This document shows, in pieces, positions 1-64,000 of a stretch of DNA of 64,000 bases. The stretch lies in assembly GCA_016933335.1 (NCBI GenBank), contig JAFGBD010000021.1, forward strand, positions 7,665 to 71,664, given 5' to 3'. The notes below the pieces were generated by a model. It ran no database searches, had not been told where the DNA came from, and saw nothing but the letters and a program-made list of their open reading frames with translations. The stretch is from Bacteroidales bacterium. GTDB taxonomy: Bacteria; Bacteroidota; Bacteroidia; Bacteroidales; UBA10428. The position numbers were made by a program, and so were the translations under genes. Each line of letters starts with the position of its first letter. Position 1 is the stretch's first letter.

Positions 1-290
1 TTCTATCTATGAAGACAGGGGCAGTTCTGCAAAGAGGGAAGGGCAGGGAATACTATGACTTTATCTTCCTTTCGGGCTTGACAGATCCTGATTTTGGATA
101 TCTGGACTTAAAATTCGGAATTACCAATCAAATCCAATTATTTGAAAGGATTCTTGAATCCTGTGAAAAAACTGACTTCGAGAAAAAATCACGCGATTTT
201 GAAAAGCTGGTATTCAATCCTGACGAAACAAAAAAAGTACTACTTTTCAAAAAATATATCAGACAAAAATATGATCAATCTTCCGGGTAG
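1..290 (+). CDS. C-terminal fragment of a DUF1814/AbiEii-like nucleotidyltransferase (5' end outside window)
   Basis: The reading frame is open to the window edge upstream of the Met at 9. '...GKGREYYDFIFL...' resembles the conserved RDxYDL block near the C-terminus of AbiEii-family proteins. Recognised by eye only. Confidence 0.4.
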   Translation, partial: LSMKTGAVLQRGKGREYYDFIFLSGLTDPDFGYLDLKFGITNQIQLFERILESCEKTDFEKKSRDFEKLVFNPDETKKVLLFKKYIRQKYDQSSG

Positions 291-509
291 TTCTGTCTTT
301 CATCAGAAGGACATTTTTTAGTATTGTAAGGTATCCGGAAATTCTAAATTTTATGTTTTTACATTTACAAATCTGTATATCAAGCCTTTACTATTTCGAT
401 GTATTCTATGAATATTAATAAAGCTTCCCACAACTCGTGCATTTAAATTTTTATCCCAATAAAAAAACCAACCACCCTGAATTTACTTCAGATGATTTGT
501 TATCAATTG

Positions 510-583
510 TGGTCCCAGTTGGGATCGAACCAACGACCCCCTGATTATGAGTCAGGTGCTCTAACCAGCTGAGCTATGGGACC
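510..583 (-). tRNA. tRNA with anticodon CAT (elongator Met, or Ile2 if lysidine-modified)
   Basis: The reverse complement folds as a 74-nt cloverleaf. Acceptor GGTCCCA/TGGGACC. D-arm GCTC-AGCTGGTTA-GAGC. Anticodon arm CCTGA-CTCATAA-TCAGG. T-arm GTTGG-TTCGATC-CCAAC. Discriminator A; CCA is not encoded. It is not an initiator: G1-C72 pairs and the anticodon stem has no GGG/CCC. C4-G69 and C5-G68 match the E. coli TilS determinants, so Ile2 is possible. Confidence 0.95.
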
Positions 584-647
584 ATGCCTTTTTTCAAGGA
601 TTGCAATATTAATTATTTGTACTGAAATAAACAATTATTTTTAGGTC

Positions 648-678
648 AAAAAAAAACCATTCCCTTTCAGAAATGGTT
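648..678 (-). terminator. Rho-independent-type terminator downstream of the small ORF 707..913
   Basis: The minus strand reads AACCATT-tctgaaaggg-AATGGTT followed by a run of T (A-run 648-654 on the plus strand). The stem is 7 bp and AT-rich, so this is a weak hairpin. Confidence 0.5.
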
Positions 679-706
679 CTTCTTGTAATATCTTGTTATT
701 CCCTCC

Positions 707-913
707 TCAGTAAGAAAACTGATATTTTCTCCTCAACTCCTTTTGATAATCAGAAATTCTATGCTCCAAATCCAGTATTTCATTCCTGAGTTTGGTTGTA
801 TCACTACCTTCTATTTCCAGTTCACGAATAAATCTCTTGTTAATGATAATCTTCTTCTGGCATTCGTAAATATTGGAAATCAGGCTTTTGATTGTATATT
901 TGACATCAAGCAT
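707..913 (-). CDS. small (68 aa) coiled-coil hypothetical protein
   Basis: The ORF is bracketed by a TAnnTTTG-type box (956..963, minus strand TATTTTTG) 43 nt upstream and a hairpin plus T-run downstream. It has heptad-like charged sequence (ELEIEGSDTTKLRNEILDLEHRISDYQKELRRK). I recognise no family. Confidence 0.4.
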   Translation of the reverse strand: MLDVKYTIKSLISNIYECQKKIIINKRFIRELEIEGSDTTKLRNEILDLEHRISDYQKELRRKYQFSY

Positions 914-955
914 AATTGGTTGGTTGTTTTGAGTTTTACAATATACAATTTGTTA

Positions 956-963
956 CAAAAATA
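956..963 (-). promoter_or_regulatory. Bacteroidetes -7 box (TATTTTTG on the minus strand)
   Basis: Plus-strand CAAAAATA is the reverse complement of the consensus TAnnTTTG. It lies 43 nt upstream of the ATG at 913. Confidence 0.35.
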
Positions 964-1354
964 TTAAATGGTATACCCTATAACAAATTATATTAAATGA
1001 TGTTCATTACCAATTCACGGTGATCCAACTCATCTAATGAAACCGCCTGACTATGAGTACACTAAATCCATTGATTTCAAAGCTGAAGTCCTCCCCGATT
1101 TTTTTTATCAACAGTATCGGAAAATCTTAGATTATGGTGTTAATAAAAAGATAAATCAATGAATTTATAACCTGCTGATCAAAAAAACTACTGTTGATAC
1201 TCCGGGTATTATTGGTTTTAACAGGACGCTAAATTAAGCATTTTTTTTAGTTTTTCCAATGAATCCTATAATTACCATGATCATAGCAAAATAGCGATCA
1301 ATCTGTTTTGAAGTAACACCGTGACCGGCAAAACCATGATCTGATACCATTGAT

Positions 1355-1540
1355 TCAGCCATGTTTCAGATGTGTGTTATCACAAAAAGGTTTGTTGCCT
1401 GATCTGCCGCACCTGCATATATAAATTTCTTTATATTCAGTGGTTTTATGACCAGAAGAATCCCTGAAAACAAATTCCCCTTTTATTTGTATTGGCCCGT
1501 TTTCCAGGATCTTTATCTCTGCTGAATAATTATTTTCCAT
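1355..1540 (-). CDS. CDGSH iron-sulfur domain protein (61 aa)
   Basis: Carries the CDGSH-type motif 'CRCGRSGNKPFCDNTH'. Confidence 0.85.
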   Translation of the reverse strand: MENNYSAEIKILENGPIQIKGEFVFRDSSGHKTTEYKEIYICRCGRSGNKPFCDNTHLKHG

Positions 1541-1543
1541 TGC

Positions 1544-2008
1544 TTATTTCCCTTTATATCCTGTTTTACTGTGTGTGCCATCGCAAAATGGCTTATTCAT
1601 TGAAGCGCCGCATCTGCATAAGGATACCATCTTAGGGTTATTATATTCTTTACCGTCGGTTCCTGTTAATTTAAAACTGCCTCTTATTATAAGCGGCCCG
1701 TCTTCCATAACCCTGATTTCTGTTTCATGACCATTTAATGCTGATGGGGTATCATTATCCGTAATCTGATCATTGTATTTGTAAGCAAGTGCACCTGTTG
1801 GACATAAATCAACCACCCTTATAATCTCTTTTGTAGATGCTCCGTTCATATTAACCCATGGCCTTTTGCGAGGATTGAAAACTTCAATTAATTCGCGGAA
1901 ACATGTAGTGGCATGAATGCATTTACGCGGATACCAGTAGACTGTTATTTCTCCGTTGGTATACTTCCTGTTTTTGCTGCCTGTATATTCGTTGTTGTAA
2001 TTATCCAT
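1544..2008 (-). CDS. (4Fe-4S)-binding DUF1271-like domain fused to a CDGSH iron-sulfur domain
   Basis: The N-terminal part has 'KCIHATTCFRE...VDLCPTGAL' cysteines. The C-terminal part has the CDGSH motif 'CRCGASMNKPFCDGTH'. It lies 3 nt upstream of the second CDGSH gene. Confidence 0.8.
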   Translation of the reverse strand: MDNYNNEYTGSKNRKYTNGEITVYWYPRKCIHATTCFRELIEVFNPRKRPWVNMNGASTKEIIRVVDLCPTGALAYKYNDQITDNDTPSALNGHETEIRVMEDGPLIIRGSFKLTGTDGKEYNNPKMVSLCRCGASMNKPFCDGTHSKTGYKGK

Positions 2009-2440
2009 TGAAATGTTTTTACAAAAATAAGGATTAAAGATTCATTATGCCACCTTCTTATGTATCTGTTCATGATAATATCTTCAATAATATCACAAAG
2101 GGGCATGAACCGAGTCCTGATGAACCGGATTGAGTTCACCGAAGGTAAAATATTTTTAATGATAAGTTCATCTTCGCAGAGCTCCCGATATATCGGGAAC
2201 TAAGCGAAGCGATCTCATGAGCAAAGCGAATAACTTAACGAAGTGAATAACTCAGATAAGAAAATTCTAATGTAAATGCTTCAGCAAACAGGATCATACC
2301 TCACAATATCCGGTTATTTAAAAATTTAATAATTTAGCTTCCTGTATTCAACCGAATTCAATAACTTTTACATGATTTTTCCGTTTAAATATTTGATTGT
2401 TTTAATGGCCTGGTTTTTGAGCAATCAATAAATAAAAAGT

Positions 2441-3040
2441 ATGAATAAGTTACTGATCTTTCTGTCATTTATAACATTACCGCTTACCGGATTAAAATCT
2501 CAGGACACTATCCGGTATGCAAAAGACAACATTGTCTTATACGGACTTATTCTTGACGGAGATACACTCTTACTTTCCTCAATAGATGAGGTTTATATTT
2601 TTCCTGCAAGAAGATTCAGTTCAAACTGGGAATACAGGAGATATCGAAGACTCATAAGGAATGTAAAAAAAGCTTATCCTTATGCCGTGCTGGCAAAAAA
2701 GAAATTTGACGAAATAACTTTGCATTTTGAAACCCTGAATGGTGAAAAAGCCAAAAGAAAATATATCAAACAAGTCGAAAAAGAGCTCATGGATGAATTC
2801 GAGGACGAACTCAAACAACTGACCATTACACAGGGCAGAATCCTGATCAAGTTAATAGACCGCGAAATCGGAGATACTTCATATGACCTTTTGAAAGAAC
2901 TTAAGGGTTCCTTTACAGCATTCTTCTGGCAGACAATTGCAAGAATATTCGGATCAAATCTTAAAAGTGAATTTGATCCTGTGGGAGAGGACAGGCTGAT
3001 CAATGAAATTGTAATCATGATTGAGAGAGGCGCTCTTTAA
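2441..3040 (+). CDS. secreted DUF4294-like protein
   Basis: N-terminal signal peptide. 'RRLIRNVKKAYPYA', 'LTITQGRILIKLIDRE' and 'FFWQTIARIFGSNLK' match my memory of the Bacteroidetes-restricted DUF4294 family. Confidence 0.6.
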   Translation: MNKLLIFLSFITLPLTGLKSQDTIRYAKDNIVLYGLILDGDTLLLSSIDEVYIFPARRFSSNWEYRRYRRLIRNVKKAYPYAVLAKKKFDEITLHFETLNGEKAKRKYIKQVEKELMDEFEDELKQLTITQGRILIKLIDREIGDTSYDLLKELKGSFTAFFWQTIARIFGSNLKSEFDPVGEDRLINEIVIMIERGAL

Positions 3041-3603
3041 TGAAACGTACCTTTATAGCCCTTGATATACCGGCAAATCAGATGATAAAAAAATGCCTGA
3101 ATGTCTTATCCACCAAACTTGCCGGAGAAAAAATAAATTGGATGGTATCTGACAACCTGCATCTGACACTAAAATTTCTGGGAGATACAGAAGAAAAGAC
3201 AATCACCGGTATTGATACAAAACTTGGAGAAATCACAAAAAAAATCAAAGCATTTCAGGTTATAATCAAGAATGTCGGGATTTTTAAGAGTATAAGGGAT
3301 CCCAGAATCATCTGGCTCGGAATTGAGGCCGACAGCGAACTGGAGGAATTAAAAAAATCAATTGAAAATCAGGTTGCACTTTTTGGATTTCAACCTGAAG
3401 AAAGAAAATTTTCTCCTCACCTGACTGTTGGAAGAATAAAGCTAATTAAAAATAAAAGTACATTGCCGCAACTGATTGAATCTTTTCAGGGACAATTCCT
3501 GCAGCAGTTTACGGTACCGGAAATAATTTTCTATGAGAGTATACTGAAGAAGGAAGGACCTGTATATATCCCCCTTGGCAGATATAAGCTTATGAATCTT
3601 TGA
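3040..3603 (+). CDS. thpR: RNA 2',3'-cyclic phosphodiesterase (2H family, ThpR/LigT)
   Basis: Two HxTx motifs with the expected spacing, 'HLTLKFLG' and 'HLTVGR'. The TAATG start overlaps the preceding gene. Confidence 0.85.
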   Translation: MKRTFIALDIPANQMIKKCLNVLSTKLAGEKINWMVSDNLHLTLKFLGDTEEKTITGIDTKLGEITKKIKAFQVIIKNVGIFKSIRDPRIIWLGIEADSELEELKKSIENQVALFGFQPEERKFSPHLTVGRIKLIKNKSTLPQLIESFQGQFLQQFTVPEIIFYESILKKEGPVYIPLGRYKLMNL

Positions 3604-5028
3604 TCACACTCCTTTTCTGCTGACAATCGTCAACAAAGTATAAATGATGATCTTGATATCGACATACAGTGACATGTTATCCAGATAAATCATATCATAT
3701 TTCAGTCTCTTTACCATCTGGTCGACATCTTCTGCATAACCGAATTTCACCTGTCCCCATGAAGTAATACCAGGTTTTACCTTTAACAAATGCAGGTAAT
3801 GGGGCGCCTTTTTAACAATTCTTTCAATATAATATTTTCTTTCGGGCCTTGGGCCTACAAGAGACATATCACCTTTTATGACATTAAAGAAATTCGGGAT
3901 TTCATCAAGTCTCGATTTGCGCATAAACCGGCCGAATTTTGTAATTCTGGTGTCATTTTTTGAGGATAGTTCAGGTCCGTTAACCTCTGCGTTTACATAC
4001 ATCGACCTGAACTTATATATTGTAAACGGTTTCCCGTATCTGCCAATTCTTTCGTGACTGTAAAGAATGGGGCCCTTCGATGAAAGTTTGACCCCTATCA
4101 TCAGGAAAAGGCACAGCGGTGACAGGATGATAAGCGCCAGAACAGAAAGAACAATGTCGGTGATATTCTTAATGTTTTCCTGCCAGGCGGGCATGAGCTG
4201 GTGCGAAATCTGTATCAGCGGAACCCCCAGAATCGCAGACATACGAACCCTTCCGGTCAGAATATCATACATGCTCGGAATGGCTTTAATGACCACATTG
4301 CAATCAATTAACTTGTTTATGATCTTACCGATCTTATCGTGCTCTGATGACTCTATTGCAATAATGACCTCTTTAATCTGATTCAGAACAATGATTTTCT
4401 TAACATCATCCAGAGAACCCAGGTGAGGTAAGTGCTTTGCCAGTCTGTGCTTGTTATTGTCATTTACATTAATAAAACCAATGAATTTATTACCACTGCT
4501 CCTTTTCTGAGATTCAATTTCCTTATAAACGGCAACTGCCTTTTCGTTGCTTCCTATTACCAGAGTATTAAAGCCCATAATACGTCTGTGTATCTTATGG
4601 GTGATACTTGTGGTAATAATCAGCCTGGGTATGTAGGTCAAAACAAAATGAAATGTGAAAAGAACGGCAAATGACATGTAGTAATTGGAATATGAATGTA
4701 TAACATCATCGAGGATCAATACAAAAAACAGTATGATTACCCCAATAAAGGTATTTGCCAGGGTCTGGCCCATTTCAGCAAGACGTGATTTTCTGAAAAC
4801 ATCTTTGTAATAGCCCGATGCATAATAGATAAAAATCCAGAATACCGGGATGAATACCAGGCCAAGAATGAATTTAATATCAAATTCTGAGAAAATCTGA
4901 GCAAAACTCTGTGATTCAAAATAAATCTTTCTGAAAATAAAAAAAACCGCCCAACTCAACAGTGCGGCCAGGTAATCTGAAATAAGGTATTTTAAAAGTT
5001 GAAGATTTCTGTTCATTAAGAAAAACAC
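3604..5028 (-). CDS. polyprenyl-phosphate glycosylphosphotransferase (WbaP/WcaJ-type bacterial sugar transferase)
   Basis: N-terminal multi-TM region plus a C-terminal sugar-transferase domain ('LRPLCLFLMIGVKL...IYKFRSM...DEIPNFFNVIKGDMSLVGPRPE'). Confidence 0.85.
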   Translation of the reverse strand: MFFLMNRNLQLLKYLISDYLAALLSWAVFFIFRKIYFESQSFAQIFSEFDIKFILGLVFIPVFWIFIYYASGYYKDVFRKSRLAEMGQTLANTFIGVIILFFVLILDDVIHSYSNYYMSFAVLFTFHFVLTYIPRLIITTSITHKIHRRIMGFNTLVIGSNEKAVAVYKEIESQKRSSGNKFIGFINVNDNNKHRLAKHLPHLGSLDDVKKIIVLNQIKEVIIAIESSEHDKIGKIINKLIDCNVVIKAIPSMYDILTGRVRMSAILGVPLIQISHQLMPAWQENIKNITDIVLSVLALIILSPLCLFLMIGVKLSSKGPILYSHERIGRYGKPFTIYKFRSMYVNAEVNGPELSSKNDTRITKFGRFMRKSRLDEIPNFFNVIKGDMSLVGPRPERKYYIERIVKKAPHYLHLLKVKPGITSWGQVKFGYAEDVDQMVKRLKYDMIYLDNMSLYVDIKIIIYTLLTIVSRKGV

Positions 5029-5075
5029 AAATCAAAAAATCTGAAAAAGTCTGCGGTGTTAGTGCCTGAAAACGA

Positions 5076-5083
5076 CAAAGATA
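5076..5083 (-). promoter_or_regulatory. Bacteroidetes -7 box (TATCTTTG on the minus strand)
   Basis: Plus-strand CAAAGATA is the reverse complement of TAnnTTTG. It lies 48 nt upstream of the ATG at 5028. Confidence 0.3.
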
Positions 5084-5141
5084 AAAATATTCTTATTAAT
5101 TGTCATGAAACTTGTTAGATTGTGAATCTTTTCCTCTAAAA

Positions 5142-6086
5142 TCAGGCTGTGATGCTGACTTTATTGATACTGTCCATTATTTTTTCGGCGAGATATAAAG
5201 ATTTGAATCCATCCTCCGGTTTTGACAGTAACTTGGAATTGTTGGTAATGGAAATGACAAAATTAATTAATTCATCAAGTATCGGATTATTTGGAATTAT
5301 CTTTCTGGTCACCGGATTCAAGGCATAATCATCATCAACAGAATGTCTGTTTTTTTTGGGTTTTATCACTGTAATTTCATTGGTCAGAAAGTCAATCCGG
5401 GTAATACTGTCTTGCTGTGTAAATAATCCGTAATGATTATTTTCAGGGGTAATCCGCGAACAGTTTAAATTGGCGACACAGGCATTGTCAAATTCCAGTC
5501 TGATGCTTATCACATCCGGGTTTATATTGGCCATTTTGATCCCGCATGCTTTCACATCTTTGACATTTGCCTGTAATACGGTATATATGATTTCAATATC
5601 TGTCATGATTGCCCTGAAAATACTTTCACGGGAATTATCAAGTTTGTCATAAAACTGGTTATGAATCTCAATTAACCTGAGATTTTTTATTTGCGGCAAC
5701 ACGGCATTTAAAGCAGCATGATATCTTACCGGACGCTCAACCATCAATATTACACTGGCTTCATTTGCAAGATTGATGAGCTGACCGGCCTGCTGTTTAT
5801 TCTTGAGTATGGAAGTGCTGATAAAGATATGCTTGGTTTCCTTCAGTGCCTGTTTTGCTATGTTAAAACAATTCTGACTCTTGCTGACAAAATCTATTGC
5901 ATCAACCCGGGGAATGAACTGACTGAAAGAATCAAATTCTTTTATATAACCATTTGACTGAGAAGTACCTGATAATTCTTTTAATGGATTAAACAAGCCT
6001 GCAATATCCACACCCGGAACTTTCTTAAGAATTTCAACATGCGGTAACGATTGTGTTAAAGTTCCTATTAATCCTATTCTCACCAT
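5142..6086 (-). CDS. Gfo/Idh/MocA-like oxidoreductase (divergent)
   Basis: Has an 'MVRIGLIGTL...' Rossmann-like N-terminus and the right overall length and layout. The glycine-rich loop is degenerate, so the assignment is tentative. Confidence 0.5.
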   Translation of the reverse strand: MVRIGLIGTLTQSLPHVEILKKVPGVDIAGLFNPLKELSGTSQSNGYIKEFDSFSQFIPRVDAIDFVSKSQNCFNIAKQALKETKHIFISTSILKNKQQAGQLINLANEASVILMVERPVRYHAALNAVLPQIKNLRLIEIHNQFYDKLDNSRESIFRAIMTDIEIIYTVLQANVKDVKACGIKMANINPDVISIRLEFDNACVANLNCSRITPENNHYGLFTQQDSITRIDFLTNEITVIKPKKNRHSVDDDYALNPVTRKIIPNNPILDELINFVISITNNSKLLSKPEDGFKSLYLAEKIMDSINKVSITA

Positions 6087-6155
6087 TCATAATGCTTTCT
6101 GCAAACATAAATGATTTAGAAACACACAATTTTTTTTTCAAACCAACTTATCAAC

Positions 6156-6163
6156 TATTTTTG
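6156..6163 (+). promoter_or_regulatory. Bacteroidetes -7 box TATTTTTG
   Basis: Matches TAnnTTTG 36 nt upstream of the pcm ATG. Confidence 0.35.
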
Positions 6164-6198
6164 TTTTCATTGTTAATTGAGGTTTTTGAATAATGTGA

Positions 6199-6840
6199 AT
6201 GGAAGACAGTTTTTTGCATAAGGGATTAAGAAAAAAACTGATAAATGAGATCAGACGAAAGGATTTGGAGGATGAGGCAGTACTTAACGCAATAGAAAGA
6301 GTACCCAGACACTGTTTCATGGATAGCAGTTTTGTGAAATTTGCCTATAAGGATCAGGCATTCCCGATTGGTGCAGGACAGACAATTTCACAACCTTATA
6401 CGGTGGCATTTCAGACTTCTCTGCTCCAGATAAAGAAAAGAGATAAAGTGCTTGAAATTGGTACAGGATCAGGTTATCAGGCAGCAGTGTTGATCGAAAT
6501 GGGAGCAAATGTATTTTCCATTGAAAGACATAAAGAGCTTTATTTAAAAGCAAAAGCAACCCTGTCTGAATTAAACTATCATCCGCATCTGTTTTACGGG
6601 GATGGCTATCTTGGACTGCCGACATACGGGCCTTTTGATAAAATATTAATAACAGCTGCTGCACCTGATGTGCCAAATCGGCTCCTTGAACAAATGAATA
6701 CAGGTGGCAGGCTGGTGGTGCCGATAGGAAAATTTGGTTCACAGATCATGACACTGGTGGAAAAAACAGGAGAAAATGACTACATCACGTCTGAACATGG
6801 TTATTTTGTATTTGTTCCTATGGTAAAAGGCAAAGAGTAA
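6199..6840 (+). CDS. pcm: protein-L-isoaspartate O-methyltransferase
   Basis: Carries 'GQTISQPYTVA' and the SAM-binding block 'VLEIGTGSGYQAAVL'. The length is typical for the family. Confidence 0.9.
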   Translation: MEDSFLHKGLRKKLINEIRRKDLEDEAVLNAIERVPRHCFMDSSFVKFAYKDQAFPIGAGQTISQPYTVAFQTSLLQIKKRDKVLEIGTGSGYQAAVLIEMGANVFSIERHKELYLKAKATLSELNYHPHLFYGDGYLGLPTYGPFDKILITAAAPDVPNRLLEQMNTGGRLVVPIGKFGSQIMTLVEKTGENDYITSEHGYFVFVPMVKGKE

Positions 6841-6885
6841 TCACGGCTTATTTGAATGACAATATTGCATTAATTCCCTGATCAT

Positions 6886-7521
6886 ATGAATATACAATCC
6901 TTCACAGTAAATGGATTTGCAGTGAATTCATACCTGCTTTACGACGATTCCAATGAATGCCTGGTAATTGATCCGGGTTTTTACGAACAATACGAAAAAG
7001 ACAGCCTGACAGAGTTTATTACCAGGAATAAATTAGTTCCTGTTAAAGTCCTTAACACTCACTGTCATGTGGATCATATTCTTGGAAACAGGTTTGTGTG
7101 TGAACATTACCATATCCCTCTCTCAGCCCATAAAGAAGATCAGTTTCTGCTTGATCATGCATTAGAGATGGGCGAGATATTTGGTCTTAAAGTACAGCCT
7201 TCACCCCCCGTCGATATTTATCTGAACCATGGAGATACAGTCAGGTTCGGAAATTCAGAACTTAAAGTCATTCACACACCCGGGCATTCACCGGGAAGCA
7301 TATCGTTTTACAATAAAGCGGATAGTTTTGTTATTGTTGGTGATGTTTTGTTTTCCGGAAGTATCGGAAGAACTGATCTGCCAAAAGGGAATTATGAGAC
7401 ACTAATTTCCAGCATCTTAAATGAGCTTTTAATTTTGCCTGCCGAAACAGCTGTATTCCCTGGTCATGGTCCTTCCACCACCATCAGAAATGAACATGAT
7501 ACAAATCCTTTTTTACAATAA
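6886..7521 (+). CDS. MBL-fold metallo-hydrolase (glyoxalase II-like)
   Basis: Carries the HxHxDH motif 'HCHVDHILG', followed by 'HTPGHSPGS' and 'GDVLFSGSIGRTD'. Confidence 0.85.
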   Translation: MNIQSFTVNGFAVNSYLLYDDSNECLVIDPGFYEQYEKDSLTEFITRNKLVPVKVLNTHCHVDHILGNRFVCEHYHIPLSAHKEDQFLLDHALEMGEIFGLKVQPSPPVDIYLNHGDTVRFGNSELKVIHTPGHSPGSISFYNKADSFVIVGDVLFSGSIGRTDLPKGNYETLISSILNELLILPAETAVFPGHGPSTTIRNEHDTNPFLQ

Positions 7522-7578
7522 AATTTCAAATTATTTTGTCCATATTTACCATAAGGATGTAATAAATAAATACGAAAT

Positions 7579-10431
7579 ATGTCTTTTGAGAATTATTTAA
7601 CCCGCCATATTGGTCCCCGGGAGGATGAAGTACCATACATGTTGAAAAAAATAGGCGTAAATACCCTTGATGAGTTAATAGATAAAACAATACCTGACTC
7701 AATCAGAATGGACAAATCCCTTGATTTACCCGACAGTCTCTCCGAAAATGAATATTACGGGTATATCAGGAAAATTGGTGCAAAAAATAAGATATATAAA
7801 TCATATATCGGTATGGGCTATTATGGTACCATACTCCCCGCTGTTATCCGCAGGAACATCCTTGAAAATCCGGGCTGGTACACATCATATACTCCATATC
7901 AGGCAGAAATATCGCAGGGCAGGCTTGAAGCTCTTCTTAACTTTCAGACAGTCATAATGGATTTAACAGGTATGGAAATTGCAAATGCATCACTGCTTGA
8001 TGAAGCCACTGCTGCTGCTGAAGCCATGACAATGATGTTCAACCTCCGTTCCAGGGAAGCAATACACAATGGATATAATGAGTTCTTTGTGGATGAGAAT
8101 ATTTTCCCGCAAACCATGCAGGTGCTTAAAACAAGAGCAAAACCACTGAGGATAAAAATAATAACCGGGAAATACGATCAGATTCAGTGGAAACCTGAAA
8201 TCTTTGGTGCCTTCTTGCAATACCCGTCCGGTGATGGCAAAATAAGACAATATGCCGGTTTTGTCCGGGAAGCACATCATAATCATTCTCTGGTTGCAGT
8301 GGCAGCAGATATCATGAGTCTCGTCCTGTTAATCCCTCCCGGTGAATGGGATGCCGATGTGGTCGTCGGTTCCACACAAAGGTTTGGCATTCCTATGGGA
8401 TATGGAGGTCCTCATGCGGCCTATTTTGCAACACGCGATGAGTTTAAAAGAAGTATTCCCGGCAGGATAATAGGAGTTTCAATTGATGCGGACGGGAACA
8501 GGGCACTCAGAATGGCATTGCAGACACGGGAGCAACATATCAAGCGCGAGAGAGCGACTTCCAACATCTGTACCTCCCAGGCCCTGCTGGCTAACATGGC
8601 TGGTATGTATGCTCTTTATCACGGAGCCGAAGGATTAAAAAATATTGCCCATCGTATTCATAGCAGTGCAGCCAGGTTAAATGAGAAACTGAATGAAACG
8701 GGTTATCAGCAGGAAAATTCAGATTTTTTCGATACTTTAAAAGTTATCCTGCCTGCAAATATCAGCAGACGAGACATTGAATTTCTCGCACTGGAACGAC
8801 AAATAAATTTCAGATATCATGATGATAAAACCGTTGGCATCAGTATTGACGAAACTACCACACTGAATGATCTGAATAAACTGATTGAGGTTTTTTCCTA
8901 TGCCAATAAGAGACATGTTAAAAGCATTGAATCAATTGAAGGCCCTGCGGGATTCTCCGGAATTTTCGAGCGTAAAAGCAAATTTCTGGCTAATAATCTG
9001 TTTCACGCTTACAGATCAGAAACAGAGATGATGAGGTATATAAAGAAACTTGAAAGAAAAGATTTTTCTTTGACCCACTCCATGATCCCCCTTGGTTCAT
9101 GCACCATGAAACTCAATGCGGCCAGCGGAATGCTGCCATTGTGCTGGCCTGAATTCAGCGAAATTCATCCGTTTGTACCAATCGACCAGGTAGAAGGTTA
9201 CCAGCAACTGTTTCATGAACTGGGCAGATTCATGCGAAAAATCACCGGCTTTGAGGCAATTTCTTTTCAACCCAACTCCGGCGCTGCAGGAGAATATGCC
9301 GGACTGATCGTTATCAGGAAGTATCATGAAAGCAGGCATGACGGACACAGGGATATTGTTCTGATACCTTCTTCAGCTCACGGGACAAACCCTGCAAGTG
9401 CTATTATGGCAGGTATGAAAGTGGTCGTTGTTAAATGTGATGAAAAGGGGAATGTGGATTTACAGGATCTGAAAGCAAAGGCTGAAAATAATAAGGAATA
9501 TCTTGCTGCATTCATGATAACCTATCCCTCTACCCACGGAGTATTTGAATCTGCAATCAGGGAAATGGCGGATATCATTCACAGTAACGGTGGTCAGGTT
9601 TATATGGACGGTGCAAATATGAATGCGCTGGTCGGTCTTACCAGTCCTGCCATGGTTGGAGCTGATGTATGCCATATCAATCTGCATAAAACATTTGGTA
9701 TTCCTCATGGCGGAGGTGGTCCGGGGATGGGGCCCATTGCTGTGGCAGAACATCTCGTTGAATTTTTACCGGCTCATCCTGTTGTCCCTACCGGGGGTAT
9801 TAACGGTGTGGGAGCAGTCTCCTCAGCACCATACGGAAGTGCAAGTATCCTGACAATTTCCCATGCCTATTGCTGGATGCTCGGTGCAGAAGGCCTTACA
9901 CAGGCATCCAAAACAGCCATTTTAAACGCCAACTATATTGCAGCTTGTTTGAAAGACTGTTACAATGTCCTGTATAAAGGTGAAAACGGATTCGTAGCTC
10001 ATGAAATGATCCTTGATTGCCGCGAATTCAAACTGATGGCTGATATCTCAGAAGCAGATATCGCCAAAAGATTGATGGACTATGGATTCCATGCACCTAC
10101 CCTCTCTTTTCCCGTGCATGGCACAGTCATGGTTGAGCCAACTGAAAGCGAGTCGCTCCAGGAACTTGACAGATTTATCGAAGCAATGAAATCCATTTAT
10201 AACGAAATAACCGAAATTAAAAAAACCGGTAACAGGGAAAATAACCTCCTTAAAAATGCGCCTCATACAGAAAAAATGATCATTTCTGATGCATGGGATT
10301 ATCCGTATTCCCGGCAAAAAGCTGCATTTCCCCTGAAATGGATTGAGGAAAATAAATTCTGGCCTTCAGTCAGACGAATTGATGATGCCTTTGGTGATAG
10401 AAACCTGGTATGTTCATGCACAGAAACTTAA
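7579..10431 (+). CDS. gcvP: glycine dehydrogenase (decarboxylating), single-chain P-protein
   Basis: 950 aa. The canonical 'FxxRHIGP' N-terminus, 'TYPSTHG' and the PLP-lysine region 'CHINLHKTFGIPHGGGGPG' are all present. Confidence 0.97.
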   Translation: MSFENYLTRHIGPREDEVPYMLKKIGVNTLDELIDKTIPDSIRMDKSLDLPDSLSENEYYGYIRKIGAKNKIYKSYIGMGYYGTILPAVIRRNILENPGWYTSYTPYQAEISQGRLEALLNFQTVIMDLTGMEIANASLLDEATAAAEAMTMMFNLRSREAIHNGYNEFFVDENIFPQTMQVLKTRAKPLRIKIITGKYDQIQWKPEIFGAFLQYPSGDGKIRQYAGFVREAHHNHSLVAVAADIMSLVLLIPPGEWDADVVVGSTQRFGIPMGYGGPHAAYFATRDEFKRSIPGRIIGVSIDADGNRALRMALQTREQHIKRERATSNICTSQALLANMAGMYALYHGAEGLKNIAHRIHSSAARLNEKLNETGYQQENSDFFDTLKVILPANISRRDIEFLALERQINFRYHDDKTVGISIDETTTLNDLNKLIEVFSYANKRHVKSIESIEGPAGFSGIFERKSKFLANNLFHAYRSETEMMRYIKKLERKDFSLTHSMIPLGSCTMKLNAASGMLPLCWPEFSEIHPFVPIDQVEGYQQLFHELGRFMRKITGFEAISFQPNSGAAGEYAGLIVIRKYHESRHDGHRDIVLIPSSAHGTNPASAIMAGMKVVVVKCDEKGNVDLQDLKAKAENNKEYLAAFMITYPSTHGVFESAIREMADIIHSNGGQVYMDGANMNALVGLTSPAMVGADVCHINLHKTFGIPHGGGGPGMGPIAVAEHLVEFLPAHPVVPTGGINGVGAVSSAPYGSASILTISHAYCWMLGAEGLTQASKTAILNANYIAACLKDCYNVLYKGENGFVAHEMILDCREFKLMADISEADIAKRLMDYGFHAPTLSFPVHGTVMVEPTESESLQELDRFIEAMKSIYNEITEIKKTGNRENNLLKNAPHTEKMIISDAWDYPYSRQKAAFPLKWIEENKFWPSVRRIDDAFGDRNLVCSCTET

Positions 10432-10533
10432 GATTATTTTGAATAAAAGACTTTATCGTTCAGCAATCATTGGTTTCATCAATAGTCTGTAAAATAAGTC
10501 CTGCTGATATGGTCTTTAAATAATCTGTAAGCA

Positions 10534-12129
10534 ATGAAAAAGAGACATCAACTCCTGGTCTGTAGCATTATTTTATCATTAAATAGCATAACCGCCCAAA
10601 TATGGGTACCTGATCTGGGAAACGGAACATATCAGAATCCTGTTATTTATGCCGATTATTCAGATCCTGATGTTATCAGGGTGAACGATGATTTTTTTCT
10701 TGTTGCATCAAGTTTCAACTGCATGCCCGGCATTCCGGTTTTGCATTCCAAAGATCTGATCAACTGGAGAATCATCAACCATATCTACCAGTCGCTACCG
10801 TTTGAAAAATACAATAAACCGGTTCACGGTGAAGGCTCGTGGGCTCCTTCCATTCGTTTTCACAACGGATTGTATTATGTTTTTTTCTGCACACCCCACG
10901 AGGGCCTGTTCATGGCCAGAACCGGCGATCCTTCTGGTCAGTGGGAATTACATCATATAGTGGATGTTGAGATGTGGGAAGATCCCTGTCCTTTCTGGGA
11001 TGATACACCTGGACCTGACGGTGAGAAAAATGCTTACCTGGTAAGAAGCAAATTATGCGGAAATGCCCTTTATCTTCATAAAATGAGTGCTGACGGAACA
11101 AAAATACTTGATAACGGTACCATGATATTCCAGGATATCAGTCAGCCAACAATCGAAGGACCCAAACTCTACAAACGAGGCGGCTACTACTATATTTTTG
11201 CTCCGGCAGGAGGTGTCCCGCATGGATGGCAGACGGTATTACGATCAAAAAATATCTACGGACCTTATGAAACAAGGAATATAATACATCAGGGAAATAC
11301 TGACATAAACGGGCCCCACCAGGGAGCACTGGTCGAATTGAAATCCGGTGAATGCTGGTTCATGCATTTTCAGGATAAAGGCCTTTATGGCAGGATTGTG
11401 CATCTGCAACCTGTTAACTGGATGAATAACTGGCCTCTGGCAGGAACAGACATCAATAACGATGGAATAGGTGAACCGGTTGCCAGATATAAGAAACCGG
11501 TCACAGGAAAGAATAGCACAGTTATGGTACCCCAGACTTCCGATGAATTCAATTCAGACAAGCTGGGATTACAATGGCAATGGCATGCAAATCCAAAAAA
11601 TGAATGGTACAGTCTTCTGATAAATCCAGGCTCATTAAGGCTTTACACTGTAAATAATCCCACACAGAACGGAAATTTCTGGTTTGTACCCAACCTGCTG
11701 CTGCAAAAATTTCCTTCCCCTGCATTTACGGTAACCACCAGGATCGATTTTAAAGGTGATATGGAAAATGACAGGGCCGGACTGATAATCATGGGTGAAA
11801 GGTGGAAATACCTTGCAATGGTTAAAACCAAAACCGGAACAAAACTGGAAACTGGTGAAGGTTCATTCAACCAGTGCGATGACATGACACTTGTTGTTGA
11901 ATCAGCTGAAATCAATAACAATGTATGCTATTTGAGGGTAACTTTAAATCCTGACGGTATCTGTCAGTTCAGCTATAGCACTGATAATCAAAAATATGCT
12001 TTAACCGGTAAGGAATCCAAAGCTCAGAAAGGCAGATGGATCGGTGCAAAGGTCGGCTTGTTCTGCATCAGTCCCGGTATCAGCAAAAGCCCCGGATATG
12101 CCGATTTCGACTGGTTCAGGTTTGAATAA
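10534..12129 (+). CDS. glycoside hydrolase family 43 (beta-xylosidase/arabinofuranosidase type) with a C-terminal beta-sandwich domain
   Basis: Signal peptide (SITA|Q). Carries 'NPVIYADYSDPDVIRV', 'WAPSIRFHNGLYYVFF' and 'EGPKLYKRGGYYYIF', which are typical GH43 blocks. Confidence 0.85.
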   Translation: MKKRHQLLVCSIILSLNSITAQIWVPDLGNGTYQNPVIYADYSDPDVIRVNDDFFLVASSFNCMPGIPVLHSKDLINWRIINHIYQSLPFEKYNKPVHGEGSWAPSIRFHNGLYYVFFCTPHEGLFMARTGDPSGQWELHHIVDVEMWEDPCPFWDDTPGPDGEKNAYLVRSKLCGNALYLHKMSADGTKILDNGTMIFQDISQPTIEGPKLYKRGGYYYIFAPAGGVPHGWQTVLRSKNIYGPYETRNIIHQGNTDINGPHQGALVELKSGECWFMHFQDKGLYGRIVHLQPVNWMNNWPLAGTDINNDGIGEPVARYKKPVTGKNSTVMVPQTSDEFNSDKLGLQWQWHANPKNEWYSLLINPGSLRLYTVNNPTQNGNFWFVPNLLLQKFPSPAFTVTTRIDFKGDMENDRAGLIIMGERWKYLAMVKTKTGTKLETGEGSFNQCDDMTLVVESAEINNNVCYLRVTLNPDGICQFSYSTDNQKYALTGKESKAQKGRWIGAKVGLFCISPGISKSPGYADFDWFRFE

Positions 12130-12173
12130 ACTGGAATAGTATAAATTGTTATGAGATACAAAAAATGAATGAC

Positions 12174-12923
12174 TCAGAAATGCAGCTTTTGTTTTAAATT
12201 TTTCAACCCGCTTTTGCTTACTTTTAAGGTAGCACCATTCTTCATTTTGGCAACATAGGTGTCTTTGCCAAAAGGCTCCAGCTGTATCACCTGATCTATT
12301 CTTACGATATATGACCGATGAACCCTGATGAATGCATTGCTGTCAAGATTTTGTTCGAAAAATGACATGGTTGCCTGCTTCAGGTGCTTCCCCTCATCGG
12401 TATAAATCATCACATAATCATCCTGGGCTTCAAGATAATTGATTTTTTCCACGGGGATAACTTTTATTTTAATTCCTGTTTTAACCACAACCCGCTCAAG
12501 CTTTTCTGTTAAAGGCTGACGAACAAGCTTCTGAATATTTTCGGGCCTTTGTTCCTTTTGCTTTATCCTCTTGACGGCCTTTTGCACAGCCTCTGTCAAC
12601 CTTTCGGCAGAATAAGGCTTCATGAGATAATCAATGGCGTTCATTTCAAAAGCCTTGATTGCATACTCATTATGGGCAGTAACAAAAATTACTTCCGGAG
12701 TATCGTCAAGAATTTCAAGCATCTCGAATCCGTTTAGTTTGGGCATTTGGATATCAAGAAAAATCAGGTGCGGCTTCAATTCCTGGATGGCTTTCATCCC
12801 TTCAAATCCGTTGCTGCATTCACCTATGATGTTGATCTCCGGTATGTTCCTTATATAATTTTTTACCAGTTCACGTGCGAGCTCTTCATCATCAATTATC
12901 AAAGCTTTAATCTGATCATCCAT
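12174..12923 (-). CDS. LytR/AlgR-family response regulator (REC + LytTR)
   Basis: REC domain ('ALIIDDEELARE...LDIQMP') followed by a LytTR DNA-binding domain ('INYLEAQDDYVMIYT...FIRVHRSYIV'). Confidence 0.9.
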   Translation of the reverse strand: MDDQIKALIIDDEELARELVKNYIRNIPEINIIGECSNGFEGMKAIQELKPHLIFLDIQMPKLNGFEMLEILDDTPEVIFVTAHNEYAIKAFEMNAIDYLMKPYSAERLTEAVQKAVKRIKQKEQRPENIQKLVRQPLTEKLERVVVKTGIKIKVIPVEKINYLEAQDDYVMIYTDEGKHLKQATMSFFEQNLDSNAFIRVHRSYIVRIDQVIQLEPFGKDTYVAKMKNGATLKVSKSGLKNLKQKLHF

Positions 12924-12989
12924 AATATTAGGTTTTTAATGAAATGTTCATAAGTTAAATAAACCAGGCGAATCAATTAACCAAATTAA

Positions 12990-14075
12990 TTATATACGGG
13001 CAAATTTCTTATCATCAAATCCTCCTTCTGTTTGAGGAAAAGTGAAAGCAACTTCAAAAATACCATCCTTGCTGTCAATCTTTAAAAGATTATCACTGTT
13101 GTAAATTATCCTTAACCTGTGTCTTATATTCTGCAACCCGATTCCCTCACCTTTATTGATGATCAGGTCAGGATCAAAGTTATTCCTGACAGATAAGCGA
13201 AGAACATTTTCGCTGCAGCTGCAACTCAATTCGATGGTTGACTCTTCAATATTTTCATAAACACCATATTTGATCGCATTTTCAATCACAGGCTGCAGAA
13301 TCAGCCATGGCAATTTCCTGCTCAGGCATTCATCCCCTATTCTGGTAATGATATTGAGCCTGTTACCAAATCTTATTTTTTCGATATCCAGGTATCTGTT
13401 CACATTGTTTATTTCCTGGCCCAGGGTTGTCAGGTGTCTGTCATCCTTTGATAATGAATATCTTAAAAACTCTGATAATTTTATAATCATCTCCCTTGCC
13501 CTCTCAGGACTGATGATCGTCAGTGAGCTTATTGAATTCAGGCTGTTGAATAAAAAATGCGGATTGATCTGAGATTTCAGTGAGCTCAATTCCGATTCTT
13601 TGATCAGGGCTTTTAATTCTCCTTCACTGATTACTTTTTCCCTGAAATTATGGTAATAGATAAGCAGATTGTATATGAGCACAATGAGGAAGTAATATGC
13701 CAGGCCTGCTATTGGTCTCCAGGGAATTGACTCCTTCAGATAGGCAATATATTCAGTATTCTCCCTGAAGGTGGTTGCCAGGAACAAATAGGTCACACCA
13801 AACCATAATCCGCTGGCAATCATACTCATAATGATTTGCTGAAAAAGTGATATCAGGATATTGGATTTTCTGTAACTGATATAAAATACCGGATACCATA
13901 GACTCAGGCCAAGCAGTGCTATGATGAAATTGGCTACTAAAGCTTCAGAAAGAGATATCTCAATGCCAAAATCATGGTAACTTGAGAGTATAATGAGGTG
14001 AACAGCTGCAATCAGTATCCAGATACCTGCATACAGGTAAAAATAAGTCCGGTTACCATACAGAGGATTATTCAC
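12990..14075 (-). CDS. membrane sensor histidine kinase (LytS/YehU-type His_kinase + HATPase)
   Basis: Multi-TM N-terminus. 'QINPHFLFNSLNSI' is the His_kinase (PF06580-type) motif. C-terminal ATPase blocks are 'LILQPVIENAIKYG' and 'GEGIGLQNI'. Confidence 0.85.
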   Translation of the reverse strand: MNNPLYGNRTYFYLYAGIWILIAAVHLIILSSYHDFGIEISLSEALVANFIIALLGLSLWYPVFYISYRKSNILISLFQQIIMSMIASGLWFGVTYLFLATTFRENTEYIAYLKESIPWRPIAGLAYYFLIVLIYNLLIYYHNFREKVISEGELKALIKESELSSLKSQINPHFLFNSLNSISSLTIISPERAREMIIKLSEFLRYSLSKDDRHLTTLGQEINNVNRYLDIEKIRFGNRLNIITRIGDECLSRKLPWLILQPVIENAIKYGVYENIEESTIELSCSCSENVLRLSVRNNFDPDLIINKGEGIGLQNIRHRLRIIYNSDNLLKIDSKDGIFEVAFTFPQTEGGFDDKKFARI

Positions 14076-14084
14076 AGCAATGAA

Positions 14085-14783
14085 TTAGAAACTTTTTATT
14101 TCTCCTCCGCCGAATATAACGGTCCCTTCTATTATCAGTTCTTTATCGCTCTTCTGTGATGATGAAGGATTAGAAAGGCGCTTATCAACTACTCCTCCGA
14201 AAATAGGGGTGATTTTAATTTTTACATCCCATTCCTCCGGAATGATCAGTTCAAAACCTCCGAACAAGGCAAAAAGTTCGATGACATTTTGTCCGTTTGC
14301 CAGTTTTGCTTTTGTGAAGATAAGTTTCTGGCCGCCAAAGATGCTGGTAAGCTTCCCGCCCTGGAAATTATCAGAATGAATCATTTTTTCAGTTCCGCCA
14401 AAAACAATAACCTCATCTATAATATCAACTGTTGATTTTCCATAGGCATGGAATCTCCTGTGAGATTTATGGTGAAACATGATGACCAGTCCGATAATAA
14501 TCAGCATGGAAGGCCAGAATAACTGCCAGAAATTAAAGTCAATATCAATAAAACTTCTGATATAAAAAGCTGCACCTATACAAAGTACAATTATCCCAAA
14601 CGCTTTACTTTCGTGGGTAAATAATGCAATCAGTCCGACACCTATCAACAACATCTCCCACCGTAAAAAGTAACGTTTGATCTCGTATCCGTAATCAGTA
14701 AAATTGGTTGCCAGTAAAGCGGCTCCTGCCAGAATGATGATTATGCCGACAATTAGTCTTTTATCAACAGGTTTTCGTACCAT
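14085..14783 (-). CDS. LiaF/DUF2154-like membrane protein
   Basis: Four N-terminal TM helices, then five iterations of a hydrophobic-FGG motif (VFGGTE, IFGGQK, LFGGFE, IFGGVV, IFGGGE), as in LiaF C-terminal domains. It lies 9 nt upstream of the kinase gene. Confidence 0.65.
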   Translation of the reverse strand: MVRKPVDKRLIVGIIIILAGAALLATNFTDYGYEIKRYFLRWEMLLIGVGLIALFTHESKAFGIIVLCIGAAFYIRSFIDIDFNFWQLFWPSMLIIIGLVIMFHHKSHRRFHAYGKSTVDIIDEVIVFGGTEKMIHSDNFQGGKLTSIFGGQKLIFTKAKLANGQNVIELFALFGGFELIIPEEWDVKIKITPIFGGVVDKRLSNPSSSQKSDKELIIEGTVIFGGGEIKSF

Positions 14784-14900
14784 AATGAATCCTCCAATTT
14801 ATTAGAATGATGATTCAAAAATATGAAGCAATATCAATTTAAAAAACAAGAAATCGGTAAATGACAGTCTGAAATCGGTAAATTGCACTATTTTTAACAG

Positions 14901-15749
14901 ATGATTTATTACTGCAAATTAATCAAATATCCTTTGATTCCTATAAATAAAACAATAATTCGTACATACTTACTGATTCTTGCTCTCCCTTTTACCCAAT
15001 GTACAAAAGACAGCACAGGCCTGATTTCAGGAGAGCAGGAAACCGATCTGGGCAGGAAAGTGGATAGTCTGATAACGTGCTTTTCTGAACAGTTCCCTGT
15101 ACTTGATACCGCTGCATATCATAACGCTTACGCCTATATCGACACCATGCTGTCAGAAATTTTACAGTCAGGGGAATTACAACGCAAAAATACACATGAC
15201 TACCAGATAAGAATAATTGACCGGGATATCATACATACTTTTGCAGCACCGGGTGGTTACATATATTTTTATACCGGTTTGATAAACCGGCTTGATAACG
15301 GTGCACAGTTTGCGGGTATAATGGCTCATCAGATAGCACATATCGACCGCCGGCATATAACCGGTAACCTGGAAACCATATATCATATTGATCCGTTGCT
15401 TTCAGTGATCTGGTATAATAATTCAGATGTCCTCGCCGGGATCACAGGTTATCTTACCGGAGAATCAGGCACTCCGGCATTCAGCAGCCAGCAGGAGTAT
15501 GAAGCAGATGAATTTGCTGTTAAATACCTGGCAGATACAGATTATGAGCCCAGGGGAATCTTATATTTTTATATTAAACTGGATCAGATCTCTGAGTCCG
15601 TTTCTAATCTGCCATTTCTGAATATACATGCGGATCCGGGCAACCGTCTGGAATTAATTGAAAGGGTGTGGGAAGATCTTGACAGTCCCGAAGGGGATTT
15701 ATTTTCCAGTGAATATAACAGCTTTAAACTTTTACTGGCAGGGGACTGA
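14901..15749 (+). CDS. M48-family peptidase homolog with a non-canonical HQxxH site (lipoprotein-like)
   Basis: 'FAAPGGYIYFYTGL', 'IMAHQIAHIDRRH' and 'EYEADEFAVKYL' align with the M48 blocks, which read HExxH...ExxAD in active enzymes. A Cys-containing signal (PFTQC) is present. Confidence 0.75.
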   Translation: MIYYCKLIKYPLIPINKTIIRTYLLILALPFTQCTKDSTGLISGEQETDLGRKVDSLITCFSEQFPVLDTAAYHNAYAYIDTMLSEILQSGELQRKNTHDYQIRIIDRDIIHTFAAPGGYIYFYTGLINRLDNGAQFAGIMAHQIAHIDRRHITGNLETIYHIDPLLSVIWYNNSDVLAGITGYLTGESGTPAFSSQQEYEADEFAVKYLADTDYEPRGILYFYIKLDQISESVSNLPFLNIHADPGNRLELIERVWEDLDSPEGDLFSSEYNSFKLLLAGD

Positions 15750-15808
15750 ACCGGATTCAGCTTAAATGCCTCATATCTCAGAATATCTGTTTGGTATTCT
15801 GTATTTAA

Positions 15809-16927
15809 CTAAAAAGACAACCCGGCCCTGAAATCTAGAAAATCAGCCACCTGTCTGTGAGCTTTGATATTGGTCCCTATAAAAAGCTTTTTTGTCAGGT
15901 AGAAATTTAATCCATAGCGCTGAAAAACCTTGTCTCTGCGCTCAAATGGAGAATATAAATAAACGCCCAGCTGCTGGTAAAAATTGAATCTGCCTAGGAT
16001 AAGATCATGTCCGGCAAGAAGGGCGATGTACTTATGGTCGATGAAATCATCGTTTTTCATCAGACTGTCCTTTATGATTAATTTTCCGTCAGCCAGATCC
16101 ACTGTAAATTCTGCAGCCATTGACACTGCATGCTGGCGGCCAACAACATAGCTGAATCCCGGGGAAAAACCATAGACAGGATAACGATTGTGTCCTTTCA
16201 CAGCTGTTTTCCCTGTTGCAAAAACAGTAAGATCAAACCGATGGTTGTAAGGAATCAGTTTTACTGATTTATCCTTTGACCTGTGGATGTAAGGTAACGG
16301 ATTAAAATTGTATTCCAGGCCAATACTTGCAGAAGGGAAGTTAATACCTAAATTCGGATTTTTAATACCTCCGTTGGAAATATGATTAAAATCTGCTGAA
16401 ACCCTTAAATAGAGCCTTTCATTAATTACGTAGTTTAATCCAAGGTCAGCATGTACAATAAAACTGATAACAGAGCTGTAAAATTTATTACCCGGATTTT
16501 CAACTGAGTCAAATACATTGTTTAAAAAAGTCGGCCCCATTCCAAAACGTATGGTGGCATGCAGTTTTCTGTCACCGTTAATGGATGGTTCAACAAAAGG
16601 ATACAGTTCAAATGAACTTCCCAGCAGCTTCGGATTGGCAAAATTCGTATAGAAAAATGATACACCTGCCCTCGGATAGCAGAAACAATACTGCCAGCTT
16701 TTTTCCGACATCAGCTGCCAGTTGACATCAACCTCCAGACCCCAGGGAAAGGTTTTGGTAAGTCCTTCAAGCTTGCCGCTATGCTTTACAATGAACCCAT
16801 AATGCGGACGAAAACCGATTATCAGAGAACTTTTTCGCTCCTGACAAAAAATTTGAGTCATTAAATGCAAAAGACAAAAAATAATTGTTATTCTCCTGAA
16901 AAGCATAAATAAAGTTTTGCTTAACAA
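15809..16927 (-). CDS. acyloxyacyl hydrolase / PagL-like outer-membrane beta-barrel protein
   Basis: Signal peptide (QIFC|Q). Alternating beta-strand pattern with a C-terminal aromatic residue (..GLSF). 'NHISNGGIKNPNLGINF' resembles the PagL His-x-Ser-Asn catalytic block. Confidence 0.55.
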   Translation of the reverse strand: MLSKTLFMLFRRITIIFCLLHLMTQIFCQERKSSLIIGFRPHYGFIVKHSGKLEGLTKTFPWGLEVDVNWQLMSEKSWQYCFCYPRAGVSFFYTNFANPKLLGSSFELYPFVEPSINGDRKLHATIRFGMGPTFLNNVFDSVENPGNKFYSSVISFIVHADLGLNYVINERLYLRVSADFNHISNGGIKNPNLGINFPSASIGLEYNFNPLPYIHRSKDKSVKLIPYNHRFDLTVFATGKTAVKGHNRYPVYGFSPGFSYVVGRQHAVSMAAEFTVDLADGKLIIKDSLMKNDDFIDHKYIALLAGHDLILGRFNFYQQLGVYLYSPFERRDKVFQRYGLNFYLTKKLFIGTNIKAHRQVADFLDFRAGLSF

Positions 16928-17106
16928 AATTACAACTATATTTTTGTCATTTGCCAGTATTGCAAAGTCAATCCTGTCTGCCAGACAATTGATTTAACAA
17001 TGCCCCTATTAACAGTAATAATCCTTCCGCTTATTTAACCATCCAGCATTGCAATCACTCAGATGATGTAAGTCAGGCATAACTGTTTAAAAAAATCTGA
17101 TACTTA

Positions 17107-20100
17107 TTAACGATTGTTATGATTACCATTTCCGTTTCTTTCTTTAAATACAGTTATCAATCTGACCCATCTGAGCTGCACCAGTGATGTCAGCCTGTAC
17201 ATTACAGGTACAATAACCAGGGTCAGGAATGTAGAGAATGTCAATCCGAATATGATGGTCCATGCCAGCGGGCCCCAAAACTGTGCCTGGTCGCCTCCGA
17301 TGTAAAAATCAGGATCATAGTTATGAAGAAAACCTCCAAAATCAAAATTCATGCCGATGGCCATTGGTATTAATCCAAGTAGTGTCGTAATTGCTGTAAG
17401 CAATACAGGTCTGAGACGTACTTTACCGGCCTTTACAAGACATTCTGTTGCATCATTGGCAGGCAGCAGGACTTCGTCTTCCAGACCGAGTTCTTCTCTC
17501 CGTCCTGCCCTCAACAATTGAATATAGTCAACAAGCACAATGGCATTGTTAACAACAATACCGGCAAGCGAGATGATCCCGACACCTGTCATGATAATAA
17601 CAAAAGGCATCTTAAAGGTTGCAAGCCCGCCAATCACCCCGATTGTGCTGAACAAAACACTAACCAGAATAATCACTGTCCGGATTACCGAATTAAACTG
17701 CGTGACAAGAATCAGAAATATCAATGCCACGGCTATTAGCAGGGCACGTATTAAAAAATTAAATGATTCATCCTGTTCCTCCTGTTCACCTGTAAATTCA
17801 TATCTGTACCCGGGTGGCATTTTGAAATTTATCATCAGATCTTTGATTTTCTGATTTACGACTGTAGGATTATATCCTTCAACAACATTTGAGTAAAGTG
17901 TGACTACCCTGTCAAGATCTTTTCTCCGTACTGAACTGAATGTACTGGTATAGTCGAAGTCAGCAACAGAAGAAAGCGGTATAAGATTTGTAATACCGTT
18001 ATCGGTGTAGCTGATTTTCATATTTTGCAAGGCTGACAGGTTATAACGGTACTCATCTTTTAACCGGATCATGACAGGGTATTCATCTTCACCTATCTTA
18101 TAATCCGTTGCATTAAAACCATACACTGCCGTGCGCAAATCACTTGCAATCTGGTATGTTGATAAGCCAAACCTTCTGGCTTTATCCCTGTCTATACTCA
18201 CCAGGAGTTCGGGCTTATCGGTGCTGATATTCATTTTTAATCCTTCAATACCCTGTATGCCTGCACTCTTAATCAATGCCCTGATGGAATCGGCAAGAAA
18301 GACCAGCTCATCAAAATCCTGTCCCGCTATCTCAAGATTGATTTCCTTGCCGGTTGGTGGTCCCATCTCCTCCTTGGTAATTTCAATTTCAACACCTGGA
18401 TAATTTCCGACAATCCTTTCAGTGACCTCTCTCATGATTTTTGAGGTATTTTTTCCTTTTCGTTCTGTAAAATCAATAAAACTGATTGTCATCAGGGCCT
18501 TTTGAGGCTGTGGTCCGCTGCTGAAATCATAAGGATCACCTTTACCAATCGTTGTTAAAATGGATTCAATAATATCCCTGTCCGGTTCAAGAAACTGGGC
18601 AATATCATTTTCAAGCTTATGAATAAAAGCATCTGTAGTTCTGATATCTGTGCCGATCGGAAGTTCGCAAATCACATTGATGTAATTCGGATCATTATCC
18701 GGGAAAAAAAGGACTTCCGGCTGTCTTATCGTCCATAGAAATATGGCAAAAAGAAACAAACCGAATGTTCCGCTAAAAAACCACAGAGGATTCCTTCTTT
18801 TAAGCGCAAACCTTAACACTCTTTCGTAGAATACTTCCAGCCAGGGAAGAAAATGATCCTGAAACCACAACTGCATTCCATGAAAAACCGCAAGATTCAG
18901 AATACCGATGATCCCAAAAATAATCAACAGATTGGGTATTAATCTCCAGCCTGGTATTAACATGAGCAAGCCGGCTCCAATCATCACCAGTGCAACCTTA
19001 TATCCCCTTTTTTTGTCAGGTACCGCTCCTTCACCTTTTTTCCGTATAAAGGTAGCAGCTACAACAGGGGTAATAACAAGTGCAACAAAAAGTGAAGCCG
19101 AAAGCACTATGATAAGGGTAATTGGCAATATTTTCATAAATTCACCAACAACACCTGTCCACAGGGCCAACGGAAAGAATGCTGCAAGCGTTGTCAGAGT
19201 AGACGCAATGATTGGAACAGCAATCTCGCTTGTAGCAAGTCTGGCTGCTTCCCACGGTTTATAACCCTCGTCCACAAAACGATATATGTTCTCAACCACA
19301 ACAATGGCATTGTCAACCAGCATGCCCAGCGCCAGTATCAATGAGAACAGTACCATCATATTGATCCTGTAGTTGATGATACCAATAACCACGAATGAAA
19401 GAAAAAGCGACATCGGTATGGCCAGTCCCACAAACATGGCATTACGTGCTCCAAGAAAATAATAAAGAACCAATACAACCAGGATGATTGCGATAATCAT
19501 GCTGTTATTCAGATTATCAAGCTGGCTGATAACCTCTTCCGACTGATCGTTTGTAATGGATATGCGAAGACCATCAGGTATCAGTTTATCCTCCCGGGCC
19601 TGATCAATGATTTTAAAAATCTTCCCGGTGGCAGAAAGCAGGTTTTCACCACCTTTCTTTACTACCTGAACTGAAACAACAGGGTGTCTGTCCAGACGGG
19701 CAAAACTGACAGGCTCTGCAAAGCCGTAGACCACATCTGCAACATCCCTGAGATAAATGGTTTTATTACCGTCTTTTTTAACAATTATTTCTTCCAGCTC
19801 ACGCGGATCATCTATCTCGCCTTCTACCCGTAAGCCTCTCCTCATTCCATGTAACAGTATTTCACCACCTGACATGGTAAGGTTCTCCTGGGACAGTGCA
19901 AACTGAATATCGTAAAATGTAAGGCTGAGGGCTTCCATTTTGACCAGGTCGGCATTCACTTTAACTTCCCTTTCATTTATACCTTCAATCAGAACTTTTG
20001 AAACTTCTGGTATTTCTTCCAGCTCATCCTGTAAATTCTCTGCATAATTCTTCAGTTCTTCAATGCTGTATTCTCCTGACATATTGATATTGATGATCGG

Positions 20101-20553
20101 GAATTCAGAGAAGTCAACATCAAAGACGATAGGTCCTGTTAAATCATCCCCGGAGGGTAATTCGCTTTCTGCACGGTCAACCCTGTCCTTCACACGTTGA
20201 AGGGCATCTTCCAGGTCAACATCGGTGTTGAACTCAACAAAAATCATCGAAATATCCTGGGCAGATACAGAAGTTATTTCCTTAAGTCCTTTCACACCCT
20301 CTACTTCCTTTTCAATGGGCCGGGTGATGATACTTTCAATATCTTCAGGTGAGTTGCCAAAGTATTGGGTTTGTATCATAATCTGCGGCCAGACAATTTC
20401 CGGCATTAGTTCCTTGGGTAAACTGCGATAGGAGTAAATTCCAAAAAACAATATCATGAATATAAGGAGGTAAATTGTATTCCTGTTTTTTAATGCGAGT
20501 GATGTCAATTTAAAATCCCTTAACTTTTTCTTTTTTATTTCTGTAGTTCCCAT
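17107..20553 (-). CDS. RND efflux transporter permease (AcrB/HAE1-like), 1148 aa
   Basis: 12-TM RND architecture with two large periplasmic loops. Conserved 'GMLVDNAIVVVENI' and 'GIVVNNAIVLVDYI' TM4/TM10 blocks. Confidence 0.95.
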   Translation of the reverse strand: MGTTEIKKKKLRDFKLTSLALKNRNTIYLLIFMILFFGIYSYRSLPKELMPEIVWPQIMIQTQYFGNSPEDIESIITRPIEKEVEGVKGLKEITSVSAQDISMIFVEFNTDVDLEDALQRVKDRVDRAESELPSGDDLTGPIVFDVDFSEFPIININMSGEYSIEELKNYAENLQDELEEIPEVSKVLIEGINEREVKVNADLVKMEALSLTFYDIQFALSQENLTMSGGEILLHGMRRGLRVEGEIDDPRELEEIIVKKDGNKTIYLRDVADVVYGFAEPVSFARLDRHPVVSVQVVKKGGENLLSATGKIFKIIDQAREDKLIPDGLRISITNDQSEEVISQLDNLNNSMIIAIILVVLVLYYFLGARNAMFVGLAIPMSLFLSFVVIGIINYRINMMVLFSLILALGMLVDNAIVVVENIYRFVDEGYKPWEAARLATSEIAVPIIASTLTTLAAFFPLALWTGVVGEFMKILPITLIIVLSASLFVALVITPVVAATFIRKKGEGAVPDKKRGYKVALVMIGAGLLMLIPGWRLIPNLLIIFGIIGILNLAVFHGMQLWFQDHFLPWLEVFYERVLRFALKRRNPLWFFSGTFGLFLFAIFLWTIRQPEVLFFPDNDPNYINVICELPIGTDIRTTDAFIHKLENDIAQFLEPDRDIIESILTTIGKGDPYDFSSGPQPQKALMTISFIDFTERKGKNTSKIMREVTERIVGNYPGVEIEITKEEMGPPTGKEINLEIAGQDFDELVFLADSIRALIKSAGIQGIEGLKMNISTDKPELLVSIDRDKARRFGLSTYQIASDLRTAVYGFNATDYKIGEDEYPVMIRLKDEYRYNLSALQNMKISYTDNGITNLIPLSSVADFDYTSTFSSVRRKDLDRVVTLYSNVVEGYNPTVVNQKIKDLMINFKMPPGYRYEFTGEQEEQDESFNFLIRALLIAVALIFLILVTQFNSVIRTVIILVSVLFSTIGVIGGLATFKMPFVIIMTGVGIISLAGIVVNNAIVLVDYIQLLRAGRREELGLEDEVLLPANDATECLVKAGKVRLRPVLLTAITTLLGLIPMAIGMNFDFGGFLHNYDPDFYIGGDQAQFWGPLAWTIIFGLTFSTFLTLVIVPVMYRLTSLVQLRWVRLITVFKERNGNGNHNNR

Positions 20554-20565
20554 TCTTAACTGTCT

Positions 20566-21699
20566 TTAATCATTATTAACATTATTCACTGCAACATATG
20601 AACCTGTACTTACAAGGTTATAACCTGCTGTAATCACCCTGTCGCCGGGAACAAGTCCTTCGGCAACCATGGTCATTCCCTCATACGACCTGCCACGTTC
20701 AACATATTTTTTCACTGCAACAAACCGGCCTTTCTCATTGTGCTTCACAACATAAAGGTAATCACCGGTAATATCTCTCTTAATCACAACTGATGGCACA
20801 ACCATGGCATTATGCGATGTGAAATCATTTATTCTTATGGCTGTAATCATATTCGGCCGTATTTTTTCCTTCCCGTTATGAATTTTCACTTCAATTTGAA
20901 ATGTCCGGTTTGTAGGATTAATAACTTTTGAAGTGCGTTCGATTTTTGATGTTACTTTATGTTCCGGCAGGGATGAGAAAAATAATTCAACAGGCTCTCC
21001 GGCATGAACAGATTCAAGATATGTTTCTGACACATCGGCCCTGACAGTGAGCCTTTGCAGGTTGACAAATTCAATGACAGGCATCATAGGCCCTGCAATA
21101 TCTCCAACTTTCAAATAAATTTTATCCACCAGACCTTCAAAAGGAGCCCTTACCTGCGACATGCGCAATTGAGCCTCGAGCAGATTTAATCTCGATTCGG
21201 CCGATTCCTTCTGCGCCTTGGCCTGAAGATATTGTATCTCCGATCCGATACCCTGATCCCATAAGTTCTTCTGTTTTTCATAAGTTATCCTGGCCAGTTC
21301 AAGATTGGTTTTTAGTTCATTTATTGAACTTTCGGTCGCCTCGGTATTTAGCGAAACAAGCAGGTGCCCCTTTCTAACCCTCTGCCCCTCTTCAACATGA
21401 ATTCCGGTAATCTGTCCGTTCATTTCAGGACTGATTTTAGCATACAGATCGGCTTCCACATTGCCAAAAACAGTAATGTAATGCCTGAATACCTCGTTTT
21501 TCATCTCTTTGATTTCAACTGCCAGGGGATTGATCATCTCAGCCGTATCTGTCAGCTCTTTTTCCAGTTCATTTATACTCTTTTCAAGCATAACAATCTT
21601 GGCTTTCTTGCTTTCAATCTGATTTTTGATCTTTTCGTCTTTCGATATGCCGCAGCTTACTAAAAGTAATATTGTGACGATTTGCGCTAATGTTTTCAT
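20566..21699 (-). CDS. RND efflux periplasmic adaptor (MFP/HlyD family) lipoprotein
   Basis: Lipobox 'LLVSC', a coiled-coil hairpin, and barrel-sandwich/beta-barrel blocks ('VRAPFEGLV'). It lies between the TolC-like and RND genes. Confidence 0.9.
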   Translation of the reverse strand: MKTLAQIVTILLLVSCGISKDEKIKNQIESKKAKIVMLEKSINELEKELTDTAEMINPLAVEIKEMKNEVFRHYITVFGNVEADLYAKISPEMNGQITGIHVEEGQRVRKGHLLVSLNTEATESSINELKTNLELARITYEKQKNLWDQGIGSEIQYLQAKAQKESAESRLNLLEAQLRMSQVRAPFEGLVDKIYLKVGDIAGPMMPVIEFVNLQRLTVRADVSETYLESVHAGEPVELFFSSLPEHKVTSKIERTSKVINPTNRTFQIEVKIHNGKEKIRPNMITAIRINDFTSHNAMVVPSVVIKRDITGDYLYVVKHNEKGRFVAVKKYVERGRSYEGMTMVAEGLVPGDRVITAGYNLVSTGSYVAVNNVNND

Positions 21700-21711
21700 G
21701 ACTTTATTCTT

Positions 21712-23106
21712 TTAATTTTGACTCAGTAAATTATCCAGCTCTGCTTTTGCTGTAAGTAATTTCATAATTGAATTGATATAATCTGATTCAGCCGTGAGAA
21801 ACTCCCGCTGATCAGAAGTAAGCTCCAGGCTTGACGTAACTCCCTCCTGAAAACTGACTATTGATTTATTAAATATTTTCCGGGAAAGGTTGAAATTATT
21901 CTCTGAAGTGATATAATTCTCATATGCCGTAACATAATCATTTTTTGCGGTTTCAAACCGGATGAGCAGTCCCTGTTCTGCATCTGTCTGCGCCAGTTTT
22001 GATTTTTCGTATTCTATCCTTGCCTGTGAAACCAATGAAAGTCTTTGTCCGCTATTGAAAATGGGGAAACTGACAGCAACTCCAAGAACATCTTTAGGCT
22101 GAAAGTTAAGAACAGGTTCCCTGGCCAGCTCCTGATGACGGTAAAATGCAGAAACAGTCGGGAAAAATTTACTTTTCTGCCTTTTTAAGTTTAGTTTTTC
22201 CAGTTTTGTTGCAGTAGTGGCCAGCTGATAGTTTATATTCCTGTCCGCATTAAAAACCGCACTGGTTAACAACTTAAGATCCGTATCATACAATAAACCG
22301 GGAATACTGTCAGTAAGGATACAGTTTATGGAGATGTCCAGTCCTAACTGCATCAGTAATATTTTTTTACTGATTCTTTCCTGTCCTTCGAGTGTATTTA
22401 TCGCATTTTCAAGTTGATTTTTCAGAATAACCAAACGGTCGGCATCTGTTTCAGAAGCAAAGCCCTGCCGGTATAATTGATCCATTTCGTATTGTGCTTT
22501 TGAAACAACCAAATAGCTTTCCCTGGTAATTTCCAGACTTCGTGCTAGTACTAAGACCGCATTGTATGAATTTGAAACCGATTCCCTGATATCATTTTCA
22601 GTTTTTGTTAATGCTTGTTCTGATAATTCCTTAAACACTCTTGACGCCTGCAGTCCAACAATATATTCCCCGCTAAAAACCAGCTGCGACAGGGTAAAAT
22701 CATATGTTGCATTGTCTTTTTCAGCAACCGGGAAACCGGGCTGGTTATATATATACTGATTGAGACCCCCTGTTAATTCCGGATCCTGAAATTGTTCAAA
22801 TCCTTCAGGTACATCTGTCAAAGGATTCTGGGTAAAACCGGTAATGGGAAAGCTAAATACAGGAACCTTAAGAATATGCTGATAATTAATATCTGCTGAA
22901 AAGCGGGGCAGACCTGTAGCAATGGTTTCCCGGATTTTTTTTCTGGCAATTTCCAGATCCAGTTCCGATATTCTTATGCTCCTGTTATGCTGCAGCGCAT
23001 ACTCCTGGGCTTCCTTCAGGCTTAAAGTACAAAATGTGTCAGCCTGCCCATACAGGCTTGCAAGGTTCAGAGGGATGATCAGTAAAATGTATAATCTTAA
23101 ATTCAT
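21712..23106 (-). CDS. TolC-family outer membrane efflux protein
   Basis: Two-repeat OEP architecture. I chose the start at Met 23106 (MNLRLYILLIIPLNLASLYG|Q signal peptide) over the longer ORF start at 23226. Confidence 0.85.
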   Translation of the reverse strand: MNLRLYILLIIPLNLASLYGQADTFCTLSLKEAQEYALQHNRSIRISELDLEIARKKIRETIATGLPRFSADINYQHILKVPVFSFPITGFTQNPLTDVPEGFEQFQDPELTGGLNQYIYNQPGFPVAEKDNATYDFTLSQLVFSGEYIVGLQASRVFKELSEQALTKTENDIRESVSNSYNAVLVLARSLEITRESYLVVSKAQYEMDQLYRQGFASETDADRLVILKNQLENAINTLEGQERISKKILLMQLGLDISINCILTDSIPGLLYDTDLKLLTSAVFNADRNINYQLATTATKLEKLNLKRQKSKFFPTVSAFYRHQELAREPVLNFQPKDVLGVAVSFPIFNSGQRLSLVSQARIEYEKSKLAQTDAEQGLLIRFETAKNDYVTAYENYITSENNFNLSRKIFNKSIVSFQEGVTSSLELTSDQREFLTAESDYINSIMKLLTAKAELDNLLSQN

Positions 23107-23392
23107 AATTTGTTTATTTAATATCTTGAATCTACCTGGAAAATAACCATTAAAGATTTTGGGCTGGTGATAAGAATATGTTGCCAAAAACCGGTTCAAA
23201 AATAGCCGTCCTGTTTTGAGAACCACATAACAAATCGGCGAATGAAATCATTATATCGGTGAATTATGGTAAAACGCAGCTGTCCAATTCCGGATGCTGT
23301 TAATTACATGTTGATAATATATATTGATCACATTAAAACCAACCCCGGAAATATGCGTATAAATATTACATAAACCGGTAATTCTTAAAAAC

Positions 23393-23767
23393 ATGAATAA
23401 TTATCAGATAGAAGGAAGTTGCAACTCGCCGGCAGTAATCATCGATGGGAAAACAGGTATTGTCAATATTTCGGGATCTTCAGATTTTAAGTCCGCAAAG
23501 TATTTTTACCAGAATCTTTCCAGGTGGATCAACGCTTTTAATCTTGGATCAAACAAAACAAGAATCATCAATATAAGGCTTACAGATATCAACAAGTCAT
23601 CTGTAAAATGGTTGAAACATACGCTGGAACAAATTGATAAGTGCTCTCATTATTAAGGAAAACCGGTTATAAACTGGTATTATAGCAGAAATAACCCACC
23701 TATCATGACAATAGGCGAAAAATACCGGATGACTTTGCATCTTCCCTTCAATATCATTGCAGCATAA
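23393..23767 (+). pseudogene. DUF1987/SiaC-family protein interrupted by one in-frame TAA (codon 88)
   Basis: The N-terminal 87 aa fit DUF1987 ('IEGSCNSPAVIIDGKTGIVNISGSS...YFYQNLSRWINAF'). The same frame after the TAA at 23654-23656 continues 'GKPVINWYYSRNN...GEKYRMTLHLPFNII', which is the family's conserved C-terminus, and ends at the TAA at 23765-23767. Confidence 0.6.
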
Positions 23768-23873
23768 AAAAGCTTATTGATAACTGGGCGGGTATCGTAA
23801 AATTTTTTCTGCTCATATTATTCAATATGCATGCACAGGGGTAATGTGCAGGAAAAAATCTATTGTTTAAGAA

Positions 23874-26018
23874 CTAGATAACCAGGGCAAAATCAAGTTG
23901 CTTCCTGGGCAGATTGGCCCGCTGTATCTCTATTTTAACATTATCACCCAACTGAAACTTTCTGCCTGTATGTCTCCCTGTCAGACAGTAATTATCCTCG
24001 TCATATTCATAGAAATCATCCAGCAGGTTCCTGATATGAATCATCCCTTCACATTTGTTTTCGATGATTTCTACATAAATCCCCCATTCAGTCACTCCTG
24101 AAATGATCCCGTCATAAATCTGTCCGATTCTTTCAGCCATAAACTCAACCTGCTTGTATTTGACCGAAGCCCTCTCGGCATCAACTGCCAGTTGTTCCAT
24201 GTCAGATGAATGACTGCACATTTTTTCCAATACTTTTTTATTTCCCGGGGGCTGGTGGTTCAGATAATCATTGAGCAGCCGGTGAACCAGCATGTCAGGG
24301 TAACGACGTATAGGTGATGTGAAATGGGTATAATATTTAAATCCCAGACCATAATGTCCAATGTTATTGGTTGAATACTCAGCTTTAGCCATAGCCCTTA
24401 AGGCAAGATTCTCGACCAGATCCTGCTCTTTTGAGCCTTTAACATCGTACAGAACCCGGTTCAGGGTTTCTGCGATCTTTTTCCCCGAAGCCAGATCAAT
24501 GGCATGCCCGAATCTGCTGATGAAAGAAGCGAATTTTCCCAGTTTTTCGAAATTCGGCTTGTCGTGTATCCTGTATACAAAGGTTCTGCGATCCTGCTTG
24601 TTTTTGATGTCCCCAAATAATGTGGCAACACGTTTATTAGCCATAAGCATAAATTCTTCTATCAGTTCATTGGCAGTGTCATATTCCCTGAAATAAATCC
24701 GCTGCGGATGCCCTTTTTCATCAATCTCAAATTTCACCTCTTCGCGTTCAAACGAAATAGAACCTCTCTTGAATCTTTCATTTCTAAGTTTCTGAGCCAA
24801 TCCATGAAGGGTACGAATCTCATCTTTCATATCTCCTTCACCTGTATCAATGATCTTCTGCGCCTCCTGATAACTGAACCTCCGGTCAGAATTTATAATG
24901 GTTTTTCCAAACCATTCATTACATATTTCTGCTTCATCATTTAACTCAAATACAGCAGAAAAACAAAGTTTATCTTCCTTTGGCCGCAATGAACATATAT
25001 GGTTCGAAAGTCTTTCAGGCAACATGGGGACTGTACGGTCAACGAGGTACACCGATGTAGCCCTCTCCTGAGCTTCACTATCCAGTAAAGAACCAGGCTT
25101 TACGTAATAGGTGACATCCGCAATATGGACTCCAACCTCCCAGTTGCCATTATGCAATTTCTGCAGTGACAGTGCATCATCGTAATCTTTGGCATCCTCA
25201 GGATCAATGGTGAAAGTAGGTATCTTTCTGTAATCCTTCCTGTTTGATATATCGGTTTCCGCAATTGCATCAGAAATGCTCTCTGCTGCCCGGGTTGTTT
25301 CTTTTGAAAACCTGTAGGGCAATCCGAAATCGGCCAGTATGGCATGCATTTCGGTTTCGTTATCGCCCTGATCACCCAGCACCTCAATGATCTCGCCAAA
25401 CGGATTCTTTGCCTGCCGGGGCCATTCAACAATTCTGGCAATGGCTTTCTGGCCATCCCTGGCACCTTTCAGTTTTTCAATGGGAATGAATATGTCATAA
25501 GGCATTTTCCTGTTATCAGGAGAGAGAAAAGCAAACCTGCTCGACACTTCCACTACACCAACAAAAGTGTCCCTTGCCCTTTCAATAATCTCAATAACCT
25601 CTCCTTCAGGTCCCCTTGATTTTTTAGCTGCAAACAAATATATTTTAACCGTATCACCGTTCAAAGCATGGTGCAGATTATCCTGGGAAATGAATACAGG
25701 CTCAGAAACTGAATCCGACATAACATAACCGTATCCGCCGGAAGACATTTCAACTTTTCCGCTCATAATCATCCCTGTTGATTTCAGTTTGTATTTGCCC
25801 GGATATATCTCCTGGATATCTCCTGAACGTTTCAGATTCTGCAGGGCTTTAAGAATGATCTTTCTCCGGGCCTGTTCTTTGATATGCAGCTGCCTGGATA
25901 TTTGTTTATAGTTAAAGGCTTGTCTGGGGCTATCATTGAAAAGACTGATGATACTTTTAGTCAGATCGCTGATATTCTGCCCTGGTTTTTTTCTGTTTGA
26001 CTTGTTCTTTCCGGACAT
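23874..26018 (-). CDS. rnr: ribonuclease R
   Basis: 714 aa with cold-shock/OB domains, an RNB catalytic domain ('IDPEDAKDYDDAL', 'YTHFTSPIRRYPD') and a C-terminal S1 domain. Confidence 0.95.
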   Translation of the reverse strand: MSGKNKSNRKKPGQNISDLTKSIISLFNDSPRQAFNYKQISRQLHIKEQARRKIILKALQNLKRSGDIQEIYPGKYKLKSTGMIMSGKVEMSSGGYGYVMSDSVSEPVFISQDNLHHALNGDTVKIYLFAAKKSRGPEGEVIEIIERARDTFVGVVEVSSRFAFLSPDNRKMPYDIFIPIEKLKGARDGQKAIARIVEWPRQAKNPFGEIIEVLGDQGDNETEMHAILADFGLPYRFSKETTRAAESISDAIAETDISNRKDYRKIPTFTIDPEDAKDYDDALSLQKLHNGNWEVGVHIADVTYYVKPGSLLDSEAQERATSVYLVDRTVPMLPERLSNHICSLRPKEDKLCFSAVFELNDEAEICNEWFGKTIINSDRRFSYQEAQKIIDTGEGDMKDEIRTLHGLAQKLRNERFKRGSISFEREEVKFEIDEKGHPQRIYFREYDTANELIEEFMLMANKRVATLFGDIKNKQDRRTFVYRIHDKPNFEKLGKFASFISRFGHAIDLASGKKIAETLNRVLYDVKGSKEQDLVENLALRAMAKAEYSTNNIGHYGLGFKYYTHFTSPIRRYPDMLVHRLLNDYLNHQPPGNKKVLEKMCSHSSDMEQLAVDAERASVKYKQVEFMAERIGQIYDGIISGVTEWGIYVEIIENKCEGMIHIRNLLDDFYEYDEDNYCLTGRHTGRKFQLGDNVKIEIQRANLPRKQLDFALVI

Positions 26019-26122
26019 CTGAAAAATTTATTTGATTATATGGTCAAAGATAAGTCCATTCATTCAGGTATTTTTGAATAAAACATCAAAAATGCCTGTT
26101 ATATATTGTTTAAATGATTTTT

Positions 26123-27202
26123 CTATTTGCTTTTGTTATCTTCGGGTCTCTTCTTTTTCTTTGAAAACAGGCGTATCATTCTGCTTCTTTTAATGGTCTC
26201 TGATGCTTCGGTTACCGATACAATTCCCCTGTTCAACCGTATCACTGCCATATCCACGCTATCGGCAAATGCCGAATCGGCAATCAGTTTATTAATTAAT
26301 CCTTTACCGGAGTTGATCTTTTCGGTTATTTCATTCAGGTTCCGGGTAATAATTTCAAGCTCTTCGCTTGATTCATTGATATGCTGACCTGCCTGGTAGA
26401 GGTTCTGGGCCAATGTTGTATCTGTAAATAATTTTCCGAAAATCCCTTCTCCCCGGTTTATCTTATCTGTGATCCCTTCAAGATTTTCTGTAATGAAAAT
26501 TAAATTACTGCTGGCTTCACCCAGGTTTACAGAAATAGCTGTGTCTGCCAGCAGTTTCCCGAGTATGCCTTCACCCTGACTGACTCGCTCAGAGATTTTA
26601 TTCAAATTACTTGTAATCATCACAACATTCCTGCTTGCTTTATCAAGACTCACTGTCAGACTCGTATCGGTGAATATTTTACCGAATACACCTTCACCGA
26701 CCTTTATCCTGTCTGTTATATCAATCAGATTCTGTGAAACCACGGCAATGTTTTCACTCGATTTTTGTATCTCAATAAGTATCTCATCAATATTCACCGG
26801 TTGTATTGTCGTCAGGGTATCTCCCCCGGTCAGCATTCTTTTCTCCATTGTACCCGGAATGATGGTTACGGTTTTGTTTCCCATAAGGCCTTCGCTACCG
26901 ATTGTTGCTACTGAATTTTTCCTGATAAAGGGCATGACACTGCTCTGAATGGACAGTTCAACCCTTACCTCGTTTTCAGAGAGAATCCTGATATTGCTTA
27001 CGGTTCCCACATCAATACCCGAAAACCTGACGTTGTTCCCGACTGTCAGACCGGACACATCAGTGAAAATGGCCATGACCTTGACGTTTGAAGTAAACAG
27101 ATTCTGCTTCTTTCCTACCAGATAGATTGCCAAAGCAAAGATTACGATTCCAAAAAAAATGAATATCCCCAGCAGCAGGTTGTATGATTTTTTCGGTTGC
27201 AT
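26123..27202 (-). CDS. MlaD/MCE-family protein with an extended repeat-containing C-terminus
   Basis: N-terminal TM, an MCE domain ('FTDVSGLTVGNNVRFSGIDVGTV'), then four tandem repeats of about 41 aa. Confidence 0.85.
   Translation of the reverse strand: MQPKKSYNLLLGIFIFFGIVIFALAIYLVGKKQNLFTSNVKVMAIFTDVSGLTVGNNVRFSGIDVGTVSNIRILSENEVRVELSIQSSVMPFIRKNSVATIGSEGLMGNKTVTIIPGTMEKRMLTGGDTLTTIQPVNIDEILIEIQKSSENIAVVSQNLIDITDRIKVGEGVFGKIFTDTSLTVSLDKASRNVVMITSNLNKISERVSQGEGILGKLLADTAISVNLGEASSNLIFITENLEGITDKINRGEGIFGKLFTDTTLAQNLYQAGQHINESSEELEIITRNLNEITEKINSGKGLINKLIADSAFADSVDMAVIRLNRGIVSVTEASETIKRSRMIRLFSKKKKRPEDNKSK
26198..26710 (-). repeat. four tandem ~41-aa coding repeats inside the MlaD-like gene
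   Basis: The units are RIKVGEGVFGKIFTDTSL..NLNKISE / RVSQGEGILGKLLADTAI..NLEGITD / KINRGEGIFGKLFTDTTL..NLNEITE / KINSGKGLINKLIADSAF.. Confidence 0.8.
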
Positions 27203-27215
27203 GGTATTAAGAAGT

Positions 27216-27965
27216 TTAGTTTAAAAAGTAATCCTGAACGGATTTGGTTTTGTTTTTTCTAAGGCTCTCATAAGTGCCATCAGCAATGAAACAGGAGTTT
27301 TCAAGTATCATAATCCTGTTGGATGTAAGTCTGGCACAATGCATATCATGTGTCACTATGATGGATGACGTTCTGAATATCCGCTGTACCTGTAAAATCA
27401 GCTCGCTGATTTCATGTGAGGTTGCAGGATCCAATCCCGTTGTCGGTTCATCATACATGATAATTTCCGGCCTCAGCACCAGCGCCCGGGCTAAACCTGC
27501 CCGCTTGCGCATACCTCCTGACAATTCGGAGGGCATTTTATTAATCGAATCCTTTAAACCTACATTTTCGAGTATTTCTTCAATAATAAATCCCTTTTCT
27601 TTATGTGAAATTTCATTTTCAGCCCTTTCAAGAGGAAACAACAGATTTTCCCTGACAGACATTGAATCATATAAGGCAGCACCCTGAAATACATAACCAA
27701 TTCTCTTTTTCAGATTATTCAGGGCATCTTCATTAAGATCACTAATGTTGTGATCAAATAAAATGATATCCCCTTTATCAGGCGGAATTAATCCCGTTAT
27801 GCATTTAAGCAGAACAGATTTTCCGGCCCCTGATTTTCCCAGGACAACCAGATTCTCACCGTGAAACAATTCAAGACTGATATCGCTCAATACGATTTCA
27901 GACTTGAACGATTTATAAAGATGTTCCACCTTTATAATGATCTCATTCCGCGTATGGTCCATCAT
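27216..27965 (-). CDS. ABC transporter ATP-binding protein (MlaF-like)
   Basis: Walker A 'GKSGAGKS', signature 'LSGGMRKR' and Walker B 'IIMYDEP'. There is a 4-nt overlap with the upstream permease gene. Confidence 0.92.
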   Translation of the reverse strand: MMDHTRNEIIIKVEHLYKSFKSEIVLSDISLELFHGENLVVLGKSGAGKSVLLKCITGLIPPDKGDIILFDHNISDLNEDALNNLKKRIGYVFQGAALYDSMSVRENLLFPLERAENEISHKEKGFIIEEILENVGLKDSINKMPSELSGGMRKRAGLARALVLRPEIIMYDEPTTGLDPATSHEISELILQVQRIFRTSSIIVTHDMHCARLTSNRIMILENSCFIADGTYESLRKNKTKSVQDYFLN

Positions 27966-28798
27966 ATGATCAGCTCTGTCAATTGAACAACAATCAGGTC
28001 AATCACGAAAACAGCCAAAGAGGATGAAACAACTGCCGAATTTGCTGCTAATCCGACACCTGCAGTTCCCCGGTCTGTGTAGTAGCCTTTATAACAAGAT
28101 ATCACCCCGATGGCAAAGCCGAAGAAGAAAGTCTTGATGGTTGCCGGTATGATGTCATAAAAATGTACCGAATCAAAGGCGTTCTTAAGAAACAGTTGAA
28201 ATGTTATGGAACTCTGAATATTAACACCAAAGAATGAACCAATGAAAGCGATTCCATCTGAATAAATAACGAGAACCGGAACCATTAGAGTGGCTGCCAT
28301 AACCCTTGTAACCACCAGGTATTTAACCGGATTTATGCCGGAAACTTCCATGGCATCTATCTGTTCGGTAACCCTCATTGAACTAAGCTCAGCACCGAAA
28401 CCGGAGGCGACACGACCCGTAAATATCAGGGCAGTTATCACAGGGCCGATCTCCCGGATTATCGAAACAATCACCATTCCGGGAAGCCATGCTTCTGCCC
28501 CGAGATCGGCCATAACAGGACGGGTCTGGAGTGTCAGTACCAACCCTAAAATGAAAGCTGTTATGCCAACCAAAGGCAAAGATTTATAGCCGACATAATA
28601 AGCCTGCCTTAGGAACTCCCTGAACTCTGTTGTTTTCTTGAACAATTCCCTGATAACTTTTCCTGTAAATCTTGCCAGACTGCCAAAATCTACAAAAAAA
28701 TCTTTCAGTTGTGCCGTAAATCCTTCATCCTGTCCGGTTGTACGCATAATCTTTTGTTTAAATACCCGGGTTGAAAAGGACAGCAATATTGATCGCAA
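27962..28798 (-). CDS. MlaE-family ABC transporter permease
   Basis: Multi-TM protein with 'REIGPVITALIFTGRVASGFGAELSSMRVTEQIDAME', the hallmark MlaE block. The true start may be an internal Met. Confidence 0.85.
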   Translation of the reverse strand: MRSILLSFSTRVFKQKIMRTTGQDEGFTAQLKDFFVDFGSLARFTGKVIRELFKKTTEFREFLRQAYYVGYKSLPLVGITAFILGLVLTLQTRPVMADLGAEAWLPGMVIVSIIREIGPVITALIFTGRVASGFGAELSSMRVTEQIDAMEVSGINPVKYLVVTRVMAATLMVPVLVIYSDGIAFIGSFFGVNIQSSITFQLFLKNAFDSVHFYDIIPATIKTFFFGFAIGVISCYKGYYTDRGTAGVGLAANSAVVSSSLAVFVIDLIVVQLTELII

Positions 28799-28884
28799 TT
28801 TACCCTTAAAGAATTGAAAATTATAAAATCATACGATGAATTCAAAGTTAAAACGAATCAAAACCATCCGCAGGTATAACTTTC

Positions 28885-29892
28885 TTAAGGACACCTGTAA
28901 CATACTTCGTTTTGGAGTTCTTTACCCTCACAGAAATCCATGATGTTCTTCATCGTAACTTTTGCAATGTTGGCCATGGCCTCTCTGGTGAAAAATCCCT
29001 GGTGTGACGTGATGATTACATTATTGAATGTCAGTAACCTGGCAAGTATATCATCCGTAAGAATCCGATCAGATAAATCTTCATAGAAGAACTGGCTTTC
29101 CTCTTCATAGACATCCAGACCGGCCGAACCGATTTTTTCTGATTTCAGTCCGTCAATTAAATCAGGCGTATGAATAAGTTTACCTCGTCCCGTATTAATG
29201 ATCATAACACCTTTTTTCATTTTATCTATCGCATGACGGTTAATGATATACTCGGTTTCTTTGTTTAAGGGACAGTTTAAAGAAATGATATCAGACCTGC
29301 TAAACAACTCATCAAGTGCAACATAATCGAATTCGTGCTTTCTGGCAAAAGCTGTATCAGGATATTTGTCATAAGCCAGCACATTCATGTCAAATCCCTT
29401 CAGTATCCTGATCAGCACCTTTCCGATCCGGCCCGAACCGATGATTCCTGCAGTCTTTTGATACATATCAAATCCCAGAAGCCCGTTCAGTAAAAAATTG
29501 GTGTCTCTCGTTCTGAAGTATGCCCGGTGAATTTTCCTGTTAAGGGCAAGCATTAATGTGACAGTATGCTCAGCTATGGCATTGGGGGAGTATTCAGGAA
29601 CCCTTACAATTTTAATCTTATCCTGGGCGGATTTCAGGTTAATATTATTGAAACCCGAGCATCTTAAGGCTATTAGTTTAACACCATATTCTGCAAGTTT
29701 TTCAATCATGTCTGCATTAATCATATCATTCACAAACACAATAATAATATCAAAACCCTGAGCCAGAATTATATTGTCCGGCGTCAGGTGATACCTGAAA
29801 TATTTAATATCAAAACCGAATTCTCTGTTTATTTCGTTAAATGATTCAATATCATAAGGCTTTGAATCAAAAAATGCAATTTTTGGTTTCAT
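28885..29892 (-). CDS. ldhA: D-lactate dehydrogenase / D-isomer-specific 2-hydroxyacid dehydrogenase
   Basis: Colinear with E. coli LdhA as I remember it. Shared blocks include 'ALRCSGFNNI', 'RVPEYSPNAIAEH', 'NRKIHRAYFRTRD', 'TAGIIGSGRIG' and 'DVYEEE'. Confidence 0.88.
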   Translation of the reverse strand: MKPKIAFFDSKPYDIESFNEINREFGFDIKYFRYHLTPDNIILAQGFDIIIVFVNDMINADMIEKLAEYGVKLIALRCSGFNNINLKSAQDKIKIVRVPEYSPNAIAEHTVTLMLALNRKIHRAYFRTRDTNFLLNGLLGFDMYQKTAGIIGSGRIGKVLIRILKGFDMNVLAYDKYPDTAFARKHEFDYVALDELFSRSDIISLNCPLNKETEYIINRHAIDKMKKGVMIINTGRGKLIHTPDLIDGLKSEKIGSAGLDVYEEESQFFYEDLSDRILTDDILARLLTFNNVIITSHQGFFTREAMANIAKVTMKNIMDFCEGKELQNEVCYRCP

Positions 29893-30017
29893 TTTTCTAA
29901 AATTGGGTTGTTGTTAGTATGATAACATCATAATCCGGGATTGGTTTAATATATTCGTATTTTTGACAGCCATTTCTTTTTTAATGATATCCTGGTAACC
30001 TGTTACATTGTATATTT

Positions 30018-30290
30018 CATAAAAAGTATAAAACCGGCCCTGTTCTCAGCGGAGGAACTGCAAGAGGTTTTGCCCATCCGGGCGCATTGAAAACCGTCGA
30101 GGAGCTGGATCTTAAACCGGATATTATTTCAGGTGCAAGTGCAGGAGCTATTGCAGGAGCATTTTATGCCGACGGTTATAAGCCCGAACCTCTCTGGCAG
30201 ATTTCTTCCCGGCTGTTTAAAAAATCTGATGATCCGCAGTTTCCATCCTTTGTCACTGACAAGACTATGACTTTTTACCTGATTTTGTGA
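30018..30290 (+). pseudogene. patatin-like phospholipase remnant (N-terminal ~90 codons only, no ATG)
   Basis: 'KKYKTGPVLSGGTARGFAHPGALKTVEELDLKPDIISGASAGAIAGAFYADGY' covers the oxyanion-hole motif (degenerate, GGTAR) and the GxSxG serine motif. The catalytic Asp region is absent, and there is no ATG in frame after the upstream TGA at 29985. The ORF runs into the antisense of the next gene. Confidence 0.6.
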
Positions 30291-33200
30291 TTTTCCTGTT
30301 TTGTTCTTTGTTGATTTCAGTTATTTCCTTTAACTGCTTTCTGAGTTTTTCGATTTCATCCTGCATGCTTTTTTCATGTCTGCTTGTTTCCTCCTGTGTA
30401 GCCTGCATTTCTTCGATGGTCTGCCTCATTTCTTCTTCCTGGGCATGCAGTTCCTCGCTTTGTTCCTGTGTCTTCTGAAGCATTTCACTGATTAAATTAT
30501 TTGATTTCACAGAAGATACAACAGAGGCAATATTTTCTGAAATCTTAAGTGCAAAATCAATCTTTGATTTTTCGATTTTATTAAATGACCCTATTTCTAT
30601 GACTCCGGCAGCCTCATCATCGTAAATTAAAGGAACCAGTATCAAATGCTTCAGGCTGTCTTCGCCTAATCCTGAATGTAATTTTGCATAAGTCTCGGGC
30701 AAATCATCAATTTCAATGATTTTCTTTTGCTTAAAACAGGTTCCGATAAGTCCTTCCCCCGGATGAAATGATGTTTTATCCAGCCTTTCAGATTGATAAG
30801 CATAATGAGCCATCAATTCTATGGATATCTGGTTCTCTATGGTATTATTTGATAAAAATAAACCTCCCTGCTGGGCGCCCATATATTTAACAATATCAGA
30901 AATAAGTGTTTGAGATAACTTCTGCAAGTCTTTTTTCTCTTTGCCGAGAATATCAGAAATCATTGCCATACCCTGATTAAACCAGTTATGATATTCCTCT
31001 GCCTTCTCCTTTTCCTCAAGTGCCTTTTTTTGTTTTTCAATCTCTTCCTTTCTTCTGTTAATTTCGAGATCTCCTGCTTTCAGCTTTTCTTCCAGTATGC
31101 TCTTATCTGCTCTGAGCTGCGATTCCCTGCGACGTATTAAATAAAGAACAATACCCAGTACAACCAGTGAAAGAATGATATAAAACCAACCTGTTTTCCA
31201 TAGCGGGGGTTTTACAATGATTTTCATGACGGCATTTTCCTCTGACCATACGCTGTTTTTATTGGCAGCTTTTACTTTAAAGAAGTATGTCCCCCCGGGT
31301 AAATTGGAATAGCTGGCAAACCTTACAGAAGCATCGGTATAGTTCCATTGTTCATCATAACCTTCAAGAATATATGCATATTTGTTATTTTCCGGAGAGA
31401 TATATTGTAATCCGACAAATTCAAGGGTAAATACCCTGATACGGTGATGGATCTTAATACGCTCTGTCTTAATTATTGGTTCATTAATTAAGACTTTACC
31501 ACGTATTTTCTGATTGGCAGATACTTTTATATTTCCTGCAGTCATACCGGTTATATGGACTTGCGGAGGATACTTGTTGGTCACCACATTTTCCGGATAA
31601 AATGAATTGAACCCGTTGATCCCTCCAAAGAAAATCTCGCCGTCAGGACTAACGGCTTTTGAGTGATAAAGGAACTCGATGCTCTGCAGGTTATCGGATT
31701 TTTTAAATATGTTGTATCTGACAGTATCCTGGCTATGAATTATATTGATAAGCTGTATAATCCCTTTGTTTGAGCTCAGCCATAAATTACCCTGACTGTC
31801 ATCGCAAGCCTCGTAGTAATTAACTTCGGGTAATCCGTTTGCTGTACCGAGTATCTTAAATTCATTGAAAACAGAATTTGCCTGTACAAGATAAGTATTG
31901 TCAATATCGAACCAGATATTCTTTTCACGGTCAATGTGTATGAAATTAACTGAAGTAATTGCAATACCTTCAATTTCGGAAAATGTCATGAAGTGACGGT
32001 TTGCGAGATCCAGAACTACCAATTTATCAGTACCCATCAGAAGCTTGTCCTGAAATCCGTTAATGGTATATATCTGGGAGTTCATTTCGGGAGGATCGGT
32101 ATAATCCGTCAGGTCAGGCGAAATTTTAACATATTCCTTTGTTTGAATATGATAGGAATAAAGTCCGTCGATGGCACCCAGCCATAATATCTCATTATCA
32201 ACAGGATCAATATAAAGTGAGTAAATCCTGTTCACAGGAAATCCATCCGGATTACTCTCAGAACGCAGATAATGTGTGAAAGTCCCGGTTTCTGTATCAA
32301 GATAGCTGAAACCTCCACCGTAGCCGGCAAACCAGATATTATTCCGGTTATCGACCTTTATATCCTTGATATTGTTGCTCAACGGAGTATTCATATTATT
32401 CAGGTCGTGCATATAATATGAAAACTGGCCGGTCTCCCGGTCAAGGTAATTAAGTCCGCCCTTTTCAGTCCCAACCCAGATATTTCCCAGCTGATCCACT
32501 GCCAGTGAATAGACATTTTTATCATTCAAGAAATATGGATTCTGTATGCGGGAATAATCATATCTGGTAAATCCGGAAGTGTTCAGGTTTGTATAACAGA
32601 CTCCTCCTGCATGTGTCCCCATCCATAGTCCTTCCTGATTATCCTGGAAAATGCATTGTATGGAGTTATGTGATAATTCAGAAATGGGATGACCGGTATG
32701 AGCGTACCATGTAAATGTCTCATTAAATTCATCAAAAAGGTATAATCCGGACATGGCACCAATCCAGAAATGACCTTTACTGTCTTTTAATATTCCCCTT
32801 ACACGTCCGCTTTCAGGATTGCCGGGATCCGGAAAATAGGTTTTAAATTGTCTGGTGCCAGGATCAAATCTCGAGAATCCATTGTTATTGTAACCTATCC
32901 AGATGGTACCTTTATCATCCTCATATATTCTTTCAATGAGATTTTCACCCAGGGATCCGGAATCCCCGTCAGCTGTGTAGTGAGTAAAAGTATTTGTCTT
33001 TCTGTCGTAATATGCCACTCCCTCGCGCTGATAGCCAATCCATATATTATTGTCCCTGTCCACAATAATGCGCTCGGGCGACCCTTCAGGAAGTGCACCG
33101 GGTTTTCCGGGAGAAGGCCTGAACCAGGTGAATTCTTTTGTGGTCAGGTCATAATTGCCGATTTCGCTGGCATTTGCAAACCATAGAACCTGGTTGTCAT

Positions 33201-33627
33201 CTTCAGCTATACCAACTGTCTTGGTTATTCTTCCCGGAAAATCAGGATCATTGAAACTTTCAAATCTGTCTTTCAAAGGATTATATGCACACATACCGTC
33301 CTCACCTCCGGCCCAGATATTACCATAACTGTCACATACCAGCTCCCTTATCTGACTAAACCTGGCTTTGGATGTGTCAACAAAGAAATAATCGTAGTTG
33401 TAAATACTGTATCCGTCGAATTTTGAGATACCTGTTCTGGTTCCAAGCCATATAAATCCGTAATCATCCTGGAGTACAGCCCTGACCCTGTTATTATTCA
33501 GTCCATCATCAACTGTTAAGAATCTGAACCGATATTGATCATGAAACCTTCGTTTTTGCTGGCCTGAAGTGTCAGGGAATATCCCGGTAAGTATTATAAT
33601 AAAGATAAATATCCGCCACGGTCTCAT
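30265..33627 (-). CDS. periplasmic two-component-regulator-propeller (Reg_prop + Y_Y_Y) sensor with a cytoplasmic GAF domain and no recognisable output domain
   Basis: Signal peptide from Met 33627 (TSG|QQ). About 12 propeller blades ('NIWIG', 'TIWIG', 'HFWIG', 'GLWMG', 'NIWVG', 'NIWFA', 'ILWLG', 'NLWLS'). Y_Y_Y domain ('YAYILEGYDEQWNY...GGTYFFKVKA'). One TM, a coiled coil, a GAF-like domain ('GEGLIGTCF...LILVPLIYDDEAAGVIEIGS'), and a terminal coiled coil. Confidence 0.8.
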   Translation of the reverse strand: MRPWRIFIFIIILTGIFPDTSGQQKRRFHDQYRFRFLTVDDGLNNNRVRAVLQDDYGFIWLGTRTGISKFDGYSIYNYDYFFVDTSKARFSQIRELVCDSYGNIWAGGEDGMCAYNPLKDRFESFNDPDFPGRITKTVGIAEDDNQVLWFANASEIGNYDLTTKEFTWFRPSPGKPGALPEGSPERIIVDRDNNIWIGYQREGVAYYDRKTNTFTHYTADGDSGSLGENLIERIYEDDKGTIWIGYNNNGFSRFDPGTRQFKTYFPDPGNPESGRVRGILKDSKGHFWIGAMSGLYLFDEFNETFTWYAHTGHPISELSHNSIQCIFQDNQEGLWMGTHAGGVCYTNLNTSGFTRYDYSRIQNPYFLNDKNVYSLAVDQLGNIWVGTEKGGLNYLDRETGQFSYYMHDLNNMNTPLSNNIKDIKVDNRNNIWFAGYGGGFSYLDTETGTFTHYLRSESNPDGFPVNRIYSLYIDPVDNEILWLGAIDGLYSYHIQTKEYVKISPDLTDYTDPPEMNSQIYTINGFQDKLLMGTDKLVVLDLANRHFMTFSEIEGIAITSVNFIHIDREKNIWFDIDNTYLVQANSVFNEFKILGTANGLPEVNYYEACDDSQGNLWLSSNKGIIQLINIIHSQDTVRYNIFKKSDNLQSIEFLYHSKAVSPDGEIFFGGINGFNSFYPENVVTNKYPPQVHITGMTAGNIKVSANQKIRGKVLINEPIIKTERIKIHHRIRVFTLEFVGLQYISPENNKYAYILEGYDEQWNYTDASVRFASYSNLPGGTYFFKVKAANKNSVWSEENAVMKIIVKPPLWKTGWFYIILSLVVLGIVLYLIRRRESQLRADKSILEEKLKAGDLEINRRKEEIEKQKKALEEKEKAEEYHNWFNQGMAMISDILGKEKKDLQKLSQTLISDIVKYMGAQQGGLFLSNNTIENQISIELMAHYAYQSERLDKTSFHPGEGLIGTCFKQKKIIEIDDLPETYAKLHSGLGEDSLKHLILVPLIYDDEAAGVIEIGSFNKIEKSKIDFALKISENIASVVSSVKSNNLISEMLQKTQEQSEELHAQEEEMRQTIEEMQATQEETSRHEKSMQDEIEKLRKQLKEITEINKEQNRKITKSGKKS

Positions 33628-34070
33628 GTTTATCTTTCCGGCTCCCATCTCTAGCTTTTTTATAAATTTACTTAATATGGGGCTTCTATTCAAAGATAAT
33701 TTTCATTTTTTTGAAAAAATTCATGATCCCTTTTTAAATAATGACCCTAATAAACAGATTAACAGTAAAAATCATCTTTGTCAATAATTATTTCCTGAAA
33801 AATCAGAATAATATTCTGTTGTTTTCAGAGTCATAGCATAATTAATGTTGTCTGTGATGATAAAATCAGGATGAAGCAACAATGCATCATTAAAACCACA
33901 TCCTTAAATTAATTCCGGATTCCCGGGCTTCCGGCCTGATGTCTCAACAGTTAAGAAAATGAACAAGTAACAAAGCTTGTTTAACATTATTTGTGAATTT
34001 ATAAAATAATAATAAATTTAATAATTTGTACTTTAACGCGTAATTAGATTACACTCATTTATTTTTAACA

Positions 34071-35618
34071 ATGAACCACATCAACCGACGAACATTTTTA
34101 AAAAATTCTGCTTCTGCAGGAGGGATGTTATTGCTGACACCTTATCTTAGCGGAAGCATGTTAACTTCATTTAAATCGGCACAAACAGGATACTTCGAGC
34201 GCGAATTTGGTATTGATGATGAAATATGCCAGATGTTGCTCGAAAAGGCACTTTCCAAAGGAGGTGATCTTGCCGATGTTTATTTTGAGCATTCCCTTGA
34301 GAACTGGCTGAACCTTGAAGACGGAAAAGTCAGCCGCTCATACGGAAATGTATTACTTGGAGTAGGAATAAGAACAGTTAAAGGTGACCAGGTTGGCTAT
34401 GGCTTTACACAGGAATTAACAAAAGAATCAATGTTATCGGCTGCCGCGACCGCTGCTTCGCTGGTTAATGAATCTGCTGGTACGGTTGCCCAAAGTCTTA
34501 AACTTCTCAAAACACAAAACTATTATCCTTTTGATCCGTCAATGGTCGAGATTCCTTTGGAATCGAAATTGCCTCTTGTAAAAGCCATCAATGATAAATG
34601 CTTTGCCCTGTCAAATCACATTGTCAAAGTAAGTGCCGGCTTTCACGACAGCACCAAAAGAATTTTAATTGCCACCAGTGACGGAGTGAAAGCTGAGGAT
34701 ATCTTGCCACGCAACTTCCTGTATGCTTCAACTGTTGGCGAAAAGGATGGCCGGACTGAACAGTCATGGTATAATTTTGGCGGAAGAAGAGATTTTTCTT
34801 ACTACACCGAGAAACTGACAGATAAACTTGCAGAGGAGGTTATTAAAAGAACTGAGAAACTTTTTGAAGCCATCCAGCCACCTGCAGGCGAGATGCCTGT
34901 AGTACTCGGGCCCGGTGTCACAGGTATCCTGTTGCATGAGGCTATCGGACACGGAATGGAAGCCGATTTCAACCGAAAAAAGATTTCAACCTATTCAACC
35001 ATGATTGGTAAAAAAGTTGCTGAACCCTTTGTAACCATAATCGATGATGGTACAAATCCCCAGCAGCTGGGATCGATCAATGTCGATGATGAAGGAATTC
35101 CTGGACAGAAAACAGTACTGGTTGAAAACGGTGTTTTAACCAGTTATCTGCATGATAAAATCTCTGCAAAACATTATGGTGTGGAACCCACAGGAAATGG
35201 CCGAAGGCAGAGCTTTGAGCACTATCCGCAACCCAGGATGAGAAACACCTATATGCTCTCAGGAGATGCAAATCCCGAAGATGTTATCAAAACTGCCAAA
35301 AACGGGATTTATGTGGAAGATATCAGCAACGGACAGGTCAAGATCGGGGAGGGTGATTTTGCATTTTATGTCTCACAGGGCAGGATGATTGAGGATGGCA
35401 AACTGACGGCTCCTGTCAAAGATATAAATATCATGGGTAACGGACCGAAAATGCTTGAAAATATCATCATGGTTGCCAATGATCTTGAGCTTCATGAAGG
35501 TGGTGCCGGCTCATGTGGTAAGGGCGGACAGAGCGTACCGGTTTCATTCGGGCTGCCTACCTGTCTTGTAAAATCAATGACGGTTGGCGGTACACAGCAG
35601 AAGGGAGGTGCATCATGA
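34071..35618 (+). CDS. tldD: TldD-family metallopeptidase with a twin-arginine signal peptide
   Basis: Tat motif 'NRRTFLK' followed by a hydrophobic region. Metal site 'HEAIGHGMEAD', plus 'GNGRR' and C-terminal TldD blocks. Confidence 0.9.
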   Translation: MNHINRRTFLKNSASAGGMLLLTPYLSGSMLTSFKSAQTGYFEREFGIDDEICQMLLEKALSKGGDLADVYFEHSLENWLNLEDGKVSRSYGNVLLGVGIRTVKGDQVGYGFTQELTKESMLSAAATAASLVNESAGTVAQSLKLLKTQNYYPFDPSMVEIPLESKLPLVKAINDKCFALSNHIVKVSAGFHDSTKRILIATSDGVKAEDILPRNFLYASTVGEKDGRTEQSWYNFGGRRDFSYYTEKLTDKLAEEVIKRTEKLFEAIQPPAGEMPVVLGPGVTGILLHEAIGHGMEADFNRKKISTYSTMIGKKVAEPFVTIIDDGTNPQQLGSINVDDEGIPGQKTVLVENGVLTSYLHDKISAKHYGVEPTGNGRRQSFEHYPQPRMRNTYMLSGDANPEDVIKTAKNGIYVEDISNGQVKIGEGDFAFYVSQGRMIEDGKLTAPVKDINIMGNGPKMLENIIMVANDLELHEGGAGSCGKGGQSVPVSFGLPTCLVKSMTVGGTQQKGGAS

Positions 35619-36937
35619 ACCAGCAGATGTATGATTTATGCAAGTGGGCTAAAGATACGGCCCTGAATAATGGTGCCACTGATTGCCGTGCACGGATGAC
35701 CAGGAGAAGGTTTGTGGAAATACGCTACCGCGATCACAAACCGGAAGTTGTAAAAGAAGCAACAACACGCGGGCTGAACCTCAATATATACATTGGAGGT
35801 AAATTCTCATCACAGAATACTCCCGACTTAAGAAAGGATGCGCTTGAAAGTTTCATTAAGAAAGCTGTTGAAAATACTGGTTTTATAGAAGATGATCCGT
35901 ACCGCTCACTTCCTGATCCGAAGTATTACGAAGGCAGGACAGAGATGGATTTGCAATTGTCAGATCCGGAACATGGCAATATAACTGCCGAACAGCGTCA
36001 TAAGGTTGCCAAAACCATTGAACAGGTGAGTCTTGATAAAGCAGGGGACAAGGTCATCTCGGTGGAAGCAGGAATGAACGACAGCGAATGGGAGGAGGTT
36101 ATTCTTACCAGCAACGGTTTCAAAGGTGCGATGCAGACCACCGATCACTGGGCAGGTGCCTCCGTTACAATTGCTGATGAGGGCGACCGAAAACCGAACG
36201 GATACTTCTGGGCAGGTGCCAGATCATTTGAAGATATGCCATCCGTGAAAACAATAGGTGAAGAAGCCGCTGCAAGAACCCTTGATTTGCTCGGAGCAAA
36301 AAAAATAAAAACAGAATCTCTGCCCGTAATTATTGAAAACAGGGTGGCCGGCAATGTGCTCTGGGGATTTTTAAGCGGTCTTTACGGTAACAACATCCAG
36401 CAGAAGAGATCTTTTCTGGCAGATAAGAAAGGGAAGGTCGTGGCGGGTAAATTGTTTACTATAAAGGATGATCCTTTCATTAAAAAGGGATTTGGCAGCC
36501 GGTTGTACGACGGGGACGGATTTCCTGCCAGAAAAAGAACAATTGTCAGCGAAGGCCGGATTGAGGAATTCCTGATTGACTGGTATTACAGCAGGAAGCT
36601 GGAGTGCGAGCCTACCACCGGAGGTATGTCAAACCTCATCATTCCGCCTGGCGATAAGTCTCCCGAAGCACTGATGAAAGATCTCGGACGAGGAATTCAT
36701 ATTACAGGATTTATAGGTGGAAACTCCAACTCGGCCACAGGAGATTTCTCCATTGGTATTATAGGGAAACTGTTTGAAAACGGTGTGCCAGTCCAGTCAG
36801 TTGCCGAGATGAATATCGCCGATAACCATCTGAATTTCTGGAATAAACTCTCAGCCATTGGGAATGATCCGTGGAAATACGGCAGCTGGCTGACACCAAG
36901 CCTCGTGTTTGATGATGTTCTCGTAGCCGGAATGTAA
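35615..36937 (+). CDS. pmbA: PmbA/TldE-family protein (partner of TldD), no signal peptide
   Basis: TldD/PmbA fold blocks ('GDFSIGIIGKLFENG', 'PSLVFDDVLVAG'), with no HExxxH. The ATGA start overlaps the tldD stop. Confidence 0.8.
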   Translation: MNQQMYDLCKWAKDTALNNGATDCRARMTRRRFVEIRYRDHKPEVVKEATTRGLNLNIYIGGKFSSQNTPDLRKDALESFIKKAVENTGFIEDDPYRSLPDPKYYEGRTEMDLQLSDPEHGNITAEQRHKVAKTIEQVSLDKAGDKVISVEAGMNDSEWEEVILTSNGFKGAMQTTDHWAGASVTIADEGDRKPNGYFWAGARSFEDMPSVKTIGEEAAARTLDLLGAKKIKTESLPVIIENRVAGNVLWGFLSGLYGNNIQQKRSFLADKKGKVVAGKLFTIKDDPFIKKGFGSRLYDGDGFPARKRTIVSEGRIEEFLIDWYYSRKLECEPTTGGMSNLIIPPGDKSPEALMKDLGRGIHITGFIGGNSNSATGDFSIGIIGKLFENGVPVQSVAEMNIADNHLNFWNKLSAIGNDPWKYGSWLTPSLVFDDVLVAGM

Positions 36938-36963
36938 CGGGCTGGCCAGAATATGATTGCACT

Positions 36964-36999
36964 CCATCTCCTCCCTGTTGTATAGCAGGGAGGAGATGG
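36964..36999 (+). terminator. perfect 14-bp stem hairpin after pmbA
   Basis: CCATCTCCTCCCTG-ttgtatag-CAGGGAGGAGATGG starts 27 nt after the stop codon. Only a short TT follows, so it is either a factor-independent terminator of the Bacteroidetes type or an RNA-stability element. Confidence 0.6.
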
Positions 37000-37015
37000 T
37001 TATAACAGATATGCC

Positions 37016-37438
37016 ATGTACCAGAAAGACTATATTCTCAGGATGATTGAAATGTTCGGCGAAATGCTGGCCGGCATTTTCGGATTAATCAAAAAGAGAC
37101 GCTATGAGGAAGCCTCTCAGGCCATTGAAAATGCCTGGATTGAACTCCTTGAAAAAAGTGCTTCTGATATCCTGAAAGTTTATGCTGAAATGCTTCCCCT
37201 GACATTGCAGAAAGATTTCGGTTTTAACCAGCAGCAGCTGGAAGTTGTTGCCGGACTGTTATATGCGGAAGCCGAATTAAATTTCGTGCAAAAAAAGTTA
37301 CGGGAAAGTAAAGTTAACTTTGAAAAATCACTCGTCATTTACAGATACCTGGATAAAGAACAAAAGGTATTTTCACATGAACGGCAGAACAGGATCGCCG
37401 ACATTGAAAAAAGAATATCGGAAGTTTCTTTTTATTAA
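37016..37438 (+). CDS. hypothetical helical protein (140 aa)
   Basis: Clean ORF between a terminator hairpin and the next gene. The composition predicts an all-helical protein. I recognise no family. Confidence 0.5.
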   Translation: MYQKDYILRMIEMFGEMLAGIFGLIKKRRYEEASQAIENAWIELLEKSASDILKVYAEMLPLTLQKDFGFNQQQLEVVAGLLYAEAELNFVQKKLRESKVNFEKSLVIYRYLDKEQKVFSHERQNRIADIEKRISEVSFY

Positions 37439-37477
37439 CTTGCCGCATCATTATTTGAAATTCCCGGTATTCAATCA

Positions 37478-38359
37478 TTGATCCGGATTACTCAGTTTAT
37501 CATGTCATTAAATTTCTTTGTTTCGGATTTGCACGGAAAAACCGACCGGTATGAGAAACTCTTTCAAAAGATTCTTGAAGAAAGACCTGATGCAGTTTTT
37601 CTGGGCGGTGACCTTTTGCCTTCGGGAATAAAAAGTTTTACACACAGCGATGATACGGATTTTGTTCAAAGTACGCTTGTCAATGGATTTAATAATCTTA
37701 AGGAGAAGCTCAAAAATGATTTCCCGAGGATATTCATCATACTGGGTAACGATGACGGCCGTTCTGAAGAACAGGCTTTGATTGAAGCAGAATCAAAGGG
37801 TATCCTTGAATACATTCATAACAGGAAAGTGAATTTTGGTGAATATACCGTATACGGATACTCATACGTTCCTCCCACTCCGTTTCTATTGAAGGACTGG
37901 GAGCGTTATGATGTTTCAAGGTATGTTGATCCGGGCTGTGTTCCGCCTGAAGATGGATACCATACGGTTGGTTTTGATCCCGGTGATATCCTTTACAATA
38001 CCATTCAGAAGGACATTGAACTGCTGGTTGAAAAGGATGATTTATCCAGGGCGATTTTTCTTTTTCATGCACCTCCATACAAGACATATCTGGACAGGGC
38101 TGCACTTGATGATATGATAATAGATCACGTTCCCCTGGATGTGCATGTCGGAAGCACTGCCATTAAAAGATTTATTGAAGAAAAACAACCCCTTCTTACG
38201 TTACACGGGCATATTCATGAATCAGCCAGGTTAACGGGCAGATGGAATGACATCTTAAACAAGACATTTTTATTTTCTGCTGCACATGACGGACGGGAAC
38301 TTGCATTGATCAGGTTCAATCCTGACAAATTGATAGATGCCACACGTGAATTAATCTGA
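37478..38359 (+). CDS. calcineurin-like metallophosphoesterase
   Basis: The motifs appear in the canonical order: 'VSDLHG', 'GGDLLPSG', 'GNDD', 'LFHAPP', 'HGHIHE'. Confidence 0.8.
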   Translation: MIRITQFIMSLNFFVSDLHGKTDRYEKLFQKILEERPDAVFLGGDLLPSGIKSFTHSDDTDFVQSTLVNGFNNLKEKLKNDFPRIFIILGNDDGRSEEQALIEAESKGILEYIHNRKVNFGEYTVYGYSYVPPTPFLLKDWERYDVSRYVDPGCVPPEDGYHTVGFDPGDILYNTIQKDIELLVEKDDLSRAIFLFHAPPYKTYLDRAALDDMIIDHVPLDVHVGSTAIKRFIEEKQPLLTLHGHIHESARLTGRWNDILNKTFLFSAAHDGRELALIRFNPDKLIDATRELI

Positions 38360-38371
38360 AACCGGTAACAT

Positions 38372-41300
38372 CTAACTTGTTTTCCTCATCATCAGAGGAA
38401 GCGCTCCTTCACTTACTGCACCGATCTTGATTGCATAACTGGTGCGGTTTTTAATATCTTCATCTGTTACAATATGGATATCCAGCAATTTTTCAGTTCT
38501 TGAGCCGGTTCGCAGATAATTTATTCTGCCCAGGCAAAAACTCCATCCTTCCATCCATAGAAGCAATTCACTGCGCTGATTTTCATTCCCCCGAAAATGT
38601 ATAAGCAGGTCAATATCGCTGCCAGGTCCGGCTGTCGCATTCTGAACACTCCCGAAAACATAAAAACCAACGACTCCGAACCTTTCAGGATCGATTTTAG
38701 ATGCGATATGCTCTGCATAGCTCAACCTCCAGCGCCAATGAAAATCAGGGCTTTCCATATTAAACATGTCGGCCTTAAAAACACCGAAACTGCTCTCCGG
38801 AACTGAATCGGAAAGTATTGCAAATGCACGTTCTTCTTCAGCGTTCATCAATACATGCAATAAGTTGCCATGCGAGCTTGACGGAACATCAATCACTTTT
38901 ACCACTTCAGAAAATGAATCATAATCAGGAAGCATCTCGCCCAGCCTGTTTTTCGACTCAGAAAAAAAAGGCTCATTATAGTACACACCTTTATCATCAG
39001 GATAAAGTGGTAAATATCGGATATCCGATTCCACAAGATCCTGAAAAAAGTGCGTTCCCAGTGAAGGTTGCGGCATATAGTTTTTCTGTCTCCTGGCAAT
39101 TTCTATCAGCATGGCTGTATTGTTGATATCAGAATAAGCCACACTAACGCCGAGCTTTATGTCTCCCCGGCTACCCCAACGGCCCGGCCCCATCAGAATA
39201 AACTTCCGTTTGGGCAATATTTTGTTCAGACTGCTGACAATCTTTCCGATGGATGCAAGTTTTTCATAACTTTTCAGCTCACTGTATTTTAAAGGATCAA
39301 TATACACGATATGCGAAATATTTGAAACAGTTCCGTTGGAAATAAACCTGTCAGCTGAAAAGAGTATCTTATCTTCAGGCAGATTATGTGGGATGGCAGC
39401 CGGCATACCGGTAATGCTGTAACTTTGAGGCCTGCACTGAAGAAGGAAAAAATCATCACCGTTGTGCGCAAACTCTATATCAACAGGACATCCATATTCT
39501 TTTTCCAGCATATTCAAAACAGAATGTATCTGTGTTGCAAAATCAGTATTATTTATCAATCCGTCAAATGTCACCACATAATGATTTTTTTCAAAATCAA
39601 TTGTAATCTTCTGTGGCTGTTGAATAAAATCTTCGGTAAGTTGTGAAACCAGGAGGTGGATATTGGGATAATCCCTGCCCGATTCTTTTAAAAGATGCAG
39701 CATTTCAATCGTTTCAAAAGTCCGCTTTTCAAGGTTTATTACATCAATTTTTTTCGGCGAATATCTGATAATTTCATCAATTGCAACGTTTACGCGCAAT
39801 TTAGGCTGTCCCGGAGCGATAAGTATCGGATAATCATCGCTTAACCTGTCAACCGCACGGGTACCAAGTCCGGGTACCATCCTTGTCAGTCCGTCTTCTT
39901 TCCTGATACGGTTCGACCATCTGAAATCATTATGGCTGAATGCAACCCCCGAAAATGCAGGCAGAAAATATTTGCCAATGCGCTTTCCGACAACCTCCTG
40001 TAACAGTATTCCCATTTCTTCATGGTAATCTGACAATCCATGTTCTTTGCGGTATTCAATGGGATCGGGCCCGAAAACCGAAGCATAAACTTCGGCAATG
40101 GCATCCAATACCTCAACCAGCCTTTCTTCTTTTGATCCCTGGTTGGCAATAAACAGACTTTTATATTTACCGGCAAATGCCGTTTTCATCCTGTCTTCAA
40201 GCAGACTTGAACTTCTGATAATCAAAGGTGTTTCGCCAAAATCGTCCAGGGCAAGTGATATTTCTTTGATCATTTCAGGACCAAAAGGAGAATTTTTAAA
40301 AACATGTATGACATAGGGATATTCATTTTTTACCTGATCGATGTCCTTATGTATCTGTTCCATGATATCCTCAAGATCATTTCTTTTCATAAAGCTCAGG
40401 ATGGCATCAGAAGTGATATACCATGTTTTCGGAACTTTTATCCGGCTAAAAAATGGATTTTCACCGGCAGACTTCCATAAAATATGGCTGGATAAAAACA
40501 AACCTGAGCTTTTACCCCCTAACTTCCCAAAACTGCCAACCGGCGAAATGATTTGTTTAAGCAGTGTGTAAAAATCTTTTAAATCAATGAACTTTTTTGC
40601 GATGTTGATAAAATCAGGCTGGTCTATCAGCAACCTTCGTATGAGGGCAATTTTGACACTTTTCTCTCTTGATGGTGAAATTTCCAGCCCATGAGAAGAC
40701 AGGTAATAAAACCGTTCAATGGCACTGCTGATTTCTGATAATGAAGATCCCGTGCTTTCAAGAATATTGACCAGAAAACCAGACCTGTCTTCTTTAATCC
40801 ATTTATGGATGCTGTCTATGATTTCCTTTTCATCAAGGTATTTACAGGCCAGTTTAAAAATATCGTAACTTGCTGATATCAGATCATTTGCAGTGGTCTC
40901 CTGATACGGACGGTTATCTCCCTCCTTTAAAAGCTCTATTTTATCCCTGTATGAAGGGGTAAAAGATTCAAATAAGCTTTCAGCCTCCTTTGTGCCGCTC
41001 CAGCACAGATAGTTGATCATTCTTCTTGAAATACGGATAAGCAACTTTGGATTTGTTCCTTTGAGCATTTCAAAAATCGTATGCCATTCAGGTTTTGTTT
41101 CTTTAATAAAATGACCTCCGTTCTCAAAAACTGCTTTCAATTGTCCATGCAAAAGATAAGACCCGATTTGCTCTGCAATGGTATTGATCAGTTTCTGTTC
41201 CTCTTTCAAAAACGGGCCCTTGTATTCTGTCGGTCTTTTTTCGACATAATATACTGACAAGTTCCCGGCCACTTCATCCTGAACAACGATATCAGATAGC

Positions 41301-41545
41301 AGCGCCCATTTTGATTTTTTGAAATCCCCGGAATTAAAAACTTTATCCCGGTAAACCAGCTGTACCTTGCATATATCCGGATACTGCCATCCCTGTGGAA
41401 GGATCTTCACAATTTCACTGAATATCTCATCAATGCTTCTTTCCTTATCATTTAACAGTTCCTGTACCTCATATAAGCAGCTTAATTCTTTGGCTCTTTC
41501 CTTCAGTTCCCTGGTAAGATTATTTACACTTCTTTTTGCACTCAT
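38372..41545 (-). CDS. multidomain protein: 'ELSCLY/WQYP' sensor-like N-terminus + PPDK_N (PEP/pyruvate-binding, ATP-grasp) domain + 'GRWG..GTHFF' module + pol-beta nucleotidyltransferase domain
   Basis: PPDK_N blocks 'GKLGGKSSGL', 'LIIRSSSLLEDRMKTAFAGKYKS', 'MGILLQEVVG' and 'VPGLGTRAVD'. C-terminal NTase motif 'FGSVQNATAGPGSDIDLLIHF' (GS..DxD). The ATGA start overlaps the upstream paralog's stop. Confidence 0.8.
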   Translation of the reverse strand: MSAKRSVNNLTRELKERAKELSCLYEVQELLNDKERSIDEIFSEIVKILPQGWQYPDICKVQLVYRDKVFNSGDFKKSKWALLSDIVVQDEVAGNLSVYYVEKRPTEYKGPFLKEEQKLINTIAEQIGSYLLHGQLKAVFENGGHFIKETKPEWHTIFEMLKGTNPKLLIRISRRMINYLCWSGTKEAESLFESFTPSYRDKIELLKEGDNRPYQETTANDLISASYDIFKLACKYLDEKEIIDSIHKWIKEDRSGFLVNILESTGSSLSEISSAIERFYYLSSHGLEISPSREKSVKIALIRRLLIDQPDFINIAKKFIDLKDFYTLLKQIISPVGSFGKLGGKSSGLFLSSHILWKSAGENPFFSRIKVPKTWYITSDAILSFMKRNDLEDIMEQIHKDIDQVKNEYPYVIHVFKNSPFGPEMIKEISLALDDFGETPLIIRSSSLLEDRMKTAFAGKYKSLFIANQGSKEERLVEVLDAIAEVYASVFGPDPIEYRKEHGLSDYHEEMGILLQEVVGKRIGKYFLPAFSGVAFSHNDFRWSNRIRKEDGLTRMVPGLGTRAVDRLSDDYPILIAPGQPKLRVNVAIDEIIRYSPKKIDVINLEKRTFETIEMLHLLKESGRDYPNIHLLVSQLTEDFIQQPQKITIDFEKNHYVVTFDGLINNTDFATQIHSVLNMLEKEYGCPVDIEFAHNGDDFFLLQCRPQSYSITGMPAAIPHNLPEDKILFSADRFISNGTVSNISHIVYIDPLKYSELKSYEKLASIGKIVSSLNKILPKRKFILMGPGRWGSRGDIKLGVSVAYSDINNTAMLIEIARRQKNYMPQPSLGTHFFQDLVESDIRYLPLYPDDKGVYYNEPFFSESKNRLGEMLPDYDSFSEVVKVIDVPSSSHGNLLHVLMNAEEERAFAILSDSVPESSFGVFKADMFNMESPDFHWRWRLSYAEHIASKIDPERFGVVGFYVFGSVQNATAGPGSDIDLLIHFRGNENQRSELLLWMEGWSFCLGRINYLRTGSRTEKLLDIHIVTDEDIKNRTSYAIKIGAVSEGALPLMMRKTS

Positions 41546-43287
41546 TTTTCTATTGGTTTTAATACCTCTCCCCTTCCTGTTCTTCCGTCAGCCTTTATCA
41601 GTAATTTGCCTTTGGTCCGGATGTGTTTGGTATATTTCATTTCTTCAACAACGATCTGATTGCTCAGCCAGCACCTGTCAAATATGATTTCTGTTCCTGC
41701 CGGTAATGAAAAATAAATCACCCTGAAACTTGTTAAATTATGAAAAAAATGAGATCCCTGGCTCATTTCAACATTTGCAGATCTAACAGATACTTCAACA
41801 ATTACTTTCACTCCCGATATCTGTTGCCATCGTACCGGTATGCCTGCGGCCGGATCAGAAGTACCCCATCTTCCGTAACCAATCATCAGGTATGGACGGT
41901 TTTCATTTACCAGTTTTCTGTTAAACATTTCAACCTCGGAAGCCACCTGGTAAGATATTTTTGCATCAGGATTCGGTATATCTGCATAAACAATATCTGT
42001 TATATTATCAATCATTCCATTGCCAAGGACAGTGCCGGATGATATAAATATCCTGTCTCCTGCGGCTTCTTCTGCCGGATTATCTGTTGCATCTTCAAAA
42101 ACCCTAACAGGCCTTAACTGTAAAAATCCGAACCGTTGAACATCATGTGATAAAGTTACGGCAAATTCTATCTCAACAGGACTTTTTACTGCATTTTCAC
42201 AGACATGAAGAACGGTTTTTATTAACTTGTTCAATGGAAAACTCTCAGCAACAAGAACAGGCGCGAAATTGAGAACACGGGGGCCGTTTCCGCTTAAACC
42301 AGTCCAGAACCTGTCAGAGTCAACATCGTATGTTGAGACAAGATGCCGTAATGTGCCATCTTCTTCTGCATACGACAGGTTTTTCTGAACCATGTATTCG
42401 GTTTCACTGACAGGATCATATTCCGGCGGGGCTCCCATATTTACTGCCCAGAATTCAGTCTGCGTATTCTTTATCATGTCATCTGAAGAATTAAACGGAG
42501 GACCTGATTTCGGGTATTCAGGTGAATACGACCATGAGAAGCCACCGTCAACAATTGTCTTACCCAGTCCAAGCGCCAGGTTTACAACACCATCTTCAGG
42601 TTTTGAATGACCGGTCGGATAGTAATTATATGAACGGGCAACACCGGATATTTCAGGATAAAACCTGTCTTCATATCTTGAACCGGCAATTTCCTGAATG
42701 ATAACTGCCATTTTCTCATCTTCCGTTTTATATTTTGTCGTATGAATATAGTCTTTGGCTGCCCTGAAATATGTTGAAGCATAAACATACTTGATCGCTT
42801 CGGTGAGCTTTCTGAACCTTGTATCAACATCATGCTGGTTATTGGGAGTCATCTTTGTTCCGTATATGCCGGCAAAAGGCATAGATAAAGAATCCTCAAG
42901 CAGGCTGGAAGATCGGATTGCCAGAGGACTGTGTATCCCGGAGATAAAAGTTCGCAAAACACCAAGAATTCTGAACGGCAGGTTTGCCTTCTGAAATGAA
43001 AGAGCTATCATGTCATCCGAAGCATCTGACAATGCGGTTTCATAGAGGTTGTTTTCCTGCATAAATGAATCGAAGACATCAGTAAGGATTACAACCATCT
43101 TAGGTATGCATATTTCAATACTTTGAAAATCAGAAGTATTGATTTCCGACCTCAGGATATCGCTGATGGAGACCAGGCCGCTGGCTTTTCCTCCCAATGA
43201 TCCTGTACCAATAAAACTTATTGACCTGTCTGATTCAAAAAAGTCTTCATCAAACGAAGAAATATCTTTGAAAATAAAATCGACCAT
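41542..43287 (-). CDS. PPDK_N (PEP/pyruvate-binding, ATP-grasp) domain protein with a 'GRWG..GSHFF' C-terminal module
   Basis: 'GTGSLGGKASGL', 'LAIRSSSLLEDSLSMPFAGIYGT', 'MAVIIQEIAG' and 'LALGLGKTIVDG'. The C-terminal 'MIGYGRWGTSDP...SQGSHFFHNL' is paralogous to the downstream gene. Confidence 0.8.
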   Translation of the reverse strand: MVDFIFKDISSFDEDFFESDRSISFIGTGSLGGKASGLVSISDILRSEINTSDFQSIEICIPKMVVILTDVFDSFMQENNLYETALSDASDDMIALSFQKANLPFRILGVLRTFISGIHSPLAIRSSSLLEDSLSMPFAGIYGTKMTPNNQHDVDTRFRKLTEAIKYVYASTYFRAAKDYIHTTKYKTEDEKMAVIIQEIAGSRYEDRFYPEISGVARSYNYYPTGHSKPEDGVVNLALGLGKTIVDGGFSWSYSPEYPKSGPPFNSSDDMIKNTQTEFWAVNMGAPPEYDPVSETEYMVQKNLSYAEEDGTLRHLVSTYDVDSDRFWTGLSGNGPRVLNFAPVLVAESFPLNKLIKTVLHVCENAVKSPVEIEFAVTLSHDVQRFGFLQLRPVRVFEDATDNPAEEAAGDRIFISSGTVLGNGMIDNITDIVYADIPNPDAKISYQVASEVEMFNRKLVNENRPYLMIGYGRWGTSDPAAGIPVRWQQISGVKVIVEVSVRSANVEMSQGSHFFHNLTSFRVIYFSLPAGTEIIFDRCWLSNQIVVEEMKYTKHIRTKGKLLIKADGRTGRGEVLKPIEK

Positions 43288-43322
43288 CCATTATAAACAG
43301 ATTGATGGTAAAAATGATCTTT

Positions 43323-44609
43323 TTAAACCCATCCACGGTCGCGACATGCCTGGACCACACGATTCACGGAAATGACATAGGCAGCATCCCTCATGCCCAT
43401 TTTATTTGTCCTGGCAAAATCACTTACAGCCAGATAGGCAGATGTCATTTTCATATCAAGCTTCCCGAGAACCTCATCCTTTTCCCAGAAATAATTCATG
43501 TTACATTGCACCTGTTCAAAGTAACTGCATACAACGCCACCTGCATTTGCAAGAAAATCAGGTATTACATGTATATTACCCTTTTGAATGATTTCATCTG
43601 CTTCACGTGTTGTTGGTCCGTTTGCACCTTCTGCAAGTATCTTTACCCTTTTGCTAATCTTCTCTGTATTATCAGCCCTGATCTGATTTTCAAGGGCAGC
43701 AGGAACCAAAATGTCTACATCCTGTTCTATCCAGGCATCACCTGGCAATACCTCATAACCCAAATCCCGGGCTTTTGATTTGTCAATTCCGCCAAAAGAA
43801 TCTGTTATTTTAGTTAATTCATCAAGATCAATGCCGTCTTTTTTTCTGAACGAATAACTGGTTTTATCTTCTTCATCCCATGAAGATACACAAATTACCC
43901 TGCCTCCCATTTTATGGTACAATTCGATGGCGTATTTTGCAACATTACCAAATCCCTGAATGCTTGCCACGGTATTTTCCGGTTTGATTTTCTGTTCTTT
44001 TAAAGCTTCACGAACCGTAATCATCACGCCATACCCTGTTGCTTCGGTTCTTCCCCTGGAACCTCCCATACCAACCGGTTTACCGGTAATAAAGCCGGGA
44101 AGCTTTTCCCCGCATATCAATTCATATTCATCAAGCATCCATAGCATGTGTTGCGGATTTGTCATAACATCCGGCGCAGGAATATCAATATTCGGCCCGA
44201 CATTTTTTACTATCTGACGTACCCATCCGCGACAAATATGTTCCTGTTCAGATTTACTCAGATGATGCGGATCGCATATAACTCCTCCCTTTCCTCCGCC
44301 AAGCGGAATATCTGCAACCGAAGTTTTCCAGGTCATCCACATAGACAAAGCTCTGACAGTATCTATCGTCTCCATTGGGTGAAAACGGATACCACCTTTG
44401 GCCGGACCTCTTGCATCGTTATGCTGAACACGGAACCCCCGGAAAATTTTAACACTCCCGTCATCCATCCTGATAGGAATGGAAAAATGATATTCCCTTA
44501 CAGGATTTCTTAAAAGATCTCTTTCGGCCTGATTTAGTTCCAGCAAATCAGCAGCATGATCAAATTGTTTTTGAGCAGTATCAAAAGGGTTGTATGTTTT
44601 CTCATTCAT
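43323..44609 (-). CDS. gdhA: glutamate dehydrogenase (Glu/Leu/Phe/Val dehydrogenase family)
   Basis: 428 aa. Catalytic-lysine block 'PLGGGKGGVICDP', Rossmann motif 'IQGFGNVA', and 'ANAGGV' near the C-terminus. Confidence 0.95.
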   Translation of the reverse strand: MNEKTYNPFDTAQKQFDHAADLLELNQAERDLLRNPVREYHFSIPIRMDDGSVKIFRGFRVQHNDARGPAKGGIRFHPMETIDTVRALSMWMTWKTSVADIPLGGGKGGVICDPHHLSKSEQEHICRGWVRQIVKNVGPNIDIPAPDVMTNPQHMLWMLDEYELICGEKLPGFITGKPVGMGGSRGRTEATGYGVMITVREALKEQKIKPENTVASIQGFGNVAKYAIELYHKMGGRVICVSSWDEEDKTSYSFRKKDGIDLDELTKITDSFGGIDKSKARDLGYEVLPGDAWIEQDVDILVPAALENQIRADNTEKISKRVKILAEGANGPTTREADEIIQKGNIHVIPDFLANAGGVVCSYFEQVQCNMNYFWEKDEVLGKLDMKMTSAYLAVSDFARTNKMGMRDAAYVISVNRVVQACRDRGWV

Positions 44610-44952
44610 AAGCTTATGAAAATTAAACTAATATGTAATATGTTGAATACAATCAGAAGAAATGGTCCTGGTTAAGAAAAGTATCAGCAGTTGGAATTTT
44701 ATGAATCCTGATAATCCTGTTCATCAGATTTTAATTAATGCAAATATAAAAATTTTTTTTATGCCATAAATGACATAAAATATGCCGGTGCATGATGTAT
44801 TAATACCCGCATACAATACCGGTACAATCACAGGTATGAAACACCAAAGCAGTTTTTTTGAATCATTTCCCATAGCAAACCAGTTACATGGAAGAATATA
44901 GCTGTTTGATCAAATTAAAGGTTATATTACTCACGGCATAAGTGTTTACTGG

Positions 44953-44960
44953 TATCTTTG
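44953..44960 (+). promoter_or_regulatory. Bacteroidetes -7 box TATCTTTG
   Basis: Matches TAnnTTTG 44 nt upstream of the ATG at 45004. Confidence 0.35.
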
Positions 44961-45003
44961 TATTGTTATCCGTTAAAAAGTCTTATTATTGCTTTTCCTG
45001 TCT

Positions 45004-46410
45004 ATGAAAGAAAAACAAAAAAAACGACTTTGGCTGGCCTTCATACCAATGCTGGTCTTAAACCTGATATTAAAAGGCAATACCGAGTATAAGCCCGCTG
45101 TATATCCTGAACATGAGACTGATACTCCTGATTTTTGTATGACCGGTTATGCCACTGTTGAGGCAGAGGGACTGTTAACCACGACAGGAGGTGAAGGCGG
45201 AACAACCGATACGGTTTCCACACTTGATGAATTGCAGGCATTTGCCAAATCCAGGGAAAAAAACACATCACCGGGGATATTGTACATCAAAGGAAAGATC
45301 GAAAGCCAGGAAAGTCTTACTGTTTCGATCAAGCACGGTGCCAATGTTTCTGTCATCGGACTCGGCAGTGATGCAGAATTAAAAAATGTCGGACTGAATA
45401 TCTGGGATTATACCAATGTCATAGTCAGAAATCTCACCATACATGAAGTCCTTTACCCCGACGATGCCATTACCATTGACGAATGTCACCATGTCTGGAT
45501 TGACCATTGTGAACTTTACAGCAAAATCGGCGAAGGTATTGATGTGGATACTTATGACGGACTTCTTGATATCAAGAACGGTTCCAGATATGTTACACTG
45601 TCCTGGAATTACCTTCATGATCACATGAAATGCTCACTTATCGGGCATTCAGACGGCTCAAGTCATGAAGCCACCGACTCTCAGTTCAGGATAACATTTC
45701 ATCATAATTATTTCCGTTTCACCGACGGCCGTAATCCAAGTCTTCGTTTCGGGGCTCTGCATATGTTCAATAATTACCTTGAGAATATCACCGATTACGG
45801 TATTGCAATCCGTCAGGCAGGCCATGCAAAGCTTGAAAACAACCACTTCGAAAGTGTAAACATACCGGTTACAACAAATAAATTTGACGGACCGGAAGGT
45901 TATGCCTGCCTGTCAGGCAATATCTATACCGGTACCTGCTCGGCTGATGATAATTCAATCACCCAGACTGATTGTGATTTCTGGAATGATCTGCCTTATT
46001 CCTATACGCTTGATTCAGCCAATCATGTGGCAATGCTGGCAAAGCTTTTTGCAGGTGCCGGAGTGCTCGACACCATCAAAGCAGCCGGTCCTGATACAAA
46101 TGGAATAACTGTTGGTGAAAAGGAAATTATCGTGCCCGTATCAACACGGAAATTCAGTGTTTCACTGCCCTACCCTAATCCCGTGCATAGCATGTTCAAC
46201 ATTGATATTTTCGTCCCCGGGACCGGCCTGGTTGATATGCTGGTTACCGATATAAGCGGCCTGTTTTTGCAATCACTGCCTCCTGTAATGCTATCCGAGG
46301 GGAAAAATACCATTCAGATTACAAGAGGCAACCTGAAGGCCGGGATGTATTTTTATGTCTTTGAATTTCACGGTAACAAGTTCCTGAGAAAAGTTGTCGT
46401 CATTGACTAA
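45004..46410 (+). CDS. pectate lyase (PL1 family) with a T9SS C-terminal sorting domain
   Basis: 'VWIDHCELY', 'DGLLDIKNGSRYVTLSWNY' and 'GRNPSLRFGALHMFNNY' are PL1 blocks. The final ~80 aa ('SLPYPNPVHSMFNI...GMYFYVFEF..KFLRKVVVID') look like a type A Por/T9SS tail. I preferred the ATG at 45004 over the TTG at 44989. Confidence 0.85.
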   Translation: MKEKQKKRLWLAFIPMLVLNLILKGNTEYKPAVYPEHETDTPDFCMTGYATVEAEGLLTTTGGEGGTTDTVSTLDELQAFAKSREKNTSPGILYIKGKIESQESLTVSIKHGANVSVIGLGSDAELKNVGLNIWDYTNVIVRNLTIHEVLYPDDAITIDECHHVWIDHCELYSKIGEGIDVDTYDGLLDIKNGSRYVTLSWNYLHDHMKCSLIGHSDGSSHEATDSQFRITFHHNYFRFTDGRNPSLRFGALHMFNNYLENITDYGIAIRQAGHAKLENNHFESVNIPVTTNKFDGPEGYACLSGNIYTGTCSADDNSITQTDCDFWNDLPYSYTLDSANHVAMLAKLFAGAGVLDTIKAAGPDTNGITVGEKEIIVPVSTRKFSVSLPYPNPVHSMFNIDIFVPGTGLVDMLVTDISGLFLQSLPPVMLSEGKNTIQITRGNLKAGMYFYVFEFHGNKFLRKVVVID

Positions 46411-46468
46411 ACAAAGTCTCACCCTGCCGGAAAACCGTCATTCCCGGATATTTTCAGACTGTATTTGT

Positions 46469-46476
46469 TAAATTTG
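46469..46476 (+). promoter_or_regulatory. Bacteroidetes -7 box TAAATTTG
   Basis: Matches TAnnTTTG 37 nt upstream of the trehalase ATG. Confidence 0.35.
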
Positions 46477-46512
46477 CATTCACATTGAATATTTTATTAT
46501 ATTCTGCCAGTT

Positions 46513-48063
46513 ATGACTTTAAAACATAAATCAGTATTTTTCTTACCCCTGTTTTATTTTCTTTGCTTTCAGTTAGCTGCATATTCTCAGATAGATCCTG
46601 CCGATGCTTTTGACAGTCTATTTATCGATGTTCAGCTGAAACAGGTGTTCAGTGATCAGAAAAAATTCACTGATTGTGAACCCTTATACCCTCCTGATGA
46701 AATTCTCAGGAAATACAACCTTGAAAAAAAGCTCCCGTCTTTCAACCTCAGAAGTTTTGTAGCCGGAAATTTTGATACGTCATTGACTGATACTTCCACC
46801 ATTTTAAATCATATCGGTTATTTATGGCCCTGTCTGACAAAGCATACTGACCAGGGCCGTGTAAATTCTTCCCTGATTCCTTTGCCTTTTCCATATATCG
46901 TTCCCGGTGGCAGGTTCAGGGAGATGTATTACTGGGACAGCTATTTCACCATGCTTGGTCTTGCAGAATCAGGTAAATATGATTTAATTCAGAATATGAC
47001 AGATAATTTCTGTTACCTGATCGCGAAATTCGGACATATACCCAATGGCAACCGCACATACTACCTTAGCCGGTCACAGCCTCCATACTTTTCATTGATG
47101 ATTGAATTACTGGCAAAAGAAGCAGGTGATTCTGCATATTTAAAATATCTTAATTGCATGGAACAGGAATACCGGTTCTGGATGAGGGGAATCCGCGAAT
47201 TGAATATGACACGGAATGTATGTGAGAGGGTGGTTATGCCCGAGGAGGATGAAATACTGAACAGATACTGGGATTCATTGTCAAAGCCCCGCCCCGAATC
47301 TTATCATACAGATGTGGCATTATTCCGGACATCTGACAGGGACAATTCATTATACCGAAATATCAGGGCAACCGCAGAATCAGGATGGGATTTCAGCAGC
47401 CGCTGGTTAAAAGGCGATACTTCCATGCAAAATATTTATACAACGGAAATTCTTCCCGTTGATTTAAACTGTCTGCTGCATCATCTTGAAATGACCCTGT
47501 ATAAATGCCATGAATTAAAAGGAAATGAAAAAAAGATGTCAGAACGATATCTGGAAAAAGCCGGGATCAGGAAAGAACTTATCAATAAATATTTCTGGAA
47601 TGATGATAAAGGTTTTTATTTTGATTACAATTTTGCAGAAAATATGCAATCAGATTCATACACCCTTGCCGGTGTATTCCCGCTGTTTTTCAGAATTGCA
47701 AACGAACAACAGGCAGGCAAAGTGGCTCATATCATAAAAGAAAGATTTCTTAAAAAAGGGGGTGTTGTCACCACTATGATAAACACCGGCGAACAATGGG
47801 ACTATCCCAACGGATGGGCTCCCCTGCAATGGATAACTTACAAAGGCCTGAAAAACTATGGTTACGATGCACTGGCTGATTCGATTGCCAGGCGCTGGCT
47901 TGATCTGAATATGAAGGTTTTCTTTGAAACCGGTAAAATGATGGAAAAATATGATGTCGTCGATATCAACAGACCTGGCGGTGGCGGCGAGTATCCCCTG
48001 CAGGATGGTTTTGGATGGACAAACGGTGTCTTTCTGAAATTATATAATGAGCTGAATGAATAA
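46513..48063 (+). CDS. treA: periplasmic alpha,alpha-trehalase (GH37)
   Basis: Signal peptide (AAYS|Q). GH37 signatures 'PGGRFREMYYWDSYF', 'RSQPPYF', 'ESGWDFSSRW' and 'QDGFGWTNGV'. Confidence 0.92.
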   Translation: MTLKHKSVFFLPLFYFLCFQLAAYSQIDPADAFDSLFIDVQLKQVFSDQKKFTDCEPLYPPDEILRKYNLEKKLPSFNLRSFVAGNFDTSLTDTSTILNHIGYLWPCLTKHTDQGRVNSSLIPLPFPYIVPGGRFREMYYWDSYFTMLGLAESGKYDLIQNMTDNFCYLIAKFGHIPNGNRTYYLSRSQPPYFSLMIELLAKEAGDSAYLKYLNCMEQEYRFWMRGIRELNMTRNVCERVVMPEEDEILNRYWDSLSKPRPESYHTDVALFRTSDRDNSLYRNIRATAESGWDFSSRWLKGDTSMQNIYTTEILPVDLNCLLHHLEMTLYKCHELKGNEKKMSERYLEKAGIRKELINKYFWNDDKGFYFDYNFAENMQSDSYTLAGVFPLFFRIANEQQAGKVAHIIKERFLKKGGVVTTMINTGEQWDYPNGWAPLQWITYKGLKNYGYDALADSIARRWLDLNMKVFFETGKMMEKYDVVDINRPGGGGEYPLQDGFGWTNGVFLKLYNELNE

Positions 48064-48125
48064 GAAATCCTGATCCTCAGCCAGGCAACGGATCAATGCA
48101 ATGAGCTTATTGTTAAATGAATGAA

Positions 48126-48587
48126 CTATACCAATCCCGCTTTCCTTAAAATCTTTTTATCGATCAGACCGATGTTGCTGAAAAGTGTATCCTTTTCGTT
48201 TATTATTCTGCTGACAGCTCTTTTGGTATTGTTGCGCGGATTGCTGTCTGAATTTCTGATGGCATGTGCAATTTCACTGAACTGCCTGTCTAATGGTTTG
48301 TCTTTCCAGGTTCCTGTCAGTCTTGGCTCCAGAATGTTCATGTAAGTTTCACGCTTGTTCTCATAATACCACTTCACCCCCGAACAGCTTAAAAACTTAC
48401 TGTTTTTGGGCTGCATTGAAATATCAAGTCCCGTTACCGGGCATCTTTTTACCCCGGGTGTCTTTGCCGGTCGCTTTCCCGGATGGATAATAACATCAAT
48501 AAAAGTGTAAATTTTATTAAGCAAATGATATTCCATGATATGCATTTTTTTTAACTGCCACCAATGGCAATTTAATAAATAATTCAC
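48126..48587 (-). CDS. hypothetical protein (up to 153 aa; the start is uncertain)
   Basis: ORF divergent from the czc operon with basic, Cys-containing segments ('GKRPAKTPGVKRCPVTGLDIS...FLSCSGVKWYYE'). I recognise no family. Met15 or Met18 are alternative starts. Confidence 0.4.
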   Translation of the reverse strand: MNYLLNCHWWQLKKMHIMEYHLLNKIYTFIDVIIHPGKRPAKTPGVKRCPVTGLDISMQPKNSKFLSCSGVKWYYENKRETYMNILEPRLTGTWKDKPLDRQFSEIAHAIRNSDSNPRNNTKRAVSRIINEKDTLFSNIGLIDKKILRKAGLV

Positions 48588-48727
48588 GCTGGATCAACTT
48601 TATAGCACGTTATTTTTCAACTGTTTATAACTTTTGTCTGTGCTGCTGAAATCCTGAAAGATCATCCATCATCCTTTTGTATTGATTTTAATTTTCTAAT
48701 TTTATTGAATAATAATTCAAACCGTTC

Positions 48728-51700
48728 ATGTTCCGGAAAGTTATAGAGTTTTCCATACAGAATAAAGCCATCATCGGTTTCCTGGTAATTGTGATGATTG
48801 GTTTCGGGATCTATTCCATGACACAATTACCCATTGATGCTGTTCCTGATATCACAAACAACCAGGTTCAGGTTGTTACCACAGCCCCTTCTCTTTCACC
48901 CCAGGAGGTGGAACGGTTCATAACCTATCCGCTTGAAATCTCTATGGCCAATATTACCGATGTTATTGAAATAAGAAGTATTTCACGGTATGGTTTATCG
49001 GTACTTACCATCGTATTTAAAGAAAAAGTACCGATTCTGCATGCCCGTCAGCTTGTAAGCGAACAGATAAAGCTTGCTGAATCTGATATTCCCGAAGGTC
49101 TGGGAATACCGGAAATGCTTCCCATCACAACCGGTCTGGGTGAAGTTTTTCAATATACCCTTGAGGTGAAAAAAGGATATGAAGGTAAATACTCGGCAAC
49201 AGATTTACGTGAAATCCAGGACTGGATTATAAAACGACAATTGTCAGGAATTCCTGGTATTGTTGAAATCAGCAGTTTCGGCGGATATCTGAAGCAATTT
49301 GAAATTGCTGTTGATCCCATGCGCATGAAGAGCCTCAGACTGACCTGCTCTGATGTTTTTGAAGCTGTAAGCAAAAATAACCAGAACACGGGCGGAAGCT
49401 ATATCGAAAAATCCGCCAACGCATATTACATCCGGACAGAAGGACTTCTAAAAAATATCAGTGACATTGAAAATGTCGTTGTTACAAACAGAAACGGAAA
49501 TCCGGTTCTTATCAAACATATTGCGGATGTTTACATTGGATTTGCACCCCGTTTCGGGGCAATGACCAAAAACGGGAAAGGTGAAGCAGTGGGAGGAATC
49601 ACCCTCATGCTGAAAGGTGCCAGCTCTTCAAAAGTTGTCAAAGAAGTCAAAGAAAAAATAAAAAGAGTGGAGAAGTCACTGCCTGAAGGCATTACCATCA
49701 ATCCTTACCTGGACAGGGCTGAATTAATCTCCAAAACAACGAATACCGTAACAAAAAATCTCATCGAAGGAGGTCTGATCGTCATATTTATTCTTGTTCT
49801 TCTGCTTGGCCATTTTCGTTCAGGTTTGATAGTGGCTTCGGTAATTCCGCTATCGATGCTGTTTGGTTTTATCATGATGCATATTTTTGGCGTATCTGCC
49901 AACCTGATGTCGCTTGGGGCAATTGACTTCGGTATTGTGGTGGACGGTGCCGTTATCATTGTTGAGAGTATTATTTATCATGTATATAAAGACCATGTGG
50001 GAAAGGTCCTTTCCCGGAAAGAGACAGATACAGTTGTAAAAAAAGCATCCGCCAGCATCTATCAGTCAGCCTCATTTGGTGTAATTATCATTCTTATCGT
50101 TTTTATTCCTATTATGGCGCTGACAGGTATAGAAGGCAAGACTTTCAGACCAATGGCCCAGACATTCTGTTTTGTAATTCTCGGTGCTTTTTTTCTTTCC
50201 ATGACCTATGTGCCTATGATGTCGGCCCTGCTGCTGAATAAAAAGATTGAATATAAAAAAACACTCTCTGACAGGGTGATCAGATTTCTGAAACTAACTT
50301 ATCATCCGATACTTAAATTTTCACTGGCAAATAAATATACCATTCTTATCGTTACCGCAATTGTGTTTATGATCAGTATCTGGTCGTTCACAAAACTGGG
50401 GGGAGAATTTGTCCCGACACTTGAGGAAGGAGACCTTGCCATGCAGATGACAATACCTGCCGGCAGCTCACTTTCTCAAAGCATCATTACAACAACCAGG
50501 GCAGAAAAAATCCTGATGGAGAATTTCCCTGAAGTACAACAGGTCATTTCAAAAATCGGAACTGCCGAAGTACCTACAGATCCAATGGCCATTGAAGACG
50601 CTGATATCATGATCATATTAAAGGATAAAAAACAATGGGTAAGTGCAAAAAACCGTGAAGAACTGATTGAAAAAATGAAGGCAAAGCTTGGTGTCATTAC
50701 AGCAGCGCAATTTGAATTCACCCAGCCGATACAGCTTCGTTTCAACGAGCTGATAACCGGAGTGAAAACAGACATCGCCGTTAAAATATATGGTGAAGAT
50801 CTTGATGAACTCTATGCACAGGCAAACAAAGCTGCCGGAATAATATCGAAACTTGAAGGTGCAGCTGACGTTAAAGTTGAACAAATCACAGGATTACCGC
50901 AGCTTGTTATTCAGTTCGATCATAAAAAAATTGCCCGGTACGGATTAAATATCAGCCAGCTTAACTCCATCATACGAACTGCTTATGCCGGAGAGAAGGC
51001 AGGTGTTATTTTTGAGGGTGAAAGAAAATTCGATCTGGTTGTAAGAATGGATTCCTCCCTGCGTACAGAACTGAATCTGAATAAACTTTCTGTGCCGACG
51101 CCTGACGGTCAGATCATACCTTTGAGTGAAGTCGCCAAAGCTGTTTATATTGAAGGTCCGGTCCATATAGCACGTGACGGAACAAAACGCCGGATAACAA
51201 TCGGGATCAATGTCAGAAATCGCGATATCCAGAGCCTGGTCAGTGAAATTGATAATAAACTTGCATCCGGGCTGATCCTGAAACCCGGATACTACACTAC
51301 CTATGGAGGCCAGTTTGAAAACCTTCAGAATGCAAAGAAAAGACTGACGGTTGCCCTGCCAGTTGCACTTTTACTCATACTCATTATGCTGTTTTTTACA
51401 TTCAATTCCATTAAGTATGCTTTATTGATATTCACTGCTGTTCCTCTTTCTGCAGTGGGTGGCATTGCAGCACTGTGGATCCGGGGACTGCCTTTCAGCA
51501 TCTCTGCGGGTGTCGGTTTTATCGCTCTTTTTGGTGTGGCTGTTTTAAACGGAATCGTACTTATCTCCAATTACAATGAAATGAAGGCTCAGGGGATTGA
51601 AAACATAAAATACATCGTGATCAAAGGAGCATGTACCCGCCTTCGTCCGGTTATGATGACTGCAACCACCGATATTCTGGGATTTCTTCCTATGGCAGTT

Positions 51701-53056
51701 GCTGTGTCGGCAGGTGCTGAGGTACAGAGGCCATTGGCTACCGTGGTTATCGGAGGAATTATCACATCAACAATGCTGACACTGATCATTTTACCGATTT
51801 TATACCTGCTGATCAACCAGGAAAGAAAATCCGGCCCTGTTTTTCGAAAATTTAAGAAACCCGCTCTTATTATGATATCGTTTATTATCTTGTTTCCTGC
51901 TCTTGTCCGTTCACAGGAAACATCCTTCAAAAAGCTTACGGCTGACGAAGCAGTGAGACTTGCTCTCGCAAATAATGCCGTGACCAGAAATGCCGTATTG
52001 GAGGTTGAAAAAGCAAAAGCTTTAAAAAACGGTGCATTCCAATTTCAGCCAACAGAATTTGTCTATCAGTATGGCCAGATCAATTCACCTGTTAATGACA
52101 GGTACATTGAAATCAATCAGGATTTTGGCTCTTTGCTGCAACACATCAATCGCCACAGGGCTTACAATAAATTATGGGAGCTCAGCCGGATCGAAAATGA
52201 GATCATTAACAAAGAACTAACTGCACAGGTTAAGTCAGCCTATTATTTCTGGATTTATCTCCATAACAGACTTGAAATTCTCAATGAGCAAAAAAACCTG
52301 TATTCAGATCTAATTCGTATTTCAGAATTGCATTATAAACTGGGAGCCACAAATCTGCTTGAAAAAACAATGGCTGCTGCCCGGCAGGCACAGGTTGAAA
52401 TTGAATACAATATGCTTCAGGACGACCTCATTATTGCTCAGAATAAACTGAAACAACTGATTGTGACCGATGAGGAAATCATTCCGGCTAGTCCTGAACT
52501 CGTATTATACATGGTTTCAAAACCTTCTCCTGATTCAGATTACAAGGGCAAACTGCTGCTTTCATTACTTGAAAAAAACAGTGAGGTGAAACAGGCTCAG
52601 CTTGGAACAGAAAGATCAGCATTTTTCCCTGAAATTTCTGCCGGCTATTTTTATCAGGATATCGGAGCATTCAAGGGCTTGTATGGCTGGCAGATCGGCT
52701 TGGCATTCCCGTTATGGTTCCCCCCCGTGAATTCAAATATAAAAAAAGCAAAAGCCGAACGTGACATTGAATTGAATACACTGGAACAACACAAGTTCAG
52801 CATCGAAAAAGATATTGAAAACCTGCTGTTTGATCTAAACAAATATTTCAAACAAATTGAGTTTTTTAAAAAGTACGCACTTGTGCAGGCCGATGAACTT
52901 ATAAAAACTGCCAGCATTCAATTCAACAAGGAGGAGATAGAATATACCGAATTCATCCATGGCATTTCTACCGGATTGAATCTCAAAATGGAGTATCTTG
53001 AAACCATTAATAATTATAATCAGACCGCCATACAATTGGAAATATATGCAAACTGA
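48728..53056 (+). CDS. czcA: CusA/CzcA-family heavy-metal RND pump fused in-frame to a CzcC/TolC-like outer-membrane factor (1442 aa)
   Basis: Residues 1 to ~1038 form a full 12-TM CzcA ('AIDFGIVVDGAVIIVE', 'GVAVLNGIVLIS'). Residues 1039-1063 are signal-peptide-like ('FRKFKKPALIMISFIILFPALVRS|Q'). Residues 1064-1442 form a two-repeat OEP/TolC-like domain. No stop codon or frameshift lies between the parts. Confidence 0.9.
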   Translation: MFRKVIEFSIQNKAIIGFLVIVMIGFGIYSMTQLPIDAVPDITNNQVQVVTTAPSLSPQEVERFITYPLEISMANITDVIEIRSISRYGLSVLTIVFKEKVPILHARQLVSEQIKLAESDIPEGLGIPEMLPITTGLGEVFQYTLEVKKGYEGKYSATDLREIQDWIIKRQLSGIPGIVEISSFGGYLKQFEIAVDPMRMKSLRLTCSDVFEAVSKNNQNTGGSYIEKSANAYYIRTEGLLKNISDIENVVVTNRNGNPVLIKHIADVYIGFAPRFGAMTKNGKGEAVGGITLMLKGASSSKVVKEVKEKIKRVEKSLPEGITINPYLDRAELISKTTNTVTKNLIEGGLIVIFILVLLLGHFRSGLIVASVIPLSMLFGFIMMHIFGVSANLMSLGAIDFGIVVDGAVIIVESIIYHVYKDHVGKVLSRKETDTVVKKASASIYQSASFGVIIILIVFIPIMALTGIEGKTFRPMAQTFCFVILGAFFLSMTYVPMMSALLLNKKIEYKKTLSDRVIRFLKLTYHPILKFSLANKYTILIVTAIVFMISIWSFTKLGGEFVPTLEEGDLAMQMTIPAGSSLSQSIITTTRAEKILMENFPEVQQVISKIGTAEVPTDPMAIEDADIMIILKDKKQWVSAKNREELIEKMKAKLGVITAAQFEFTQPIQLRFNELITGVKTDIAVKIYGEDLDELYAQANKAAGIISKLEGAADVKVEQITGLPQLVIQFDHKKIARYGLNISQLNSIIRTAYAGEKAGVIFEGERKFDLVVRMDSSLRTELNLNKLSVPTPDGQIIPLSEVAKAVYIEGPVHIARDGTKRRITIGINVRNRDIQSLVSEIDNKLASGLILKPGYYTTYGGQFENLQNAKKRLTVALPVALLLILIMLFFTFNSIKYALLIFTAVPLSAVGGIAALWIRGLPFSISAGVGFIALFGVAVLNGIVLISNYNEMKAQGIENIKYIVIKGACTRLRPVMMTATTDILGFLPMAVAVSAGAEVQRPLATVVIGGIITSTMLTLIILPILYLLINQERKSGPVFRKFKKPALIMISFIILFPALVRSQETSFKKLTADEAVRLALANNAVTRNAVLEVEKAKALKNGAFQFQPTEFVYQYGQINSPVNDRYIEINQDFGSLLQHINRHRAYNKLWELSRIENEIINKELTAQVKSAYYFWIYLHNRLEILNEQKNLYSDLIRISELHYKLGATNLLEKTMAAARQAQVEIEYNMLQDDLIIAQNKLKQLIVTDEEIIPASPELVLYMVSKPSPDSDYKGKLLLSLLEKNSEVKQAQLGTERSAFFPEISAGYFYQDIGAFKGLYGWQIGLAFPLWFPPVNSNIKKAKAERDIELNTLEQHKFSIEKDIENLLFDLNKYFKQIEFFKKYALVQADELIKTASIQFNKEEIEYTEFIHGISTGLNLKMEYLETINNYNQTAIQLEIYAN

Positions 53057-53063
53057 AAAAACT

Positions 53064-54191
53064 ATGAAGGTTTTATTAATTTTAATTTCTGCTCTTATTT
53101 TAACCGGATGTAAAAGCAACAGATCGGTGAATACCATAGATGATTCTGCTGCATTACCTGAAAATACAGTTGTTTTGAATAAGGAACAGATAAAACTGGC
53201 AAATATCTCCACAGGAAAGATCCGGAAAATGCTGATGGGTAAAACTGTTGAATGCAACGGAACCGTTGAATCACATCCGAATTCCGTTGCCGTCATCAAT
53301 GCTCCGATGGGTGGCTATATCAGGAGTGTTTCTTATATCCCCGGAAATTATGTGGCAAAAGGAACTGTCATTGCTGTTCTTGAACACCCTGATTACATCA
53401 GGTTACAACAGGAATTTCTCGAGACTAAAAACAAGCTTGAACTTTACCAGGAAGAGTTTAAACGGCAGGGTGAACTGACCGTTGAAAATGCTTCTTCGAT
53501 AAAGAAGATGCAGCAGGCGCAGGCTGATTACAGAATTACTGAAGTACACTATCTTTCACTTAAAGCACAGCTGAAACTCATTGGAATAAACGCCGACAGC
53601 CTGTACACTGACGGAATAAAAACCAGCATCCGGATCAGGGCGCCAATAAGCGGTACCATCTCCAGGGTAAATGCCTCCATTGGTAAATATTCCGGCCCTG
53701 ATGATATGATTTATGAAATAGTCAATACCAATGATTTACATCTTCACCTGAAGATTTTTGAAAAAGATATGACTATGATTAAAAAAGGATTACATGTAAA
53801 TTTCTGGTCAATGGGTGTTCCCGGTCAAAAATACAACGCCACCATCAATACGATTGGCCAGAAACTGGATGAAGCAAGCAATACCTTTGATATCCATGCC
53901 CGGATTCAGTCAGGACGTGACCAGCTGAAAACAGGGATGCATGTTTATGCCGAAATCTTCTTATCCCGGGATTCGGTTTATGCATTACCCATTGAAGCAT
54001 TAGTTACTTCAGGTGACAGCAGGTTTGCTTTCCTTTCGGATGATTCCCTCTTCACCAGGTTCGAAGTAAAGTCCGGAATACAACAATCTGACTTTGTTGA
54101 ATTGATTGATTTGCCCGATTCGCTCACCAAAAGAGATATGGTTATTTCCGGTGCATATTATCTGAATGCCGAAATGCAGGCAGAACAATAA
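53064..54191 (+). CDS. efflux RND periplasmic adaptor (CzcB-like) lipoprotein
   Basis: Lipobox 'ILTGC' after Met 53064. Barrel-sandwich/coiled-coil/beta-barrel blocks ('IRAPISGTISRV'). It directly follows the czcA fusion. Confidence 0.85.
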   Translation: MKVLLILISALILTGCKSNRSVNTIDDSAALPENTVVLNKEQIKLANISTGKIRKMLMGKTVECNGTVESHPNSVAVINAPMGGYIRSVSYIPGNYVAKGTVIAVLEHPDYIRLQQEFLETKNKLELYQEEFKRQGELTVENASSIKKMQQAQADYRITEVHYLSLKAQLKLIGINADSLYTDGIKTSIRIRAPISGTISRVNASIGKYSGPDDMIYEIVNTNDLHLHLKIFEKDMTMIKKGLHVNFWSMGVPGQKYNATINTIGQKLDEASNTFDIHARIQSGRDQLKTGMHVYAEIFLSRDSVYALPIEALVTSGDSRFAFLSDDSLFTRFEVKSGIQQSDFVELIDLPDSLTKRDMVISGAYYLNAEMQAEQ

Positions 54192-54290
54192 TATCATGCA
54201 ACTTCCGTTGTTTTAAACTCAATACAGATTTCAGAAAGCAAATAAATGTAAAAACAGGTTTAAATCAATCCATACAATACATACTTATTG

Positions 54291-54298
54291 TATATTTG
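54291..54298 (+). promoter_or_regulatory. Bacteroidetes -7 box TATATTTG
   Basis: Matches TAnnTTTG 33 nt upstream of the ATG at 54331. Confidence 0.4.
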
Positions 54299-54330
54299 CC
54301 ATTATTAACCCCATAACTTAATAAAAACAC

Positions 54331-55239
54331 ATGGAAACAAAGGATACTCCAAACAATAAAAGTTATCTGGATCATGAACCCAGAAAAAGATCCACAACTA
54401 TCTTAATGATCATAATTGGTCTGCTAACTATTGCTTTAACAGTATTGGGAATAACATTATATCAGAACAACCAGAAATATAATGAGGAAAGGCAGATTAT
54501 TGTCGAGGAAAAGATGGATCTGGAAAGACAGTTGAATGAAATGATTATTGAATATGATGATCTGAAGACCGAAAATGACAGTATTAACACTTTGCTTACA
54601 ACAGAACAGGAAAAAATAAAAAGATTGTTAAGAATTGATGCTTCCAATGCCCAGAAAATCAAAATGTATAAAAAGGAACTAGAAACCTTGCGAAAAGTGA
54701 TGCGAAGCTATATAGTTCAAATTGACTCTTTAAACACAAGAAACAGGGAACTGACCGAGGAAAACATCCAGGTTCGCACAGAACTTGCAAGGGTGGAACA
54801 GGATCGGGATGTTTTGACAAAAGAAAAAGAAGATCTTTCATCACAGGTAGCCGTAGCTTCTGTTCTAAGTGCAAAAAACATCATTGCAGAAGGCCTGAAT
54901 AAAAGAAGCAAACCAAATGATAAATCAAGTAAAGTGGAAAAGATAAGAGTCTGTTTTACCATTCGTGAAAATGCAATCGCAAAGCCAGGCAAAAAAATAA
55001 TTTACTTACGGATTCTCCGTCCGGACGAGGTCGTTCTGACTGCAGGCGGAAGTACCATGATTGAAATTAATGGCGAAGAACTTGTTTACACTGAATACCG
55101 TGAACTTGAATATGAGAACCATGACATTGATATGTGCATTTACTGGGATAAGACAGAGGAATTGATTTCGGGTACCTATACCGTTTACCTCTATTCGGAA
55201 GGTGCCGAGATTGGATCCACAACACTTGACCTGAAATGA
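54331..55239 (+). CDS. membrane-anchored coiled-coil protein with a C-terminal beta-rich domain (hypothetical)
   Basis: N-terminal cytoplasmic tail, one TM ('TTILMIIIGLLTIALTVLGITLY'), about 130 aa of heptad-rich sequence, then a ~110-aa non-helical domain. It has its own promoter box. Confidence 0.6.
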   Translation: METKDTPNNKSYLDHEPRKRSTTILMIIIGLLTIALTVLGITLYQNNQKYNEERQIIVEEKMDLERQLNEMIIEYDDLKTENDSINTLLTTEQEKIKRLLRIDASNAQKIKMYKKELETLRKVMRSYIVQIDSLNTRNRELTEENIQVRTELARVEQDRDVLTKEKEDLSSQVAVASVLSAKNIIAEGLNKRSKPNDKSSKVEKIRVCFTIRENAIAKPGKKIIYLRILRPDEVVLTAGGSTMIEINGEELVYTEYRELEYENHDIDMCIYWDKTEELISGTYTVYLYSEGAEIGSTTLDLK

Positions 55240-55444
55240 CAGAATCAGTATATAACGTTCTGTATGACAAGCCCCGCAAAATATCCGGGGCTTTTTTAAT
55301 TATCTCCCTTCAGCCTGTAAATCAGTTTTTACTGAATCTGATTACGATGACAATCTCATATATCCTGACACACTATATTCCATTATTTGACGATAAACTT
55401 ATATTTTTTAATTTTATCGGCTGACCTGAACAAATACACCTGGT

Positions 55445-56734
55445 ATGAGAATCGGAATAATCATTGGACGTCTTGGAGGAGTTGATGGTGTTGCCCTGGA
55501 AACAGAAAAGTGGATCGAGGTTCTGAACCGGATGGGACATCATACTTACATCATTTCAGGACAATTCGAAGACAGAGCAATCAATCCTGAATATGAAACA
55601 CTTGTACCTGAGATGTCTTTTTTTTCACCTGAAAGTTACTGGGGCCAGAAAAAAGCATTTTTTTATCCTGATTCAAATGAAGATGAGCTTATTGATCACA
55701 TTGACCTCTATTCTAAAGTAATATACAAGAAAATCATTGAGTGGGCTCATAAAAACAATATTGACCTGCTGATCTCAGAAAATGCTTCAGCATTGCCTTC
55801 ACATCTTGAGATGGGACTGGCTATTAAAAAAGTAATTCAAAAACTGGGATTACCAACCATCACACACGATCATGATTTTGCATGGGAAAGAGGTGACAGA
55901 TACATCTCACCGTATCAAAAAATCAATGATTTAATCGAAAATACCTTCCCTCTCAGGTTACCAAATTCAATTCATGCAGTAATCAATTCACACGCCCGGC
56001 AAATTCTTAAGACAAAATATAACCGCGATTCTGTGATTGTTCCCAATGTTATGGATTTTGACAAACCTTTTGGTGTCCGGACTGGAAAGAACAGTTATCT
56101 GAACCAAAACCTCGGCTATGAATCTGACGATATACTGCTGTTTCAAATAACCAGAGTTGTAAGACGCAAAGGTATTGAAACAGCAATCAAACTTGTTCAT
56201 AAGCTCGAAAACAAAAAGGTAAAACTTGTCATTACAGGAAATTACAATGATGACGCAGGCAGCAAGTATTACATGGAATTGATTGAACTTATACATTTAC
56301 TTAAACTGGGAGAACAGGTTAATTTCGCTCACCATCTTTTTAATAATAAAGGACTTACTTCCCGGGAAAGTGATCTGAATTATTCCCTGTCCGATGCTTA
56401 TGCTCAGGCCCGTGCATGTACCTATTTCAGCACATACGAAGGTTTTGGCAATGCATTTGTCGAAGCTGTACTTGCAAAACGCCCTGTTTTTGTCAATAAT
56501 TACAAACCTGTCTTCTGGCCGGATATTGGAAGTAAAGGCTTCAAAACGGTAATGATTGAAGAGGGCAGATTAACTGACAAAGCTGTAGAGGAAATGAAAA
56601 CAATAATTTACAACGAAGACCTTAACCGCGAAATCGCTGAATATAATTATTACCTTGGTAAAAAGTTCTTTTCCTATGACACTTTAAAGGAGAAACTGCA
56701 AGAACTACTTGAAAAAGCCATTAAGGCTGCCTGA
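55445..56734 (+). CDS. GT4-family (GT-B fold) glycosyltransferase
   Basis: C-terminal half carries 'ITRVVRRKGIE', 'LVITGN' and the EX7E motif 'YEGFGNAFVEA'. The N-terminus 'GRLGGVDGVALE' is typical of retaining GT4 enzymes. Confidence 0.8.
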   Translation: MRIGIIIGRLGGVDGVALETEKWIEVLNRMGHHTYIISGQFEDRAINPEYETLVPEMSFFSPESYWGQKKAFFYPDSNEDELIDHIDLYSKVIYKKIIEWAHKNNIDLLISENASALPSHLEMGLAIKKVIQKLGLPTITHDHDFAWERGDRYISPYQKINDLIENTFPLRLPNSIHAVINSHARQILKTKYNRDSVIVPNVMDFDKPFGVRTGKNSYLNQNLGYESDDILLFQITRVVRRKGIETAIKLVHKLENKKVKLVITGNYNDDAGSKYYMELIELIHLLKLGEQVNFAHHLFNNKGLTSRESDLNYSLSDAYAQARACTYFSTYEGFGNAFVEAVLAKRPVFVNNYKPVFWPDIGSKGFKTVMIEEGRLTDKAVEEMKTIIYNEDLNREIAEYNYYLGKKFFSYDTLKEKLQELLEKAIKAA

Positions 56735-56765
56735 CAGCATTTTCTGCTGATATTGGCGTCTCTGC

Positions 56766-57341
56766 TTAGAATCGTCCTGATATAATATTCCAGTCCAACA
56801 CACTCCAGAAAGCCTGAATGTAATCCGGGCGTCTGTTTTGATAATCCAGATAATAAGCATGTTCCCATACATCACAGGTTAATAAAGGTGTCAGTCCTTT
56901 TCTGAGCGGATTGCCTGCATTGCTTTCCTGAAGAATATTCAGATTGCCATCCGGATTCTTAACCAGCCATGCCCATCCTGAACCGAACAATGTTCCGGCT
57001 GCTTTTGAAAATTCATCTCTGAATGCTGAAAATGATCCGAATTGCCTGTTAATGGCGTTAGCCAGTTTTCCGGAAGGTTCTTTTGCTCCTTCCGGGGAAA
57101 AACTGTTAAAATAAAAAGTGTGATTCCATACCTGGGCCCCATTATTAAAAATGCCCCCTTCTGCTTCTTTTGCAATCGTTTCGAGGTTGACATTTTCAAA
57201 TTTTGTCCCTGCAACCAGATTGTTCAGGTTATTAACATAAGCCTGATGATGTTTTCCATAATGATATTCCAGTGTTTTTTTACTGATATGGGGTTCAAGC
57301 GCATCAAGCGCATAAGGTAGTTTTGACAATGTATAAGTCAT
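56766..57341 (-). CDS. sodB: superoxide dismutase, Fe-type
   Basis: 'LPYALDALEPHIS' and '[15 protein letters not shown]'. 'NNGAQVWNHTFY' puts Gln in the Fe-type position, and there is no Gln in the later 'SNAGNPL' block. Confidence 0.93.
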   Translation of the reverse strand: MTYTLSKLPYALDALEPHISKKTLEYHYGKHHQAYVNNLNNLVAGTKFENVNLETIAKEAEGGIFNNGAQVWNHTFYFNSFSPEGAKEPSGKLANAINRQFGSFSAFRDEFSKAAGTLFGSGWAWLVKNPDGNLNILQESNAGNPLRKGLTPLLTCDVWEHAYYLDYQNRRPDYIQAFWSVLDWNIISGRF

Positions 57342-57804
57342 GATTTCATATATTATTATTCCGCAGGTTTAAGTTACTGATTTTTTAGGCCTGTACCAAT
57401 GAATATGTGTTAATTTTTCCTGTATCAGTAAAATATGAACAGGATATTGCTTCCTCCATATGGTTTCATATCACGGTATCTGTCACAATCATATGTCGCT
57501 GATAACAAAAACATGGTTTTTTAAAATATATTTTAACTTCTGAAATTTTCATCAGGAGGTGGATCAAAAGTCAATTTATTCTCCGGAGAATTGAATCCCG
57601 GCGAGCGGATTACTTGCAGTAAACTTTGTTTCGCTCCGGTTCCCCGTAGCCCTGCTGCGGAATCAGCGAGCAAAAAAACAAAGAAAATCCTTAACGTGAT
57701 CGGTGATTACCTTCGGCAAGCTGTTTTTCACTTTTGTTACCAGAAGCAAGCTTCGTGGAGCATCAATATCTGAAGGTGCTCCTGCAGGGTGATACGGATA
57801 AAAT

Positions 57805-57844
57805 CAACAAAAAAGAGGCTGCTCTTACCTTTTGAGACAGCCTC
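57805..57844 (-). terminator. Rho-independent terminator of the Mn-type SOD gene
   Basis: The minus strand reads GAGGCTGtCTC-aaaaggtaa-GAGCAGCCTC followed by TTTTTTGTTG. It sits about 30 nt after the stop at 57875. Confidence 0.7.
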
Positions 57845-57874
57845 AGTTTATATTGATCGTTTTCCATATTAAGA

Positions 57875-58486
57875 TTAAACCTCTCTGAACCTTCTGGCAA
57901 CTTCTTCCCAGTTGATGATATGCCAGAATGCTTCGATATATTCGGGCCGGCGATTCTGATACTTCAGATAATAGGCATGCTCCCATACATCCAGTCCTAA
58001 AATGGGTTTTCCTTTGATATCGGCAACATCCATCAATGGATTATCCTGGTTGGGGGTGGAAGTGATTTTTAATTCACCGTTATTTACCACAAGCCAGGCC
58101 CATCCTGAACCAAACCGTGTGGCAGCAGCATCCGAAAACAATTCTTTAAACTTATCAAAAGAACCAAAGTATTTGTTTATTGCATCTCCCAGGTCGCCAC
58201 CGGGCAACCCGCCTCCTTTGGGAGACATCACCTTCCAGAAAAGGTTATGATTGTAAAATCCTCCACCGTTATTCCTTACGGCAACGGGCAAAGAAGAAAC
58301 ACTGCCAAACAGTTCGGTAATCTCCCTGCCTTCATGTTCTGTTCCCTGGATTGCATTGTTCAGGTTGTTTGTATATCCGGCATGATGTTTTGTATGGTGA
58401 ATTTCCATTGTTCTGGCATCGATGTGCGGTTCGAGTGCATTGTAAGCATAATCAAGTTTTGGAAGTTCATATTTTGTCGCTATCAT
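57875..58486 (-). CDS. sodA: superoxide dismutase, Mn-type/cambialistic
   Basis: '[16 protein letters not shown]' and '[15 protein letters not shown]'. '[13 protein letters not shown]' (Gly at the Fe-type Gln position) plus 'TPNQDNPL' (Gln in the Mn-type position). I chose the start at Met 58486. Confidence 0.93.
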
Positions 58487-58647
58487 GGCAATTATATTAT
58501 TAAAGTTTAACATTATTTGGATTCAGTTTAAATAACAACAAATATCAATCATTGTTCAATTTGCTGAATGAAATCATCTGCATGGCAATAATTCATGGCG
58601 TTATTTCTGAATTAACTCTCATTTCCTTATCTTCGCAAAAAATCTTT

Positions 58648-60165
58648 ATGGCAGACCATATAAGAGTCAGATTTGCTCCAAGTCCAACAGGTCCATTACA
58701 TATAGGCGGTGTTCGTACCGCTTTGTTCAATTATCTTTTTGCAAAAAAAAATAACGGGATCTTTATACTCCGCATAGAGGATACCGACCGGAGTCGCTAT
58801 GTAAGGGGGGCGGAAGAATATATCATAGAATCCCTTGAATGGTGCGGGCTGACACCGGATGAGGGTGTGATGGCAGGAGGTAATTACGGGCCATATCGTC
58901 AAAGTGAACGAATTCATATTTACAAAAAATATGCTGAACAGCTGATAAAATCGGGAAATGCATATTATGCTTTCGATACTCCTGAAGAACTGGAAAGTAT
59001 CCGCAAGAAATTTGAAGCAGAAGGTAAAACTTTTTCCTACGATGCGATTTCCAGAATGGAATTCCGGAATTCATTAACCATACCCGTTAAAGAAGTCAGG
59101 CATCTGCTCGATGAGGAAGCTCCTTTTGTGGTGCGTTTTAAAATGCCAGAAAACGAAATGGTTGTTTTTACAGACTTAATCCGGGGCAATATAAATATCA
59201 ATACGTCAATACTTGATGACAAAGTACTTTTTAAATCCGACGGATTCCCTACCTATCACCTTGCAAATGTTGTTGATGATCACCTGATGGAAATCTCCCA
59301 CGTTATCCGTGGTGAAGAGTGGCTTCCATCAACTCCTTTGCATATTCTGCTTTACAGGAGCTTCGGATGGCAACATCCTGATTTTGCCCATATGCCTCTT
59401 ACGCTTAAGCCTGAAGGCAAGGGCAAGCTCAGCAAACGTGATGGAGACCGGCTTGGATTTCCTGTTTTTCCTTTACAATGGACCAATCCTGAAAATGGAG
59501 AAGTATCTTCCGGATACAGGGAAAGCGGCTATTTCCCGGAAGCGTTTCTCAATATTCTTGCCCTTCTTGGATGGAACCCGGGAACTGAACAGGAAATATT
59601 CTCTCTTAAAGAGCTTGTAGAAGCTTTCTCAATCGGAGGCATCAATAAGTCCGGCTCACGTTTTGATCCTGATAAGGCCAAATGGTTTAACCGCCAGTAT
59701 CTGATATCAAAACCAGACTCAGAAATAGCAGATCTTTTCATGATCGATCTGAAAAATAAAGGGATATCGGCTGAAAAAGGCAAAGTGTCAAGAATATGTG
59801 GACTGGTCAAGGAAAGAGTGAATTTTGTTAAAGAAATCTGGGATCAGGCTTATTTTTTCTTCAAACAACCGGAAACATATGACGAAAAAGCCATTCAAAA
59901 ATTCTGGAAAGAAGACACTTCAAAGCTCATGCTGAGTGTCAGGAAGGTTATTCAGTCTACAAGTCCTTTTAACCCAAAGTATATGGAAGAAAACATTAAA
60001 AGTTTTATTGGAGAAAACGGGCTGGATTTCGGCAGGGTAATGAATCCGTTGCGAATACTTATTGTCGGTACTGCCATGGGTCCGCACCTGTTTGATATCA
60101 TGGAAATCATCGGTATGGAAGATACACTTGAAAGGATTGACAAAGGATTAATGTCTATTACCTGA
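58648..60165 (+). CDS. gltX: glutamate--tRNA ligase
   Basis: 'RVRFAPSPTGPLHIGG' (HIGH motif) and 'KLSKR' (KMSKS motif). I chose the start at Met 58648 over the upstream ORF extension. Confidence 0.95.
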   Translation: MADHIRVRFAPSPTGPLHIGGVRTALFNYLFAKKNNGIFILRIEDTDRSRYVRGAEEYIIESLEWCGLTPDEGVMAGGNYGPYRQSERIHIYKKYAEQLIKSGNAYYAFDTPEELESIRKKFEAEGKTFSYDAISRMEFRNSLTIPVKEVRHLLDEEAPFVVRFKMPENEMVVFTDLIRGNININTSILDDKVLFKSDGFPTYHLANVVDDHLMEISHVIRGEEWLPSTPLHILLYRSFGWQHPDFAHMPLTLKPEGKGKLSKRDGDRLGFPVFPLQWTNPENGEVSSGYRESGYFPEAFLNILALLGWNPGTEQEIFSLKELVEAFSIGGINKSGSRFDPDKAKWFNRQYLISKPDSEIADLFMIDLKNKGISAEKGKVSRICGLVKERVNFVKEIWDQAYFFFKQPETYDEKAIQKFWKEDTSKLMLSVRKVIQSTSPFNPKYMEENIKSFIGENGLDFGRVMNPLRILIVGTAMGPHLFDIMEIIGMEDTLERIDKGLMSIT

Positions 60166-60266
60166 AAGAATGATTGTGTTATTAATATCATTTCAGTATG
60201 TTTTATTAGTCCATCTTATGATCTGCAGATTTCATCCTAAATTTATGTTTTATTGTTAAACCGGTC

Positions 60267-60929
60267 ATGAAGTTTATCGATATACATGTTCACAAACACT
60301 ATGAAGATAATAAGTCAGTTCTTTTAATTAATTTGTTTCCAACTGATGCAGATAAAATCAATCCGGCCCGTTTCTATTCCATTGGCCTGCACCCCTGGTA
60401 TGTTAACCAGGAGACACTGACCAAAGATCTTGGTACCATTGTGCAGGCATTGTCAAATTCAAATGTACTGGCCATAGGTGAAGCCGGTCTTGATAAAAAT
60501 ATTGAAGTACCATACATCGATCAATTAAAGGCATTCGAACAGCAACTGGATATTGCAGAAAAATATAAAAAACCTGTTATTATACATTGTGTAAAAGCCT
60601 ATGATGATATTCTGAGCATACGTAAAAAATCCAATCAATCGATCCCATGGATTATTCACTGGTTCAATGCAAGCGAACAGATTGCTGTTGAATTGGTTAA
60701 GAAAAACTGCTATCTCTCTTTTGGTAAAATGCTTTTTAAGGAAAACAGCAGGGCTTTCAGGGTATTTATGAATTTGAGCCTGAATAAGGTGTTTTTTGAA
60801 ACCGACGATACGGGTATTTCCATCTCACAGGTTTATAGTAAAGCTGCTCAGGTAAGAAATATATCTCTTTCTGCTTTGCAGAAACATATTAAAAATAACT
60901 TTAACAATTGCTTTGGAAATGTGCTATGA
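60267..60929 (+). CDS. TatD-family metal-dependent hydrolase
   Basis: 'FIDIHVH', 'IGEAGLD', 'PVIIHCV' and 'ETDD' metal-ligand blocks appear in the TatD order. Confidence 0.8.
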   Translation: MKFIDIHVHKHYEDNKSVLLINLFPTDADKINPARFYSIGLHPWYVNQETLTKDLGTIVQALSNSNVLAIGEAGLDKNIEVPYIDQLKAFEQQLDIAEKYKKPVIIHCVKAYDDILSIRKKSNQSIPWIIHWFNASEQIAVELVKKNCYLSFGKMLFKENSRAFRVFMNLSLNKVFFETDDTGISISQVYSKAAQVRNISLSALQKHIKNNFNNCFGNVL

Positions 60930-61651
60930 GCACCGGTAACTGGAAAGAAAGAACAGAATTGCTGGTGGGTGCAGAAGGAACAGCAAAGCTGCAAAACGCC
61001 CATGTACTTGTTGCCGGACTTGGAGGTGTGGGGGGATATGCAGTTGAGCAGCTTTGCAGGGCCGGAATTGGCAAACTTACGATTGTTGATTCCGATTTGG
61101 TTCAATCCAGTAACAGAAATCGCCAGATTATTGCCATGAAAAGCACCGTCCGTAAAAAAAAGACGGAAGCCTTCAGGCAAAGATTGCTTGACATCAATCC
61201 TGAAATTCAATTGATAGTGAAGTCTGATTATCTGTTAGATGACTCGATTGATGAACTTTTAACAGTGAACTATGATTACGTTGTCGACGCCATAGATACC
61301 CTGACACCTAAAATACAACTACTGGTCAAAGCTAAATTTAAGAACCTCCATATCATCAGTTCGATGGGTGCAGGGGGCAAATCTGACCCGTCCAGGGTTG
61401 AAATTTCGGATATATCAAAAACCCATCATTGTAAATTTGCATCAGCTGTCAGAAGCAACCTCAGAAAATATAATATTAACGAAGGTATCAGGGTTGTGTT
61501 TTCTTCTGAAATGGTCAGCAAATCAGCTGTCGCAGAAATAAAAAATGAAAAAAATAAAAGATCTGTGGTTGGTACAATATCTTATATGCCTCCCATATTC
61601 GGCTGTTTTTGCGCCTCAGTAGTGATCAGGGATATCCTGGGAATAAAATGA
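60926..61651 (+). CDS. tcdA: tRNA threonylcarbamoyladenosine dehydratase (ThiF/E1-like)
   Basis: 'VLVAGLGGVGGYAVEQLCRAGIGKLTIVDSD.V..SNRNRQ' nucleotide-binding block. The length is typical for TcdA/CsdL. The ATGA start overlaps the tatD stop. Confidence 0.85.
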   Translation: MSTGNWKERTELLVGAEGTAKLQNAHVLVAGLGGVGGYAVEQLCRAGIGKLTIVDSDLVQSSNRNRQIIAMKSTVRKKKTEAFRQRLLDINPEIQLIVKSDYLLDDSIDELLTVNYDYVVDAIDTLTPKIQLLVKAKFKNLHIISSMGAGGKSDPSRVEISDISKTHHCKFASAVRSNLRKYNINEGIRVVFSSEMVSKSAVAEIKNEKNKRSVVGTISYMPPIFGCFCASVVIRDILGIK

Positions 61652-61768
61652 ATTACCTCGCAGCAGAGCTACCAGGATTCGCTCGACGTACAAATTTCAA
61701 TTCGCCTAGCTCCTGTAATTTGAGTCTCACGAATAAACAATCGGCTCACTATCAAGAGCAAACAAGAA

Positions 61769-61797
61769 CCGTCCGGCAGAGGAGTCAAACCGGACGG
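61769..61797 (-). terminator. GC-rich hairpin between convergent genes
   Basis: CCGTCCGG-13 nt-CCGGACGG. On the minus strand it is followed by the T-rich TTCTTGTTTGCTCTT, about 45 nt after the stop at 61842. Confidence 0.5.
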
Positions 61798-61841
61798 CTG
61801 TTCAAACGTGTTTTCAATAACCTGTTTGCGGGTGGGAGGAA

Positions 61842-62795
61842 TTATTCGGCATCAGATACTTTCATCAATAATACCCTGAAGGGCTTGTCTTTTAATTCAT
61901 CGGGGTAATATACGGTCAAACCGTCTGCAAATTTGATTGGTATAGGTTCAATGGGAGCCTGAGTATCGTCTGTTGACTTCATTATTATATTGGTATGATT
62001 CATTGTATAACCTATTGTACCGTTAGTAGCAGTATAACCTAAACCGCAATAACTTGATGAAAAAAGCGAGGTTTTGTATATCGAAACATCCAGTACACGG
62101 GTATTACCAATGGTATAACCAAGCGGCATGAGGATAGATTTATAATTATTTGTCGCATCAGTAGTATCCTTGATTTCAACGATTGCCGAAACCAGCTTGC
62201 TGCCTGATCCTACCATCAGTGTCCCATTTACCTGAAGAGTTGCAGAAGGATCGTCTGTGCCGATACCAACGTTCCCTTTATTATAATAAAGCTTATTTTC
62301 GTTTTGACTCCACAAACTTGGAGCTTCGATGGTATTGCCGTCTGAAATTGAGATATTCTGCCCTTCAACAGACAGTGTCTGGCCTTCTGTTTCTACTGTT
62401 GTTGCATGTAATGCATAAGGTACCGACAACAATTGAGACGGCTCAAATGCTTCATATGATGTTCCGCCGGCCGGATCCATCTCAAGTTTCAGATAGAATT
62501 TATCATTCCCCCAACTGATACCGGAAAATGCACCGCTGACTGGAGTCCCTTCTCCGATATTCAGGTTAATCAGACCGTAAGCATCAGTACTGACATTGTG
62601 CGTCTCGCTGTATGCAATGCTGCCTGTAGGTGTTCCCTGTAATATGCTTATTTTAACAGAAACAGACTGATTTGCCAGTATATTACCGGAACCATCCCGC
62701 GCAACAGCCTGGTATTTGAAAGCCTGGGGACTTTGCGAAAAAGCAAAAAGGAGAAATGTAAACAGTGATGCAAGAGAGAGTATTATTTTTTTCAT
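61842..62795 (-). CDS. secreted protein of the Bacteroidetes 'tail-fiber-like' surface protein family (N-terminal module)
   Basis: Signal peptide (FAFS|Q). 'FKYQAVARDGSGNILANQSVSVKISILQG...ETH...GLINLNIGEG...ISWGNDKFYLKLEMDPAGG..Y...SQLLSVPYALHA' and 'GNVGIGTDDPSATLQVNG' match a recurrent family, as I remember it, that is often annotated as tail fiber domain-containing. Confidence 0.6.
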   Translation of the reverse strand: MKKIILSLASLFTFLLFAFSQSPQAFKYQAVARDGSGNILANQSVSVKISILQGTPTGSIAYSETHNVSTDAYGLINLNIGEGTPVSGAFSGISWGNDKFYLKLEMDPAGGTSYEAFEPSQLLSVPYALHATTVETEGQTLSVEGQNISISDGNTIEAPSLWSQNENKLYYNKGNVGIGTDDPSATLQVNGTLMVGSGSKLVSAIVEIKDTTDATNNYKSILMPLGYTIGNTRVLDVSIYKTSLFSSSYCGLGYTATNGTIGYTMNHTNIIMKSTDDTQAPIEPIPIKFADGLTVYYPDELKDKPFRVLLMKVSDAE

Positions 62796-62806
62796 TTTTG
62801 TGAATT

Positions 62807-63292
62807 TTAATATTTTACAATTTTTACCGAGCGTATGAGATGACCTTCTTCATCTGTAATTTGCAGGATGTATTCTGCAGAATGCAAGAAGGAGAGATCG
62901 ATGCTGTTTGATCCGTTGTCCAGCCGTTTAAACAATAAGCTTTTGCCATTCAGATCAAACAGATCCAGATTAAGGCGACTTTGCATGGAAGCACCTAATT
63001 GAACAGTGATAAGTTGAGATGCAGGGACCGGAAATATTTTCAGTTCGAAATCCGGTTTTGAATCATGAATCACAGTGACAACTCCCAATAAATATGGCTG
63101 AAAGCCGCTGGAAAGAATACATCCCGATCCATTATATGTTTCGGTCATGATTTCTCCCATGGTCCAGCTAAGGCTGACATCAAAGCCCTGATTGTAATTT
63201 CCCGATGTCGATATCACATCAGGTGAAAGCGTCTGTCCGTGCAATGAAGCACAGAAAAATACAAGACATAATAATGGTAATGGTTTTTTCAT
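62807..63292 (-). CDS. small secreted protein with a T9SS type A C-terminal sorting domain
   Basis: Signal peptide (SLHG|Q). An N-terminal ~50-aa 'SLSWTMGEIMTETY...ILSSGFQ' module, then the C-terminal 'LKIFPVPASQLITVQL...YILQITDEEGHLIRSVKIVKY' Por tail. Confidence 0.7.
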   Translation of the reverse strand: MKKPLPLLCLVFFCASLHGQTLSPDVISTSGNYNQGFDVSLSWTMGEIMTETYNGSGCILSSGFQPYLLGVVTVIHDSKPDFELKIFPVPASQLITVQLGASMQSRLNLDLFDLNGKSLLFKRLDNGSNSIDLSFLHSAEYILQITDEEGHLIRSVKIVKY

Positions 63293-63602
63293 GTCATGAG
63301 AAATTAATTTTAAGGGTAATTTACTAATTTACTGCATGAAAAATAATCTGAAAAAGAATCATTCTAAATTACAGGTTCTTTTTGATGAAAGACGTAATCT
63401 ATACAACAGACAACCAGATTATGTTGACGAAAATACAATCAGTGCAACCAATGTCTTTTTGTTAAGCATTAAATGAGGCTATATCGATTTTCGGGTTAAG
63501 GCGATTCTATCAAGAATGCTTTCATGTATAACCGGATTATTCCCGGTGATGGATTTACAGATAAAACATATTCGTGATGGAGCAAATTTCCGGAAAGGAA
63601 GA

Positions 63603-64000
63603 TCAATTCTTTAAAGCAATGATTGAATTTTCAGACGAATGGCTGAAATATAATTCCCAGAACTCAGGTATACATTTGTTTGCAAGTTTGCAATTGCAAT
63701 TGAACAAAACAGCTATTCCCACTTTTTCTTCTAAGTCTAATGCGATCTCAGCCCTGTAACCTCTGACATACCCTCCGTGATAAATGATTTTTTTACCACA
63801 GGTCTCAAAAATACGCCAGCCAAGTCCGTAATATAAATTGCCCAGATCTTTCCAGCTATGCCTGAACTTTCGTTTAACAGGTGTGGAAATCTGCGGGCTG
63901 AAAACCTCTTCCAGTGCATTATCCGGTATGAATTCAGGATAATTGCCAAGAAGTGCTATCAGCCATCTTGCCATATCAGAAATGCTGGCATTCACCCCTG
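63603..64000 (-). CDS. serine hydrolase / beta-lactamase-family protein, C-terminal part (5' end outside window)
   Basis: The frame is open to the window edge. 'SISDMARWLIALLG', 'YYGLGWRIF' and 'IYHGGYVRGYRAEI' are typical of the C-terminal half of class C/PBP4*-like serine hydrolases. Confidence 0.7.
   Translation of the reverse strand, partial: GVNASISDMARWLIALLGNYPEFIPDNALEEVFSPQISTPVKRKFRHSWKDLGNLYYGLGWRIFETCGKKIIYHGGYVRGYRAEIALDLEEKVGIAVLFNCNCKLANKCIPEFWELYFSHSSENSIIALKN

Follow-up and report, generated by a model that had tools for sequence, protein, structure and literature searches.

A conserved four-gene module of glutamate dehydrogenase, two PPDK_N ATP-grasp paralogs and a metallophosphoesterase as a possible covalent regulator of GDH

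Dikinases of the PEP-utilizing superfamily, among them PEP synthase, PPDK and rifampin phosphotransferase, are built on a PPDK_N ATP-grasp domain. Reversible modification at the ammonium-assimilation node is known from GlnE, the GS adenylyltransferase, and GlnD, the PII uridylyltransferase, and in the type VII toxin-antitoxin system MntA-HepT the nucleotidyltransferase MntA AMPylates a protein partner. HpeHI, a hydroxyphenylethanone kinase (PDB 9goj), is a two-component dikinase (PMC12167813). For Bacteroides thetaiotaomicron, GdhA activity is reported to depend on trans-acting gene(s) (Baggio & Morrison 1996). Here we analysed a glutamate dehydrogenase (gdh) locus of a Bacteroidales bacterium, lying in a window of 64,000 nucleotides (the whole stretch of DNA under study), which encodes two PPDK_N proteins. 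The initial annotation knew of no characterised member with their architecture, and we likewise found no characterised homolog in Pfam, NCBIfam, PDB or the literature: NCBIfam gave PEP synthase, Rph and PigC matches only, all far below threshold, the PDB sequence search of the paralogs returned nothing significant, and the source names of the homologs are generic.

The first gene of the operon, gdh (43323..44609, minus strand), encodes a 428-aa hexameric GDH of the 'family II / archaeal-type', matching ELFV_dehydrog_N (E 1e-53) and ELFV_dehydrog (E 3e-67) in Pfam and closest in the PDB to the Thermococcus/Pyrococcus GDHs (E 1e-117). On the same strand, a 35-nt spacer (43288..43322) in which no terminator-like site was seen separates it from the gene of a 581-aa protein (small paralog, 41542..43287), whose stop overlaps the ATG of the gene of a 1057-aa protein (large paralog, 38372..41545) in an ATGA at 41542..41545; reading frames, gap and overlap all lie where the initial annotation had placed them. 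The overlap implies that the small and large genes would be translationally coupled. A possible Bacteroidetes-type -7 promoter element, TATATTTG, is present at 44741..44748 on the minus strand about 130 nt upstream of the gdh ATG (the Bacteroides consensus being TAnnTTTG). The evidence for it is weak, and no enrichment was found in a sigma-70 promoter scan. A calcineurin-like metallophosphoesterase (37502..38359, plus strand) converges on the large gene with 12 nt between the two stops. Its reading frame was called from a TTG at 37478, but homolog alignment favours the ATG at 37502. The protein matches Metallophos at 44 bits against a Pfam cut-off of 21.5, and its metal-site motifs (DxH, GD, GNDD, H197 and GHxH) are all invariant. 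This gene lies outside the region that the initial annotation covered (38372-44609).

These four genes are a conserved module, and the arrangement is not a product of chance because the identical order recurs across phyla. In 67 of 70 informative species genomes, spread over more than 10 phyla (Bacteroidota, Calditrichota, Ignavibacteria, Acidobacteriota, Chloroflexota, Planctomycetota, Zixibacteria and others), the large gene has gdh on its upstream side at a distance of no more than 3 kb, 65 times on the same strand, and the gdh products are 60-85% identical. The linkage thus extends well beyond the source genome; at three loci the large gene has no gdh close by. The phosphoesterase gene, the fourth conserved component, is the next gene after the large one in 46 of 70 loci and convergent in 45, and independent gene calls agree with this adjacency. 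The two PPDK_N genes are conserved as neighbours (58 of 77 loci), and where the small one is missing gdh directly adjoins the large one. Natural fusions of small and large, about 1630 aa long, occur within the same gdh...Metallophos context. From the ATGA overlap, the adjacency and the fusions we infer that both proteins work together, and they probably form a heteromer.

As initially annotated, each protein contains a PPDK_N ATP-grasp domain, at residues 30-407 of the small paralog (42067..43200, minus strand; Pfam E 6e-37) and residues 342-722 of the large paralog (39380..40522, minus strand; E 2.7e-58), and the motifs quoted at that time, GGKSSGL / GGKASGL and IRSSSLLED...FAGKY / FAGIY, were recovered. 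The two proteins are paralogous (28% identity across 535 aa, E 1e-34). The AF2 model of the small paralog (pLDDT 83.8) has rifampin phosphotransferase 5hv1 as its top Foldseek match (E 7e-15), and the ATP-grasp domain of the large paralog matches 5hv3 (E 4e-14). The nucleotide-site motifs of the small paralog (GGK, RSS..ED, FAG, EIEFA and Q.RP) align with E. coli PpsA and are invariant in 66 homologs; comparison with homologs and alignment with PpsA indicate that the large paralog has kept its catalytic motifs as well. Judged from these motifs alone, the ATP-grasp sites of both paralogs, the nucleotidyltransferase described below and the phosphoesterase look live.

The proposed absence of a phosphohistidine swivel domain from both proteins held up. 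PF00391 (PEP-utilizers) was not detected in either paralog with Pfam; the distinct C-terminal module that both proteins have in its place gave no match in a PDB profile search, had no Pfam match in isolation even at E<=10, and reached a probability of only 0.2% against 13 canonical swivel domains in hhalign. That this module is common to both proteins is borne out by the paralog alignment, which runs through it. It spans residues of about 408-545 in the small paralog (41653..42066, minus strand; invariant GYGRWGTSD and SQGSH513FFHN) and about 723-862 in the large paralog (38960..39379, minus strand; invariant GPGRWGSRGD and SLGTH832FFQD), with the joint pattern GxGRWG[ST]xD ... G[ST]HFF. In the AF2 model of the large paralog the conserved loops at residues 791-799 and 820-831 have low pLDDT. 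A function as phospho-carrier is a guess, since no relation between this module and the phosphohistidine swivel domain could be detected.

The large paralog consists, in order, of a GAF-like domain, a helical domain, the ATP-grasp domain, the C-terminal module, a linker and an MNT-type nucleotidyltransferase. Its N-terminus (residues 1 to about 142; 41120..41545, minus strand), earlier described as sensor-like, was modelled by AF2 as a long helix followed by a six-stranded sheet and a further helix, and proved GAF-like at the fold level: Foldseek matched the GAF domains of NifA (8jrc) and 3K2N with probability 1.0 and weak E-values of 0.03-0.2, and the Pfam GAF match is also weak (E 0.13). W53, Q54, C59, W80, G94, Y100, G110, F112 and E116 are invariant here. 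Next comes an all-helical domain of unidentified type (residues of about 150-330 by AF2 secondary structure; 40556..41098, minus strand), which is without Pfam match. The predicted pol-beta-type tail (residues of about 935-1057; 38375..38743, minus strand) is a minimal, MNT-like nucleotidyltransferase by its Pfam matches to Polbeta and to NTP_transf_2 (residues 954-1003, E 4.5e-8); Foldseek matches are the MNT antitoxins 8xeo/7bxo and AadA/AAD(9), and the catalytic residues G965-S966, D977-I-D979 and D1022 (G-S...DxD...D) are invariant.

A sister family with the architecture REC-REC-PPDK_N-C-module (about 990 aa) occurs in human-gut Bacteroides and adjoins the other, E. coli-type class of GDH: of 44 informative loci, 18 have GDH directly adjacent and 24 have it no more than 4 kb away, and GDH is the commonest neighbour overall (34 of 80 loci). 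2-oxoacid:ferredoxin oxidoreductase, prolyl oligopeptidase and a peptide transporter are further neighbours, by gene content an amino-acid catabolism context. The same PPDK_N and C-module core is combined with GAF in one family and with receiver domains in the other, and such swapping of sensor domains is typical of signalling enzymes, not of pathway enzymes. One locus in Bacteroides has gdhA and, about 2.3 kb downstream in convergent orientation, the sister-family gene, with two small HTH ORFs in between. The trans-acting region of 1996 may alternatively correspond to these HTH ORFs and not to the sister-family gene.

We tentatively propose, with slightly less than even confidence, that the module regulates GDH by a covalent and reversible modification that depends on ATP and is under sensor control; its chemistry and target are undemonstrated. 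In favour stand the gdh linkage, the sister family's association with the other GDH class as a second and independent case, the exchange of sensor domains on one core, the cooperation inferred for the two paralogs, the live-looking catalytic sites and the adjacent phosphoesterase gene, with the 1996 observation in Bacteroides as a precedent. None of the four outcomes that the initial annotation had listed as refuting its reading was encountered. The GAF domain (the receiver domain in the sister family) would sense a metabolic or signalling input, and the ATP-grasp/C-module units and the nucleotidyltransferase would spend ATP to place a group on GDH; that GDH is the target, and that the group is phosphoryl or nucleotidyl, is inferred only. 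The invariant histidine of the C-module could possibly relay the group, a carrier role that is likewise inferred, and the separately transcribed metallophosphoesterase would strip it off again. This eraser role is an inference too, although the frequency of the phosphoesterase gene would fit an expected writer/eraser pair. Against the proposal, direct evidence of any GDH modification is lacking, the phosphoesterase gene does not share the strand of the others, and about one third of loci do not have it. In addition, identity between phyla is 50-60%, unusually high for regulators, and a core metabolic enzyme would fit as well; homologs of the large protein taken together are 50-80% identical across more than 10 phyla. 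If the proposal is true, bacteria of more than 10 phyla switch a central nitrogen enzyme on and off through a chemical modification whose nature is unknown.

This high conservation also suits a metabolic small-molecule dikinase or ligase whose ATP-grasp pair, together with the nucleotidyltransferase, transfers a phosphoryl or nucleotidyl group to a metabolite at the glutamate / 2-oxoglutarate / ammonium / NAD(P)H node, with GDH co-expressed through a common pathway. No characterised PPDK_N enzyme is known to act on anything other than small molecules or glucans; PEP synthase, PPDK, rifampin phosphotransferase, HpeHI (PMC12167813) and PigC are the leading matches in sequence and fold, and the sister family has its catabolic neighbours. 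We still regard such an enzyme as unlikely: the substrate domains of known dikinases (PEP-utilizers_C, RIF-binding domain, CBM) are absent by Pfam, a core fused to GAF or receiver sensors is unusual among pathway enzymes, and no other pathway genes are conserved near the module besides those of GDH and the phosphoesterase.

It is rather improbable that the paralogs are non-covalent partners of GDH, either ATP-dependent allosteric subunits or an assembly/activation factor on the GDH hexamer, since the conserved phosphoesterase and the three catalytic centres, all of them intact, would be difficult to account for if no chemistry took place. Parallels for such partners exist in the Thermus APRT-homolog/GDH complex and in the accessory domains found on large GDHs of 180 kDa. 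The gdh synteny fits this possibility equally well, and so would the high conservation if the proteins had extensive protein-protein interfaces. Relative to Thermococcus GDH, the operon-linked GDHs share two insertions of surface type that are conserved and in which W244 and Y285 are invariant. The requirement of GDH activity for trans-acting gene(s), as given in the 1996 report, points the same way.

With sensor domains present (GAF, REC) and the nucleotidyltransferase fold also used by cyclic-nucleotide and alarmone-type enzymes, the module could instead make a nucleotide messenger or target another regulator, gdh being merely co-transcribed in a nitrogen regulon. We give this little credence, as the association is specific to GDH, of two classes, while glnA, gltB, amtB and PII genes are absent among the conserved neighbours at large-gene and sister-family loci. 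A xenobiotic- or antibiotic-modifying pair, the alternative raised by the initial annotation, or a toxin-antitoxin or anti-phage module on the MNT-type nucleotidyltransferase is hardly credible, even though the best part-wise folds are rifampin phosphotransferase, aminoglycoside adenylyltransferases and MNT antitoxins and the nucleotidyltransferase weakly matches candidate system PDC-S09 in PADLOC, given that the chromosomal locus is fixed beside a housekeeping gene across phyla under strong purifying conservation unlike that of defence or resistance islands, that no HEPN partner, mobile-element or resistance-gene context was found at the loci, and that the small protein has no PADLOC match.

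Compared with described systems, the paralogs share the PPDK_N ATP-grasp domain and all nucleotide-site motifs with PEP synthase, PPDK and rifampin phosphotransferase, and structurally they match RPH best (5hv1/5hv3, E about 1e-14), followed by PEPS 2ols and PPDK 1kbl. They differ from these dikinases in lacking PF00391 and a substrate domain, in their unrelated C-module with its own invariant histidine, in the GAF and nucleotidyltransferase domains added to the large paralog, in being encoded by a paralogous gene pair and in their linkage to gdh. HpeHI and phenylphosphate synthase likewise have an ATP-binding PPDK_N unit encoded apart from its partner, and HpeI is among the top Foldseek matches of the small paralog (E 2e-11). 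Those two-component enzymes, however, act on a phenol and have the canonical swivel histidine domain on the partner subunit, whereas in the present pair a second full ATP-grasp paralog takes the partner's place and no gene of a swivel subunit was found nearby. The Bacteroides case resembles ours in that experiments reported in 1996 showed a GDH from Bacteroidota to depend on neighbouring gene(s) at a post-transcriptional level, for reasons still unexplained, and gdhA in Bacteroides has a sister-family gene as neighbour; the GDH is of the other class, though, and that neighbour is of the REC type and not the GAF/nucleotidyltransferase protein of the window. The likeness to GlnE and GlnD drawn by the initial annotation stands as an analogy of logic, namely a pol-beta-superfamily nucleotidyltransferase with sensory input and reversible modification at the ammonium-assimilation node, but does not extend to family membership, since the module shows a generic NTP_transf_2 match only, without GlnE or GlnD signature. 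Its presumed target is GDH instead of GS or PII, and its ATP-grasp pair and metallophosphoesterase have no counterpart in GlnE/GlnD. With MntA the module has in common the minimal nucleotidyltransferase fold (8xeo, 7bxo, 7ae9; NCBIfam MntA E 7e-4) and the catalytic G-S...DxD motif, but it is without a HEPN toxin gene, and its nucleotidyltransferase forms the C-terminal domain of a much larger enzyme (1057 aa) within a housekeeping operon.

The gdh gene of the window (43323-44609, minus strand), which encodes a glutamate dehydrogenase (GDH) of 428 aa with the Pfam domains ELFV_dehydrog_N and ELFV_dehydrog, is followed after 35 nt by two genes for PPDK_N proteins. The small one, of 581 aa (41542-43287, minus strand; Pfam E 6e-37), overlaps as ATGA at 41542-41545 with the large one of 1057 aa (38372-41545, minus strand; PPDK_N at E 2.7e-58, NTP_transf_2 at residues 954-1003). 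The three ORFs, the gap and the overlap all lie where the initial annotation had placed them, and PPDK_N, which it had assigned to both proteins, is present in both. Small and large share 28% identity over 535 residues (E 1e-34) in an alignment that extends beyond the ATP-grasp domain into an unclassified C-terminal module, hereafter C-module; on this alignment they are true paralogs. An Rfam search of 36500-45500 returned no riboswitch or other RNA element at E≤0.1, and a scan of the operon for sigma-70 promoters and terminators was uninformative, with fewer sites than in shuffled sequences.

The large protein has thousands of homologs, and at least 515 genomes, scanned at one genome per species, encode a relative of it. 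Synteny was counted in the best 80 of these relatives, which are 50-77% identical to the window protein and belong to Bacteroidota, Calditrichota, Ignavibacteria, Acidobacteriota, Chloroflexota, Planctomycetota, Zixibacteria, Eisenbacteria, Fermentibacteria, Aminicenantes, Myxococcota and others. Neighbours were located by tblastn of the window proteins, and 70 loci had enough flanking sequence for the gdh count. A gdh that is 60-85% identical lies within 3 kb upstream of large in 67 of the 70 (same strand in 65, divergent in 2), and the small paralog is immediately upstream of large in 58/77 loci; in loci without small, gdh abuts large directly. Three loci (L007, L051 and L064) carry large with no gdh within 10 kb upstream and are exceptions to this near-universal linkage. 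The small paralog of L064 sits about 1.4 kb away from its usual place.

When the neighbouring ORFs were clustered, a fourth conserved gene emerged, with a product of about 285 aa; it is convergent with large and immediately downstream of it in 46/70 loci. In the window it encodes a calcineurin-like metallophosphoesterase (37478/37502-38359, plus strand; PF00149, 44 bits against a cut-off of 21.5). Its metal motifs D17-x-H19, G44-D45, G90-N-D-D93, H197 and H243-G-H245-x-H247 are invariant in 15 homologs and meet the calcineurin-like set DxH, GD, GNH[DE]-type, H and GHxH; no PDB relative was found by sequence or profile. The genes thus form a four-gene module, one gene more than the initial annotation had listed. 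Independent gene calls reproduced the four-gene arrangement both in a Saprospiraceae genome and around a natural fusion protein. Such fusions, about 1630 aa long (P0096 and others), join small and large head to tail, which argues that the two act as one unit. A TldD/PmbA metallopeptidase pair (34071-36937, plus strand) and a 140-aa ORF (37016-37438, plus strand) with a sub-threshold DUF6483 match precede the phosphoesterase gene on the same strand, the ORF directly; they are not conserved beside the module in other genomes.

Alignments of 66 (small) and 72 (large) homologs served for AlphaFold2 modelling, which reached pLDDT 83.8 and pTM 0.83 for small and pLDDT 78.7 and pTM 0.64 for large. 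In the model of large, a long helix at the N-terminus leads into a GAF-like alpha/beta domain. Foldseek matched it to the GAF domains of NifA (8jrc) and 3K2N with a probability of 1.0 but weak E values (0.03-0.2; TM about 0.4-0.5), and the Pfam GAF match stayed below threshold (E 0.13). Residues 150-330 are all-helical and without a match. Several loci encode a third protein with PPDK_N and C-module, of about 990 aa and 40% identical to small in the shared region, whose N-terminus consists of two receiver-like (REC) domains and a DUF5752-like segment. Scanning metagenomes with this sister family, for which the full-length alignment was used, yielded 80 full-length loci. GDH is its commonest neighbour by far (34/80 loci): of the 44 loci with at least 2 kb of flank on each side, 18 have a gdh of the E. 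coli type (family I) directly beside the sister gene and 24 have it within 4 kb. Two sensor-bearing branches of one enzyme superfamily thus have separate GDH links, the sister family to family I gdh and large to the other class found in the window. Other recurrent neighbours of the sister family are subunits of 2-oxoacid:ferredoxin oxidoreductases, a prolyl oligopeptidase and a POT peptide transporter, and its setting is amino-acid catabolism. At four loci (L109, L111, L114 and L138) the 2-oxoacid:ferredoxin oxidoreductase genes are directly upstream of the sister family. Tandem pairs of about 1150-1200 and 990 aa and a 1557-aa form were also seen (L111 4459-7962, L114, L143 4285-7878, L139 1732-6405); the pairing resembles that of small and large in the window.

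GAF-like or receiver-like sensor domains are interchangeable on a constant core of PPDK_N and C-module, and signalling enzymes are usually built in this way, from one catalytic core that stays the same and sensor inputs that can be swapped. The near-obligate link to one enzyme gene suggests that GDH is the client of the module, though a modification has not been demonstrated. Because of this signalling-type core and the gdh link, we favour the reading that the module is a reversible covalent regulator of GDH, to which we give a little less than an even chance; no chemical step has been demonstrated. The ATP-grasp/C-module units would carry out a dikinase-like phosphoryl transfer, perhaps via an invariant histidine, alternatively or additionally the nucleotidyltransferase (NTase) of large would nucleotidylylate GDH, and the metallophosphoesterase would act as eraser. 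Observed are the synteny, a live-looking set of three nucleotide-using centres with a phosphoesterase, and the fusion and translational coupling of the paralogs.

Both ATP-grasp domains have rifampin phosphotransferase (5hv1/5hv3) as nearest PDB structure in Foldseek at E about 1e-14 (5hv1, E 7e-15), followed by HpeI, PEP synthase and PPDK. Both ATP sites look functional, as far as motifs can tell, since the nucleotide-site motifs of E. coli PpsA (GGK, RSS..ED, FAG, IEFA, Q.RP) are kept in both paralogs and invariant across the 66 and 72 homologs. The same matches can be read as pointing to a small-molecule dikinase in glutamate/2-oxoglutarate metabolism. Against this stands the absence of any Pfam match to a PEP-utilizers_C or rifampin-binding domain in small or large; we consider this reading unlikely. 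NCBIfam dikinase equivalogs score only 11-66 bits with cut-offs of 456-1700, none of them near its cut-off. Source annotations of the homologs are generic only, and full-text searches turned up no study of these proteins and none linking PPDK_N proteins, NTases and GDH.

The C-module, distinct and common to both proteins as the initial annotation had held, comprises about 140 residues (38960-39379 in large, 41653-42066 in small) with the motifs GxGRWG[ST]xD and G[ST]HFF; its superfamily counts about 2030 clusters at 50% identity. Secondary-structure order and a histidine at a helix N-terminus in the AlphaFold2 model had raised the suspicion of a diverged phosphohistidine swivel. This candidate was rejected: 13 canonical swivel domains, taken from E. 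coli PpsA and from plasmid-borne genes for PEPS, PPDK, Rph, PtsP and Pyk, were compared with it by hhalign at a probability of 0.2%, Pfam was empty at E≤10, and a PDB profile search returned no PEP-utilizer. Foldseek on whole models could not isolate the C-module, so that the verdict on the swivel comes from sequence methods only. Given the hhalign result and the lack of a sequence match in Pfam or PDB, the C-module is a new domain at that level. The sole match in the PDB profile search, KtrA at E 0.009 through GxGRWG against the Rossmann GxGRxG, is probably spurious. In models that are otherwise confident, both invariant motifs fall into the loops of lowest confidence (residues 791-799 and 820-831 of large, 503-507 of small), which suggests mobile active-site or binding loops. 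The initial annotation had proposed a modification or signalling system behind gdhA that would fall if close homologs had an experimentally defined function, if the two genes were not conserved as neighbours, if a normal swivel domain was detected, or if the gdh linkage was unique to this genome. With no such homolog found among NCBIfam equivalogs or in the full-text literature, and no support for a canonical swivel in either protein from Pfam, PDB profile search or hhalign, this interpretation survives all four.

The window GDH is a hexameric Glu/Leu/Phe/Val dehydrogenase by both of its domains and by similarity to solved GDHs (PDB 1euz, E 1.5e-117); NCBIfam GdhA_Arch scores 458 bits on it, below the equivalog cut-off of 750. 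Compared with Thermococcus profundus GDH, the operon-linked GDHs have two short insertions, SWDxxDxxSY and KxKAxxLGYE, at residues ~243-249 and 278-285, and W244 and Y285 within them are conserved to 97% or more across 55 sequences. It is possible that they are docking or modification sites; the comparison set is too narrow, with a single archaeal lineage as outgroup. A docking surface would equally suit a non-covalent, ATP-dependent partner or activator of GDH, which would share the gdh linkage; set beside the NTase and the phosphoesterase of the module, we find this quite unlikely.

Reversible in vivo inactivation of Bacteroides fragilis GDH has reportedly been described by Yamamoto/Saito. 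Exact-sequence look-ups placed the sister family in Phocaeicola plebeius, Bacteroides nordii and B. ovatus. In a Bacteroides locus the sister gene lies ~2.3 kb downstream of a 444-aa gdhA and convergent to it, with two small HTH ORFs between. To judge from its title alone, as cited in PMC4539542, a study by Baggio & Morrison (J Bacteriol 1996) found GdhA activity to depend on trans-acting gene(s) downstream of gdhA. In the Bacteroides locus, which is B. nordii-like (L130), a 73-aa ORF and a 144-aa HTH-type ORF (11283-11504 and 12240-12674, minus strand) separate gdhA from the convergent REC-PPDK_N gene; these ORFs are alternative candidates for the 1996 trans-acting gene(s), and the choice between them and the sister gene is undecidable here. 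BT1971/BT1972 were rejected as Bacteroides orthologs, BT1971 being a catalase. In its fullest form the covalent reading would describe a so far unrecognised on/off switch of GDH, widespread among phyla and a counterpart of glutamine-synthetase adenylylation, in which a new class of dikinase-like enzymes, with a novel histidine carrier in place of the swivel, acts together with a minimal NTase and a dedicated metallophosphoesterase erases; the receiver-domain sister family of Bacteroides would then explain the 1996 trans-acting gene(s). This remains less likely than not.

The last ~120 residues of large form a minimal nucleotidyltransferase, the pol-beta-type tail that had been proposed for it (NTP_transf_2, 33.8 bits against a cut-off of 21). 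FGS(965-966)...SD977ID979 and D1022 are invariant in 72 sequences and satisfy the pattern hG[GS]x9-13 Dh[DE]h with a third carboxylate on an MNT fold, and Foldseek found MNT antitoxins (probability 0.99-1.0) and AadA/AAD(9). Sensor-bearing enzymes of this kind could also signal to another target; with gdh as close as it is to large, this is improbable. A xenobiotic-modifying or defence function is barely credible. PADLOC gave only weak NTase-domain matches to the candidate PDC-S09 (E about 1e-6 over 37 residues) and nothing for the small protein, and the defence-system and toxin-antitoxin readings were rejected.

Two other ORFs of the window are unusual in themselves. AcrB-type RND transporters and outer-membrane-factor OEP proteins are normally encoded by separate genes, so the 1442-aa ORF at 48728-53056 (plus strand), with a full AcrB-type ACR_tran (residues 6-1029) and OEP (1280-1440), is either a real fusion or an assembly or frameshift artefact. 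In the 1142-aa protein at 30265-33693 (minus strand), Reg_prop beta-propeller repeats and a Y_Y_Y domain are combined with a GAF domain at the C-terminus; histidine-kinase, receiver and AraC parts, usual for Bacteroidetes hybrid two-component sensors, all went undetected in the domain scan.

GDH stands at the junction of carbon and nitrogen metabolism. Bacterial post-translational control of this node is textbook knowledge for glutamine synthetase; for bacterial GDH, to our knowledge, it is essentially unknown. There is a realistic if minor chance that the module is a new regulatory system for a central enzyme. What is tied to gdh is a large, strongly conserved enzyme set with relatives in at least 515 species-level genomes, and its sister family occurs in Bacteroides and Phocaeicola, which are abundant in the human gut. 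Should the covalent reading hold, a central enzyme would be shown to undergo a new kind of regulatory modification, and the dikinase superfamily would gain a mechanistically new branch whose carrier or substrate domain is new as well. Older findings on GDH activity in Bacteroides that still lack an explanation would then have a concrete candidate. Were the target something other than GDH, the proteins of 580-1060 aa would still make up a sizeable enzyme family that lacks annotation and whose genomic setting gives an unusually clear clue to function. Cultivated hosts such as Melioribacter, Caldithrix and Bacteroides make the idea directly testable.

Like PEP synthase, PPDK and Rph, small and large carry PPDK_N with the GGK, RSS..ED and E...Q.R motifs. 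However, the phosphohistidine swivel domain of these enzymes (PF00391, GG.TSH) is missing, without a match in the full proteins at E≤0.1 or in the isolated C-modules at E≤10, as is their substrate domain, a PEP-utilizers_C TIM barrel or a rifampin-binding domain. The two-component dikinase HpeHI is among the closest characterised enzymes (PMC12167813). In such systems, phenylphosphate synthase included, a separate swivel-histidine subunit is encoded beside the ATP-binding subunit; no such adjacent gene occurs here, and nothing but GDH, the paralog and the Metallophos gene is conserved in the neighbourhood. With the PEP-utilizing dikinases and HpeHI the proteins have only the ATP-grasp domain in common, failing the swivel and substrate tests. 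HEPN-MNT toxin-antitoxin systems have a HEPN toxin gene beside MNT, which is missing from the window and from the 80 loci. The initial annotation had also compared the module with GlnE/GlnD. The NTase tail matches only the generic NTP_transf_2, Polbeta and MTPAP-like models and no NCBIfam GlnE/GlnD model, and large lacks the GlnE repeat, GlnD_UR_UTase, HD and ACT domains, so that no family signature backs the comparison; what stands is an analogy of logic only. The module is built of domains of known kinds and one new domain, in an architecture and a genomic association undescribed so far.
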